A stretch of 64,000 nt of DNA, from contig CM060731.1 of assembly GCA_030704615.1 (NCBI GenBank), forward strand, positions 29,078,001 to 29,142,000. The letters are read 5' to 3'. Positions 1 to 64,000 of the stretch are shown here, piece by piece; the stretch's first letter is position 1; every line of letters starts with the position of its first letter. Source of the stretch: Takakia lepidozioides. Its lineage: Eukaryota > Plantae > Bryophyta. A program made the position numbers and the translations under genes. Below the pieces are notes generated by a model. That model was not told the DNA's origin. It saw nothing but the letters and a program-made list of their open reading frames with translations, and searched no databases.

Positions 1-2668
1 GCCATGGACCTCTTTCCCCTAAGCTGCCAGGGCAGTGTTCAGATTGACATTTGGCACAATTCCAACTTTGATGATATCCCCATGCACCTCTTGCCCTTCT
101 CCAGGCCGGCTGCCAGGCTTGCACAAGCATTGCAAATGCACACAAACATGATGTGCTTCCCCCATCATTTGCTCATAGCTCTCCAAAGCCTCCATCCCAC
201 GTCCCTGCCGTGCATACCATGCAAGCATTGCACTCCACGACACCACATGTCGTTCAGCCATAGTGTCGAACACTCCCTTTGCATCCTAGATGCACCCACA
301 TTTTGCAAACATGTTCACCAGGGTTTTGTTCAGAATGACATGTGGTACAATAATAACTCTGAAGATGTCGCCATGCACCTCTTTCCCTAAGCTGCCAGGG
401 CAGTGTTCAGATTGACATTTGGCACAATTCCAACTTTGATGATATCCCCATGCACCTCTTGCCCTTCTCCAGGCCGGCTGCCAGGCTTGCACAAGCATTG
501 CAAATGCATACAAACATGATGTGCTTCCCCCATCATTTGCTCATAGCTCTCCAAAGCCTCCATCCCACGTCCCTGCCGTGCATACCATGCAAGCATCGCA
601 CTCCACGACACCACATCTCGTTCAGCCATAGTGTCGAACAATCCCTTTGCATCCTAGATGCACCCACATTTTGCAAACATGTTCACCAGGGTTTTGTTCA
701 GAATGACATGTGGTACAATAATAACTCTGAAGATGTCGCCATGCACCTCTTTCCCTAAGCTGCCAGTGTAGTGTTCAGATTGACATTTGGCACAATTCCA
801 ACTTTGATGATATCCCCATGCACCTCTTGCCCTTCTCCAGGCCGGCTGTCAGGCTTGCACAAGCATTGCAAATGCATACAAACATGATGTGCTTCCCCCA
901 TCATTTTCTCATACCTCTCCAAAGCCTCCATCCCACGTCCCTGCCGTGCATACCCTGCAAGCATCGCACTCCACGACACCACATCTCGTTCAGCCATAGT
1001 GTCGAACACTCCCTTTGCATCCTAGATGCACCCACATTTTGCAAACATGTTCACCAGGGTATTGTTTAGAATGACATCTGGTACAATTCCAACTCTAAAG
1101 ATGTCGCCATGGACCTCTTTCCCCTTTTCCAAAGCTGCTAGGGCAGTGTTCAGATTGACATTTGGCACAATTCCAGCTGTGATGATATCCCCATTCACCT
1201 CTTGCCCTTCTCCAGGGCTGCCAGGCTTGCACAAGAATTGCAAATGCACACAAACATGATGAGCTTCCCCATCCTTTGCTCATAGGTCTCCAAAGCCTCC
1301 ATCCCACGTCCCTGCCGTGCATACCCTGGACCAGCATCGCACTCCACGACACCACATCTCGTTCAGCCATAGTGTCGAACACTCCCTTTGCATTCTAGAT
1401 CCTAGATCCCTTTGCACCCACATTTTTGCAAACATGTCCACCAGGGTATGGTTCAGAATGACATTTGGTACAATTCCAGCTCTGAAGATGTCGCCATGGA
1501 CCTCTTTCCCCTTTTTCCAGAGCTGCCAGGGCAGTGTTCATAATGACATTTGGTACAATTCCAGCTTTGATGATACCCCATGCACCTCTTTGCCCTCGTC
1601 CAGGCTTGATGCACCCACATTTCGCATACATGTCCACCAGGGTATGGTTCAGACTAACATTTGGTACAATTCCAGCTCTAAAGATGTCGCCATGGACCTC
1701 TTTCCCCTTTTCCAGAGCTGCCAAGGTAGTGTTCATATTCACATTTGGTACAATTCCAGCTTTGATGATATCCCCATGCACCTCTTTGCCCTTCTCCAGG
1801 CCGGCTGCCAGGCTTGCACAAGCATTGCAAATGCACACAAACCTGATGTGCTTCCCCCATCATTTGCTCATAGCTCTCCAAAGCCTCCATTCCACATCCC
1901 TGCTGTGCATACCCTGCAAGCACATCATATCGCACTCCACGACACCACATGTCGTTCAGCCATAGTGTCGAACACTCCCTTTGCATCCTAGATGCACCCA
2001 CATTTTGCAAACATGTCCACCAGGGTATTGTTCAGATTGTCATCTGGTACAATTCCAGCTCTGAAGATGTCGCCATGCACCTCTTTCCCCATTTCCAAAG
2101 CTGCCAAAGCAGTGTTCGATTGACATTTGGCACAATTCCAGCTTTGATGATATCCCTATGCACCTCTTGCCCTTCTCCAGGGCTGCCAGGCTTGCACGCA
2201 CATTGCAAATGCACACAAACATGATGTGCTTCCCCCATCATCTGCTCATAGCTCTCCAAAGCCTCCATCCCACGTCCCTACCGTGCATACCCTGCAAGCA
2301 TCGCACTCCACGACACCACATCTCGTTCAGCCATAGTGTCAAACACTCCCTTTGCATTCTAGATGCACCCACATTTTGTAAACATGTTCACCAGGGTATT
2401 GTTCAGAATGACATTTGATACAATTCCAGCTCTGAAGATGACGCCATGGACCTCTTTCCCCTTTTCCAAAGCTGCGAGGGCAGTGTTCAGATTGACATTT
2501 GGCACAATTCCAGCTGTGATGATATCCCCATGCACCTCTTGCCCTTCTCCAGGGCTGCCAGGCTTGCACAAGCATTGCAAATGCACACAAACACGATGTG
2601 CTTCCCCCATCATTTGCTCATAGGTCTCCAAAGCCTCCATCCCACGTCCCTGCAGTGCATACCCTGGA
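1..2668 (-). repeat. Tandem array of a degenerate PLS-class PPR gene fragment (unit about 368 bp, roughly 7 copies, probably continuing left of the window)
   Basis: 'ccctaagctgccag' recurs at 17, 385 and 753. The minus strand translates to PPR P/L/S motifs (MFDTMAERDVVSWSAM..YARQGRGMEAL, GKEVHGDIIKAGIVPNV.LNT.LVNMFAKCG). The unit length is not a multiple of 3, so no continuous ORF exists. Confidence 0.9.
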
Positions 2669-3340
2669 CCAAGCTGACTCTCCCAAGAACCTTGTAAACA
2701 TCAGCGAGGACTTAAGTGCGCAGCAGCGATAGGGCTTAGTGGGGCTTAGTGCTTGAGGGGAAAAAAAAAACATCGCATTGGTCCATGAGAACCACCATGG
2801 TGCAGCTAAGCGAGCAGAGATTGAAACACGACCTGCTAAGACCAAGCTGACTCTCCCAAGAACCTTGTAAACATCAGGAAGAATACCAAATCATGGTACT
2901 AACAGGAGCCCAAAAGCCCACATTTGCAGGATGGACAAACTTCTTCACATCCTACATTAAGAAAAAGCCACACCTTGCGATTGCGATTGTCCCATCATCA
3001 TGAAGGATCGTAAAAAACTCATGCGAGCTTTGCTCCGTGCTGCAAATTCAAGGCCGAGTCTAATGGGAGGGCAAAACAGGCTGAAATAGGTCGAAGAAGA
3101 AGGTGCCCTAACCACATTGTCGTCAACCTTGTGTCATGACCCATGGAGGATTTGACAGACCATGAACCCAAACGGACCTCTTGTGTGTGTTGCTTGTGTC
3201 TGTAGTCAGGTAATGTCGGATTGTCCATGAGAACCACCACGGTGCAGCTGAGCGAGCAGAGATTGAAACGCGACCTGCTAAGACCAACCTGCACGAGGAC
3301 TTAGTGTGCACAACAACGATAGGGCTTAGTGGGGCTTAGT
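2669..3340. repeat. Dispersed repeat block, internally duplicated and permuted; homologous to 50118-50489
   Basis: 'ccaagctgactctcccaagaaccttgtaaacatc' and 'gggcaaaacaggctgaaatagg...gaccaa' are shared with 50118-50489. Confidence 0.85.
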
Positions 3341-3346
3341 GCATGA

Positions 3347-3428
3347 GGGGGAAAAAAACAACGCGAGGAGTTTGAACCCGCGACCTCGCGACACGCAGGA
3401 GGAGCCCTTACCAATACGCTACATGCAC
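3347..3428 (-). mobile_element. tRNA-derived (SINE-like) element
   Basis: Minus strand has box A-like TAGCGTATTGG, box B-like GGTTCAAACTC and then a T-run. No convincing cloverleaf. Confidence 0.5.
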
Positions 3429-3669
3429 ACATTTGAAATTTCCCCCCAAAAGTATGTATATATTGTATATACGTGATGGGCAACTTTTTAAGTTTTTTTA
3501 ACCTTTTCACAAACCCTATCAGCAATTTTTTTTTTAATTTTAATAAATAAATTTTAAGGGAAACCGCATGCCCTTGAGGAGGGGGAAAAATTAACCCCCT
3601 TTCATTTATGGGCCATGAGACCTACAGGAGGATCAACGCCCAGACATACCGTCGTCACAAACAATCCCA

Positions 3670-3745
3670 CACATGGAGTCATGCAGCGGGATTGAACCCT
3701 GAACCACCAGGGCGACACACTCTGCACTTACCAGCCGATGTGCTT
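3670..3745 (-). mobile_element. Second tRNA-derived (SINE-like) remnant
   Basis: Minus strand has box B GGTTCAATCCC with a degenerate box A (..CGGCTGGTAA). Confidence 0.4.
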
Positions 3746-3794
3746 CATTTAAAGCTTTTGCACTTTGATTTTTTTTAAAAAAAATTCATTTTAG

Positions 3795-5404
3795 TGGTTA
3801 CAAGTGAGCACATAGATGTATTCCATGGAGATAAACAAAACTGTTCATCCGGTGTCTTCACGGTGGATGTATCCTATGGAGCGTTACATGAAAGATCTTA
3901 AGGGATACGTTAGGAATTACGCAAAGCCAGAAGGGAGTACGGCTGCAGGGTATGTTCTGGATGAGGCCATGGGGTTCATGACTGAGTATATGCAATCATT
4001 TGATGCAACTCAACAGCGGACTTGGGATGCAAATGCGGAGGAAGGGGTTGAGGACGAGGTCTTCGAAGGTGTCGGCAAAAAGCGGGACATGACTGGAGCT
4101 GGGAGAAATGCAGCACAAATTTTGTATTTGTTGAACAATACCAATGTCATGGCTCTTTGGGCGCAGTGAGTACTTCTTTTCATTGCACCTTATTCATATC
4201 AAGTTCAATTTCAATGCTGATTGTCACCAGTGTAATCAGACCACCCACAAAGTCACAAATGTCAGTGGTTCATCCTGATTATAACCAATGCTGTAGTAAC
4301 GGAATGTCTGAGTGAGTGACTTGTTGGAAGAGCATGTTCATTTACAAGTCATTCTGCTCACTCCTCCAGTGGTTTGAAACAGTGGTTTTCAAAGTATCAT
4401 TCATGCTAGGTATTTTTTGCTAAGTAATGCAATACTTCATTGCTAACATGTGTCATTCTTGTTGCCATTTTGTGACAAAAAGTATGCAACAGAGAAGGCA
4501 CAATTCACAGCAGACAGAGAGGCATGTGGTGATGAGTGGCGTGCTAATCGACGTCTACCTTATCAGATCAGCCAATACCTAGGTCATTAGATGGTCCCAC
4601 GGCTCTAAATAAAGAAGACCTGGCTATGTTGGCTACCATTCAAGCGGCATTTGTGCAACCAACCGCTATTCCAGTTGAGCAAAGTGATTCAGAGGGTGAC
4701 GAATATGTTTCAGATTCAGAATAAAATTTATTGTTGGAACCATTTGTTCAATAGCATCATCCCACAATGGTCTGGCCACTTGTCTGTTTTTCAAAGTCTG
4801 TCACAGCTGCACAAACCACTTAAAGTTTTTCATGTATCACCCAAAAAGTGGTACCAATCACTGTTGTGTAGGCAACCACTCATGAGCAACCACTAGCATA
4901 GTGCTTCCAATTACTGCAGTATCTTTCACCATCCACTCTCACCACTGTCAAAGTGGTACAAATCAATGAGGTGTCTTTAACCACTCAAGATCAACGTGCA
5001 CTGTCCCCGTCCACGTGGAATATTATATTTATGAATTAAAATATATTTCCAAATAATAAATCACAAATAAAATTTGAATTATTACACGTGGAGTAGTAAG
5101 TGGTTTCAACCACTTCCCATCACTGAGGTGTCTATAACCACTCACAATGTACCACTGCATTCGTCCACGTGGAATATTGTATTAATTAATTAAAATATAT
5201 TAGCAAATAAATAATAATAAATAATAATAAATTATTACACGTGGACTACTAAGTGATTGAAACCACTTCCAACCACTGTCTGTGATGCCACCGTGGGATT
5301 TCATTGGGATTAACCACTGGCAAGTGGTTACTAGTGGTTTATAGAGTGGAAAAAGACAGTAGTGGTTAAAGGGCCAGTGGTTATTCCACGTTTTTCTTCT
5401 AGTG
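3795..5404 (+). mobile_element. CACTA/En-Spm DNA transposon, 3' portion with terminal inverted repeat
   Basis: ORF 3816-4169 has the TnpD/DUF4218-type motif (PV..RWMYPMERYMKDLKGYVRNYAKPEGS). Subterminal ACCACT/AGTGGT repeats are dense. The element ends in ...tttttcttctagtg (reverse complement CACTAGAAGAAAAA) at 5404. Confidence 0.88.
3816..4169 (+). pseudogene. CACTA transposase (DUF4218-like) fragment
   Basis: RWMYPMERYMKDLKGYVRNYAKPEGSTAAGYVLDEAMGF. Confidence 0.85.
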
Positions 5405-6198
5405 AATGGTTTGTAACATGGCTGTGTTGTTATCATACATCTTCTATATGACATAAGGTCCTTTCCATGGTGCCTTCATCAAATTGATCCTTCCTCTTCA
5501 TCTGAATTCTGGTCATGTTATCTGCTGCATCAGCACGTACTTCTTCCACATGATATAATTCATGTTTCCTGACTTAATTGAATCCTCCAATTCCATTCTC
5601 CTTCCCCATTCATTCTCATGGTAGGTAACAAGAACTCCACTGGAAGTAAAAGCTTCCATACCATAAACTAATTGGAATGGTGTATACTTGGTTGTGACTT
5701 TAGATGAAGTTCTGTATGACCACAAAGCTGTCAGAAGCTTTGTATCCCAATCTGTTATGTTTGCATTGACTATCTTTAGCCAAGATAGTGCATAGTATTT
5801 TGTTTGTGGCCTCTGCCTGCCCATTACCCTATGGGTAATAGGTTGTACTTTTCCTGTGCACAATCATGAATTCGTTAATCAGTAGTTCTATAGTCTCGTT
5901 AATGAAGTGACTTCCCTGGTCACTAATAAATTCCAGAGGACAGCCAAATCTTGTGAGTATGTTCTCATACATGAACCTTGCTGTGGACTTAGCTGTGTTG
6001 TCCCTCAGAGCTTTAGCTTCCACCCACTTTGTAGTATAATCAGTTGCTGTGATTATATACTTGTTCTGTGTATTTCTGGCTGGTGGGTTAATTGGTCCAA
6101 CAAAGTCTAGTCCCCATTTCTAAAATGGTTCAGTAGGCATCGTAGGATGCAAAGCCATCTTCCCAAATCTCTGCAATGGTCCTAGCATCTGACACTCA

Positions 6199-6891
6199 TC
6201 ACAACTCTTGCAATATTTTGTGTACATCCTTGAACAAAGTAGGCCACCAGTAAGCTGCAAGTCGTATCTTTCTACTGGTAGTCTCTTCTTCAAAATGACC
6301 TCCAGCCACTCCTTTATGAACTTCCTCCAAAACTTTATTTACTTCATGGTGGTACAAACATCGTTTAAGAACTCCATCAGGTCCTAGCTTATACATTCTG
6401 CCCCCTATCATAGTGTAAGGTAAATCCTTGATAGCTATTCTCCTCTTCTGCTCCTTCCCATAACTAGGTAGGCACTGACCATGAGTAAGGTAGTATCTGA
6501 TTGGCCACTGCCAATCTAACCAATCATCTGCACTTTCCTGCACCTCCACTGCAAATAAACTCGCATCAGGTAGTTGGTCGTCTACTCCCGTGGCGGGCTC
6601 TCCTGTTGATAGACGTGACAAGTGATGTGCCACAAGATGCAAACGGCCAAGCTTGTAAACAACTTTGAACTCAAACTCGTGCAAGATTATTAACCATCTT
6701 GCTATCCTGCCACTTATCAAAGGCTTGTTCACCAGATAAATCAAACCCTGATGATCCACATAAAACATGAACTTCCTTCCCAATAAGTAATGCCTGAAGT
6801 TCTCGACTGCATAAATCATTGTCAATGCTTCTCTTTCAGTTGTGCTATAGTTCTTTTCAGCACTGTTCATCAACCTGCTAGCATAGTACAC
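6199..6891 (-). pseudogene. Gypsy RNase H / integrase zinc-binding region
   Basis: ORF translation: NYSTTEREAL..FYVDHQGL..RIARW..H..GGHF..YWWPTLFKDV. Confidence 0.9.
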
Positions 6892-9800
6892 AGGTGAATC
6901 TATGTTTCCTGTAACATTTGGGCTAACACTGCTCCCAATGCTTCTCCTGAGGCATCACAGTGAATATGAAATACTACATGCCAATGAGGGTTAATCAGCA
7001 CAGGTGTAGTTGTTACTGACAATGTAAGTTCCTCAAAAGCCTACTGATATTCAGCTGTCCATGCAAACACTGCATCTTTCTTCAGAAGCTTGCTCAATGG
7101 TGCTGTTATCTGTGCATACCGTCTGACAAATCTTCTATAATAACTGGTTTGTCCAAGGAATCTCCTTAGACTCTTAACATTCCTGGTGGTGGAGAGCTTA
7201 ATAGCCTCTGTTTTCTAGGATCCACAAGCAGTCCCCTCTTACACACAATGTGTCCCAAAAGTACCCCTGAGTTCACACAGAGAAAGTACATTTTCTGGAT
7301 TCAGGCCCAGACCTCTCATCCTGCATCTGGCCAAACATAACTCCAATTTATGCAAGTGCTCATTCCTAGAACTGTACACACTGAAGTCATCTAAGAACAC
7401 ATGCATGAAATCATCCAGATACTCATGGAAGATTCACTTATCACTCTTTGAAAAGTTTGCTGGTGGTGCATTACAAAGTCCAAAAGGCATGACTTTGTAT
7501 GCATAAGCACCCCCAGTCTGATGATGAAAGCTATCTTTCCCTGGTCTTCTTCTACCACTTGCACTGGTTATACCCACTGAAGCCATCCATGAATGAGGAC
7601 ATCTCATGGCCTGCCACAGTGTCCAGCACCGCTTCTGTGAATGGCAAAGGGAAGGGATATTGCTTGGTACAAGCATTCAAATCTTATAGTTCACAAAACT
7701 CTCAGTTTACCATTCTTCTTGGGAACTATCCACAAGGGTGACAAACCATGTTGTATACTCTATCGGTATATGAACTTAGCCTAACCAACTTCTTGATCTC
7801 TTCTCCAACCTTCTGTGCTAGTTGGATTCATCTGTACCTTGCCTGTTTGATTGGTACTGACCCTGGTTCCAGTTCAATCTATGTTGACAGATCTCAGGTG
7901 GTATCCCTTTGAGATCCTCATAGCTCTAAGCAAATACATCTCTGTATTTGATGAACAGACTCTTAGCTCCTCAAAGAATTATGGCTCCAAGTCGCCCCTA
8001 CTTCACATTTTCTCGTTCCTCCCCAGTTCTGCATTCACTTCTCTCACCTGCTCATCAGCGTGATTGGCCAACCAATCACTACTTCATCCTGTAAAACTCA
8101 CAGTGGCTGGTCTTCTAGGATTTTCCATTTCTCCCTCTCTTCTTCATAGAAATGTGGTGGGAACTGCTGTTTCACCCTCAATTGGTGTTGTTATTATACA
8201 CCACAGCAGATACCTTTTTGAACAACTTAGGCCTTCCAGTTGCATTTCTGCAACCTGCTCCCACTCGGGTTGCAGCGAATAGGGTAGCTTCCTGCTCCTC
8301 ATCAAGTCATTCCTCCAGTCATACTCTCTGACTGCTCGAGGTCTTCTCGTAGTAGCAGTCTACTAGATTTCTTAGTGGTGATTTGTATCTTGCGCTCCCA
8401 TCATGCACAGTTTGTAACTGGGAAATTCCAGTCATGGAATACCCTGGCCTGTTTCAGCCATGGTCGACCCAGCAATAAAGAGTAAACTTCCATGACATCA
8501 TCCATTTTCAATACAGTCACTGTGATCTTAAAGATCATCTTTTGAATCTGTATCTTAACTCCTCTTATCTAAGCTAATGGCCTGAACCACTTCTTTGATC
8601 CGCCATTGTTACTGTGAATGGGGCTGGTTTCATTACTTAGACAAGCTTCTGCATTAATTGGTCTGTCATGATATTCACTCTAGAGCCTCCATCTATCAGT
8701 ACATCAGTCAGGTCTGTGCTTCCAATTCTCAATTGGATTACTGGCATAGAATCAAAGTCCATGACTGTTTCTCGCCCTTCCGGCTTCACATTATAACTGG
8801 TCACCTTGCTGGTTCATGCCTGTGTGCTATTGTCACATGGGCAATCTGATTGATTGCTTGATACAACCTATGCCTACAATGAGGTGCCACAGCTAATAGC
8901 TGTCCAATGGTAATCTCCGCTTTGGACTAGCATATTACTTCAGCCAATAGTCCCTCATTACCCTGCACTTGGGCACTTCTTTCTTCACTCATTTTCACTT
9001 ACTTCATCTTCTCTTTCGAATCAGAGGAATCTGCCATAGGGATATCAGTACTCTTCTGTATTTCCCTTATGGTATCAGTCACTTCCTTGTGCAGTTCCTT
9101 CTCATCTCTCCAAGCCTCATCATCTTCAGGCACATCACTGCCATTTTCATTATCATCATCGTCTCATCTACTGGAGGTATTAGTTTAGTTTTGTTCTGGT
9201 TACTATCAGTACTACTTCTGGTACAACATAGGCCAACCATGTGAGGCTGCCACCCACTGGGCCCTCATTCACATGAGCTCTCATCTCTTCTAGTTCTAAT
9301 CCAGAATGAACAGGAGGCCTTGCGATGTCCTGCCTGATTACAATAGTAAACACAGGTCTTCCGATTGGGTCCCGACCTTGATCTGCTCTGGGATTATTTC
9401 TATAATCTGATTCCCTTGCTGGTAATTCCCCCTTGGATTACACTGAGAGTTGCCTCTGGGATTGCCTTGCAATTCCCTCTTGGATTACCTCTCATTTCCA
9501 TACCATTGTTATAAAACACAAAAGCCCTTCCATAGTGGTCCTGATCATTGTTTCTTCTTGGCTGGGCTGCACTTGACTGCCCCTTACTTGCCTAGTTCTC
9601 TTGCCAGCGTTCTTCTGTTGTAGTAACAATTCTCAATAGAATGTTCATCCATTTGACAAATAGTACAGTGTTTCTCCTTCATGTGGCATTCAGTTGTGGT
9701 ATGGCCTTCATTTGGCATTTTGCCACACCAAACACCCTTCCTCCAAGGTTGCAGGCCCTCTATGGCATACTTCTTCAGGAATCTCCTCCAGTCTTTTCTC

Positions 9801-12477
9801 ATAGTTTTCCCTCTTCAACTTTTTCCTTTTCTTACTCTTCCTTTTGAGCTCGTGCTCTTCTTCCTCATGAATCCTCTTCAGAGTCCTCATAATCCCTTTT
9901 CCTTCTTCTGAGCATACCCAATTGCTCAATTCTGTTGGCTGTTTAAAAGGACTCTTCCACTGTATTATGGGGTAGCATATCCACTTTCTTTTTAATTTCA
10001 GGTCTTAATCCACTCACAAACCAGGTCTTCCTGTAACCCTGATGCTGGCACAACAGCCAACTTTTTCATCATCAATTCATCTTTTTCATGTACTCCTCAA
10101 CAATTCATGCTCTTTTGCTTTAACTATTGTAAACTCCCATGACACTTCATCCTCAGTTTGAGTGTCCTAAACCTGATTTCGGAATGCTAATACTAGGGCC
10201 ATCCAGGTTAGGAAATGATTTCAGGGATCTTGCATACCATTCACTTGCTTCTTTAAATAAGTGAAAATGGAAACAGTATAATCTTGGCATCATCGTCATT
10301 TTCATTGTTCCACAATACACATGTGGTCAAATTGGCGATGTGTACATCAGGATCCCATTTTCCTGCATATATTGGAAAATGTGGTTTTGCCCGTGTGGTT
10401 GTACGACATCTATGCCCTCACCCTGCCCCATGACAGGTTGCTGGTCCCCCTGCTGGTGCTGGGTCCTTGAGGACCTGATTGTAGTAGTGGTGGAAACTCC
10501 CACCAGGTGCTGGCCCCCCTGAGCCACTCCTTGCTACTGGCCCCACTATATTCACAGTATTCCCAGCTCCAGTTGCACTACTTCCACACTCCCTGTCCCC
10601 CAGAGCCAGATCCAGGCTGCCCGTCTGATCCCACTGAGCCGACACCTCGTTGGTCTGTGACCAAGTGCTCCACTTGATCTAGGTCCAATAGGTTGGGATG
10701 TCCTGGTTGTAGTCTCAACCTCAACATGTGGGTCTACTTCTCATACTCTTCATCTTCCAAATTTCTTCTCTTGTTTTCATCTTCCAAGTTATGCCCTTGG
10801 GTTTCTTCGTCTTCACTCATGTAACTCAATTGCAATGGTGTTGGAGAGTATGAACTATCCGTTGGCTCTGCCACTCCTCCCCTCCTTCTTTGTCTTCCGT
10901 TTTAGAAACTGGAGTTCCTGCTTTTGGTGTTCCATGCCAACTCTTATCAAAGATTTCTGTCAAATCTTTTATCCAGGGATGTACCTCAGATCTCTCCCCT
11001 CGTGGCTGATCTTCTTCCTGTACCAAATCCCTTAATCTTTCTTGTAAAGAATAAGAAGGAGTGGCATCCAACTCTGGTTCCTCCGGTATGGGTGATGTAC
11101 TCTTCGACCTTAATGGTGTGAGAGGTCCAGATGATTCTCCTATGTCTATTCCTCTCTCCCAAAGATATGGATAATTAGCTTTCAATAACTCTCTTTTTGC
11201 TGAATATCTGTGAAGTCTACCTTCTCTTTCATCACTCATGTCCCATGTCTTTCATATCTTCAATGAGGCAATAACCAAAACTCTCTTCCGTAGTATCTCT
11301 CGTATATGCCTGGGTTTCTTTCAAGCTTCAATGCGCCCTTGGCTATACTAGAAGTCTCTGTTACCATATATCCATATGACAAGCACGTCTGAAAAGCTAT
11401 TCTTGGTGTCAGTTTGATCCACATGATATCCTTAGGAATCCAATTCTTTACTAGTACCAACTCTTCATGAATGCACATGAGTGTAAACATTCACTTTCCG
11501 TTCCTCCCAGCCTTCAAACTCCACTCGTTTAATGGATGACAACGCTACCACATAAACCAGCGTTGGTAACCAACTTGCTCTCCCTCTATAGGCCACCTGA
11601 TAAATCTTTATCACTCCTTTCTCCAGACCCCACTCAGGATCTGCATCATGCACTCTCTTAAGAATGTTTTTTTTGCAACCGTCTGGCAATTCCAAGAATC
11701 TCTGAAAGAATTGCTTGGACAACCTTTCTTTCTCAGTTCCACAGGGAATTTGATTCACATCAAATTCTTTAATTCTCCAACCACCATGATCCCACCAGAT
11801 GCCTGTCACATCTGGTTGTTCTTGACCCAGTTCCCAGTATGGTCGCCAAATGTCGAGCGGCTTTTACTCACCCATCCCTTCGCTATCCGAGGTGGAAACT
11901 CCAAGATAGAAGAGTTGGATATCTCTAAGCACTCAGCCCGCTCAGAACAATCAGTCATGACCTACAGCTAGTGAATCATGGTTGTGCTTCCTATTTGTAT
12001 TCCTTCTTGCCTTCATGTTAGCAAATTATCTTACTGCGTATACTGAAGCATCAGATTGCTTCAGTATCTACCAGGTTCCATTCACTCATCCATTCATTCC
12101 ACAGCTTCACTCATGTCTCTCTACACAATGTGATTGTTTCGAATAAGTATCAGATTAAGATTTATCAAGTATCAGGCCGAAGCCATTGTGTCTTTAATTT
12201 GCTCTACAGTATCATTACAGCTTTGCATGTAACAAGCATCTACTGTTCATCTCTCCTCCTTCACCGTGCTCACCATCCTTGCTCCCGTTCTTGCTCTCTG
12301 CCCCTTCTCCTCCCGCCAATGTCCAAGAAGTGCCCCCCGTGAACTCCCCTATGATGCTTGCTCTGCCTATTTTATCTACAAGCTGTTCTAACCGCCTAAC
12401 TAACTAACTGTCACCTAAGAAATAAACACGTTCCCTCTGCAGATGTCATTCCCTGCCAATGATAACCGTTCCTATGT

Positions 12478-12660
12478 ACACTGTGACGGGCTGTGCCAAA
12501 CTGTGTCGGGTTGTGACTGTGCCAAGCTGTGACTGGCTGTGTCGGACTATATCGAGCTGTGATTGGCTGTGTGAAATTGTGTCGTGTTGTGTCTGACTGT
12601 GCGAAGCTGTGTCGAGCTGTGATAGACTGTGTCGGGCTGTGACTGGCTGTGTAAGCCTGT
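12478..12660. repeat. Degenerate minisatellite of about 10 bp (ctgtgtcggg/ctgtgactgg) in the probable 5' region or LTR of the Gypsy element
   Basis: Repeated ctgtg units at about 10-bp spacing. Confidence 0.7.
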
Positions 12661-15600
12661 CTACCCCCCCCCCTCCTAAAGTCTGCGCCTGTCACCCCTA
12701 AGGCCTCTGTTGGTCTAAGTCTACCATTCGTAAGTCTGCGCAAAAATTAAGGGTACCCCACAAAACCCATAAAAGTGTCTAAGTCCCAGACAACCCTCTA
12801 ACATAGGCCATAGAGGGTCTATTCCACAATTCACCCTGTTTTATCGGAGCTCCGAAGACCAGCTTTGGAGTGCGGGGCAACTAAGTTGCGGTATCTCAGT
12901 GGTATTACCCCAATATTTTTTTCGTTGTTTTATTGGAGTTCCAAGGATGAGCTTTGGGATTCAGGGCAAGCAGGTTGCGATAACTCAACCCCCATTATTT
13001 CTTTTTTCATGTTTTTGTCTCTCCATGTTCTGAATACAGTCTTATCAGAGTCCGGAGGTTAAGCTTTGGGCGCATGACAACTCAGTTGCGATAAGTCTGC
13101 ATTTTTAGTCTTTCAAGGAAGTCATCAACACCAAAAGGGACGGTGAAGCTCCTCTTTGAAAGCATTGAGGTCTGTTTTGGTTGATTCAGCAACGGTTGAG
13201 TCGTCCCGGGCCATTTTTCAGGTGTTGGCGCCATTTCAATGGTATTTCATCCAACATTGTATTTTGGAGATCTTACCACAACAAGGGAGATTTTTGTCAA
13301 TCTTATTCTCTTTTCTAAAGGCTAATATATATTAGTTTCTTCTTTTGAAAGATTCTTATCTTTCTTTTGTTTTATCAGGCCCTTCAAAGGTATATATATA
13401 TATATTTTTTTGATGCGTTTTTCCTCATTTTCTTTGCTTAGATACTTCAAATGTATTGAATATTTTGGTGCTGATGCAGTTCATCAAAGTGGTCGAACGT
13501 TTTGTGCAGTTGGGAAAATGACGGGACGAGCAACTACATGCACGCACCCGCCTAATGCACTCTGTAAAAAACACTCGCTTGTCTTGTCATGCACATTTTT
13601 TTGTCCCGCTGGGACTATCAGTCAGTATTCATTCTTGCTATATCAAGTATCTGCTTCAGAATCGATGCTTTCTGCATAGAGCACGGTGACTTCCTGAACG
13701 TGGATTTCTAACTTTTTTCCTCAGGTAGCAATCATCATAGTAGTGGTGTGTCTGTCATCTTTCTCCACCCCGCTGCATGATTTCATCTCATAGAAGAGAG
13801 AAAAGTTATGAAGCACGATGAGGGTGTAAAATGGGAGCGTAGAGTGATGGTTGTCGCTACCCTCACCAGAGAATTCTCAGGGAGTTGAAAAGCACTAAGA
13901 GGCCAGCTCTCCTTCTTTTTCCTTTATAGCTCTTCCAAGTAGGAAGACAATTTTGCTTTCATAGAACTTCTAAGTGAGTTTTACAATTCTTGCCAGTGTT
14001 GCAGTACAAGAAGTACACAGTTTTTATCATGAGAGTAGTTAAGAGAAATTCTCTTCCTCCTTGATCCTCCATCTGCTGGATAAGGTGAGCTTTCTATGAG
14101 AGAGTAATACATCCAGTATGTTTGTACCATTTGAGCTCCATGGTGAAAGTATCTATCGTAAGCTTCATCATGAGAATATTATGTTCAGCTCCACCGTGAA
14201 GGCTTCACAGGTGATGCTTTGTTGTTAAAGCTCGGTTTTGTTGGCGCGGTTGCTGTATGAGCCGGTCGACTCGAAGCTTTGCTTCTCGGTCTACTCCGTC
14301 TTGGGAATTCAAACCCAGTCCAGTGGGGGAGAATGGTGGTTTTGAAAAGTTTTTTTTATCTGGGACTCGAACTCTCTCCGAAGAGGGAGAGTGGATGGGT
14401 TTTCAACATTTTTTATCTTGTGAGGCGCGGGACATAATTATTCCTATATGACGCCAAAGTTTTCCGTTCTAGCGAGTAGCTAGGACCTTATGTCATATGA
14501 TCAGAGTTGTTGGTGTCAAGGTCAGCGAGAAGCACATTAGTTCTTGAACAAAACTCGGTCATAGTTATCCTCTTAATGAATGAGAGAGCACAAAGAAAAA
14601 GAATGAATTCACAGGGATCACCAGGATACTGTCAGAGTCAGACAAACTGTAAGACCAAAGAGAAAAACCCCCCATGAGTCTGCAAGTCCAAAGTTTTTTT
14701 TTTTTTTGCTAGCTTCCAGTTTGAGCCAGATAAAAGGTCTAGGTCAATGGTAAAGCCGATCATGTTTTAGTAATGTGTGTACCTATTTAGAGAGTTGTCA
14801 AACCAGTGATTCAGGGTTCTTTCACCCTCGGGACGAGTGTTCCCCATTGGTCGCAAGTGTTTTTGAGGCAAGGAGAGCCGATTTGTACATAGACAGCGAC
14901 GAAACAAGACCATTTGTATCGGAAACGTCAAAACGTCAACGTGGCTACTGGTATGGCCCACAAATGGAAGAGGTATGTGACGTCCATGAAGCCAAAGCGC
15001 TTAGGAGTTTATATGACTAGGGTACATGCAGGGAGCAGCAGGGCGTGCGATTCCAGTCGACCGTTTGAACATCTATGGGCCGATTAAAACGACTGTATGC
15101 AACGGTCTGCTGCCTATCCTCACCTCAACATCCGATCGCTATTCAAGCAGTGGAAAGTTAGGAGAGCTTGACCTCAATGACAACTACCCACTGGGTTATT
15201 CTTTCAACGACACGGTTGACAACAGTCTCGCAATTCCAGGTAGAAATTTCCACGTTGCTCCAATGCAGTTCATGAGGACGCCGGAGACGTGGAGCACACA
15301 TGCTCATGATACAATTTCATTTTCATGCTCGGATAAGTCAGTGACAGGGATCAAGCATGGGTTCCCTTGTGTTTTAGTTCATTCATGCAAAACAAACACT
15401 GCAGTGCGGCAAGTAGCAGACTACTGGAAGTGATCTTTTTTCCCCAGGAGGACAATTCCATCTTTTGGTATGATTTCAATTCCAGGAGCTTCCAAGGAGT
15501 CTTGGTCTCCTACAAAAAATCATAAAGAGGTTTTATCTAGCGGTAGCGGCCGACTGGGATTTTGTTGTGTTGAGTACCTTCAGCGAACAGGACGAGGTCG

Positions 15601-16059
15601 TAAACAAGCGCTGTTTGTGGAGGGATTTTTATGATGTGGTTAAAAAGGAGACAAGATGATGTGGAAGGAGTTTCAGCCCCTGGCATTGATCTGTTCCCAA
15701 CCAAAAAATTATGCTTCGCGTTGAAACATAGTTTTCACGTAAAATTAGCGCTTGTTTATTTTTTATGGTTGATGATTGGACCACATGAAATTGAGGATTG
15801 GTGGGTGTTTCAAGCATACCACAAGGGAGTTTGTGGCCAAGTTTTAAGAATTTTGGAGGAAGTTAGCAACAATTCACTATTTTTGAGGGTTTCGGGCGAC
15901 CGTGACCAAGAGAAATTCATTTTGAGGGTATTTTTGGGTCCACAAGAATCAGCACCGCCCCCAACCAGCTGGTTGGATGATTTGTGCCACCTACCAACCA
16001 AGAAGTGGTTGATTGCCTATTCCATCCAAGGATTTTTGGATGTCATCCATTCTTTTTTT

Positions 16060-17300
16060 ATAGTATTTATAGTATAAGTAGGTTAGGATTTGAGCTTGCT
16101 CAAGATTTCACTTGTGTTTTTTTGCTTGTTAGTTAGTTGCTTGAAGCTAGCTTGAGAAGCTTGCTTTATGTTTTGGCAACTAGCTTTTCTTGTGAAGTTC
16201 CTAGATTGCTTGTTGGCTTAAAGCTTAGCCTAGATGTTTTAGGCAAGCTTGGAGGAAGCATCTAGTTTGTGCTAGGGAGACTAGGGAGATCCTAGGACCT
16301 AGTGTGTAAGGGCCAAGAACCATTTTTATGTGAAAAAATAGAGCATCTTCCCCAAAAAGCAAAGAGGTTTTGTCATTTGAGAGTGTGGTGAGCCCTTGAG
16401 GAGTGAAGAAGAGGTAGGAGCAACAAACCCCATAGGAGAGGTGAGCACTACCCCTTCCCTTCAAGTTTTGGTAGCCTACGTAGCCAAGTGACCCCCTTTG
16501 AGTGGAGAGAATAGAGTCTTAGCCCTTGTTCATGTGTGATGCATTTTGGTGTTCTCTTGCTTGTCCATTGTTGTTGGAAGCTTATATCTAACCTTAGCTT
16601 GATCCTAGCTACCTAAAGAGTAGTGGGAGCTTGGGAAAGAGAGAGACTAACCCTCCTTAGTGGCCAAGAGGCCCAAGGAGTTGTCATTTTTATCTATGCT
16701 TTGTCTTTTGGCTTAAGAGTGGAAAGATCTAACCCCTAGAGAGCTAACCATGCAGTGGGATCTCTAGGAGGGGTGTGGGTTCTCTTTGTTGTTGGCCACT
16801 AGGCTTGATGTTCATGTGTGAAGCTAGTTAGGCATGCAAGGGAAGCTAACCCACTAATATTGGGTGGATGCTTGCATAGACCTTGTGGGAAACCTTCTTT
16901 TGTTTTGTTATTTCATTCCATTTGGCGCATATGAGTGTAGCTTAGTGTGCACTAAGCCCTCTAGACTTGCCATTTATTTGTCTTTTTGTTAAGCATATCA
17001 CCACCCATAGGAGAGGAGCAAGGTGGAAGAGCTAGCAAATTTGTGATGTTTTTTTCAAATTTATTTTGTCACTGGAAATTTATTTTTCATGCATAACTAA
17101 TTTACAGATCAAAAATCAGATCTAATATGGCCTCCCTAGCTTGGTTAAGCTATGGCCATAGCTAACCATTGGGAAGGTTAGGCTAGCCCATTTGGGGTTA
17201 GCTTGGGGTTTATTTCTTTGTTTTTTTGTAGGTGCAAGCAAAAGACCATGGATTTATGATGGGGTTCCCAAAAGTGAGGCGCCATAAAGGGGATACCATG
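16060..17300. mobile_element. Probable LTR/UTR-type retrotransposon remnant
   Basis: Composition only (ctag/aagctt-rich, non-coding). No boundaries or TSD identified. Confidence 0.3.
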
Positions 17301-17669
17301 GCAATAGCCATGAGTTGGCTATTGGTTTGAAGCGGGCTGTAGGCCCCGCGGAATCCGAGGCGTTGACCACCCCAACCCCCAAGCTGCTCGACAGCAGCCA
17401 CGTAGGGGGGTTAGGCGGTGCTGGCCACCTAAGCGTAGTCTGGCTTTATCCAGTGGTCCATCGCTTTACCCGGGCGGCCGCGACCAGCGGATCGTCGGCC
17501 CGCCCTACCACGTGCTGCCACGCTGCATTGCGACCAGCGGGTAACTAGGATGGTCCGGACCAGTGGGTAAGAAATTAAGGGGGGGTCTTAGCTAGGAAAA
17601 TACTTTTTGAATGGTCTTGCCTAGTTCGACTGAGGGATTCGTGGAGGGCGGTTTGAGGAGTGTATATAG

Positions 17670-18985
17670 GATGCTCTCATGCATGATATGGCGGAGTTGC
17701 TTGCCATGGTTGCTCACACTCCATTGTGGGGCTCGAGTAAGGATTTGTAGCGGGTTGGTGATCGACGGGTGCAACAAGCCTGGGTAGAGGCTTTTGTACC
17801 GTCAGGAGAGGAGGAGAGTGCGGGTATTGCACCAGGTCCATCTCAGTTGTCACCATTGGACACCGCACCGATCGTGTGGCAGTGTCCGGATGAAGGCATT
17901 TGCCTTCCGGACTTGTTTGGCGGGATCAACACCGGATTGGCTACTGTGCTATAGGCAAGTGTACGGGTACGGCGTTACTTGTATGTGGAGATGGATGAGA
18001 CTGCACGACGCGTCTCACTCCATCATGTTGCTCAGTTGATGCAGCAATATCCTGAGTTATTGCCGGTGTCTACAGTTCGTGGATATCAGCAGGCCTTGCC
18101 AGCAGACATTTCGTTGCTGGGGGTGCAAGATTTGGCTCCATTGATCTAGTAGTGGCAGGTTGGCCTGCCAAGGGCATTCATCAGCCGGCATGACAATGGA
18201 TTACGAGACTCAAGGTCGGGTCTGTTTTGGGAGATGGTGTGGGTTTTGCGCCACTTACAGCTTCATCAAGCTGTATCTCCAGCGTACAACTTGGAGAATG
18301 TGCCATTGATGGGCGATTCTCGGGCCAGGGTGATGGCCAGTGTGCATCAAGTCCGGTCGTGGCTTGGGTCAGCAGTGTTGCTGGATGCAGCTATAGTGGG
18401 GTCTCGGGCTCATCATCCATGGCTATGGTGGACTAACTTGATGCCACCCACACTGCTCAAGCGTGCATTTGATGGGGTGCAGCGGCCAACACACCTCACA
18501 GCGGATAGCATTTTGACACAGGGAGGCAGTATCAGCATGTGAGATACGATGACCGTTCGCCTTTGGCAGTGGTCAACAAGGTGGGTCAACCACGAGCAGC
18601 ACTACCTACATTGCTCAGCTTCCCAGGATCGTATGCTTTCCGGGATAGTGGACCTGGCCTCCTGTGGGATGCTCAGCTGCAGCAGTTAGTGGAGCCTAAT
18701 GCCGACGAGCGAGAGCGGGCTATGGGTTTTTCCACTGGGACCACGGCGATGCCTTCTCTTTCTGAGGCATCACGTTGTCAGGTGTTGGGGCAAGCGATGG
18801 ATCTCAATTGCTTGACAAGGATTATCAGCTTGGCTATGGCTGAGCAACGTAGAGTGCGGAGTGCACTTCCCTTGACGGTCTCTCTACCTACCGAGACGGT
18901 ACAGGCAGTGAGTGGGGGCGAGCCGGTGAGGACCACGAGGTGTAGACATCCATGGCACACGTGGGAGGTGCTTGAGGTTCAGAGG
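17670..18985 (+). pseudogene. Intronless C5 cytosine DNA methyltransferase domain (degenerate), probably TE-borne
   Basis: Motifs occur in canonical order: I DLFGGINTG (17910), II YLYVE, IV VAGWP/CQGHS (about 18152-18180, 1-bp frameshift), GLRDSRSGLFWE, VI LENV (18291), VIII AHHPWLWWTN, IX ERERAMGF, X R..VLGQAMDL. Stops and frameshifts are present. Confidence 0.9.
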
Positions 18986-20350
18986 TGTAGAATAAAACTA
19001 TAATCGATCCTCTATAAAAGAATCAATCAGTCTAAAGTTCGTTCGCTGGGGAAAGCACTATACGATTGTAAAATAACGATGCTAGACTATTCTATCTTTC
19101 TCTATCTCTTCCTTGGATCAACTTTTACTACCAGTCATCTTCATCTAACACGATCATCATTCTTCTAGATTCATAAATATTCTCTCCATCTTCTATTAAC
19201 TCTGCTCCATCGGCCGAAATTAAATACCATTGCTCCACTATATTTTTCCTCCAATAATCTCTCTCATACAAGGTCAACAACTCTCGATACCATCCTTTAT
19301 TTACTAACCATAGGTTGATTATCTCTCTGTCGCTACATTGTAATCGTTAAAACTATCTAGAGACAAACTATCAGGCAGTCCAGTAATTAATTCTACAGGA
19401 TATGCTATCCGTTCTCCTTCACACATCACTAGCGATCACTCTTTACCACCAATTTTGTTTCTCCAGTTGCTCCAGGGATTTTCCCTCACCAAAATTATGA
19501 TTCCATTCTCTCATAAGTTCAGGATAGCCTTCAAATGGTCGATACCACTTCTGCGACCAACTATGCTTCCAATAACAACTCCGGTATAGGATGTATATCT
19601 CTCTATACCATCCTCTATTGACTAATTGCAATAAGAATACTTCTTTATCACTACAACAAATCTTCTGAAAGATTATTATTGATAAATGATCTGGTAATCC
19701 AGTGATAACTCTGATACTTCCTTTATTCCCTCATCATTGTTTTCTGCCATGCAAATGATTTATTTCACTGTTGTACTCCTACACTTAATCCAACTAAAGA
19801 CTCTCTCTCTATCTTCGTTTCCTTAATCTGCTCCTTCTTGAACTCTGGATATCCATCTATCGATATTTCTCTTGGTAGAGCAAAAACTAATTCTCACACC
19901 GAATTCTTATCTTTTTCATGTGTGCGCATTCTCACCATCTCATATAATTATGGTTCTTCAGTTCTTACACACACAGAATCACATTCTCATTCCATCACTC
20001 CATTCTTCACACATACACAAAGTGAACTGCACTTCATTTTTCTCTTTTATTCATTCATAAATCACAACACTGCAAGAACGCAGTACTAAATCTACCATTG
20101 CAGAATAACTCTATAGTCTACCTCCTACTCACTCTACTCTCCCTACTCCGGTCACGGCTCTCTGGCTCAACTGACCCTTTTTGCTTTTCATGAACGTATT
20201 ATATAGTAGAGCGCTTCAATAACTGTAATAACCGCTCAAACTCCTTCATCCATCCTTTACAATTATTCGTCCATTTCTTCTATCATTCAGTCCAAGATAG
20301 ACTATCGGCTGTATACAAGATATCGAAGACTTATCAGTGCTTGCCACATA
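18986..20350 (-). mobile_element. Probable LTR retrotransposon fragment that interrupts the methyltransferase region
   Basis: Composition changes abruptly at 'TGTAGAATAAAAC' (18986). Pyrimidine-rich sequence resembles the 5' region of the Gypsy element at 11-12.4 kb. The far end is undefined. Confidence 0.4.
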
Positions 20351-21883
20351 TGTATCATCAAACAACTTCTCTCATGCTCCTCATTAAATAAAGTTGTGGG
20401 CCAACTAATGATCAATAATTTGAAACATTGAAGACATAGTCATGTGATTGCAAGCAACAGCCTGACTACCATAAATAAATGTATGAAGATCTAACATCCA
20501 CTTGAAAGCAATAGGCTATACTGGATAGCAGAATGAGCTCAATTCTAAATCTGCAAAGAGCAATTCATGGAATCATCAACCATGGCGGGAATTGAAATTC
20601 AAGTAATTTGTGAGGTAGCTGGAGTCCTAATGCCCTTTCATCAACCCTATAAACAACACATTGCATAACGAGGATAAGGTTTGTGGACCAACTGATTATC
20701 AATATCTGAAATAGGGCAGGCATAGTTGAGTTGCAAGCAATGGCCTGATTACCTGAATGGAACCATATCTTTGTTGAAGATAGTACAAAGAAGACCCAAA
20801 TGCTATGACATGGATGTGTAAAAGTGTATGGAGCAGGTATGGGGAGACATTAAAAAAGTCTAAGAGCTGATCTGGTGATGCTGGCAGTTCAAGGCTGCCC
20901 TATTGAAACAGCTTTCTTTGCCATTTGTTCAACAGGAATTTACATGCCTCACTGGGCCAGGAGGTAAGTTGCTCGACTTAGACAGTGAAATGCAACTTCA
21001 ACTCATTTGTGCAGGTGTAGGTGGTTCATCTCACCATCATCCACAAGTGGAAAGTGAGGGTCGATTTGACCCTTCTGCAAAGTCTGTGATCTTATGGCAC
21101 AGATGCTGGTGTGGGCAATACGATTGCCAACTTCATGAGAATGGGTAACTTGTATAAACGTTGCTCAGGTTCCCTGAGATTCTTGACTGAGTTCTGTTTG
21201 CCATTGTTGCGTGTTCTGACATTTATGGTTGGTACATGGCAGTTTGTGGACAAACAATAGCTTGGGCTCACTTGGATGTTGGAGGGCCTCTGGGATCAGA
21301 AGACTGGCACATCGACTGGCTTTCCTGTAAGGACTCTGGTGAATTGGATTGCATCTCAGTCAGTGGGGAGCTGGGCTGATACTGGCAACCCAGATGATAC
21401 TGCCCCCGAGATGATGCTACTGTCAAGCGTCAACGGATATGATACTGGCACCGGAGACGAAGATGATACTGTCGACGAAGAGGAATCCGTCAACGGAGAT
21501 GATACTGAGGATTCTGTCACGATTCCTTCAACGAACATGAAAGTGTCGACGGAGGTTAATGTTTCCTTTTGTACAAAATGTGTTCAGTAACACATCTCAC
21601 AGAGAATGAACCCCACCTTGGGGCCATAGCAGCTTCACCGCGCAATATACCACACAACAGCAATAAAAGCGTCACATCATTGAAGCAAGAGTGTACTGTT
21701 TCACCAGGTAGTGTGTGGGGTAGCATTCAGATGCTTTGTGCTTATAAATGGCCTTTTCGCTATTCTATACATGGGGGTTGGCCACATGGCTCAGCATTCA
21801 AATGTCAGCAGACACGAGAGTAGTTAGGCCTGCGAATTGTTGAAGTGGGCATTGTTAGATCGGCTTATTGGTGGGGCAAGAGA

Positions 21884-24800
21884 ATGTTCCCCCCAGTGTG
21901 GAGGGGCGCAGTGGGTGAAAAAGCGCGTTGGGTATTTTGCAAATGTAGCAATTCTTCACTTGTAGATCTCGAAGTCTCGTTGCCTTCTGCGAAAGACTGG
22001 TGGGTGAATCATGCTTGGAATTCGACATTGCATAAACATCTGCATTGGGAAAATTTGTGGGCAAGGACTTGGGTGGTTCAAAATGTGGCTTCAAGCAGGA
22101 GAGAGTGCTGCAATGTCAACTTACTAGGCTTTCAAACCTCTGAGGATCTGGGAACTGAAAATCTCTCTAGGTTAGAATTTTCAAGGAAGAGTCTTAGGGT
22201 TACAGAGGATTGGGGTGGAAGAGCTGGCCAATTGAGCACCGGTACTTCTCCTTGCCGTGACTTAGAAGGAAGTGATGCTGCTGTTACAGCTACACACAGC
22301 GTTCCATATCATCAGCTGGCGAGATATAGAATTAGTGGAATTCTTTCAATGGACTCAGGGCCTTTGCAGTTGCTTGGTATACTCGGCCGTACTCAAGGAG
22401 ACCGTTCTGTCAATGTGCTTCGGAATTTTGGATTGAATAAAAAGTATCCTGCAGATCTGCAAGTTTCACAGATAGCACAAACAGGTTCAGCAAGGAGCTT
22501 TCACTTCTCCACTTCCAATTTCGCTCCTATATATCATAGGGAAGAGGGGGAGAAGCCTCCAAGGCTGCTGGTGGTGCAACCCAGGATACACCCACGCGCA
22601 ATGTTGAAAGCAAAGCTGCTGGAGGCGATGCGCCTTGCAGATTCCCTGCAGGGTCTTAGAGGGGCTGGGAAGGTCGCGTCAGCGAAGCAGGCGTCACCCT
22701 TTGTCTTAGTGCAGAGTCCTCGGTCTCCGTCATCTAGCAAGCGACTACGTGCAGGTGTTTGTTTTTGAGAGGCAGAGGGATGGTGAATTCAGATTGTGCA
22801 AGCTGCTTCTTGTCAGTCTCTTAATCGATGTTTCGAATGATGTTGGGTCTGTGAGGGAGCAGAGAGAGAGAACTTGAAGAACTAGATAGATGTTTGAGCA
22901 ATGAACTACACTACTAGAAAATAGAAACGTTTCAACATGTCGGGCTACGTATTTGAGCCATTGGTAGGGAAATTTTATTCCTTCACTCTGAATCTGGTAA
23001 ATAAAAGATTGTTGGAAGGAGGAGGAATTCTATGAATGCATACTTTTATACCTCTTAGTCTGTAACAAGTTGTTTGGATGGATGCAGGTGCATATTTTGG
23101 ACCAGGGACCATAGACATTGTGCGAGCACATGTGGATGCTGCTGCTGAGAGGGTGAGCCAACCTTCCTCTATCAGTGGTCATACCACTTCTTTGCTGTGT
23201 GTGGAGGTTATGTGACTAGCTTTTACTATCTCTTTATGTGTCTCTTGCCTTTCACTCTTCTTCAGTTCTTTCACCATTCTATAGCTAACCTTCAGCCCAG
23301 TTCGATTAGCTCAATATCTATCTGGAGTTGGTCTTTAAGACGTTCGATGGTGTTTGCTCCTACAGCACCACCACACTATCCTCAACTTTGTCTTTTGACA
23401 GTGTTAAGTGGTTATAAACAGTTCTTTCACATGCTTTACTCCTACCGAACATTGAAACTGAAATTAAACTTTGAACCTCATTAGCCTGAAAAAAGTTTTC
23501 TCTGTGTTTAGCAGGCTCCGCTGGATGCAGTCTTTGTAAATGCGAACCTGTCTGGTGTTCAACAACGCAATCTTGAGGCAAGCTCTCTCTCCTTCCAGGC
23601 ATGATTGCAGCTGGTTTTACATGAATGGACTTCAGCGACTCATTCTGTGCACTTTACATTCATTGATGCATTCTCAGGTCATGGGCTGCGGAAGTGCCAG
23701 AAATAGAATGTACTTCCCATGGATGTCAATTTCATGTGCAGTGGCAATTAGTTACTCCAAAGATTGCACACAATATTTCATGGGGCTCCATAATCTGATG
23801 TTGCATCACCATCTTGCATATCATCTGGCCCTAGTTGAGAGGATGGATGCAGAGAGAGAGAAAGGGGAAAGGACCAGAAGCTATTCAATACGCCACATTA
23901 TTTCTATAGCATACACAAGAGAGAGTAAGTGTCTTCATTGGACCACAACTACAGAGGATTGTGTATGAAGAACGTGATGGCCCTGTAGGGTTTTTTGTGG
24001 ATTTACAGGCGGCCTGGGACCGGCCCGTGCTTGACCGAGTGGGACTCATCATTGAGATCTTTGGTGCACATGCTCAAACCAAAGAGGCCAAGCTCCAGGT
24101 TGGTAGTCATATCACCTCTTGACCTAATACAGGATCTGTTTGATTTCATGTACTAGATAATGCTGTCACAAAGTATCTGTCAGAGAGCCTTTTGCAGTTT
24201 AGTGAGCAAAAAGTGAAGCACCACAGCAAGTGAAATCTTTGTTCAGTATGATCGGGTTTCGTGTAGCATAATCTTATGTCTATCTTTGTCTTTTCTCCCT
24301 GTGCATACTTTGTCTGCGAGTGTGTGTGTGACTTACTGTATCTGAACTATAGGATTGTGGGCCACAGGTGTCCAAAGACACTGTTGGCTGTAACTGTGTA
24401 AGTGGTGCTGCACCCAGCAGCATGTAGTGTTTGAGGCAGTAGATGGTAATGACTTTGAAGTGGATAAAGAGGCAATTTGTAGTATTTCACCCTCAATCCG
24501 TCATTCCCATGCAATCCCTGTTTTGCAGGAGGGAGGGAAAGAAATTCTCATGTATCTTAACAGTACCTTGTGATAGCATGCAGGTTGAGTTGGCTGCATT
24601 GAACTATAAAAAGACACGACTGGTCCGCATGCGAGGCAAAGGAGGAGCACGGCTTGGCTTTGGTATGGGCGGGGAAGCGGAGGTGGTCAGCGCTCGGGGG
24701 TAGATTTATCTCCTCTTGTGCACCTATTTTTTTGGTTATATGCATGGTTAGTCAATCCTGGAATTACCCACTTTGACTCTGGTCGGATCTTCGAGTGTAA

Positions 24801-27800
24801 GTGCCTTGCGACGTTAGGGGCTTCACACATGTTGTCTTGAAAATAGAATCCTGTACTCTCACAGGGATTTAATTACGTGGCAGCGGCTCATTTTATTGCA
24901 AGATCAAGTCTCTTAGCTCACCAACTCATTGAAAGAAGCTCTCTCAGTATTTTTTATCCCACTGTCTGTTGTTGCACACCATGTGGGCAACAATGCTGGT
25001 TCTCTTACTTCCATTTTGAAGCTTAATGCACCGTGTGAGCACTGTGTTTATCTGTCCTGTGTTTGTCTGACGAATGTGAGCAATGCTGCAGGCGAGCTAG
25101 TGGGGCCATTGGTGGGGCTGGAGAGACAGAACTTCAGTTACAACGGCGTCGGTCAGCAACTTATCCTCCTGTTTCTTGCTTTCTAAATACCATCCTTGCT
25201 TGTACTGTTTTTCTTTCTTGACCCTTAGACAATCCCTTGAGCAGTAGTTGCTTTTGGGCTGTTTTTTGGCTCTGGTTTTGATTCTGTTTTTTCCATTTTG
25301 TACCATAAGCTCTTTGAGCTTTCATTTCATTTCTTAAATTCTCCATAGGCACACCGGGCGTTTGTAGGGGAAGGATGCGAATGTCACTTTAGTTAACCAG
25401 TGTGTGGTCCTGAAGAGGTAATGTCAGGCAAAACCGGCAAAAAAGACATAAGTTTATGTCAAACACCTGTACTCTTGCGTCACGGGTTGATGAAGCAGTT
25501 GGACTCTTGCATTAAAACATCAAGAGCAACCATAATTCTTTTCTTGGGTCAGCTCTCTGGCAACATAAGGTGATTGCTGTTGAAGTTCAGAATACTTCAA
25601 ATGTGGCTACACCATGTAGATGCAAAGGGATTGCATTTCCATCACCTGGATAATCAGGGTTGAAGAAGTGACTGTATTCGTCGGAGCTGGACAGAATTGG
25701 AGAGAGGAGAAACCGGTTAAAGGAGTTACTTTTAGAAGTGCGACGAACCAGGTCCTTGCATCGAGCTGCGCGGCAAAGGATTGCAAAGGCTGGAGGTCCT
25801 GGTCTTGGTCTCCCCGTGATAGCGGTTGTCGGATACACCAATGCGGTATGCTGGTTCCTTTTTGTCTTATCAAGCAATAGTGTCCGTACTGGCACCCGAA
25901 CTGGTTCATTGTCAGGGTCTTGCAAATCTTGGGGTGTGGGGCTCTTACTCTGTAAATCTTATAGTTGACAAGAGGGAACAGACACTACCTTTGCGAGGGG
26001 ACTTACCTTGATATAAACAATTATTTTTCGGGCTTTCCAGATATCCTCTAGATAGCCCTTTCACACAAGCATCAATCTGCTGTGTGAGCTTCCCAGCAAT
26101 TAGACTCCGGTGTAGATCATTACATTGAATGTGATTGAAGCAATTGCTAACATGTTCACAAGAGGCAGGAAGCTGCACTGTGAAGACATTCTTTTGCACA
26201 ATCTCTCTCTCTCTCATGCTCCAAAACAGCTAATGTGGCTGTTTGGGGTGAGTTTGGCATCCCTCCCTTAAGCTCCCGACGAGATGAATTCAAGGTCAGA
26301 TGGTGGGGTGAGCTGCAACGTAGGACTAATATCAGATATCTTAAGTTAATCGACTCCATATCTTGGAAGCAGGATCACCCTGTCAAACAGGCTAATCCCT
26401 GGCGGAAGAGGGTAGAAGAGATTCTCAAGGATCTGAATCTCAGTCCTCAAGTCTTGACCCTACTGGATAAATCTGATCTAGAGGCTGTAGTGTCCAAAGC
26501 CATGTCTGTTGCGAGGAAATTTTCTGATGAAAATGAAGTTCGGCAGAAAACTTCCCTGAGCTTGTTTCCAGTCTGAGACATGGGGGAGGCCATCATGGAC
26601 GACCTTAAGGGTTTACCCACTCTTGGCACTAGACTGAAATTTAAACTCAGGGCTACCTTTGAACAGCAAACAGAAGCAGAGAGGAAAGGGGAGTTTGTAA
26701 TGCCCGTTGTGTGGGCAACCTGAAGACAATTTCCGCTTTCTGATTCATTGTCCTGGGTATTCTCACCAGAGTGACAGCATCTTCAAATCCATCAAGGGAA
26801 TTGTCCCTGTACCTCTGTTTGCCAACTTTGAAAATCTCGAGGCTGAGCCAAAACTCTTGGATAACTAGACTTTTGGGGTCTAGTTATTGGGCAAATCACA
26901 GACAGCAGATTGATGTTTGTGTGAAGGGATTTCTAGAGGATATCTGGAGAACTCGGATCAATTGTGTGTTCCATGGAAAGTCTTACTACCGGCGTCAGCC
27001 CCCCCCAAAGGTAGTTTCTGCCTTTGTGTTCCGCTCAAACTGGGCGTGGGATCAATGGCCACAAGGCTACGGCAAACAACATCTTATGAGTACATTCTCT
27101 TTTCACCCATCAGGAAAATTGTTCCTACACCTCTGTTCACCAACTTCGAAAATCTCGAGGCTGAGCCTAAAGTTCTGTCGTGAGTAAAAGAGTAGATCAG
27201 CAGTTTTGCAGGGGCTAAATCCTTCTGATGGTCACTAAAACTTTCATCTGTCCAACTATGCTGCTATGGGAAGCCATGTAGCTATGAATTCAGACATGAC
27301 TGTTTTTATTACATGGGTCCGTGTATGACATTGCCATTTTGGGGGCTGGGAACTGTCTAGGGAAAGTCGTCAATGGTGGCTGCGCTTTCACAGAGCAATC
27401 TTTACGTTGATGATAGGTAAGAAGATTGTGAAAGCTTGCTACTTGCGGCCAGAATCTTGCTATTGTCTCAAGGAGGAGTGAATTGTACTTCAACAGGGCA
27501 GTTTTTAATCATCTGTTTTCTATTTATTGTCTTATGGTTCTACTTAGGGAAATTTGAAAATAGGTTCTACTCAGAGATATCAATCCATTTAGTAGTTGGT
27601 GACTTCAGGCAGGAGCTAAGAATTTGCTGTAAGGAAGGTGTGTCTCTGCAATTGGACATGTGTAAATAATTTATAGCTCCTCCTGTTCCATAGTGCTCTG
27701 CTCTTTCTAGCCTCTGACTAAGAAGAGCATATCGCTGCTACCGGCAGCTGATTTGAAACTGTCGTATGCTCTCCCAGTCAATGGACATTGGTCAAGGTTC

Positions 27801-30800
27801 CTGAAATCTATTACATTTGCCAATCTCCTTGCGTATCTACCTCTTTTCTCCCTCTCTGCTGACAACTCATGGAATGTCAATCAAATGGACTGCAGGCTGT
27901 TTGCAACCCTTGATTCTCGTGCACGCAGCGTGGTGCTTCCTTCCGGGTAAACATATTTCTGGTTGTTCCGGGGGTTCTTGTTTGTGACCCAGCACTTGTA
28001 GTGGTATGGTGTCCACAATGTTGTGTCCCCCAAAGGATCTCTGTTCTTCCTTTCTTTCTCTCTCACACATCTTCAAGTGGGGGTGCTTAAGGAGTGTATG
28101 TCAGCATGCTCCAAAACAGCCAATGTGGCTGTTCGGGGTGAGTTTGGCATTCCATCCTTAAGCTCCCGACGAGATGAATTCAAGGTCAGATGGTGGGTCA
28201 GCTGCAACATATGCCCAACACCAGATATCCTAAGTTAATCGACTCTATATCTTGGAAACAGGACTGCCCTGTCAAACAGGCTAAGTCCTGGCAGAAGAGA
28301 GTAGAAGAGATTCTCAAGGACCTGGACCTGGATCCGCAAGTCTTGACCCTGCTGGATAAATCTGACTTAGAGGCTGTAGTGTCCAAAGCCATGTCTGTTG
28401 CCATGAGATTGTCTGATGAAAATGAAGTTAGGCAGAAAACTTCCCTGAACTTGTTTCCAGTCAGTGACATGGGGGAGGACATCTTGGATTTGACCTCAAG
28501 GGTCTACCCACTCTCGGCACTAGACTGAAATTTAAACTCAGGGCAGGAAGCCTACCTTTGAACAGCAAACAGAAGCAGAGAGGAAAGGGAGAGTGCAATT
28601 GCCCGTTGTGTGGGCAATCTGAAGACAGTATTCATTTTCTGATACACTGTCCGGGGTTCTCTCACCAAAGAGACGCTCTCTTCAACTCTATCAAGGGAAT
28701 TGTGCCTGTACCCCTGTTTACCAACTTTGAAAGTCTCGAGGCTGAGCCAAAAGCCCAGGCCCTCCTGAGGCCTAGTTTTTGGGCAAATCACACACAGCAG
28801 ATTGATGCTTGTGTGAAGGGATTTCTAGAGGATATCTGGAAAACCCGGATTAATTCTTTATATGAAGGTAAGTCTTACTACCAACGTCAGCCCCTGACAG
28901 AGGTAGGTTCTGTTCCTTTTGTTCCCGCTCAAACTGGGCGCGGGGTCAATGGCCACAAGGCTACGGCAAACAACGTCTTATGAGTACAATCTCTCACACA
29001 GCCACAAACAGATGCAGAGAGGAAAGGGAGATTGTCAATGCCAGATGTGCGGGCAGCCTGAAGACAAAATCCATTTTCTGATACAATGTCCAGGGTATTC
29101 TCATCAGAGAGTGACCCTCTTACATAGTCGCTGTACCTCTGTACAACAACTTTCAAAATCTCAAGGCTGAGCCTAAAGCCCTGGCCCTGTTGGGGTGTAA
29201 TTGCTGGGCAGCTCACACACAGCAGATTGTGTGAGGGGCTTTCGAGAGGAAATCTGGAAAGCCTGAACTAATTGTTTATATTAAGGTAAGTTCCACTACT
29301 GGGGTGAGCAACTCACAAAGGAAGTATCCTGTCCCTCTTGTTCTGCCCAAACTGGTTGCAGTGTCTATGGCCACAAGGCTACAACACACAACATGTTATG
29401 AGTACATTGTCCCACACGCAGACGCAATATATGCACATATGCCTCTGCTTTCTGTGCACTTGCAAATAATGTTTTTTGATCTAGGTGGTGACTGCTTCCC
29501 AGACATCTTAGCTAATGCGAAGACCTAGAATTCATTTTACTAGCAATCTCAATATCAGGTTGGGATGGGTGAAGGCTTCTGACACATCCAAATTTAATTT
29601 CTCGCTGAATCGCTTGATATGGTATTTTGAGATTAAAGCTATTAAAAGTGTGTGACAGTGGTATTGTTGACATGCAGGCAAAGAGTGTTGCTAAGTGACA
29701 CTGTTGGTTTCATCTCCGACCTGCCAATTCAAGTAAGGGCCAAGTGGGGCAGTGTCTGTTGTTTGACTTCCCTTTGACCTGTCTGAGAAGTTTCTTTGGT
29801 GTGCTGTGCACACCCACGAGAGGTTTATGTCACATATGCAAGACTTGGTGCATTTTTTTGATGAGTCTCAAACGCTTTACTCAGGATACATTGGCTACAA
29901 ATGAATACACCTTCATGTCTGTGTTTATGCATGTATAGGTGTGCCTCTGTACATGGAGAATAAATGTGATGGATGGGTCCGTCATGTGTTGCTTGCCAGT
30001 TGGTTGAGGCATTCCAAGCCACATTGGAAGAGGTGGTCGAGGCTGACTTTTTGCTGGTGAGCCTCCTTTGCTATTCCTGTGAAGTGAGATGCACCTTTGT
30101 GCCAATGTATCCGGATACAACGCTCGCAGCTGGTCCTTTTTGTCATTGCACTTGTTTATGAAATCACGGGTACAAAAGGTTCCCAGGTAATAAGTTCAGC
30201 TAGCTGTGAGTCAATGTTGAGGTTGAGTGACGTGCAGGGTTCACTCAAGTCGAATGAGGTTGTGTGCGAAGGACTGATGTGTTACTATATTGAGTGGTCA
30301 CTATGGGTGTGATTTCTGTTCTGTTTGTGGGAGTAGTATTTTTGTTTTGTGTTGGTGTTTATTGTCATTGGTAACCAATTTGACACCCAGCTTTGTGGGG
30401 GCTTGGCAGCATGTGATTGACAGCAGCGCCCCAAATGCAGATGAGCAGCGAGAGGCAGTGTTACAAGTGCTACGGGAAATCGGTGTTCCACAGGCCAAAC
30501 TCGAAACCTGCATGGTGGAAGCTTGGAACAAGGTTCTTCATAGTGACGCTCTGTGTGTGGTTGGTGAGAGGAGAAATTTGAGAGAGGCTTGTGAAACCTG
30601 ATAATTACGTGTGATTACTCCGTAACCTTACATTGAGGATAACTGCTGGCTTCAGTCCTGCAAATACGTGGGGTTGTTGACCTCTGCATGTGGACGTTCC
30701 ACATTGTTTTCGACACATCAAGTGGAGAACAAAGGTCTGATCTAGAAAAGGAAAGCAAGGGCTTCTGATGCAAGGGGGACACAAGGTGAAAATTTACTCT

Positions 30801-31203
30801 GGTATTGGCTGAATTGCAGGTTGATCTGGTACAGAATGCATCAGGGACAACGGACCACAGTAGTCCTCTTGCAGTCGAAGGACCAATTCAGTTCTCCTCT
30901 TTTCCCATTTTTGAAGGAGAGGAGTCGGAAGATGAATCAGCCACTGTAGATGATAATGTCATTCCTAATGAGAATGTCAAGATTATAGCTATTGGTGGCA
31001 GTCCAGTGCAAACAGAGATGGAGTGCAAAGAGCAAAGGGTAATACAGGGGTTTGGGTGGTCAAATGGAGGGGTCGCACGAGTGAGCACCTCAGCTGCCAA
31101 AGGAATTGGACTGGACGCCTTGTTAGAATTGCTTGACAGAAAGCTGTCTGGAGAATCCAATCCAGACTTTGTGGCACCCAGGGGGTCCAAAGGATTATTT
31201 TGA
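21884..31203 (+). CDS. HflX: HflX-family GTP-binding protein, organelle-targeted type. Exons approx. 21884-22754, 23088-23152, 23515-23577, 24009-24098, 24584-24699, 25092-25151, 25695-25845, 27361-27416, 27896-27946, 29678-29732, 30000-30056, 30410-30532, 30820-31203; start uncertain
   Basis: The spliced translation gives YFGPGT, QQRNLE-AAWDRPVLDRVGLIIEIF.AHAQTKEAKLQVELA, GAGETELQLQRRRI, G1 VVGYTNAGKSS, G2 LFATLD, G3 LSDTVGFISDLP, LVEAFQATLEEV, G4 WNKVD and G5 TSA..GIGL. Splice phases are consistent. Confidence 0.93.
25965..27180 (+). mobile_element. Intronic non-LTR retrotransposon 3'-end fragments (first piece 25965-26055 inverted)
   Basis: SKTANVAVWGEFGIPPL..RWW and a Cys/His finger remnant; near-duplicate of 28075-28990. 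Confidence 0.7.
28075..29410 (+). mobile_element. Intronic non-LTR retrotransposon 3' ends, two tandem copies
   Basis: Post-RT region TANVAVRGEFG, CPLCGQSEDSIHFLIHCP zinc finger, shared 3' end 'atggccacaaggctac..caac..ttatgagtaca'. Confidence 0.75.
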
Positions 31204-33477
31204 TCAGTTACTCACCACAGCAAAAAATAAAAAGTGACATATCCATTGTCATGATATGAATCAACCTATTTCTTGTCTCCTCCAGGACTACCTTTCCACT
31301 CAGGTTACAGTATGGCAACTCATGATCCGTCCGCAAACCAACTCTTAGACAAACTGTCAGATCCCAAAGATAGATTGTCTAAGAGCTTTGCATCCAAATT
31401 CCTCTGTTTTTTTTTCTCCTCAGACCTTGGTTCACTACTGATGGTGTTGGTAGCCTGTGTGATGGCTTCTCCTTGAGACCTACTACTTTCACTCATAGTA
31501 ATTGATTGAAACCCATAAAATTATACTACTATATGTAATCTTCTAAGATTTTATCCTCTTTCATCATGGTCATGTTTTCATCCATTTGTGAGGCCACCTT
31601 CTTCATCACTTGTAGTGCAGTGGTATCTTAGGTTAGAGGTGTTACTTGGTGAAGGGGTAAACTACTTTTTGGTATGTGGGAACTGAGGTTAATGAGATCA
31701 ATCTCCGCCACTGAATCTAGGTTCAAAAAATCTTAGAGTCCAGCCCATGAAGAAGAACTTTGGCAGTGGGGCCCATCAGTGCAGTGCACATGCTCTATAT
31801 CCTCTGTATCCACCAAGGTTTAGAGAGTGGATAGGAGGTCTACGGAGACTTCTGGGAGATCTCTAGGCTCCCTATACACTCCAGACGTATCTTCCAGGAA
31901 CCAGCAGAACATGAGACTAGACTAACTTGTTTTGTTGCAGTTGTCCAAGGCCTCACGGGCAAAGCTTGAGGGAAGGAAAACATCACCGAAAAATGGGTCC
32001 GGTCGCTCTCTTAGAGCATCACCAACCTTGAGCCTGAAAAACTCCCTGCAACACCAAAGATAGTGTCGTCGATTCAGTGCCTGCTGGGTTCTGTGGCGCG
32101 GCAGCCCGACTCGTGCACACCCTTGTCCCTGACTCGCCCACGCTATCCCCGCGCACCTCGCCTCCCATTGCCGGAAGGGGCGAGATATCTGCCAAGATGC
32201 TGACAGGCACACGCTTGGTCACGTTGACTTGGATTCAGGGATGTATTCTGTGCTCAGAATAGAGCGCATGGGTGGCGACCCCCACCATACCCTCCCGTTC
32301 CGTTGGCGTGCTGTTCAGTGTAGGGTGGGGATGCTCTCAGAAACTCACCCAAGCTCCGCACAAATCTTTTGCTTTGTATTCGGGCATGACTTTTCTAGAT
32401 CATGTCTAACCCACCACACTCTTAACTGCTAGGTTCCATGGGCACTCCCACTGGCCCCTACATGAATCCGCCAATGTTTTAAGAGGCCCTGCTGGTTTAG
32501 ATGGAATATTCTCTAAGGGGCGCCCCCAACAAATCGCACCTTGTTAAAGGCTGCGAAAAAGCCGACCCTTCACAAGGGGCAATCCATGTAGGGGGGGCGG
32601 GCTGCACCCTTACAATAAAGAGGGAATTTTTTTTTGACATTTTCATTCAAAACTTATATTGATTATTCGTTACTCAGAGGTTGGGTAGCGCATGACATGC
32701 TCAGGTATCGAATATTAAGGATATTCCCTAGATGTTTTAGAGTATTCTCCAGCGAAACTAAAAACTTTGCGAAACTTTTTTTAACTGCTCACATATGCCC
32801 TTGCAGCATCACCTATACACGATAAACATGTTAGCCTATAGGCGTGGGTTTCCTCATGTTATGTGAACCGGATACCCCAGAAAACCCCAAAAAAAACAAA
32901 AATCGTGGTTTTCAGTCTGGTCAGCAGCTTAAGCCCTAGAAAAGTTATTTTCGCACTGAGAAAATAAATATGAAGGTACTCATATGCACTGTGTCCGTTA
33001 ACATGTAATTCCTATGACCGCGGTTTGAAAACATTTAACCCCTATGACCGCGGGTTGTGCTCACGCTGTGCTCACTCGATACCAACCCCCCTTACTCACA
33101 TGGCAATTGGTGCCATGAATTTAACAGCAGTGTATGGAATGGTCTCCATGGAACCACCCTCATGGTTTTATGGACGGACGATCCTCTATTGGGGGAGTGC
33201 GCGGGAAAGTGGCCTCCTCATGTGTGTTTATTCTTTTTTTGTTGTGATTTGTACTCCAAGAGCATGGACATGTTGGGGTGTGAATAGCTTATGCAACTTC
33301 AGAGAGCACAATAGAATGTGCTACATATTCCCAAGATGTTCTTTGAAAATTTCATAGCAAAATGAAATTCTCCCGATGTTAGAGATTTTGCAGAACAGCA
33401 ACCAGCAGGGTGAGCATAATCACAAAGATGCAACAGTGTTCCCAATATTTGCTCAACTGAGCATAGAGGAACTGCGT

Positions 33478-33631
33478 ATACATATATATATGACGCCTCC
33501 CCAAGGAAGCATAAATTATGGTGTCTCGTGATCCCGAAGGGCTACTGCCAGCAAGAAGGTGGACACCTTTGTTACACCAATTGGTGGATTGAACGGAAGT
33601 GGTGGTATGAGCCCATTACCACTAGGTTACA
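33478..33631 (-). mobile_element. tRNA-derived SINE, family A, internally deleted copy
   Basis: Reverse complement aligns with 45655-45815 and has an (AT)n tail. Confidence 0.75.
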
Positions 33632-33693
33632 TCGTGGAACTACAAGATTAAGGAGCTTCCAGGGTGAGTTTTTCGCCTGCTACTCTCGCACTT

Positions 33694-33876
33694 GAGCAGG
33701 TAGCCCAGTGGTTGGGTGTTTGTGCCTTGCCTCTACATAACCTGGGTGATCCTGGGTTCAATCCTTCAACCTGTGCCTTTAGACCGTCCATTGTCGATGG
33801 CCTGTGTGTTGAGCAGTAGGCTCTGTAAATTCACTGGACGTTAAAGAATCTTAATCTTTATCTTATCTTTATCTTG
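33694..33876 (+). mobile_element. tRNA-derived SINE, family B
   Basis: Box A TAGCCCAGTGG (33701), box B GGTTCAATCC (33755), 3' GGACGTTAAA and an (ATCTT)n-like tail. Confidence 0.7.
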
Positions 33877-36800
33877 GATAAATTACTCCCTGTGAAATAG
33901 AGTTTTACTGGCGAAACATTCTAACCCTAACAAAATATTCCACCGCTATATCCTCTGACATCTCCTATCCGCTGACATACCCTATTGACGCTCAAGTACA
34001 TGTGTCACCCATTTCCGTGGTTTCATATCTCCTATACCCGTAGTGGGCCTATAGGCGCTCGGTATTGTGCTCACAGGGTAATTCGGTCACTGGGGCCCTT
34101 TGCTTGCCTTGAAGGGTTAGAAGCTTTGTTGATTGATGGGTTAATGTTGGTACTTACAAAGAGGCCATGTTGCATGTCAGGGACGATCAATAATACAATC
34201 TAAACATGCATATTGTATTGCAGCTGGTCAGAGCACTCATGTAGTGCAAGCAAGAAAAATCTAATCAAGAGCATTTTGGGCTGCATGATTCACACATATT
34301 CTCTCTTCACCTCCACCACACCTTCACAGAGAAATCCTTCCAAAGATTATAACTTAGCCTGTCAGGGAATATTTCCGAGTATTAAACTAAAATAAGGCAG
34401 GGTAATTGAAGTGCCTCGGGATGCAGACGTTCACCGTGGTAATCCTGGAGGTGGGTTGCTACCCAGGAGGGTGAAGAAGAACATCCCGGGTCCTCACCTT
34501 TCGGATTGCGGAAGCGTTGAGGAATCGGGAGAAATCATTTTGAAGGTGGAGTCATAACTGCCTGGCCATGTTAGCAAAATTTTGTAACATGTTGCTGGGA
34601 CACTGGCTGGAGTAGAACCGGATTCTTCTCCGAGTCATTAAACACTGGAAGCATTTTTTAAGCATCTAAGAATCTGTTGAGTGGAGCATGGGGGGTGTTG
34701 AAAATGGGTCATTCATTGCCATTATGGGAGTGAGATTTTGAACTAGAAAAGGATCCTCATCCACAAGCCGCTCACCACCTAAACCTCGGTGCCGGCCGAA
34801 TGGCCATCAAGCACTAATTTTAGAGCGGTTGACAAACCCACTCATTTAAACTTTTATAGACACTGGGAAGAATCTAAGACGCACAAAATTAGCAGCCTAT
34901 CTCCAAAGCCTGTTGAACTAGAGACTCAACAGTGGTTGCCACTTTCACTCAATAATAGAGCGCATTGATTGTAATGATAGTCCACGGATGGTTGGGTGAG
35001 AAGCTCATGCTCCTCCAAATTCCAATGCTAACTTATGAGCATCTCTGTCGAATGGGATGATGGATCCAATACCCACACACTCCCCCTATGTCCCGGCAAA
35101 AATTGAAGGGGCAAATCATGGATCAATCACTCACTAGAGCGCCAACTGGGTTCCTTATGTATTGGGCAGAGTGCCGCAGACAAGGCCAAGTCTATTGCAA
35201 CACCTTCCCCCAATACAAAGACCTAACAACCACTGTTCCCTCCCCCCTTCATTCAATGTGTCTATCTATGCACCACATCCAACACTCTCTGTATCCGCAC
35301 GTGCAAAGGACGCCGCCGTCACGCCATAACTGAATGGGCCCACGGTAGACTTGAGACTATATCATGCTTGGGTTGGTTAGGTTGACCTGTAACCTAACCT
35401 AACCAGCTGCTGTTAAGTTACCTGTTAAAAGTTGGTGAAGCTACCTCACACTTTCTATATTTTCCGTTCAATAAAATAGATCATGTTATTATAATGATAA
35501 CAAAAATAATAATATAATGCTATCCCCGACCAATGTGTCGGGAAGCATTGAGCTATGGCGGTCACTCACATTCCGTCGCCACCCACCCGCAACTGTTGTA
35601 ATTCCGGGGGCCCATCTTCCGTTACAATTGCACGAGATTGCATGATGCAATGTATTAATAATATATCGAGAGGATGAACGTGGGCCGGTTTGGTAGCGGG
35701 CACGAACCCTTCTGTGCCTTCTGTGCCCCCATCCGCCTGCCGTTGACTCCACACATCCATTTAAAATGCGATTGCGAAATGAGTGAAATTCAACGAACCC
35801 ACGAAACAAGCTCTTTTCCGAAAGTTTTTTCCTTTCTCATTTTTCGGAAACCGGGCTGCGCTAGTTGTTATCCATTTTGAGGGCAATTCCCGTGGAAGCT
35901 TCTCAGTTTTTGTTTTCGGGCAACTCCTATTTGCGTTTGGGTGGATAGTCACACCTGTGTATATGGGAGTAACAAACGAATGAAGATGGCACCCTGTATC
36001 AATTCATTCATTCATTCAGTTGTTCATCCATGGAGCCCTAGAGGGGGTGCGTCCACAGCGGGTGTTGCCAAGAAGGCAGCAGGCGGCAGGGATCGGACGG
36101 TAGCCGACCCGCCCAGCCGGCGGCCGCGGCCGCGCCGTCGCCCTTCTGCCCGTGGGCAGGTACCCAAGCGCGGGTGGCTGGCGTGCCGGCCTGCGCGGTG
36201 CAGTCCGCGCTGACCGCTGCCCCGCTACGTTTTACCCCCTGCCCGGGACGCAGCCCTCTCGCCCACGTTTTTTCCCTGTGAGCTTTCCCGGGAAACCAGG
36301 CAGGCCTCTGGTAGTGGTTAGGTTAGGTCAGGCGACTGCACTCCGGTCAGCGCATTCCACAAGTGGTCCTGCGCTCAAATCCACGTGTCCCACCAAGTGC
36401 GCTCGCAACGCGTGTCTTCAAGTTTATCCGGTCCTATCACAGAGTCCCTCATCCACTTTACCTCATCCGACACCCTCCTTTACTTTTCTTCTTCTAACGG
36501 AAAGCCACTGCTCTCACGACAGTTGCTATTTTCGTCGGGTACAATTACGTGCAGAATACCCCTGCCCTATTCCGCGCACCCGTCACCCACATGCAGATGA
36601 GTGTGGGAGCAGAGCGGAGTGGTCGTGGTCATCAGCGACCGAGACAGCACCCGCGCAGTTTCACATGGAACCGCATGGTGTGGAGCCAAGGAAGGTCGAT
36701 AGCGCATTGGGTGCGTAACCCCATTCCGGGAACTTGTCGGCTACGTTGCAGGGCATATTTGTGGTGGGTAGCGTCAGCGATTGCAGCTCAGAATGCGCAC

Positions 36801-37309
36801 ATATCGAAAAGGAAATATCAACCAAAAGATGTGTGTGGAAAAGATAAAAAACCGGAAAAAAAAAGGTGGAAGACAGAGAAGGACCCGACACGTCACGCAG
36901 CGCACAGGCAGGATGGCACGTGTGGAGGTGTGGGCGCTTTGGAGAACAAGCGCAGGCGTCGGAGCGGTCGGGAGCGCGCTGCTGGTGCTATCCTCTCGCT
37001 CGCTCGCAGCCTCGCTGCTGCCCTGCCCCCGTCGTGGGAATTGAGGTTGCGGAGAAGGAGTGGACAGGAAGGTTGGGGTCGGGTGCGAGGAGGAGATAGA
37101 GAGGCGCGCACGCAAGGTGAGGGAAGAAATCTGCGGGAGGAGGAGGAGCAGGGGGCCGTGAAGGAGGCTGCTTGCTAGATTAACATCAAGCTGCTTGCTA
37201 GATTTTGCGCGATATACAGGGACCGAGCTGCAGTGGGGAGTGGTGGAAGGACAGGAGGAGGAAGAGGCGTTGGACGGCGGTGGTTGTGAGTGTGGGTTTT
37301 AGCAGCTGC

Positions 37310-37409
37310 ATGTAGAAGGATGTGTGCACGCTGTGCTTGGGAGAGTGGAGCTCTGACGAATAGGATCGATCGTGACCGCGGCATTTTGGGCACAGCAGAT
37401 CGTGAATAG
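37310..37409 (+). promoter_or_regulatory. Candidate upstream ORFs in the ARF 5' leader
   Basis: ATG-TAG at 37310-37315, and a 29-codon ORF at 37320-37409 ending 5 nt before the ATG at 37415. Confidence 0.4.
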
Positions 37410-37414
37410 ACGTC

Positions 37415-40400
37415 ATGTCGCAGAACTTTTCTACCTCGTCACGGCAGGTTAGGGTCCCTAATGATACGACAATGAGGCATTCAGGGGTGAACGAGGGTGC
37501 CATGTTCGCTCATCACATGGCGGAGCGGCCAGCACCTTTGGTCCATGCTTCTCCTCCTGCTCGTCCTCCTCCCTCTGACTCTCCAGGTAAGGCGACCGCT
37601 GCGACTATGCCTACCAAAAGATCTGGCTGTGTTGGCGAATTGGGTGTCTTTCTCTCTCCTCGTTACTGCTTCCTGTCCACCCTTTCTTGTGCTTACACGT
37701 CTGCTAGTGCGTCCTTAGATGTATGTGAGAGCTGCCTTGAAGCTGAACTTGCTTTTCATGTGCAGATAATTTGGACTCCGAGCTTTGGCATGCATGTGCT
37801 GGTCCCCTCACGTCGCTGCCACCCGTGAACAGTATTGTCATGTACTGGCCGCAAGGGCATATTGAACAGGTGACGTTTGAACGCGTTACTAGTTGTGGAC
37901 TTGGAGCGGTTCGTTCTGTGTCTGTCTCACCGCCAAATTGTTGGTGTTCACACTCCCATAGTTGTTCACCGTCGAGTTAGTCTGAGTAGTTTTGTCATAA
38001 ACGCGTTCGATTTCATTTGTGGCAGGTGTAGTTCTACTTTCGGCTTTTGTCAGTAACACTGATGCTTTCATTGCTGACAGGTTGCGGCATGTACGACTCA
38101 ATCAGTGGTGGATGAGCTTCCTAAATACAGTTTACCCCCGCACATTGTCTGTCGACTCGTCGAGAATACACTGAGTGTAAGTGAATACACCATATGTTCT
38201 GTTGTCTTTTTCCCATCAAATATATTTACAGGATTTTGTTCTCACAGCAATCTGGGTCAAGATGTATTCTTTGTATTAATCACATTTCATCGTTACTAAC
38301 GGAGTTTCGAACTGTCCGAGTGTTGCTTTGCAGGCGGATCCAGATAGCGATGAGGTTTTTGCCCAGATGACCCTGAATCCTGTGCCTGAGGTATATCTTC
38401 AACTGAGGATACTCCTCTCATCTGTGCTCTCTGGGATTTCATGACTGGTGATAGGTTTGCTTGGAAGTCGTTTGAGTTGCTATGTCCAGGATTTCACTCG
38501 GTGTCATGTTGTGGTGTTACAGGGAGATGTAGCTTCATGGTCGGAAGAGCCTCCAGCAGTTCCCAAGAGGAACTTGCACATGTTTTGTAAAACTCTGACT
38601 GCAAGTGATACCAGCACACATGGAGGGTTCTCTGTTCCAAGGCGCGCAGCGGAAGACTGTCTGCCCCAGCTTGTGAGCTATTCAACCCCCGATAGCATCT
38701 TGTTGATGTCATTTTAGTCACTGAAATTGTCGGTGCAAAGATGCATGGAAACTAGTTTTAGTATCATGGCATGTGACTATCCGAGTGTAACATGTGCCTG
38801 AAATGTGATCTTTCCTGCATGCTGTTGTTCAGGATTACACAATGAATCCACCATGTCAAGAGCTGGTGGCAAAGGACTTGCATGGAGTTGAGTGGAAATT
38901 CCGTCACATTTACCGAGGTATCAGACAATTTCTGTCACTGACACAACCTAGTTAAAACGTGTGTATACCTGTTATCTTCACTGCGTATGTGTGGCTGGTT
39001 CTGTACTGAAGTTGGAGCTGGTACGCCATGGAAAAACCCCAGGAAGAGACTTTCCTCAGCTCATATTCTGAGAGTAGTGGGGGATGTCTCTTGAGCTCCT
39101 ATCTGGACTGGGAAGACTGAACAGTGTGATGTGTGAAGTGTGTATTGGAGCACTCAGCCCAGAACATTTGCACACAGAAAGTTCTAACGCGAACATGGTA
39201 TGTGGATGTATGACCATGGTGCAGGCCATCCACGAAGGCATCTTCTTACCACAGGCTGGAGTGTGTTTGTGAGCACCAAAAAACTAGTAGCAGGGGACTC
39301 TGTCCTTTTTCTAAGGTACATGAGTCTCCATTGTCTTCTTTCAGAGTCCTTGTCGTTGATGGCCCGTAGTCCCTTGTGCGAAGTTGGGAATGTAACTTGT
39401 TGCGGGGATATATCACATTCTGAAGTTGTGTTTCAAGTCAAGGTGGGGGTTTAAGAGGCTCCGGTGGTTTGAGAAGTACTGATGAATGCTTCTGTTGACA
39501 GGGGGGAGAATGGACATCTGAGATTAGGGGTAAGGCGTGCAGCCAAACAGCAGCAGAATCGGTCATCTTACTTTTCCAGCCAAAGTATGCACCTCGGTGT
39601 GCTTGCTGCTGCTTCGCATGCTGCCAGAGAAAAACTTCGGTTCAGTGTCATCTACAATCCAAGGTGCGTCTTCTTTGCATTCTATCTGACCTGGCATCAT
39701 CCACTTGAAGACAATCTGTCACGCATGTTCTGGATTACCTGTGCAGAGTTGGGTGCACAGTTCATACTTCTTGTCAGTATTCTACGGCCAATGCTAGCAA
39801 ACGCTTTGACTTCTCTTGTGTAGTTGGTTTCTTTGTTCTCATGGAAAGTAGCTGAGCTTTGAAAGCAGGAGCAAGATCTTGCTACTGGAGAATCAATTCC
39901 TGAAGTGCGATAGCAGATTTGGCATCTGAGGGGCTTTGAACAGCTCATTTCAAGTGGGCCTTTTTGTTTGAACCACAGCAGTGTTCGTGTCAGAATTATG
40001 TATGTGCACCTGTGTGGTGTGTGTCTTTCAGGACAAGCCCTTCAGAGTTTGTCATCCCTTATCACAAGTGTGTGAAGGCCATCAACAACCCCCTCACAGT
40101 GGGAATGCGATTCAAAATGAGATTTGAGACAGAAGACTCATCAGAGAGAAGGTCCGGTAGATTCCACTCTCTTGATTCTTTAGGCAAACATATTTGAAGG
40201 CTGGAGCTTTTATTGGGTGACCCTCCCTGGTGTAACGCCACATCGTTCATGGAAGTTCTCCCTTGTTCTGATAAATGTTTCCTGGGTATAAAATATTATG
40301 AGGTGCCTTATAACCAAGCTATGATTACGAAGTATGGAAACTAGGGTATGAATGTAAGGCTTGTCGCTTAACATATCTTCGCAGACAATATTGCAGGTAT

Positions 40401-42721
40401 GCAGGGACTATCACCAGCGTCGGTGATGTTGATGCAGCCAGATGGCCGAAGTCATCATGGCGTTCACTTAAGGTACTTTGAGTGCTCTATAACTTATAGT
40501 CGTGGCATAGATAAACTCCCGGTTCTGTCTCAATTAAATTGTGTTTATTTTTGGTGTTTTCTGTTCATTATTAGAAGTTCAAGTTCTAAATATTTACTTA
40601 TGAGGGTGATATGGTAGGTTGGTTGGGATGAATCTGCGGCTAGTGAAAGGCACGAAAGGGTTTCACCTTGGGAGATCGAACCATTTATTGCTCCAACAAC
40701 CATGGCCCCTACTCCTTTGGGACCCCGACTAAAGCGCCGACCTTCTCTGCTGACAGAAGTTTCTCCCCTTGGTATGCATATTACTACTCTGTACACTGCT
40801 TTTTGTAGACATCCATCCTGCTGTTTGAGTTTCTTGGAAGTTACTATTTTGTGGCCCTCCCGCTCATTTGCCACCTACAATGCCATAAACTTGTGATAAA
40901 AAAGCCTTAACTCTGGTGGTACATTGGTGCAGGAGCAAGAAGTGCGCAGGACTTTCAATCAAATAAATTATCAAGAGTATTACAAGGCCATGTACCTCTG
41001 GACTTGGGTATGTGTGGAGGGGACGACGAGGAAGCGGCATCATCCAGGCCTCCAAGCTGGCTGGTTAAGAGTGAAGATGGTTATAAACGTGAAGGGGTGT
41101 CTCGAAGTAGGGGAGACGGTTGGACAACTTCGCACCGGCCTGAGAATGGTCATGTTTCAGAGATGCTCCTGAGACAGATTCATCAAGAACGGCAGGAGAA
41201 ACCCCAGCTTGATGACTTGGCCACCTCCCTTCAGCTTAGTCCTGTGCCACTGGCATCATACATGAGGCCCCATCCTCTGGGTGAGGCAGGTTTGAATCTT
41301 TCTTACAGTAGTCACATTGTAACAGAGCCATCAAGCAACAAATTGCAGTGGCAGTCGCTTACTGGATCCTCGCAACAGCCTTCCTTGCAGGATTCTTTAC
41401 CTAGTTGGTTCACATTAGCAAATGAATCAGCATCTTCATCTCGTCCAGTGGTTGGAATGCCTGAGCGGTCACTGCCCATCAATCAAACTCAGATGGAGAA
41501 AGGTTTGCTTGGTCTGCAAGGACACTCTTTGTCAGTAGGTGTCTGCCCCAAACAGCCAGAGCTGCAGCAGGTCTGCACACCCAGCCCGCAGGTGGAGCAA
41601 GACTGCAAGATATTTGGGTTCACCTTGACAAACAAGCGGACATGGCCGGTCTCCAGTCCCCAGACCACTCAAGGTGAGGATTCTGAAAGCTCAGGGCATT
41701 GCCCAGTGGCAGAAATAGCTAAGCCTTCTACCTATGGCAGCTTGGGGACAGGAGCATCACTTGTCATGGTTGAGCAAGAGATAATCACACCAAATATCTG
41801 GAGGCAGTACTGTTGGTGGCCAGGACAGGTTTTCAAATGGAGGAGCTCAAAGCTGGATACGGCCTGTACGAAGTTACACAAAAGTGAGGACAACAACAAT
41901 ATCTTGCTATTTAGTGTAATTTGGTGTTTTTCTTGATCTCCAAGCCTTCAATAGGTGTTGAGTGAAGGTCATTGACCTTGAGCACCTTGTTCTGATGGTA
42001 AGATGTCGAACCATCTGAATTATTTGTACTACTGTGGGATATTGTGTATGGAGTACTGTCATCTCAATGTGCCTCAGGTGTACAAGCAAGGCAAGCCGGG
42101 GCGCTCCATAGATCTATCCAGGTATGAAAACTATGACGAGCTAAGGCGTGGTCTTACAACGTTGTTCAACTTGGAAGGGCAGCTGGATGACCTCGAGAAG
42201 GGCTGGCAAGTGGTCTATACAGACCATGAAGATGATGTCCTCCTTGTGGGGGATGATCCGTGGGTGTAAGTACATTACCTGACCCCATTTGACCATCTAC
42301 CCATGCATATTTCTTGTAGCTATTGACCCACAGGGAATCGTACGTGAGATTGTGCTTGAAACCTCACCTTCTGCACCTGGGTCAGTGAGTTAGGAGGATT
42401 AATTGTGCCCTGCTGTCTCCTTCCCTGTGGTTTTGCGTATCTCTGTGTCTGTAGTTGAGGAATGTGGTAAGCAGGAGTTTGTTTAATCTTCCTTGTTACC
42501 TGGGTAGTAATTTCTGAAGCTATAGAAGGTGGGCTGTGTTCAACAGTGAATTTTGCAGTTGCGTCCGCAGCCTGAAGATACTGTCACCAGCAGAGGTGGC
42601 TGGACACGATGTGGGGAAAAGAGGATATGGAAGCTCTGATGATGGAAGGGATAGTTGTAGGCCCCTTGATGTCCAAGAGTCCACATCACCCTCAATGCCA
42701 ATGGACCATATATGTGATTGA
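37415..42721 (+). CDS. ARF: Auxin response factor, class B (repressor type). Exons approx. 37415-37586, 37766-37869, 38081-38176, 38334-38390, 38523-38672, 38833-38917, 39225-39315, 39502-39663, 40032-40151, 40397-40472, 40618-40771, 40933-41883 (or 41828), 42078-42265, 42547-42721
   Basis: [21 protein letters not shown]; B3 domain [41 protein letters not shown]; ARF domain [38 protein letters not shown]; CKIFGF repression motif; PB1 [30 protein letters not shown]. Confidence 0.95.
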
Positions 42722-43499
42722 CAAGCGTAGGCTGGATAGGTAGGTCTTTTGTGGTTTTTTTAAAACATTTTGACTATGCCTACAGTCTGCCAGCTTCCAC
42801 TGCTGAAGGGTGTCTGACTCCTGAGAGTGGGATGCATTTTCTGACTGGGCATTAGCCAGTGGAGAAGCCCCTTTTGTTCTGGGAGTTTGTTTAGCTTTGT
42901 TTGACAGCCTCCAGAGATCTCAAAAGGGCTAGTGTATAAACCTGTGAAAGTGGGTTGACGTGCAATTGCATGGCAACCTTGTGCCATTTGTAAGTCAAGC
43001 TTTGTGTTTCATCAATTTTGGGAAGGTTGACTGGAGGAAGCACACCTTTACTGGACATCCAGGTATTCTAGAGGTGACGCATTGTAGTACCTGAGTGTGG
43101 GTGAGGGAAACGGTATGTAACACATGCATTTCCTCACTTGGGTAAATAGTTGGATTCAAGGTGAGAGTCAGATGTTAATCATGGTACTACCCTCGGTTTT
43201 CAGTGACTAGTCATAACAATGAAGTGCATTGGGATAAAACTTGATAATCCCATTTTTGGAGGAGCTGTAAGCATCTTCCAGCCGCCAGACCTCGCCTGCT
43301 TTGATACTTTTTGGTGACATTTGTGAGTTCTGAGTTGTTGGTGTTGTTCCTCCTACCTTGGTTTTGCTTGCAATGTTGTCGAGGGCGGTTCAGTTCTCCG
43401 AAGCCATGTACACATTTGCCCCCAAGCTCAAACCTCAACCCTTTCCAAGGTGAAATTCTAGATTCAGATTGTCGAGTTGGAGAATGGAATTTCCAATGT

Positions 43500-45580
43500 T
43501 GGATGGGTCGGGCTGGGTATCGACTAGTGTGTTAAAAAACCGACCCGCTGGTATCTACTTTTGTAAGACTAGGGTTAAGGAACCTCTGGTATTGGCATGG
43601 TAGTGGTCAATAGCTAGTACCCTACCTAGGCTGGTATTGTCAAAAATCAATATCGAGGCAATACCCGCAGTATTCAAACTACAAACAAGGACTATGCAGC
43701 CGGTATTAGTATCAACCAGCGCGGCAGGTGCAGATCCAGCCTGCTCTTTATTGGCTCCTCCCTGAGGAGACCCTGCATGGATTGTTTTCTCCCGGTGTAC
43801 CTCCCATCTTTCCCAAATAAATAGCCATTTTTAACACACTCGAGATTCTCATTTGCTATTGTTACCCATTCATTCCTAACTTGGTTAATGCTTTAATTTC
43901 ATTATATTCAGTTCCCTTCAGATTTATCACCTCAATTCTATTATACTTAGTTCCGATTTTCAAATTCATCCCTTGAGCTCTATTATGTTCACTCTCTCAA
44001 TTTTATCACAATAACTTCCATTATATTCAGTTCCTTTCAAGTTTATCACTTTGAATTCCAATATATTTAGTTCTCTTCAGATTTATCCATCGAATTCCAT
44101 CACATTCAATTTCATCTTTCATATTTGTTCTTTGCATTTAATGTATTATTATTATTTTCTATCGAGGTATAAGCACAAAAGATTTGAATTCATATTTCAA
44201 ATTGATTTTTTAATTGTTATCCTCAGGGATTATTCTCACGGCTGATGGTTTCAATTTGTGTTTTAAGTATTTAAAAACCAATCAATAAAATCAGGACCGC
44301 CAGCGGTAGTTTTCCATTATAGTAATTAGGGTGGAGCCATTACGCGACTAGCCGTTTGTTATTTCACCCAAACATGTCATACCTTGAGAACCTTGTTTCC
44401 TTGATCAAGATTTTTTTTTTTTTAATCCATATATGATGGAGGTTGGGTAGCATGTGAGCATGTTTACGCGAGCAAACTATAATATTCTATAGATTCTCGA
44501 ATATCCTGTGAATATGCTACCGCTCACGCCACTCAAATTCAAAACTACTGAAAATTTTGTGCTCACGCGAAACTATCTTTTTCATTTTAGATTTGGTTTT
44601 TTATTTGATATTCTCTTTTGAAATTATTTTGCAAACGAAAGTGTTTGTGCTCGCGCGAGCACAGATTTTGAATTAGTTTCGCTGGCAAAATATTGCTATT
44701 TATAGTTTTATAATATTAAACCCAGTGGTTTGTTACTAAATATATATGCAGTGCAAAGGGCTTTTGCAACATGTTTATTTTCTTTTGGAAACCATGTATA
44801 TTTATAACTTGGCCTCATAACCAAAGCTGCCACTTAAATTAAATTAAATTGTTCATATGTTTATACCAGTGTTGGACTTGTATCACGAAAATATGATACC
44901 AGACTGGTCCTGGTATCACAAGGGCCCACATTTCCCAATACTGGTATGGTCCTGGTATTGGGGATAAGGGGGCGGGTAGGGTATAGGAGGGGTATCAATA
45001 ACATAAAATTGTGGATGTATATCAGTAGGGTATCAATATTTGTTTTTCCCATCTCATATGGGGGAAATATGAATATTTTGCCCGGGTATGTAGATGAAAT
45101 ATTTAGTATATTCAAGAAAATATTCAATGACCTGAGAAGAAGAATTGACCTTCACAATGGATCACAATTACAACACAATGCACATACAAAATACATTTCT
45201 CATACACATTGCACATTACAAAAATATACCATACCATATCTATTTTTGCACATTGCACATGAGTATAAAGCAGATGCCATAAAAGCAATAAATGCCCTTG
45301 AATTCCCTTGCTCTAACTCCACACATACACCTACGCGCCTTTGGAGGCTCACATAGCAGCAATACTGGTATCAATACCAATCTTGTCCGTCGCTATTCCA
45401 GACAGCTATGGTATATACCATAGTATAGAGCAAGATATATATTGCCCCTAGTATGGTATTGCCCGGGTATTGGCCACCCTACCTACCAGCCGGGTATGGT
45501 ATTACCTACCCAAGTTGATATCAGTATTGATACCCGGGTCGGACCTATATACCGGTCCAACATTGGTTTATACCTGGGTA
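43500..45580. repeat. Non-autonomous DNA-TE-like sequence rich in GGTAT/ATACC motifs (43500-43715 and 44860-45580) with AT-rich inserts
   Basis: Dense ggtat/atacc motifs in both orientations. No TIR or TSD defined. Confidence 0.35.
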
Positions 45581-45654
45581 TATAATACTTTTGATGTACC
45601 ATTTCATTTCTATATCTTTGGTATTACAGCATCTTGTTCTTTCTTCTGCAACGA

Positions 45655-45859
45655 CCAAGTTGTAGCCTAGTGGTAATGGGCACATACCACCTCGGAAGTG
45701 GTTGTGGGTTCAATCCACCGATTGGTGTCACAAAGATGTCCACCTTCCTAGTGGAAGGCAGTAATCCTTCGGGGTGAAGAGACACCATAATTTACACTTC
45801 CTTGGGGAGGCGTCAAATATATTCTTCTTCTTCTGTTTTTTTTTTTTTTTTTTTTTTTT
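45655..45859 (+). mobile_element. tRNA-derived SINE, family A
   Basis: Box A TAGCCTAGTGG (45663), box B GGTTCAATCC (45707), second copy at 33478-33631, followed by (TTC)n/poly-T. Confidence 0.78.
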
Positions 45860-46169
45860 CAAAAGAGAAACACTTGGGAGCGACAGCTCACAAATCAGGC
45901 CCCTTGATAGTGAGAGGAGAAAATAACCTCTTTCACAGTAACCTCACCGTGAAGGCTTTCCGATGCGACACCTGCACAAGGAAGGGGGAGAAGAGCGTAC
46001 CACACCCGTCAAAATAGCAGGATTTGACCCCAGAATCATTTGGGTGGCGCTCAGTGTACTTACCAACTGAGCTACTGACTGTTGGTTGCTTCTTCTTCTC
46101 AAGATCAAAACCCATGGACTATACTAGGGCATCGCGTTGCTCCACACTAGTAGTGACAAATTCTGAGAA

Positions 46170-46419
46170 CTACATTCAACCCGGTTGGCAGAGAGAGTGC
46201 AATATCCAATGGGAGAGCGGAAGTAGCCACCAATGCTTGCAATCTCCGTTGCTCAGCCATACACAAGCCAATGACCCATGTCAAGCAATTGAGATCCATT
46301 GCCTGACCCAACACCTGGCGTCGTAATGCCTCTGACAGAGCTGGCACAACTATAGTGCCCGTGGCAAATCCCATTGCCCGCTCTCGCTCATCCGCATTGG
46401 GCTCCACCAATTGTTGTAG
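46170..46419 (-). pseudogene. Second C5 DNA methyltransferase fragment (motifs IX-X)
   Basis: LQQLVEPNADERERAMGFATGT..LSEALRRQVLGQAMDLNCLTWVIGLCMAEQRRL, paralogous to 18675-18860. Confidence 0.88.
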
Positions 46420-47288
46420 GGGGGGTCTATTCCAGTCTTATGAAAAGATGGACTGCATTGTGCTCTGAAACATGATGCGGTTTTGGATTGTGAATGTTCA
46501 AGTTTTATTAAAAAGGTATATTACATTTTTTTCCCTTCAATAATCCCAATAAAGCTCTCAAGGGCTTCCTCTCCTTTTCCTGTTTTAAAAATAGTTGCAT
46601 AAAAAATTGCTTTTGTTTTGGATTCATCAAGCAATTTTGGATTATGAATGTTGTTTAGGAAACTTCTACTTGATTCAAGCATCCTCGAAAGGAAGTTGGC
46701 CTTTCAGGGAGAAGTGACCCCATAGGTTGCGCAAGAGTTGGTTTTTTCTGACAGCCAAAAAAATTCAAGGCGAAATCATTACTGACCATCATTCGCCATA
46801 GTGTTAGCATTGAATTTTTGTTGGGATAATTGGAGGGAAAATTAAAAATTAAAATGCTCATTCGAGCCATGAGTCATATACACTGAAACAGTGAAGGACA
46901 AATCCCCGCAATCGGGCAAAGCAAAGAGCATGACATCAATAGCAACACTACGAGTTCCAAACAAAGACCTTGTTGATCTTGCTCAAGGATCATTCATCTC
47001 GTAGTTGTGGGTTGATGGTGGGTAGGTATGTGCATCCCTGCGAAGACATGTACAGTGATGCAACAGACTGTATTCCGACCAATGCAAGAGATGCCACCAT
47101 CTGACAGTGTGGTGGGGAGATCTACGCACGTGCGCCCGAAAAAAGATTTAAGATGAGTGTGATTGACATAGCTCTCTAACTTAATCTCTATCCACCTTGG
47201 GGGACTGCCAGCTGACTATATCTTGATTGTTTGGACCCATGTGTTGAGTATAGGGCTACGGTCGCAGATCAAATGAGCCTGCTTGACT

Positions 47289-47315
47289 GAGAGAGAGAGA
47301 GAGAGAGAGAGAGAG
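47289..47315. repeat. (GA)n microsatellite
   Basis: Pure GA run. Confidence 0.95.
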
Positions 47316-47352
47316 CGTTGCCTTATCATTTCACATCATGCGATTTGTTCAA

Positions 47353-47665
47353 TCAAGCACCACAGGCTCGACCAAGGAACATGTACGCCCCCTTGCCAAC
47401 CTCAATACAAGATCGACCTGGCTCCTTTCTGACACCCCTGACCTTCATCATGTTTCTCACCTTTGCAGTATCATCCCACCTGCCACCTGCAGCATAGATG
47501 TTTGATAGCAATACATCGTGTTCATCCCACGTGAGGATAGATGTTGCCGCACGTTCAACAATCTCCACATTGCCATGGATTCTGCAGGCACCAAGCAAGG
47601 CCTTCCGCACCACAGCATCTGGATTGATTGGCATTTTATTAATCAGGTCCGCAGCAGGCAAGTGG
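47353..47665 (-). pseudogene. PPR E-domain fragment
   Basis: MPINPDAVV.KALLGACRIHGNVEI.ERAA..VLLSNIYAAGGRWDD.AKVR.MMK.RGVRKEPG.S.IEV. Confidence 0.9.
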
Positions 47666-47669
47666 GGAG

Positions 47670-47787
47670 ATGGATGAAAAGGCCCTCGAAACACACTTGG
47701 AGACCAAGCAGCAAGTGATGCTTGATTCTTTGTGGAAGCTCAATGTGGCTGACATTGAGAGTACTCTCTCCCATGTTTGCCAATCGG
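47670..47787 (+). pseudogene. DnaJ X-domain exon fragment
   Basis: MLDSLWKLNVADIESTLSHVCQ followed by a GTATGG donor-like site. Confidence 0.75.
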
Positions 47788-47859
47788 TATGGTGGGTGCA
47801 TGAGGACACACTTGATTTATGTCAAAAGTACAAAATTAAAGTACCTTGGCAACCTCCCG

Positions 47860-48910
47860 AAGCACGGAGTGGGTTGCTCGATTGAAGTCTGCTAAGGGCA
47901 CCAACGGGGGGCAGGCCCATTAAGAGTCGCAATTGGGAGCGAGAGACTTGCTTGTTCTCATTGAGAACGACAATCATATTCGAGTCTAAGTAACCGGCAT
48001 TGTTCATTGCTTCATATGCTTGCCCGGCTGTCATAGACCCATCCAATAACAGATATTACATTGTTATTCCTTCCTTCAAGATCTCGCACCACACCCATAC
48101 CTACAAGATATACCAGCCCCGAGTGAATCCATACATCCAACTCACAGGCTTCAAAGGCTTTTGGAACAACATGCACGGGCAGTAAACATGTGAGTACAGA
48201 ACAAAGTTCTAGGATGCAACCTTTGGATGAATCTTTTGATTCCCAAATCTTTAGGGCAAGTCAACAATTTTTCATTTACCTTGTAAAACTTGGTTAATTT
48301 AGACTTTACTCCTGACAATCATGTAGTGGGCTCCAGAATGAGAACCGAGATGTCTGCATGTGTCAGTTTCAACTGTATCCTTGGTGCGATGACACTGCTG
48401 CCTCAGCCCCATGAACAGTCACAACCCCCCCTTCTCTCTTTCTCTATTGGACATAATCCATACCACAAATTGAGATGCAATTGTTCTCACCTAAACCAGC
48501 AGATATGCTGGTTGAAATGTGACCAGCCCAAAGGGATCATATTCACTCTCAGAACGCTTTGTGAAGCCTGACAGACCATCAGTTTGTCGTAATGTGAGCT
48601 TCTTGACCGTCTCCCCGTCAGAATCTTGTGTGGATACGCCTACACCAATTTAAGTGCAACCACCATAAGTCCCAGATGCCAAACTGATTCATCCTGCGAT
48701 TATTCAAAAGACAAAAAGGCATTTGAGCATTTCCAATGCTTTAAGCCAAGTGAAGAAAAGGAGACATACCTCATGGCCAACATCCCACAAAATCTTGTGA
48801 CAGTGAGGTCCACCACCCAAGCTGGAACCTAGGTGACCACCTATCCTTGCGACTGTAAAGATTGTCTCAAATATCAACTCATCTGAAAGCTGCCTCAACT
48901 CCTGAAACGA
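47860..48910 (-). pseudogene. DXS: 1-deoxy-D-xylulose-5-phosphate synthase fragment (N-terminal exons with introns, frameshifted)
   Basis: [18 protein letters not shown]; ILWDVGH; [33 protein letters not shown]; [33 protein letters not shown]; PPVGALS. Confidence 0.9.
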
Positions 48911-49224
48911 AGGTACCACAATCCCACATTATATTTGCCCTGGCTCTAGAAGTGCCAAACAAGATGATTCTACTTCAGGCCCAAGCCAAAACGGAGTTCC
49001 TTGACAAATGATCACGCTTCTATAGCATGAAAACTGACAAGAAAATTGTTCTTCAGGCAACCAAGTGAAATCCGGCCCTCTTGGATGAATCTGGACCTTT
49101 ATCCCTGGTCCTTTAGCTAGCCCCGCCTATGTACAAATCATGAATTGTTACATGTTTCTGGATACTTTCATGTTGTCACATTGGCAATATCATGTCAAGT
49201 CACTCCAAACTATCAAGGGTTCAC

Positions 49225-50489
49225 TCAACCAGCTAACTTGCAGAATTCAATATGAAAATTTAGGGCCGACTATGATAAGAGGGAAAAACAGGATGAAATG
49301 TGTTGAAGAAGGTGTCTTGATTAGCAGTGCCTGATTTTATCAATTGTGTCGCTGTTGCTGCGGCTTCTAGTTGACCATCTACCCATGCAGGTTTCTTGTA
49401 CCTATCCTTCCACAGGGAATCATAGGTAATCTGGAGCTTGCGTGATTTTATCAATTGTGCCGTTGTTGCTGCAGCTTCCAGTTGACCATCTACCCATGCA
49501 AGTTTCCTATCCTTCCAGAGGGAATCACAAGTAATCTGGAGCTTGCAATCCGACCCTCATGGATGAATCTAGACCCACACTCTATTCCTGCTCCTTCAGC
49601 TATCCATGCCTTTGCACAAATCATGCATACATCCTTGCCTTGTTGCAAGCAGCTGACAATGACAGCCTAGAATTGTTCCAGCAAACACCCCAACCCTACT
49701 TATCACACTAGTTCCTATGCTGGCTTGCGTCTACTTCCAGCATGTATCAAAAGCCTCCATCCCACACCCATGTTGCGCATAGAGAGGACTGCCCTTGAGA
49801 AAAACGTGTACAGCGACCCCCCATAGTAGCCTTTCTGGTCATTGCCCTAAACCAAACACCCCAACCCTACTTATTACAGTAGTTCCAATTCTGAATTACA
49901 TCCGCTTCTCTCTATAGTCCAACAGGCATTCACCTTTTTGTCTCCATTGTCCCACCATTGATTGGGTCGGAAAAGTGTTCATTCCAAAGCTTCTCCTCAT
50001 CTCTGTTATCTGTATTTGGATACTTTCCTGCTGCCACATCGGTAGTAACTTGTCAAAGTCATTCCAAACCACCACAGATCCACCCAACGAGCTAACTTAC
50101 AGAATTCAATATGCATCTTAGGGCCGAGTCTGATGAGAGGGCAAAACAGGCTGAAATAGGTCCAAGAAGAAGGTGCTCTCACCACATTGTCCTTGACCTT
50201 GTGTCATGACGCAGGGAGGATTTGACCGACCATCAACCCAAAAGGACCTCTGTATGTGCTGCTTGTGTCTATAGTCAGGAAATGTCAGATTGGTCTGTGA
50301 GAACCACCACGGTGCAGCTGAGCAGGCACAAATTGAAACATGGCATGCTAAGACCAAGCTGACTCTCCCAAGAACCTTGTAAACATCGGGAAGAATACCA
50401 AATCATGGTACTAACAAGAGCCTAGAGCCCACATTTACAGGATGGACAATCTTCTTCACATCCTACATTAGAAAAATCCACACCTTGCG
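49225..50489. repeat. Patchwork of local duplications, PPR scraps and the block shared with 2669-3340
   Basis: 49333-49440 matches 49443-49546; 49230-49315 matches 50090-50176; 49682-49715 matches 49853-49886; PPR-like 'aaagcctccatcccac' at about 49750. Confidence 0.75.
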
Positions 50490-51580
50490 AGCTCCTGCGG
50501 TGTACTCATAAGCTGTAAATGTCCTCTAGACTCGCTGCTATCTAGAGCGTTCACCCGTCCATCTCTGAGTCGTCTGATGATGGGCAGATGTGCGGTCAAG
50601 GGCTGTGATCTGCGATCGGTGTGTGAAACCCCTCCGCGCTCAAGCACAGGGGACATCATCATCTCTTCCCCGCCGCTGCAAGACACCGGTTAGTTTCGGG
50701 CATCTCGGGCAGATTCCAAAAACTTTGGCGACGATGACGTGGTGATGATGACGTGCAGGTGACGATGATGTGGCAATGATGACCTGGCAACAATGACGTG
50801 GCACTATGGCACCCTATATCTACTCTACGCTAAACTAGCTTCCGACCTTCCGTCGTCGCTATAATTTCTTTCCTCATTGCGGGAAGGTTTATTGGAACCA
50901 AATGCAAATCTTGCAAGAGCTCCGCATTCTGCGGTGAGTGAGCAAGCTCCGAACGGCTCTCTATGATGGATTGCCACCACACTCTGTTGTACTTCACATC
51001 TCAAAGCCTTCAGATCCTCGCGCCGCTGTCCTTGCGAATCAGCACTGTATCATGAAGCTTAACTCAAAACAATCATTAGCCAGTCCCCTTCCCGAAGATC
51101 ACATCCCAAGCCTCAGCCTGATCCCCTACCTCTAACGAACTATCCATATTCATCCCTTTAGAGAATATGATGCTCTGTACCTCTTGAGGTCTCTCATCAA
51201 CTTCTTAATACACAGCCGCCAAGAACTGACCCCTCCCTCAAGGCGCTTGATTATCCACAAGCCAATCACCTTGCCTCTACTTACGTCGAAGTTATGGCTG
51301 CCGACAAGCTCTGGCTCAACCCGCCATGCAGCCGTCACCAGCGCTAAATTCCCTCTTCCCCAAGCCCGCGCTTCTCGTCACCTTCCTCTCCTGTGAACCC
51401 ACTCCAAGCTCCCCATCTGCTTCACTCATCGTGCTCTCGGCGACGGTTCACTGCTTGCAGCTCCGTTTTCCTTCTTTCTCCAAACTTTGATGTTCTCCGA
51501 GTTCGCTGATGCTTCACTCTACGGGTTCTTGACTGCAGTTCACTAGCTGCTGCCTTTTATTTCTCCATCACTGATTTTCC

Positions 51581-52772
51581 TTGGCTGAGCAGGTCATTCT
51601 CCCCAACCCCTTCTCACCCGCCTTTTCTTTCCTTACCATGGGCCCAATTCTCAACAAGACTTTTGGCGCAGCTTCCGCAAGGTCAGGTCCTTCTCAGCTT
51701 GGCGACCCCAGGCTGATTCCATCAACAGGCACTGTTTTTTTCATGGCGCATCAGGCCCACTCCAAAAATCTGGCCCGCTATGATCCATCCCCCTCAGCTT
51801 TTCCTTTGGTGCCCACCTCGGTGAATGACTCATCAGGGCCCATCCTCCCAACAAGTGCAGAGATTCCGGATGCAGTGGAACTCAACAATTCTTCCCCCCC
51901 TAGTCACAACACTGACATCATGGAAGGATTCAATAAGGATATTGTTGCTCTTCAGTCTGCTATGAACAGAGATCACCCCATGGTAGATAATATTGAAGTC
52001 TCTCACCTTGATGGCACTGTGGCTGATTTTGAGAGCAAAGACATTCTGCTTCACTTTCCAGGCAAAAAAGTGAGCCCTGCCTTTGTGAGGGATTGGGCGA
52101 TCAGGCACTTGGGGGGTTCTATCTTCTCCACCACTTCTGCCAGTCTAGAGGGAGAGGCTTCTTCTCGATCTTGTTGGATTCTAAGGAGGCAGCAGACCGA
52201 GCCTTGGCATTTAATCCGCACTTGCATGGTTTCAATGTAAACATCTTTCCATGGTCAAAGGCTATGGGAAACCGTAAGCAAGATCTGGAGTCCAAGAATA
52301 CATCCCAGATCAATATCTCTTTTACTTGCCAAACATTGGTAACTTCTTTGGAGCATTCTTGGGGTGCATTGGTGTCTTCAATCCCTGCTCCAATATGGAG
52401 TCATTAAAAGACTACCCAGCTTGGAAAGGCAGTACCATTACATCTAGAATCAATGAGAATGGATTTCCAAGGATTGCAGTTATGATGCCAAACGACTCAG
52501 TGCACCCAGATTTCATCAAATTGCCAATAGACAACAAAGGGAACTTTTATTCAGTCAAGATGTCCGAGGATACATCATCATCGATTTGTTATTATTGTGG
52601 ACTATCTGGTCACCTAAAGGCCAACTGCCCGAAGGCCAAAAGGAAAAGGGACAATGCCAATCTAGGATCTGCGCAAGCATCCTTTCATCCCAGTTCAGGA
52701 CCTGTTTTTGGCACACATCAGCAGGGGCGTTTGAACCGCAACGCTGCGGAGTCCTCCAATTTTCCATCATAG
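51581..52772 (+). pseudogene. LINE ORF1 (gag-like, zinc knuckle), frameshifted
   Basis: GRGFFSILLDSKEAADRAL and CYYCGLSGHLKANC. Confidence 0.75.
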
Positions 52773-54413
52773 CCACGAGCCACAAGGACTGGCCCTACGT
52801 ACTAGCCATCGGGATGTTGTCTTCCAGGCCAAGGATTCCGCATGCGTCCAAATATCCTCCTCCCCTCCGGCAAAGAAAAGAAAGGAAATTCTGGACCCAA
52901 TGATTCTTGAAGCGTCCTCCAGATCTGTCAACAAGGCACCTGGAAATATAGGAGTAGGCAGTAAAAGGACGAACACCGCAGACATGAAAGGGAAAGCAGT
53001 AGCCTCCAATTTTGAAAACAGGATGTTCAAGCAGCTGGGCTCAGCTTTCACTCCCATCTAGCAAGCGTCTCCGATTGCCCACAACCCCGTTATTGCATCT
53101 GTCTGTAGCAAACTGCAATCTTTTCCCACTCTCTCCCTTAGAGGCTGCTCGCAGCTCACATCATCTGGAGAGCCCAATGCCACCTGTATAACACCCATGG
53201 TTTTTAGGAGAAAACCTAGACCCGCATTTCTCATCACATCAAGGGATGGAATGAACCTGGAATTGCTCTGGATCACACTTCTCGATGTCCATTCTTTCAT
53301 GTCCAAAACTCCCATGGATAGCAGCCCAATTCCCACCGTCTATGGCAAAATCCAAAACTACTTCAGCTCTAACCTGCCGTTTTATTCTCCTCCTTCTCAA
53401 GAAATCATCACTTGGGGCTCCTACCCAGAGGCTTTCCCTGGTTTAAGCCAATACTTGTCTCCCTCCACGCACATCCTAGCTCTAATGGACGAAAAGTTGC
53501 TTCTCAACAGTGAGTTCTCTCTGCCAGGAGTCTGCGCGGAGCCGCCTCATTTTAATGACCCCTGCACAATCAACAAGGCTCTCTCCAGAACAAAGGACGC
53601 CCTCCACAATGCTTTCACCATTCTCCACGCCATCCTGGAAATTGAGGGGCTACCAAAACGAGGAGATCGAGAGGCTACGCATCGAAGAAGCTTCCATGTC
53701 AGGCTTCAATCCGCTTTACAACTACAATCCAATGGGAGCTATCTCAACATCGAGCTCCTCCGACCTGCAGCGGATGCCTCAGATGCTCCCCCATGCAGTT
53801 CAGTCTCTTCACCATCCGGCGGCCTCCCATCTCCCAATCCACATGCCGCTACCATCACCTACTCCAAACACTGCACCCCAACTCTCCTCACCAATCCTTG
53901 TAAGTCCCTCATTCTTAGCCCCCCCGATTCCATTTATCATTTTCTATGTTGTTGCGAATTGCCCCCGGAAATGCAGAATTCTTTGTCTCCAGCCCCAATT
54001 TACCTGCCCAGCAAACTGGAAACTCCTCCCATCCATTTCCATTTCCGAGCCCACTCAAGATGAATTCTCAATTTACTTGGGGTCAAGACCGCTTCCATCA
54101 GACATCCCTTCTTCACTCAAACAGATACTCCTCTCTGACTTCTTCATGTAGCTCTCCTCCAGACCAGCCTCTATTCGTTTAAGATCTCTCAACTGTTAAC
54201 GATTCTTACCCATTAACTCAGTTGGTGAATCTTTCCCTCACGAACATAGAACCCCAGTCTTATTAATAGAGCTTAGAAAACCGGTTAAGCCTGCCCCCCT
54301 TAATCACTTCTGGGCCACCTCCCTCCCCCCTCTTGACAAACGAACCAGATTCCGCTTCATTCTATCCAGGCCATCATTTGAGACACTTCCTCTCAGCCTG
54401 CCACCCTCACAAG

Positions 54414-55730
54414 ATGCAGGTTAGTCTTTCTTCCTGGAACATTAGGGGTCTAGGCTCGGACAGGATGGCTAATAAGAAAATAAAGCTCTCCATCTGGCTT
54501 ACACCCCTTATATCCTCACAAGCTATTGTTTTTCTTCAAGAACATAAGCTCTGTGCCAGGAAAATTCAAAGCCTCACAGATCAAATCTGGCCAAAGACAG
54601 CAGCTCTTTGGAAACCCTCTAGTGATGGCACAAAAGGAGGTACTACTATCCTTCTATCCCCTTCCCTAACACAATTCATTCTCAAGGATGAGATCTAGGA
54701 CCCGGGAAGAGTTCAATTTTGCTCCCTGCTCTTCCCCAATGATCCCGAGCCCACGGGCTTCATTAACATTTATGCACCTAACTCTGCCTCAGACAGATCG
54801 GCTCTTTGGTTCAAACTCAATGACAAGATGGCTGTAGAACCAGCAATCCACAAAATTTGGGTTTTGGCTGGGGACTTCAATATGGTGGAAAACTTAGAAG
54901 AAGAAAAGGTCAGTGTGCGCAAGGTTCCCAAAACTCCCACCACCTTTCAGCTGATGAGGACTTGGCATGGAAAAGCCTTACTCAAAACCATAGCCTTACT
55001 GAAATAGATAGGCCCCCGCATCGTGCCTCCTCCACAAGCCCATTCTTCACTTGGACAAATAATAGAACAATTCTCGACCTTTGTATGGCCAGGCTGGATC
55101 GTTTTTATATATCGCTCGCTCTGGCCCACTTTGCACTTCAAAACCACCAAGAACCAATCACCAAGGTTTTGACCATGCTTTGATCTCTGCTACACTCAAG
55201 CTTCCTAATTCCCACCCGAGAGGGAGAGGCATCCATAAGCTTAACTCCTCTCACCTTTGTATCCCCTTCTTCCTCGAGGCAATCAAGAAAGCGTGGACCT
55301 CTGCTGGGCTTCACCTTGTCTGTCCCATCCTCAAATTTCAAGCCAAACTGACAGCTGCCAGCAAAGTCAGTCAAAACCTCAGCAGACATATCACTGCCTC
55401 CCAGAAGAGAAAAGCTCAAGCTCTTAAAAAATGCCTGAGTGTTTGTCAGAAAAAATTGGAGTCCAGATCCTGTGACAACCATACCTACCAAACTTACCTG
55501 GAAGCACGCATTAACCTTGAGAACTATTACCTCCTCCAGGAATCCAAAATCAAGATGCAAGCAGGAATCAATTGGTCAACTAAGGGAGAAAAGATGTCTA
55601 AATATTTTTTCCAAAAAATGAAACTCCGTCGAGCCGCTCACACCGTAGCTGATTTGTACAATTCTGCTGGTGTCAAAACGACCAACCCCAAAGAAATGAC
55701 AGCTGCAGCCTTTACCCATTTCGAGACTTT
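54414..55730 (+). pseudogene. LINE ORF2 endonuclease and linker
   Basis: APE motifs, with stops and frameshifts. Confidence 0.88.
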
Positions 55731-56300
55731 GTTGCAGTTGGAATGGCTTAGAGAGGTAACCATTGAGGAGAACTTGGCTGCTGGCCCCCCTTAGGAGGAT
55801 AGTCACCCATTGACAGAAGCCCTCAGACAACCCTGCTTTACGAAGAACCGTTATCAGGAACGTCCAGTCTACTCTATCGAAGGCTTTCTCAAAGTCAAGA
55901 AGCCACAGAGCCAAGGCTTGGTTCGAATTTGTGGCATAAAAATCGGCTTCTTCGGCCAGTAAAACATTGTCTAGGATGTACCTCCCTTTAATGAATCCAG
56001 CCTGCCCTATTCTGATCATAGCATGGAGTAGAGGTTGGATGCGCAGGGCAAGGGCCTTGGCAATTAGCTTGTAGGCCACATTGAGCAGGGTTATGGGTCT
56101 ATAGTTTCCTATGTTAGACCTATCTCCTTTCTTAAAAAGCAGCGTTATGACACCCTGTGTCATAAAAGCAGGCATGTGGTCTACATATTTGATACCATTG
56201 GCCATATCACAAAAGTCCTTGGACATAGTGGACCATAGTGCCTTGAAGAACTCCACCGGCATTCCGTCTATCCCAGGTGATTGTTGTTGTTCATAAGCTT
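55725..56300 (-). pseudogene. LINE reverse transcriptase N-terminal half, inverted relative to the element
   Basis: SPG.DGMPVEFF, NYRPITLLNVAYKLIAK, QAGFIKGR.I.DN and LDFEKAFDRVDW on the minus strand. Confidence 0.92.
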
Positions 56301-56308
56301 AAGCGGGG

Positions 56309-57027
56309 TGTCGCGCACCTCACTTCGGTAAGCTCCCCTTCAAGTCATAGTTACTCGCTTTGATGCGCGCGCCTAACTCCCAAAGTGGCCGTCGGGCCAA
56401 CTCGGAGCTTCAACTGCTCACCGGGATATAACGATCCCCCTTGGCTCCTCCACTTGACCTTCGCTCACTCTGGGCCTAGTGGAAATTCCCTTTGGTTGTT
56501 GGCAGTCCGGAACAGCTCCCCATACCTTGGTCGCTTTCCGGCTCGCACGCTTACTCACTAGTTTTTGGTCACCAACGGGCTTGCACCGTTCTTACTACTC
56601 CCTATATGTACTTCTGTGACTATCCGCGGGGGTTTCACAAACAACACCGTCCTTTTTTGGCGAACCACCACGAAGACCCTCGATTCTCGGTGGTGAGTCG
56701 CGGTGAGTCTTGGCCCACCCACCACGGCCCCATTGGACTGCGATGAGTCCCAAGATTCCCCACGACTCCCACCACAAGGTCTGCGCCCCATAGTGAGTCC
56801 TATGCCACCCCCACTAAGTCCCACTAAGCTACCACCACCCCTCGTGGAACCACCCCCACCGCAACCCGGTGTGCGGGGCTCCACCTAGTGAGCGCCTCCA
56901 TCTCCTTGAGTGCCTTGGGCACTCAAAGGTGCTTCAGCCCCCGTATCTATTGTTGCCACTGCCCCCACCACAGGGGCAACCCCTTTTGTGTCCCGACCCC
57001 CTGCTCTCAAGGCAAAGGGCCGCGACA
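56309..57027. mobile_element. Solo LTR (719 bp)
   Basis: TGTCGCG...CGCGACA termini, flanked by near-TSD cgggg/tgggg. LINE ORF2 resumes immediately afterwards. Confidence 0.8.
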
Positions 57028-57735
57028 TGGGGGCCAAACTCAAAGACTCTCAATGAAGTAAAAAGAATTGTCAGGAACTTCATCTGGGGAGCAAGCTCAT
57101 CTGAGCAAAACATGAGACCCCAAGTCTCTTGGCACCAAATATGTCTCCCCAAAAAACAAGGGGGCCGCCCTAGGCTAGGACTTTTGGATCCTGAAACTCA
57201 AATCAAAGCCTTACTTGGTAAATGGCTTCAAAGATATGTTGGACCAGAAGGTGGCTGGTGTCAAGGACAAGAACATGACAGAACACAAACAAGAGATAAG
57301 ACTAGAGGTACAAAACTAGACAAGAAGTCAAGGTCGGCATGGCCGAATGCATGGTAGGTGAACATGAATCAAGATGATCTTTATAACAATGGACAAGAGT
57401 ACAAAATACTGGAACTCGACTCGGATATTGGAATGCTAGAAACTGGACTAGAATACCAGATACTGGAAACTGGACTGGATACTGGAAGCTGGACTGGAGC
57501 ACTGGACTTGGAACAAAAGTAGCTTGAACTTGTGTTGGCGAGACTAAGTGTCCAGTCTCGCCTCCTATATATACTGGCTATAAGAAGCTTCCCCAAGAAG
57601 CTTCCCTTATGGAGGTTTCTTGCTGGAGAAGTTTCCAAGATTAAACAAAAGTTTCTTGATGGAGAAGCTTCCTTAAACAAATGAGGTATCTTGATGGAGA
57701 AGTTTCCTCCAAAGGAAGCTTCCTGAGTAGTTTCC

Positions 57736-59330
57736 GTCCCGAACATCTTCAAGGAAAACCAGATGCTCTTTCTCGACGATCGTATATTGCGCCAAAAGAA
57801 GGGGATGCAACTTTTGACCAACAAAAATCCATGATCCTGAAACCAACAAATCTCCAATTGAATATGTTATCCATGTCCACCTATGACGATGCAGAGATCA
57901 TAAAGGAGATTCAGGAAGCACTGAACAGCGACCATTTTGCTACGACACTACGAAGTCAACTAAATCAACCTCGAGACAACCCACATGTTACAAACGACTT
58001 CGAATTCAAAGATGGCTTACTTTACTTCAAGGGACTTCTCTATGTACCTCCAGGACCTACACGACTTCAAATTCTTCAAACATGTTATGATCTTCCGGCT
58101 GCAGGACATTTCGGCTTCAACAAAACATTGGAATTGATATCCAGGGACTATTGGTGGCCGCAGATGTGGAAACTCGTGAAAGAATTTATAAAATCTTGTG
58201 ACACGTGTGCTAGAGCGAAGGGACCACGACATCGACCTTACGGCCTTCTTCAACCATTACCCATTCCCAAGGGTCCATGGTCGTCCGTGTCTATGGACTT
58301 TATTATGGACCTTCCAATTTCCAAGACCACCGATTCAATCCTTGTTATTGTAGATCATTTTACGAAGATGGCACATTTCATTCCATGTAATAAGACGGTT
58401 ACCGGCAAGGAAACTGCAAGACTCTTCCTCAATAATATCTACCGCATTCATGGACTCCCGAAGGATATCGTATCTGATCGAGGACCACAGTTCATATCAA
58501 ATTTCTGGAGGGGATTATTTCACATATTGGATACTAAGATCAACCTCTCTACAGCTAATCATCCACAGACTGATGGTCAAACTGAACGTGTAAACCAGAT
58601 TTTGGAGCAGTATCTTCGCTGTACGATGAATTATCACCAAAATAATTGGACGGACCTTCTGTCATTGGCTGAGTTTGACTACAACAACACTATACATTCT
58701 TTGACCAAGCAAACTCCATTTTTCTCTAATTATGGTCATCATCCTCGAGCAAACCCTTTCCACATGAAAACTGTTGGAAGCCCTGCTGCAGAAAACCTTG
58801 CTACTCATCTTGCTACGATTCACAAGGAGCTTACATCTCACCTCGCAGAAGCTCAAAAACAATACAATGAGTATGCAGATCAACGTCGTCAACTCCAACC
58901 CCAGTTCAAGGTCGGAGATCGTGTGTGGCTTCTTCGACGAGACATACAAACATCGCGACCATCAAAGAAGTTGGATTATCAACGCCTGGGACCATTCAAA
59001 ATTATTCGACAAATAAATCCGGTCAATTTTCGGCTTGAACTCCCACGAAGTATGCGCATCCATCCAGTCTTTCATGTTTCACTATTGGAGTTGTATCATC
59101 CATCGAATATTCCAGGGAGAGTTTCCGTACCACCTCCACCAATCGAAGTCAATCAGGAAATTGAGTATGAAGTCGATGAAGTCTTAGACTCTCGCATCAA
59201 AGTATAAACGTCTTGAGTATTTCGTACATTGGAAAAGCTACGACATCAGCAACCGAACGTATGAACCTTCATCCAACCTTGCCAATGCCTCTGACAAAGT
59301 CCATCAACGATATCCAGCTAAGCCCCGAGC
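57736..59330 (+). pseudogene. Chromovirus integrase with GPF motif and chromodomain (inside the inverted segment)
   Basis: GHFG, SMDFI, IVSDRGPQF, HPQTDGQTERVNQ, LGPFKI, HPVFHVSLL, EYEVDEVLDSR..YFVHWKSY..YEP. Confidence 0.95.
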
Positions 59331-59489
59331 TACACGTCAATGAGACGTCACAACGATGATGTCAGCCAAGCTAGTTTCAAGGAGAAGACTCTATATTCAA
59401 TGTACATGATACATGCTAAGGAAGGAAGAGCACCACATATCAGTATATATAGCTACACTTCCAGCACTCTTGCATCTTGTATTGGCAAC

Positions 59490-59891
59490 ATGGAGTCACA
59501 AGAACCAGATACATTGGAGTTGTCGCTTACCCAACTACCAGATCAGCCGTTCCGACTCTCACGACCTTCAATATCACGCCGACGCTCTCGAGACGATGGG
59601 CCACCAATGCGACGCGTACTTCCTCGTCTGGACTCCGTACGACGGCAAGTGGAGCCTACTCGAAGTCTGATAATTCTGTTGGAGATTGAGGCTTCGGACC
59701 CAGAGGGCAACGAAATCATGTTTGAAGGCAGCTTCGAAAATCAGAATGCTCAAATTACTGCGTGGTCCCAAGTTCAAGGTGTTGGACACTATCGATGGTT
59801 ACAGGGACCTATAAATCATTTGAGTCAAGAACAAAGAGCCGAATACTTGGCAAGTATCATTCGTCGGATTTTGGATTTTCTCCAACTCTAA
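59490..59891 (+). CDS. Additional 133-aa ORF of unknown function between the chromodomain and the PPT
   Basis: Uninterrupted ATG-TAA ORF in the element's sense orientation. A TATA-like 'tatatatag' lies at about 59444 and the PPT 'agaggagggg' at about 59933. Confidence 0.5.
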   Translation: MESQEPDTLELSLTQLPDQPFRLSRPSISRRRSRDDGPPMRRVLPRLDSVRRQVEPTRSLIILLEIEASDPEGNEIMFEGSFENQNAQITAWSQVQGVGHYRWLQGPINHLSQEQRAEYLASIIRRILDFLQL

Positions 59892-60127
59892 GCAAGTCCA
59901 AGATTTTACCGCTCCTCGAGGAACTCGGCGCTAGAGGAGGGGTGATGTCAAGGACATAGCCCAGAAGAACTTACCAGGAGTAAATACCAGAAGTTATCAA
60001 GTTACCATGTTACCGAAAGTTACCATGTTACCGAAAGTTACCATGACTTACCGTAATTTATCATGATCTACCATGATTTACCATTACTTACCAAGTTACC
60101 GGGAGCTACCAAATTACCAAGAATAAC

Positions 60128-62129
60128 AAAATCAAACCTTGCTAGTGACATACTCCATTTTGCCTGACGTCGATTCAAAACACGAGCACTCATAAAATAT
60201 TCGAGGTTTTTGTGATCGGTATAGACAGTGACATGATGTTTAGCTCCCTCCAATAGATGTCGCCACTCCTCAAAATCATCGATAATCGCTAGAAGTGCTT
60301 TGTCATGTATTTCATAATTGATCTCCGCAGCGGAAATTTTGCGAGAACGAAAACCAACAGGGTGGAGTCGGCCATCTGTACCGTATTGAGAGAGTATCGC
60401 GCCAAGTGCAAAGTCCGATGCATCTGCTTCTAAGGAGAGTGGTTTAGATGGGTCTACATGTACCAGTATGGGAGCCGTTGTAAATGTCTGCTTCAGTCTT
60501 TCAAATGCCTGGTTAGCCTTCTCGTCCCATACAAATTTGTCTTTCCCTGTAAGTCGTGTCAATGGTGCAACAATTTTGGAGTAGTCATCGATGAAGATTC
60601 TATAGAAATTTGCAAAACCCAGAAAACATTGTACATCTCGGACCGAAGTTGGTTTAATCCACTCGATGATGGTCTGTATTTTCTTCTGATCCATAAAGAC
60701 GCCTTTGTCGGAAATAATGTAGCCTAGAAATTCGACCTCAGATTGATGAAAAAGACATTTCTCCAACTTGACATATAGTCGTTTTTTTCTTAATTTATCA
60801 AGGACTAGGCGTACATGGCGGCCATGTTCTTCTTCATTATGTGAAAATATCAAAATGTCGTCCAAATAGATGACTACAAGGTTATCTAAAAATTCTCGAA
60901 AGATGTCATTCATCATATGTTGGAAAATTGCTGGAGCATTTGTAAGACCGAAAGGCATAACACTGTATTCAAAATGTCCATATCTTGTTCGAAAAGTTGT
61001 TTTCCATTCGTCTCCTTCTTTTATCCGTACAAGGTTATAAGCTCATCTCAAGTCGATTTTGGTGAAAATCTTCGCTCGTCCTAGCTGGTCGAGAAGCCCA
61101 GAAATCAGCGGCAACGGATAATGATTCTTGATTGTGACTTTGTTGAGACCGCGATAGTCGACACACAATGCGTAATGATCCGTCCTTCTTTTTCACAAAC
61201 AAGATAGGCGCCCCCGCGGGTGATTTTGAATGTCGGATGAAGTACTTTGACAAATTTTCATCAATGTATTCATGTAATGCAGCCAACTCCGTCTGGGATA
61301 AGTTATAGATTGGGCCGAATGGTGGTTGGGCTCCTTCTTGTAACTCAATTTCACAGTCATAAGGTCGATGTTCTAGCAATATGTCTGCATTTTTCTTCTC
61401 GAAGACATCTTTGAAATCTTGATATTGAGCGGGTAATGTTGAAGTACCTTTGTCTGTTGTGGTATTGATCGGAGTCGCATAAAGTGCAAATGTCGCCTCC
61501 TTTTTTGTAGCTCTCATGAAAGCTTTAGCTCCAAGGAATAGGGGTTGAATACCTTTGTTATTTCTACATTTTTGTCTTATAGAAATTTTTCGCGATCGCC
61601 AATCGATGTTGGGATTGTGAAGTACGAACCAGAGAAGTCCAAGGATCACAAGATTCGTTGGAGACTGGATGCCATTGAAAATAATATGTGATGCTTGATC
61701 TTTAAGTTTTACTTCAAGTGGTCGAGTTTCATGGTCCACATTTCCTGATGCTAATGGTCGTCCATCGATGACTTCAACGGGGGCCGATAGTTTCTTCTTT
61801 ACGAGCGTTAAATTGTTTTGCTTCGCAAAGTTTTTGTCCATAAAACAAGTTGAAGCTCCTGAGTCCAAAAGTGCTTCTACAGTGATATCTCGATTTTGCA
61901 CTCTGATTTTTATCGGAACTGTGAAGTAAGGTGCAGGGTCTGGAGATAGAAAGAGATTTTTTTTCGGTAAGGAATTTGTGGTGTCCAGCCGCATGGTCCC
62001 TACTGTGACTGGACATCTTCGTTTTCCGACCTCCTCGTATCGAACACTTGAGTTGTGCCCCGAACTTTGAATCTGCTCTTGTTGGGGCAGTTTAATGCTA
62101 TGTGATCTTCTTCTCCACAATAGAGGCAT
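60128..62129 (-). pseudogene. Chromovirus protease-RT-RNase H
   Basis: [65 protein letters not shown]; frameshift at about 61165. Confidence 0.95.
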
Positions 62130-63040
62130 AATGCATTCGAGCGCCGTCTTTGTTTTTCTTGTGGCGTCAATGGCTTGAATCGGACAACATCAATCGGCAT
62201 AGGATCACTATTGGATGTCTGATGGATCGTTGTGTTTGGTGTCGTAGTAGCAGTGACATGATGTGTCGTAGACCATCCATATCGCTTCTTTTGACGTCTT
62301 TCGAATAAACGATTATCGCATGCAATGACTTGGGTGATGAATTCACTCAGTGTGCTCACGTTTGGCATTGTCAGCAACAAATCTTTTACATCATCTTTTA
62401 GCCCACATCAAAACTGACTAATGAGGCTTTTCTCATTCCAGTCGAGGTCGAACGTAAGTTGTCGAAATTCGGCAGCATAAGCGGAAACATGACGTGCTCA
62501 TTGTCGAAGATTTCGCATCTTTGTTTCTGCAACTCTCTCTCTATCATTTTCTCCAAACGTTGCAGTGAACTCGGACATGAATGCTTCAAAATTGTATAGT
62601 AAATGCGAATTTTTTTCTAATAGCGGTGCAAACCAAGATAGGGCAGTGCCTGACAGAAAGGTGCCCACGAATCCCACTTGAATACCTTCATCGGGATAGC
62701 GTTGTGGATGTAGTCGTAGGAACAGTCGTACTTATTGAACAAAACTGCGAAATCTTGATCTCGTCCCATCAAATTTCTCGGGCATGCTAATCTTTGGTTC
62801 TCTCGTAATCTGTTGAAAAGGAACCGTTGCAGTAGTAGCTGTTGCAGTAGGGACTCGTATGGTTGAAGATCCATTGTTCGACTCTTTTAACTCTGAAATT
62901 TGTTGTTGCAAATTGTGGAGAGCGTTGCCAAGATCTTGAGACTGATCAGCTTGCAATTGGGCGGTAGATGTACGAAGTTCTTGCATCTGGAGCTGAAGAC
63001 TCTGCAATGTGGTGACCATTTCCACAAATGTACCTTCCAT
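62000..63040 (-). pseudogene. Chromovirus gag, frameshifted
   Basis: [40 protein letters not shown]. Confidence 0.9.
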
Positions 63041-64000
63041 CTTAACTAACTAAAGAACAAACTGCAGTCTCGCCATCTGTCAAGGACGTGAACATGACAG
63101 AACACAAACAAGAGATAAGACTAGAGGTACAAGACTAGACAAGAAGTCAAGATCGACGAGGCCGAATGCATGGTACGTGAACATGAATCAAGATGATCTT
63201 TATAACAATGGACAAGAGTACAAAATACTGGAACTCGACTCGGATATTGGAATGCTAGAAACTGGACTAGAATACCAGATACTGGAAGCTGGACTGGAGT
63301 ACTGGACTTGGAACAAGAGTAGCTTGAACTTGTGTTGGCGAGACTGAAGAGTGTCCAGTCTCGCCTCCTATATATACTGGCTATAAGAAGTTTCTCCAAG
63401 AAGCTTCCCCTATGGAGGTTTCTTGCTGGAGAAGTTTCCAAGATTAAACAAAAGTTTCTTGATGGAGAAGCTTCCTTAAACAAATGAGGTATCTTGATGG
63501 AGAAGTTTCATCCAAAAGAAGCTTCCTGAGTAGTTTCCCAAGTTACTCTTGGTAATTTGGTAAACTCCCGGTAACTTGGTAAGTAATGGTAAGTAATGGT
63601 AAATCATGGTAAGTTATGATAAGTCATGGTAACTTTTGGTAACATGGTAACTTGATAACTTCTGGTATTTACTCCTGGTAAGTTCCTCTGGGCTATGTCC
63701 GTGATAGCTGGTGGAAACTCATGGTTGGAGCTTCCATCTCGGAATCCTCCCCTATGCAAAACACTGCCTGGGCACCTTCTTCCCGTTGGATTTTGCAAGG
63801 CCTTAACCACAAAGCTCAGGGCTCCCCACTTTGGAACTCTATTTGGAAGGCTTGGAACTACTTTAGACCTTGCCTTAGGAAACAGAAGCCAGCTTCTTTT
63901 CACGAAGTATTGAGACAACACCTTTTCCTTAATTAACTCCAACAATCCCTCCCGGGAGGAAAAAATCCAAGCCAAAAGATGGGCAGGTTGGGATTCAAGA

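Follow-up and report, generated by a model that had tools for sequence, protein, structure and literature searches.

A decayed fragment of a DNMT3-encoding Ty3/Gypsy retrotransposon family in the moss Takakia lepidozioides

Results

A truncated methyltransferase relic among repeats

We analyzed a window of 64,000 nt from Takakia lepidozioides (contig CM060731.1, positions 29,078,001 to 29,142,000). It contains a methyltransferase fragment of ~1.3 kb that is truncated at both its 5' and 3' ends, and a second, shorter fragment of the same family (Table 1). Aligned with the main copy, the second fragment is 79% identical at the DNA level (181 nt) and 72% identical at the protein level (79 alignment columns).

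Table 1 Features of the 64,000-nt window and the evidence that defines them
Feature	Position in window	Strand	Basis
ORF1 3'-end fragment of a DNMT3-carrying Ty3/Gypsy element	17673-18985	+	tblastn with relatives; loose ends of other copies
Protease-methyltransferase linker (protease absent; stop at 17748)	17673-17885	+	alignment to Marchantia/Calypogeia polyprotein linker
C5 cytosine methyltransferase domain of DNMT3-like type, with motifs I-X running linearly	17886-18871	+	translation, family profile, relatives
ORF1 tail, beginning only	18872-18985	+	breaks off upstream of the stop and RT conserved in relatives
Smaller fragment of this methyltransferase family, covering motifs IX-X	46165-46419	-	DNA and protein identity
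Unrelated repeat, left context	14801-17672		summed depth; no family-locus match
Unrelated repeat, right context	18986-20400		summed depth; no family-locus match
Tandem array	1-2700		
DUF4218 piece	3816-4166		
Decayed ordinary Gypsy element without methyltransferase	5500-11900	-	
GTPase exons with GTP-bdg_M domain	24443-31200	+	
Auxin response factor gene	37753-42652	+	
PPR E-motif, DXP synthase and DnaJ-X pieces	47356-48260		
Recurring pieces from near the tandem array	near 50100-50500		
Zinc knuckle and RT pieces, presumed LINE-like	52278-56298		
Nested Gypsy pair without methyltransferase	57259-63704	+ (integrase); - (protease-RT-RNase H)	

The window also holds an intact-looking auxin response factor (ARF) gene that is closest to Physcomitrium ARFs. 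One of its exons shares 75-79% identity with Physcomitrium ARFs and at most 68% with flowering-plant ARFs. Over the whole gene, summed scores were 657-802 bits for six moss-like proteins, compared with 437-612 for five full-length seed-plant proteins. The 12 proteins compared were selected from matches that included no fern or lycophyte ARFs, and a search with the middle region of the ARF returned none. On this evidence the host would be a land plant, probably a moss. The GTPase, which we take to be HflX-like, has long introns with a duplication at 1.9-kb spacing. Three unrelated gene pieces packed into about 900 bp resemble transposon-captured gene fragments. The units of the tandem array are about 368 bp long and 89-95% alike.

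Three-frame translation of positions 17200-19100 located the methyltransferase motifs that the initial annotation had claimed in canonical order, all of them between 17910 and 18802. These are motif I (DLFGG, 17910-17924), motif II (VEMD, 17985-17996), motif IV (AGWP/CQG, with the catalytic Pro-Cys), motif VI (ENV, 18294-18302), motif VIII (18405-18431), motif IX (18692-18727) and motif X (LGQAMD, 18785-18802). The motifs are numbered as is usual for C5 methyltransferases, aided by an HMMER alignment of one relative to DNMT3A. Motif IV is interrupted by a frame change at 18166, and two arginines of the family are substituted in motif VIII. Further frame changes lie near 18135, 18187 and 18514, giving four in the domain, and a second in-frame stop, at 17952, falls within it. 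Relatives align colinearly and without introns to 17673-18973, with 50-68% identity and E values of about 1e-130. The description of this domain as intronless and degenerate was borne out. The window copy is a dead, doubly truncated DNMT3-like C5 methyltransferase relic.

A family profile scored the two main window pieces at 290 and 189 bits, whereas 10 shuffled windows scored no higher than -2; this test is partly circular, as the profile was built from relatives retrieved with the window itself. A Pfam scan of three window pieces matched no domain, and PF00145 was detected by Pfam in intact relatives. Coding-like sequence had been described as continuing on both sides of the domain, as within a polyprotein. 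It reaches no more than ~70 codons upstream of the domain and ~40 downstream of it, and no polyprotein continues here. We found no protease or RT adjoining the methyltransferase, and full-length family proteins compared with 9000-30000 matched nothing besides the methyltransferase fragment. The window copy thus stands alone, with an unrelated repeat on either side. Summed depth is about 740-3050 in the left repeat (bins 14801-17470) and about 700-6000 in the right one, and neither matched the 72 family loci described below (blastn for the left repeat). The right repeat starts with TG exactly at the 18985/18986 cut point. It is likely a later insertion, an order of events that we infer.

Relatives are complete Gypsy elements that encode the methyltransferase

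With the last window piece as query, we retrieved 90 homologs. The best named ones came from Sphagnum jensenii, Calypogeia fissa, Marchantia polymorpha and Riccia sorocarpa (60-68% identity). A Spirogloea protein was also present, and no vascular-plant names appeared among the named homologs, which are the minority. A metagenome scan added 72 related loci, several of which are one insertion recovered twice and thus not independent; the main family of these loci is near-identical to the named Sphagnum proteins. Other retroelement domains were found in 61 of the 72 loci, RT lay downstream of the methyltransferase in 43, and the full order gag-zinc knuckle-protease-DNMT-RT-RNase H-integrase-PHD was present in 10. 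When 1.84 billion representatives were searched, 2363 matched, 230 of them at E values up to 1e-30. Among 143 new matches, 59 of the 61 long representatives carried retroelement domains.

Three complete relatives (L036, L058 and L064) have split repeats, with repeat A (about 340 bp) 5' of the genes and a B-A-B arrangement 3' of them. The B-A-B terminus is also displayed by L010 and L053. All three complete elements are flanked by a 4-bp target duplication, which points to integrase-mediated mobility. Their termini are of the TG...CA type, two of the three beginning with TG and the third with TA; the window copy has no termini. A purine run precedes repeat B in the complete relatives, and no tRNA primer site was obvious by eye after repeat A in these three elements. 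One internally deleted copy (L027:7627-11830) lacks RT and RNase H, so that gag-protease-DNMT runs directly into the end of integrase and the PHD; it may be a non-autonomous form that retains the methyltransferase.

These relatives uphold the proposal that the fragment is the embryophyte relic of a methyltransferase-carrying retrotransposon. We are almost certain that the family consists of Ty3/Gypsy elements of bryophytes encoding a DNMT3-like methyltransferase, of which the window stretch is one fragment.

The family is very abundant in the species of the window

Two sequencing runs, X1 and X3, contain the unique flank of the window without differences. They therefore include its species, and may derive from the source sample. 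In these runs, the summed contig depth was 236,000-1,001,000 on the methyltransferase and 47-125 on unique window DNA. The former is thousands of times the latter, although depth sums are not copy numbers. The methyltransferase family is very abundant in this species. Loose contig ends stack near both cut points, with 31 contigs of X3 at 17678 and 19 of X1 plus 35 of X3 at 18985, which indicates that other copies extend beyond them. The gag, RT, RNase H and integrase regions of the complete element L006 were covered up to 170,000 in X1/X3 at 80% likeness, a level at which the uncovered bins (repeat A and protease) carry no information.

Run X7 contains a minus-strand contig of 2173 nt (depth 24.4) that differs at 10 positions from window 18758-18985. 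A contig of identical length, depth and strand matches L006 in RT and RNase H, colinearly spaced, and the two matches are equated by these three properties only. The distance from DNMT to RT is about 980 nt on the contig, compared with about 920 nt in L006. A single contig thus appears to link the end of the methyltransferase to RT and RNase H in the species of the window. Together with the 61 of 72 loci, it runs counter to the refuting outcome named in the initial annotation, that no copy is linked to retroelement domains.

The enzyme is DNMT3-like and its domain is conserved

All 29 PDB sequence matches of relative P0006 were to DNMT3A/B/C. We modelled the natural open frame of locus L003 (pLDDT 94); its top fold matches were DNMT3A/B (E 9e-20), and all top matches listed were DNMT3. 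BAH, chromo, UBA, PWWP and DUF3444 domains were absent from 32 relatives scanned with Pfam, as were BAH and chromo domains from the window ORFs flanking the fragment. From the comparison of these two relatives, we predict that the enzyme is of the DNMT3 class and not DNMT1/CMT, DRM or bacterial. Together with the linear motif order, these matches agree with the earlier statement that the domain is not MET1, CMT or DRM.

The catalytic Cys was present in 61 of 61 sequences, and the three ENV residues in 59, 64 and 63 of about 64. In 37 sequences ranging down to 31% identity, the catalytic Cys, the Glu-Asn and the motif VIII arginines were at least 90% conserved. The dN/dS of the methyltransferase was 0.11 between the window copy and the loci and 0.16 in deep pairs, where dS is saturated; that of RT was 0.08-0.11 in the deep comparison. 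Among close copies, the methyltransferase had a dN/dS of 0.56-0.75, a range expected where dead copies decay, but higher than the 0.30-0.40 of RT/RNase H (at dS 0.15-0.4). The low ratios of the deeper comparisons indicate long-term selection on the methyltransferase across liverworts, mosses and algae.

C-to-T decay in the copies was 0.24 at CG, 0.27 at CHG and 0.075 at CHH sites, compared with about 0.01 for the reverse change. This implies that the copies were methylated, but does not distinguish whether by the enzyme of the element or by the host. Ordinary silencing by the host would explain the pattern equally well.

A conserved stop separates the methyltransferase from reverse transcriptase

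In the alignment, an in-frame stop separates DNMT from RT in each of the 40 copies that retain the site (28 TAG and 12 TAA), compared with stops in 6 of 40 at the next most stop-rich alignment column. The alignment comprised 41 rows, one of which is deleted at the site, and two rows with nested insertions were excluded; the 40 rows represent about three lineages only and include repeats of one insertion. CAA directly follows the stop in 37 of 40 rows. The context CARYYA, reported to promote readthrough when it follows a stop (PMC3441728), occurs exactly in three of the 40 rows, all from one divergent lineage. The main lineage has CAACCC instead, and an ATG lies two codons later in 36 of 40 rows. 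Because of this nearby ATG, reinitiation is possible as an alternative to readthrough.

The Marchantia and Calypogeia ORF1 proteins terminate similarly, 72-76 residues past the domain. The stop was seen in bryophyte-side relatives, and the window copy ends upstream of its site. In some deeper, Closterium-side relatives, DNMT and RT lie in one ORF. With the stop placed after the methyltransferase, the enzyme would be produced in amounts like those of Gag, and from this position we regard Gag-level expression as quite probable.

Phylogenetic placement of the methyltransferase

We built a tree of 49 domains selected from 197 usable ones, with a quick method, SH-aLRT support only and no true root. 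The window copy fell into a group of 13 with Marchantia, Calypogeia and metagenome loci (support 100). Five Closterium proteins formed a deeper group on the same side. All 17 proteins with the methyltransferase between RNase H and integrase lay on the opposite side (support 99), and a FastTree of all 197 rows was concordant. An RT tree had five rows with DNMT before RT and one distant outgroup, and does not fix the order of events. The presence of relatives in bryophytes as well as in Closterium and Spirogloea suggests a family of greater age and range.

The arrangement with DNMT between RNase H and integrase belongs to a second large Gypsy-PHD radiation that makes up 93 of the 197 domains in one tree group (P0059, P0066, P0224, P0227, P0244 and others). 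Its members are nearly all metagenomic, and some carry G-patch. P0051, which is labelled as a bacterial metagenome-assembled genome, sits within the retrotransposon DNMT clade and is likely mis-binned plant or algal DNA.

Discussion

A proposed role for the methyltransferase

The explanation that we favor as a whole, with modest confidence, is a bryophyte Gypsy family with DNMT3 whose active copies methylate their own new DNA. In such copies, each round of translation would yield ORF1 (Gag-protease-DNMT), and only ribosomes that occasionally read through the stop would go on to RT and integrase. Packaged into the particle at Gag levels, the methyltransferase would be released by the protease. 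It would then mark the cDNA before or during insertion, and the new copy would enter the genome already methylated like host DNA. That cDNA is the main substrate, as proposed for algal elements, seems to us an even call. The window copy is incapable of any of these steps.

The same element might instead use its enzyme mainly on host chromatin, at insertion sites or loci in trans, or by diverting the silencing machinery. We consider this unlikely, although it would account for a predicted Gag-level expression that exceeds the need of one cDNA, for the very high abundance of the family and for the chromatin-reading PHD finger that the element also encodes. However, the PHD lies on the integrase side of the stop, and Pfam scans found no targeting domain with the methyltransferase. 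Moreover, the methylome of Klebsormidium nitens, the alga that hosts the element KnitGypsy-Dnmt3, is ordinary and plant-like in the available parts of its description (PMC5890265).

Less probable still is that the domain is retained for a non-catalytic or non-DNA role, such as nucleic-acid binding in the particle or RNA methylation. An RNA function has been suggested for another class of retrotransposon DNMT. KnitGypsy-Dnmt3 gave no DNA methylation in yeast, a result that its authors judged inconclusive according to the sections available (PMC5890265). The conservation of the catalytic Cys, Glu-Asn and motif VIII arginines described above argues against such a role, as does a fold that is that of the DNA-acting DNMT3.

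The window copy taken by itself, intronless, DNMT3-like and with no adjoining RT or protease, could be read as a processed pseudogene or duplicate of a host DNMT3 in repeat-rich DNA. This origin is very improbable and largely refuted. The linker and tail match retrotransposon polyproteins, the depth is thousands-fold, a contig apparently links the domain to RT, and DUF3444 is absent from the 32 relatives scanned. The nearest tree neighbors are retroelement proteins, in a tree built without host plant DNMT3. A domesticated functional host gene, or an insertion of a bacterial or giant-virus methyltransferase, is the least credible origin: the bacterial label of P0051 and one weak viral-contig match (38% over 64 residues, at one locus of 20 pattern matches) are outweighed by the place of P0051 inside the retrotransposon clade and the uniformly DNMT3 PDB matches, and a functional window copy is contradicted by its two stops and four frame changes, one of them within the catalytic motif.

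Returning to the favored reading of self-methylating elements, we can extend it only tentatively to the history of the family. The methyltransferase Gypsy lineage would be a pre-land-plant inheritance of streptophytes that survives in liverworts and mosses, with thousands of copies in this moss. A leaky stop and Gag-level DNMT3 would pre-methylate new copies and add a source of de novo methylation. We regard this full scenario as doubtful.

Although methylation is the principal defence of plants against transposons, this family retains its own DNMT3 under selection. The role of transposon DNMTs has been open since 2018, and Symbiodinium and Klebsormidium are hard to test. Marchantia polymorpha is genetically tractable and its copies are annotated as hypothetical proteins, which makes the role of the enzyme testable. 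When the DNMT genes of bryophyte genomes are counted, transposon copies can be among them.

Comparison with known systems

Retrotransposons carrying DNMTs have been described in algae, and a land-plant form with a conserved stop appears undescribed in the open-licence literature searched. We found no land-plant description of such elements in open-licence PMC and bioRxiv articles, and subscription papers or supplements could hold one. In the portions available, Sarre et al. 2025 (PMC12344493) goes no further than "streptophytes and dinoflagellates", for which it cites the 2018 paper, and its trees and tables may include bryophyte copies. The accessible parts of PMC11982613, PMC11244446, PMC9477723 and PMC10952607 yielded no relevant mention.

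The DNMT3 of host plants shares the linear motifs, the DNMT3 class and bryophyte hosts with the family. However, the host proteins PpDNMT3a/b carry DUF3444, as far as the excerpts of Yaari et al. 2019 describe them (PMC6453930), whereas the family proteins lack it and lie inside a retroelement polyprotein.

SymbioDIRS-Dnmt3 of Symbiodinium is likewise a retrotransposon-borne DNMT3-like domain, and it methylates CG de novo in yeast, according to the text available (PMC5890265). It belongs to a DIRS element with a tyrosine recombinase, whereas the bryophyte family has a DDE integrase and 4-bp target duplications.

Green algae also contain PHD-finger Gypsy elements, of which Gypsy-7a_cRei (PMC9940879) and REM1 (cited in PMC6673714) are examples. 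As in the bryophyte family, the order RT-RNase H-integrase is combined with a PHD. Unlike in the bryophyte family, the figure legend for Gypsy-7a_cRei names no methyltransferase (PMC9940879).

The closest described counterpart is KnitGypsy-Dnmt3 of K. nitens (de Mendoza et al. 2018; PMC5890265), whose capture of the domain was interpreted, in the available sections, as specific to the K. nitens lineage. We liken the two by their described features; no Klebsormidium-named protein was among the named homologs. According to the same sections, both have the Gypsy domain set and an intronless, unrearranged DNMT3-like domain under purifying selection, and by the figure legends both share the A-coding-B-A-B repeats. 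They differ in the placement of the methyltransferase, which is described within the Pol ORF in KnitGypsy-Dnmt3 and lies at the end of ORF1, with a stop before RT, in the bryophyte family. The hosts are an alga in one case and liverworts and mosses in the other, and, as far as the published description extends, the bryophyte family appears far more abundant.

Follow-up and report, generated by a model that had tools for sequence, protein, structure and literature searches.

The window, by which we mean the whole stretch of 64,000 nucleotides of the moss Takakia lepidozioides that was analysed (contig CM060731.1, positions 29,078,001 to 29,142,000), carries two separate pieces of a DNMT3-like DNA methyltransferase (DNMT), referred to here as copy 1 and copy 2, among genes, gene fragments and repeats. 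Contigs from two DNA runs of one sample (X1 and X2) were aligned to the window at 80% likeness. Single-copy depth was 35 in X1 and 68 in X2, and the depths given below are sums over overlapping contigs, not copy numbers, which overlapping 31-letter contigs can inflate up to 31-fold. The following features were recognised:

5715-7517, minus strand: decayed Gypsy element with reverse transcriptase (RT), RNase H and integrase
17678-18985, plus strand: copy 1, a 1.3-kb internal piece with a whole DNMT3-like domain (self-BLAST, tblastn)
18986-20200, plus strand: non-DNMT lower-copy repeat, beginning TGTAGAAT where copy 1 breaks off at its 3' end (depth about 2,800-6,300 against 68)
about 37500-43286, plus strand: intact, multi-exon auxin response factor (ARF) gene; RNA-run contigs end at 43286-43287
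45654-45822, plus strand, and 45881-46086, minus strand: two SINE-like repeats, tail to tail about a T-run; A and B boxes resembling those of tRNA genes recognised by eye
46165-46414, minus strand: copy 2, fragment of a DNMT3-like C5 methyltransferase, very probably of a retrotransposon, with motif IX, motif X, the last helix and the linker to SLPTG
46415-46720, plus strand: non-DNMT repeat, starting TGTAGGGGGGG and adjoining the 5' break of copy 2 (sequence, depth)
47356-47739, minus strand: isolated PPR E-motif piece (Pfam PF20431) of very high contig depth
47844-48200, minus strand: broken exon with a GT donor after it, matching RNA-run contigs, in a region of 2-5 times single-copy depth
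55576-56298, minus strand: LINE-type RT
57259-63704: Gypsy element with 480-bp direct repeats (57259-57735 and 63078-63538), its integrase and RT ORFs on opposite strands

Copy 2 lies among repeats about 3 kb downstream of the ARF gene, an exon of which gave 18 matches (best named, Physcomitrium ARFs, 75-78% identical), as fits a moss host; no homologs were found for the middle region of this gene. The broken exon at 47844-48200 reads like 1-deoxy-D-xylulose-5-phosphate synthase (DXS), to which we presume it corresponds. The first SINE-like repeat has a 79% copy at 33484-33637, and Rfam gave no match on 45500-46800. Positions 44860-45590 are occupied by a moderately deep repeat (about 1,700-5,100 against 68) in which ATACCAG/CTGGTAT words are frequent. 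At the other end of the window, positions 1-2666 form a tandem array, its units of about 370 bp containing inner repeats of 77-85 bp, and we take its translation to be degenerate PPR motifs. Exons on the plus strand at about 21800-31300 presumably encode an HflX-type GTPase, and inverted and direct repeat pieces lie in the introns of this series at 26-29.4 kb. The opposite orientation of its integrase and RT ORFs suggests that the Gypsy element at 57259-63704 is internally inverted.

The two methyltransferase pieces

A first, sequence-only reading of this DNA had placed a second, diverged methyltransferase copy at 46170..46419, 27 kb from the first and on the opposite strand. The peptides VEPNADERERAMGF, QVLGQAMDLNCL and MAEQRR are indeed all found in a single minus-strand frame from 46419 to 46240, and together again in a single plus-strand frame at 18677-18856, the two copies being separated by about 27.5 kb. 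Self-BLAST of the window paired them at 79% over 181 nt (E 3e-38), and in an ungapped 60-codon alignment 48/60 amino acids and 142/180 nucleotides were the same, so that peptides, self-BLAST and codon alignment all agree with that description; chance was rejected as an explanation of the likeness. The coordinates were nearly exact as well, since tblastn traced family homology from about 46165-46183, at the end of the linker, to 46419-46434, and no DNMT homology was detected beyond 46434 with the homologs as queries. The first two aligned codons of copy 2 are provided by the opening bases of the repeat at 46415-46720, which reaches a depth of about 2,100 against 68 in the bin 46520-46720. No third DNMT copy was present among the 98 repeat pairs listed by the self-BLAST, and tblastn of 120 homologs against the window gave DNMT matches at copies 1 and 2 only.

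The word 'copy' stands as far as homology is concerned and falls as far as function is, since motifs I-VIII are absent and the open frame (46150-46437) runs into a stop at 46149 after the fragment. Copy 2 is a dead relic, a broken piece of 250 bp. A functional mini-gene was rejected for want of the catalytic motifs, and a recent duplication of copy 1 was rejected in view of a dS of about 1 and a different linker. Copy 1 retains motifs I to X in order, and copy 2 corresponds to the IX-X end; the DRM rearrangement is absent. Copy 1 is disrupted by stops and frameshifts, one of them at catalytic motif IV, and both its ends are cut. Against its relatives over 17670-18985, tblastn showed breaks by frameshifts only and no introns. 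Contigs of the family end loosely at 17678 and 18985 and are free of the frameshifts of copy 1; lower-copy repeats bound copy 1 at both of these positions, and the one at 18986-20200 is likely a later insertion. In the putative RNA run X5, one contig of 2,173 nt lay near copy 1 (10 differences in 228 nt), a match that carry-over of high-copy DNA could explain and that is not taken as evidence of expression; run X6 gave none.

Neither window piece matched a methyltransferase family, or any other, in Pfam, and identification of the enzyme therefore rests on homologs. With the copy 1 piece as query, 142 longer homologs were obtained; those with names among the best 120 belong to Marchantia, Calypogeia, Riccia and Sphagnum, plus one algal gene model, and Klebsormidium is not represented by any named sequence in this set. 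Domain scans of 15 homologs detected the C5 methylase family in 10 and retroelement domains in 7, several carrying RT, RNase H, integrase and PHD. DNMT3A/3B/3C were the best match in each of three comparisons, made with the nearly complete relative P0008, with the profile of its alignment and with the model predicted for it. In P0008 the stretch present in copy 2, to which we assign the motif numbers IX-X, aligns with the motif IX-X end of human DNMT3A, weakly by itself (3.4 bits) and at 8.3 bits with the profile. The predicted whole domain (mean pLDDT 64) gave DNMT3A/3B as best Foldseek match (E 4e-14), and the solved structures of DNMT3A/3B/3C ranked before DRM2, HhaI and DNMT2. The motif G[WF]PC occurs in 46/120 homolog proteins, many of the others being too short to reach it. 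In a DNMT tree based on 78 columns only and on 67/121 rows, with 54 near-duplicates left out, both window copies grouped with P0001 (support 94/84), P0001 being sister to copy 1, apart from the Marchantia rows (100/99) and the Sphagnum-type rows.

The differences between copies 1 and 2 are distributed as 9/4/25 over codon positions 1/2/3. The Nei-Gojobori method gave a dS of 1.03, a dN of 0.106 and a dN/dS of 0.10 over the 60 codons (bootstrap 0.03-0.24), and none of 5000 neutral simulations reached so low a ratio. Without the first two codons, which overlap the repeat starting at 46415, the ratio was 0.12. These values, far from the ratio of about 1 that would have spoken against it, bear out the purifying selection that had been read from the amino-acid conservation, and both lie under 0.2, as does the Ka/Ks of KnitGypsy-Dnmt3. 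As both window pieces are dead, the signal belongs to the active lineages from which they descend. Over the same 58 codons, metagenomic loci of the family gave a median pN/pS of 0.52 (1,021 pairs) with a stop in 27/46, so that most of these copies are decaying.

Summed contig depth was 122,144 (X2) and 40,739 (X1) for copy 2, and 427,811-999,585 (X2) and 125,253-256,137 (X1) for copy 1, or about 1,200-1,800 and 3,600-14,600 times single-copy depth, respectively (full span 1,161-14,635). When the 31-fold inflation is allowed for, floors of about 37-58 copies for copy 2 and 115-470 for copy 1 remain, with ceilings in the thousands. High copy number had been deduced from the presence of two pieces in 64 kb, which by itself is no proof; the floors of 37-470 exclude that just two copies exist. 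At positions 46269 and 46275, where copy 1 differs, more than 80% of the depth has the copy 2 letter, and a depth of 22,786 persists at 46216, in the linker that is absent from copy 1. Copy 2 therefore belongs to a multi-copy subfamily of its own, distinct from that of copy 1.

Gypsy relatives and the stop codon between DNMT and RT

Ty3/Gypsy relatives were found in liverworts, in Sphagnum and at 70 metagenomic loci, the latter coming from few related metagenomes and hence not independent. These relatives are collinear, without introns in the DNMT, and run from gag through protease, DNMT, RT, RNase H and integrase to PHD. Among the loci with sufficient room, RT was found within 2 kb downstream of the DNMT in 40/47 and protease upstream of it in 41/50. 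Another architecture, RT-RNaseH-DNMT-integrase-PHD in a single ORF, is present in P0097, P0106 and P0116, and the DNMT has thus occupied two positions in Gypsy elements. In complete relatives the 5' end is formed by repeat A (340 bp), while at the 3' end B (115 bp)-NN-A-B comes after a G-rich tract. This split A...B-A-B plan was present in L053, L047, L034 and L003, and L053, L047, L034 and L038 showed TG...CA ends and an internal GACA-NN-TGTC junction after the G-rich tract. A 4-bp target duplication was observed in 4/4 loci for which both outer ends were found, and these ends and duplications point to a DDE integrase.

Beside the window copies, tblastn, tblastx and motif searches of the window revealed no gag, protease, RT or family repeat, and the RTs of the Gypsy elements at 5.7-7.5 kb and 60-61 kb resemble those of the DNMT-carrying family at a level of only 28-40%. 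We infer the linkage of the window pieces to a transposable element (TE) in the host from the relatives; it is not seen in the window. With this proviso, depth and the Gypsy regions of the relatives support the earlier proposal of a TE-encoded enzyme rather than a single-copy host gene.

In these relatives DNMT and RT share a frame (12/13 loci) that is split by a stop about 98 codons after motif X. The in-frame stop was present in 47/49 main-family loci, as TAG in 39 and TAA in 8, and CAACCC followed it in 45. Five divergent loci have it too, and DNMT and RT do not share one ORF in the nearest relatives. The divergent contexts are TAG CAA CCA (L024), TAG CAA CTA (L065/L066) and TAG TAG CCA (L049); stop sites lie, for instance, at L072:3486-3500, L004:1470, L024:4509 and L065:10766. 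L072 is an apparently intact Gypsy-DNMT element, whole at 9,285 bp, with contig ends overlapping by 127 bp and with the G[WF]PC motif. It is 50% identical to the main family, and its ORFs are open over 1,162 and 1,047 codons with TAG CAA TCA between them, the first Met after the stop being 117 codons in. At L072:7044-7062 it has the same G-run and GACA-GC-TGTC junction as the main family. L072 sits in a cyanobacterial genome bin of the GTDB scan and is probably eukaryotic DNA in a bacterial bin; the second GTDB locus, L073, is weak, and scans of IMG/VR for the family gave one weak locus and one blank.

An amber stop with a CAR-YY context is thus kept across families that are only about 50% identical. 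UAG-CAR-YYA is described as the type I readthrough signal in the available part of PMC3542737. The CAACCC of the main family misses the last consensus letter and an ATG lies three codons past the stop, so that reinitiation is possible there; conserved Gln-Pro residues could also yield a similar pattern after the stop. The stop itself is contained in neither of the window pieces, but the host family likely has it too, because the proteins end 96 residues past motif X in P0001 and in Marchantia and 98 residues past it in Sphagnum and Calypogeia.

Proposed mechanism and alternative explanations

We consider it very probable that copy 2 is a dead 250-bp DNMT3-like fragment, likely of a high-copy Ty3/Gypsy element in the moss genome, of a subfamily distinct from that of copy 1. 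It would have been cut off by later insertions or deletions, or brought to the site as a piece. The fragment itself is inert and performs none of the steps proposed in the following for its active ancestors. Ribosomes would mostly halt at the UAG and release Gag-protease-DNMT, with occasional readthrough yielding RT-RNase H-integrase-PHD; that the methyltransferase is thereby packaged at the level of Gag appears probable to us. Being made with Gag, many DNMT copies would enter each particle. With somewhat less assurance, we favour a scheme in which the integrase acts at the internal CA-NN-TG junction of circularised cDNA: a circle of cDNA flanked by B-NN-A, opened at one such junction, would give exactly A...B-NN-A-B. 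The PHD finger might read histone tails at the target. The predicted function of the enzyme, CG methylation of new cDNA before integration, so that the new copy resembles host DNA, is put forward tentatively and stands slightly below an even chance.

A competitor of this last step, which we rate as possible and somewhat less probable than the cDNA disguise itself, is that the family DNMT is kept for a non-catalytic or host-serving role such as DNA or RNA binding, a silencing decoy or self-silencing. Gag-level amounts would suit a binding role, the KnitGypsy DNMT was inactive in yeast, and a benefit to the host is listed as an option in the available text of the 2018 study (PMC5890265). Against such a role, catalytic motifs are retained in the homologs and in L072, and the related SymbioDIRS-Dnmt3 domains methylate CG.

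As to the origin of the fragment, it is rather unlikely, in our estimate, that a TE-derived piece was captured by a Pack-type DNA transposon or a Helitron, or inserted as repair filler, along with the PPR and DXS-like pieces close by. Both of these lie within 2 kb on the same strand as copy 2; the PPR E-motif has a Pfam E of 8e-14, the broken exon departs from the RNA-run contigs that it matches by 11-19 differences and 18-20 gaps, and depth over 46721-48500, the PPR piece excepted, is about 2-5 times that of single-copy sequence. However, an ungapped, local search of 43300-49500 detected no terminal inverted repeats of a convincing kind on either side of the cluster, no typical Helitron end was seen by eye around the pieces, and copy 1 too stands isolated as an internal piece that other repeats have cut, erosion alone being able to produce such fragments. 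That copy 2 derives from the DNMT3 gene of the host itself, as an exon or a pseudogene, is highly improbable, for although the DNMT3-type fold and motifs would fit and true multi-exon DNMT3 genes exist in bryophytes according to the available text of PMC5890265, both copies have very high repeat depth, copy 1 aligns without introns to its relatives, unlike a multi-exon, low-copy host DNMT3, the window DNMT is 74-89% identical to TE-type proteins that run on into RT, and after the last helix the family linker appears instead of an intron, followed by the stop at 46149.

A fragment of a Gypsy element thus remains the preferred reading of copy 2. It is of little value alone, and shows that this land-plant host, where copy number is high, has a second subfamily of deep divergence. 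We regard as evenly balanced the wider view of an old Gypsy lineage of mosses and liverworts that combines a Gag-level DNMT, amber readthrough and CA-NN-TG integration and has at least two subfamilies in this host (dS about 1). If it is true, hundreds to thousands of copies would be enough for a transposon enzyme to shape the methylome of its host, and what transposon DNMTs are for could be tested in a model land plant by means of intact copies in Marchantia. The relatives offer a testable expression scheme, with DNMT made with Gag and Pol by readthrough, and the proposed integration would account for the odd split repeats. Cytosine methylation is the main route by which plants silence transposons, and it is therefore puzzling that a transposon should maintain, under selection, a cytosine methyltransferase of its own.

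Comparison with known systems

The host DNMT3 genes of land plants, on which Yaari et al. reportedly worked in 2019, have the same DNMT3-type catalytic domain with normal motif order. They are multi-exonic and few, whereas the DNMT family described here is intron-less, high-copy and tied to retroelement domains.

As far as we have searched, the literature describes a Gypsy-DNMT family only for Klebsormidium, and TE-borne DNMTs only for algae and dinoflagellates. No report of a land-plant family or of a readthrough site was found in it, nor of the TG...CA ends, 4-bp duplications, CA-NN-TG junction or conserved amber stop; subscription papers and bioRxiv supplements might mention bryophytes. Marchantia and Physcomitrella are not mentioned in the available text of PMC5890265, and PMC6317226 makes no mention of PHD, methyltransferase, Marchantia or Sphagnum. 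In their accessible parts, PMC12344493 and bioRxiv 10.64898/2026.05.21.726589 just cite the 2018 'streptophyte' case, a term that could include land plants, and those of 10.1101/363937 and PMC11982613 hold nothing further on the family.

The stops of L024, L065/L066 and L072 match the type I readthrough signal UAG-CAR-YYA of tobamoviruses perfectly (as given in the available part of PMC3542737). They differ from it in that the candidate site lies between the DNMT and RT of a retrotransposon, and in that the main family has CAACCC.

SymbioDIRS-Dnmt3 of Symbiodinium, for which CG methylation was demonstrated in yeast (PMC5890265, available text), is likewise a retrotransposon that has a DNMT3-like domain and split direct repeats. 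It is a tyrosine-recombinase element, in contrast to the relatives described here with their DDE integrase, PHD finger and 4-bp target duplications. In the same text, methylation of cDNA as disguise or protection was proposed by de Mendoza et al. (2018).

The closest system is KnitGypsy-Dnmt3 of Klebsormidium nitens, for which the Fig. 4 legend of PMC5890265 gives repeats in the order A-coding-B-A-B, and the DNMT of which showed no activity in yeast, a result called inconclusive by its authors in the available text. Both have an unrearranged, intron-less DNMT3-like domain, a Ka/Ks below 0.2 and multiple copies; the position in a Gypsy element and the A-coding-B-A-B plan are observed here in the relatives, the plan in L053, L047, L034 and L003. 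They differ in that the present host belongs to the land plants, both pieces in the window are dead and the copy number appears far higher, and in that the KnitGypsy DNMT lies in the Pol ORF (same source, available text), whereas the bryophyte-type DNMT ends the Gag-protease ORF. Since the in-frame stop leaves DNMT and RT joined only by readthrough, the family would be a variant of KnitGypsy-Dnmt3 and not identical to it.

Follow-up and report, generated by a model that had tools for sequence, protein, structure and literature searches.

The question raised by this locus is how a retrotransposon whose primer-binding site (PBS) differs from the usual tRNA-Met site begins reverse transcription. 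An earlier reading, made from the sequence alone, had proposed that the element, which lies in the 64-kb stretch of DNA analysed here (the window), primes with the beginning of its own RNA in the manner of Tf1 of fission yeast.

The element and its priming motifs

By its sequence, the element is a decayed chromodomain-bearing Ty3/gypsy chromovirus that spans 6448 bp of the minus strand, 63706 to 57259, and is bounded on both sides by a 5-bp CCAGC TSD. Its features are as follows.

63707..63711, minus strand: TSD CCAGC, left copy
63078..63706, minus strand: 5′ LTR, 629 nt, ending ...GTCCTTGACA; at its beginning it has drifted away from the inverted terminal repeat that the 3′ LTR retains
63369..63376, minus strand: TATA box candidate, at the same position relative to the primer in relatives
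63356..63365, minus strand: U3 arm, a 10-nt copy of the PBS sequence and 5′ arm of the promoter hairpin
63335..63346, minus strand: predicted self-primer at the start of R; 63346-63336 matches the PBS of the window copy, and the family register is likely 63345-63335
63065..63075, minus strand: PBS, 2 nt past the 5′ LTR
62000..63040, minus strand: gag with a CCHC zinc knuckle, from a three-frame translation with several in-frame stops; the lower end is approximate, and it overlaps pol in another frame
60122..61994, minus strand: pol (protease-RT-RNase H), frame change near 61161-61219
57736..60127, plus strand: internally inverted segment with integrase, chromodomain, 3′ UTR, polypurine tract and the first 182 nt of the 3′ LTR
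57708..59334, plus strand: integrase and chromodomain, frame change near 59200
59933..59942, plus strand: polypurine tract, 3 nt before the start of the 3′ LTR at 59946
59946..60127, plus strand: 3′ LTR, first part, within the inversion
57259..57735, minus strand: 3′ LTR, second part, with TATA from 57573, U3 arm 57562-57553 and R primer copy 57545-57536; the hairpin is kept with a shorter loop
57254..57258, minus strand: TSD CCAGC, right copy

Aligned over 622 positions, the two LTRs show 29 differences. The inversion (~2.4 kb) is bounded by a break that separates RNase H from integrase and by another within the 3′ LTR, and the related protein P0005 aligns with residues 259-624 on the minus strand and 618-1162 on the plus strand. 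In seven contigs of the DNA run X1, 57734 and 60122 are joined across strands, so an uninverted LTR is present in other copies; in the window copy ~57736-60127 is either a real inversion or an assembly error. With stops in gag, and frame changes and the inversion in pol, the window copy is incapable of transposing by itself. Over the element, contig depth adds up to hundreds of times the value for the flank at 63786-64000. This would suit an abundant family, although depth is not equivalent to copy number. A chromodomain-like translation at ~59165-59290, read by eye across the frame change, has Y, W and Y at the aromatic-cage positions, and the chromodomain region can be aligned to the C-terminal end of P0005, a protein with PF00385.

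Two further observations concern the non-coding parts of the element. Its long 3′ UTR (59340-59930, plus strand) contains a stop-free frame of 189 aa (59322-59891) with no Pfam match, and contigs from runs X7 and X8, guessed to be RNA, lie over part of this UTR; the guessed RNA runs yielded few contigs, and these do not bear on expression. In U3, at 63545-63670 and 59985-60127, a degenerate 9-10 nt repeat with a TTACCA core is present in many copies, their number differing between the LTRs.

The sequence-only reading had described an 11-nt PBS other than that for tRNA-Met 2 nt after the 5′ LTR, with its complement 30 nt from the start of a TATA box, and both are found in the window. The PBS, TGGCGAGACTG, lies at 63075-63065 on the minus strand, 2 nt (GA) past the LTR end ...TTGACA at 63078, and differs from the tRNA-Met site quoted in that reading. 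Its exact complement, CAGTCTCGCCA, lies inside the 5′ LTR at 63346-63336 (minus strand), downstream of the TATA box candidate TATATATA (63376-63369, minus strand), and a third copy of the motif, GGCGAGACTG (10 nt), occupies 63365-63356 of the same strand, in U3. The PBS 11-mer has just two occurrences across the 64-kb window, the PBS and the LTR complement. When the 629-nt LTR was shuffled with its dinucleotides preserved, and a complement in it to a stretch starting 0-5 nt past the LTR was sought, an 11-nt complement was found in 0 of 3000 shuffles and a 10-nt one in 1 of 3000. A published rule for self-primers, given in the available part of PMC6317226, calls for at least 10 bp of complementarity to a region starting 0-5 bp past the LTR; the window copy has 11 bp at an offset of 2.

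Primer and PBS among copies and relatives

While the pairing proposed in the sequence-only reading stands, its start at C63346 probably does not, since sister copies and relatives place the beginning of the primer at A63345 as the likely position. At the first C of the complement (C63346 in the 5′ LTR) the 3′ LTR carries a T, which agrees with a start at A63345. Position 63065, the base giving the 11th pair in the window copy, differs in other copies: it is T on the plus strand in 23125 of 27882 depth units (83%, 22 contigs) in run X1 and in 100.7 of 113.8 (88%, 4 contigs) in a second DNA run, X5. Contigs that diverge just behind 63075 number 13 in X1 and 3 in X5, and three contigs have an inserted A together with 63076 T>A. 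These variants fit other family copies having a GT spacer and an additional T ahead of TGG. Because the contigs of other copies differ at 63065 and behind 63075, the family pairing is likely 63345-63335, one base downstream of the register first proposed and starting at an A after a pyrimidine. A PBS that starts with TGG 2 nt from the LTR appears to be peculiar to the window copy.

Relatives comprised 79 loci from metagenome contigs and one from a viral collection, the latter with no primer candidate. A strict scan (perfect match of at least 10 nt, TATA upstream) could be applied to 48 of the 80 loci, the other 32 being too short upstream. The layout was found in 12 of the 48, representing 5 distinct sequences, and 8 of the 12 belong to one family. 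Strict-scan candidates in L004, L037 and L050 were dropped as being of low complexity or away from the LTR end, and one in L075 was dropped for a TATA distance of 10 nt; the true L004 junction was located by eye.

The tree group of the window contains 11 loci (L001-L010, L014), and the junction between LTR and PBS is visible in six of them. Five of these six close relatives have a PBS matching their own LTR (L001 12/12, L002 12/12, L008 11/11, L004 10/11 and L007 9/10 with the best LTR copy), with sequences that differ from one relative to another, a pattern that speaks against tRNA priming. The PBS of L006, where the junction is visible, has no match to its own LTR; L009 has no LTR, L013 shows no junction, and the 5′ LTR of L014 is truncated short of its end. 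Beyond the group there are four further distinct pairs (L023, L024, L043 and the L031 family). In all nine distinct relative pairs the match begins at an A preceded by a pyrimidine, at 31-37 nt from the start of the TATA box, and in eight of the nine the spacer is GT. The steady TATA distance and the pyrimidine-A step lend indirect support to a primer at the extreme 5′ end of the mRNA. The primer sequences differ among the nine, each still matching its own PBS.

In L001 and L002 the junction is found downstream of the matched pol, the arrangement being permuted or tandem; L002 holds, at 143-9144, two tandem element copies that are 84% identical and share a common junction LTR region. The LTRs of L001, L002, L004-L008, L010 and L014 also have a nearly constant CAC(C/T)A(G/A)T after the 3′ end of the variable primer. 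Possible roles for this motif are to mark the site of cleavage or to pair with the end of U5 plus the GT spacer.

In Tf1 the PBS is recopied from the primer in each replication cycle. Given this recopying, covariation of primer and PBS fits self-priming but does not amount to selection acting on the two sites independently. We consider it highly probable that this family, likely of the moss Tcn1 group, uses some 11 bases at the beginning of its own RNA to prime reverse transcription; self-priming is the best supported reading, the relatives having their own primer/PBS matches at the same TATA distance. Transcription would start at about A63345, the first 11 nt of the RNA would fold onto the PBS, and R would additionally pair with the end of U5. 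By analogy with Tf1, the RNase H of the element would cut after base 11, and the freed 3′ OH would prime minus-strand synthesis 2 nt from the LTR end.

The element has an RNase H domain, and in a fold of 63345-63040 the first 10 nt pair with the PBS. The fold of the whole 5′ leader is no better than that of shuffles (z -1.5). Pairing of R with U5 beside the primer is weak in the window copy and stronger in several relatives: in raw energies without shuffle control, the duplex of R with the U5 end has -4.3 kcal/mol in the window and -3.4 to -13.8 in 12 relative rows, and a duplex after the PBS has -4.6 kcal/mol in the window and -2.4 to -22.0 in relatives.

Two other sources of the primer have to be weighed. 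That the PBS binds a host tRNA, as in the tRNA-primed chromoviruses Tekay, Reina, CRM and Galadriel, with the LTR complement as a by-product, would suit the TGG with which the window PBS starts 2 nt past the LTR, a fit to the CCA end of a tRNA, and tRNA-Met is listed for 5% of Tcn1 elements. Yet other copies of the family appear to have an extra T before that TGG, none of the nine distinct relative PBSs starts with TGG while each matches its own LTR, and ten different PBS sequences cannot fit one tRNA. Because the relatives keep the match between primer and PBS with different sequences, self-priming is favoured and a tRNA primer is very improbable. ARAGORN found no tRNA genes in the 64-kb window.

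Usual Pol II starts lie farther than 11 nt from the start of the TATA box. This bears on the other possibility, that transcription starts upstream of the promoter hairpin and that its CCA-ending stem is a tRNA-like mini-helix processed into a primer. The 3′ arm of the hairpin does end ...GCCA in the window element, but its 5′ arm begins 11 nt after the TATA start, too near for a usual Pol II start, the arms of relatives end otherwise, some self-priming relatives have no hairpin, and the stem would hide the primer. We regard such a mini-helix as barely credible and retain self-priming from the RNA's 5′ end.

A hairpin in the U3 promoter

The third copy of the motif had been read as forming a hairpin between the TATA box and the start, and folding of the 5′ LTR bears this out: the hairpin has -21.5 kcal/mol (z -5.7), and none of 200 shuffles was as stable. 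The two LTRs of the window element give z -5.7 and -5.5; both keep the stem, and the loop differs by 3 nt. Nine relatives from the group were folded, L003 being left out although it shows the L001 primer with a 6-bp arm. The hairpin is strong in the window, L001, L004, L005 and L008 (z -3.3 to -6.4), that is, in four lineages whose stems are unrelated in sequence, and weak in L002, L006, L007, L010 and L014 (z -0.1 to -1.6). Outside the group, L023 has z -3.6, L018 and L062 are borderline (z -2.3), and no hairpin was found on folding three distant relatives, L024, L043 and L066, all of which keep the primer/PBS match. On these folds, some self-priming relatives can do without the hairpin. The primer site recurs as a long exact copy only in the window and L005/L008, the copy in L001 being shorter and the stem of L004 built differently.

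The U3 arm being upstream of the inferred start, it would, read-through RNA apart, be confined to the 3′ end of the transcript. Its most likely role, though on balance a doubtful one, would be to sequester the primer's 3′ copy and so leave the PBS to the true 5′ end alone. In that case, the correctly started 5′ end would be the sole usable primer, read-through transcripts would be disabled, and the U3 hairpin might help to dock the 3′ end of the RNA for the first strand transfer.

Alternatively, self-priming may be right and the hairpin may have no function in replication, being a local duplication, a fold-back product or a promoter feature at the DNA level. The chance of this seems to us only a little short of even. 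The five weak hairpins in the group and the three distant relatives that lack one despite a kept primer/PBS match speak for it, as does L002, where the primer has changed and only a 5-bp stem is left. Against it stand the strong folds on unrelated stems in four lineages, and the fact that the hairpin is the most stable 40-mer in all four LTRs tested, these having been chosen as known folders. Moreover, the stem persists in both window LTRs while their loops differ, none of the 40 variant rows listed, out of 62, falls within 63332-63384, and the weak hairpins may be decayed copies.

The U3 hairpin is the only part of this system that is possibly new, and it would explain how the second primer copy is kept from competing for the PBS. 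A partial literature search found no U3 hairpin over a self-primer, which does not establish its absence from print. Tentatively, the U3 copy of the primer site might be a fourth RNA element of moss self-priming retrotransposons, beyond the Tf1 pretzel, that locks the duplicate primer.

The host and known self-priming systems

An auxin response factor (ARF) gene and a PPR E-motif fragment in the window indicate a land plant. The multi-exon ARF gene (~38500-42720, plus strand) has B3, ARF and AUX/IAA parts, and the exon searched is closest to Physcomitrium ARFs. Among 18 matches, this exon (39503-39661, 53 aa) shows 74-78% identity to Physcomitrium patens and 59% to Musa/Ensete (banana family), with no fern or lycophyte names; the long middle exon gave no matches as a query. 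The host is likely a moss, as judged from this one short exon. A seed plant, for which the sequence-only reading had expected tRNA use, was rejected as host, the exon being nearer to P. patens than to the banana family, and that framing is unsupported given that self-priming has already been predicted for moss Tcn1 elements.

Elsewhere in the window, positions 1-2671 are a tandem array with a period of ~369 bp and ~90% identity between units. Remnants lie at 5832-6954 (minus strand; RNase H-integrase, 29% to P0005), 55579-56298 (minus strand; RT without a match to P0005), 3816-4166 (plus strand; DUF4218 fragment) and 47356-47739 (minus strand; PPR E-motif). The two RT/RNase H remnants are unrelated to the element.

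A quick tree of 53 rows, drawn without Tcn1, Tf1 or seed-plant chromovirus references, placed the window in a group of 25 rows (support 83) among metagenome elements. Of the named rows, a chytrid protein (65%) is nearest, followed by elements of fish and frogs. No seed-plant names occur among the named rows of the 120 matches listed, most of which are unnamed, and a PDB search matched only Ty3 and more distant RTs.

The structure of the element agrees with Tcn1. Elements of this group have a mean length of 6357 bp (5.5-9.4 kb), a 5-bp TSD in 100% and gag overlapping pol in 60% (Neumann 2019 Additional file 5), and the window element has the CCAGC TSD, 6448 bp and gag and pol in different overlapping frames. 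With Tcn1 (REXdb) it thus has in common the chromodomain, the 5-bp TSD, a length of ~6.4 kb, overlapping gag and pol, a rule-defined self-primer and a likely non-seed-plant host. Self-priming is predicted for 83% of 1500 Tcn1 elements (Neumann 2019 Additional file 5, PMC6317226), and the available text of Neumann 2019 (PMC6317226) describes most moss and club-moss Tcn1 elements as lacking tRNA sites and predicted to self-prime. Additional file 1 or the FASTA file of Neumann 2019 may list the window family. For SM-Tcn1, the accessible part of Novikova 2010 (PMC2864245) reports no sign of self-priming. The descriptions of Tcn1 available from these two sources (PMC6317226, PMC2864245) are without a U3 hairpin over the primer, and the window copy differs further in being broken and carrying an inversion.

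Self-priming had thus already been predicted in print for the moss Tcn1 group, and the covarying relatives strengthen this prediction. Priming without tRNA in plants otherwise rests on the BLAST rule, and the covarying relatives also suggest the likely start base.

Outside Tcn1, the closest parallel is with Tf1/Tf2 of Schizosaccharomyces pombe, Tj1 and Tosmo1-3, which, as given in the portions available of PMC7175516, PMC4600332 and PMC5341516, share with the window element ~11 nt at the start of R that are complementary to a PBS just past the LTR. Tf1 RNA pairs with the PBS through its first 11 bases, and the RNase H cut falls between bases 11 and 12 (PMC7175516, available text), a pretzel of three duplexes supports self-priming (bioRxiv 2022.12.06.519325, in the part at hand), and Tf2 RNA started downstream cannot replicate (PMC5341516, in excerpt). 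The Tf1/sushi group, so far as these excerpts describe it, and the window element both have an RNase H domain and some R-U5 pairing beside the central duplex, although the three-duplex pretzel is weak in the window copy. In the same excerpts, the Tf1 pretzel uses only sequence downstream of the primer, whereas the window hairpin uses upstream U3 sequence, and experimental proof of self-priming is confined to Tf1 in fission yeast, that of the window element being predicted. Self-priming in plants is likewise predicted for the TAR lineage of Ty1/copia (Houba, Osr-1), at 89% of 203 elements (Neumann 2019 Additional file 5); TAR belongs to another superfamily, while the window element has the gypsy order RT-RH-INT-chromodomain.
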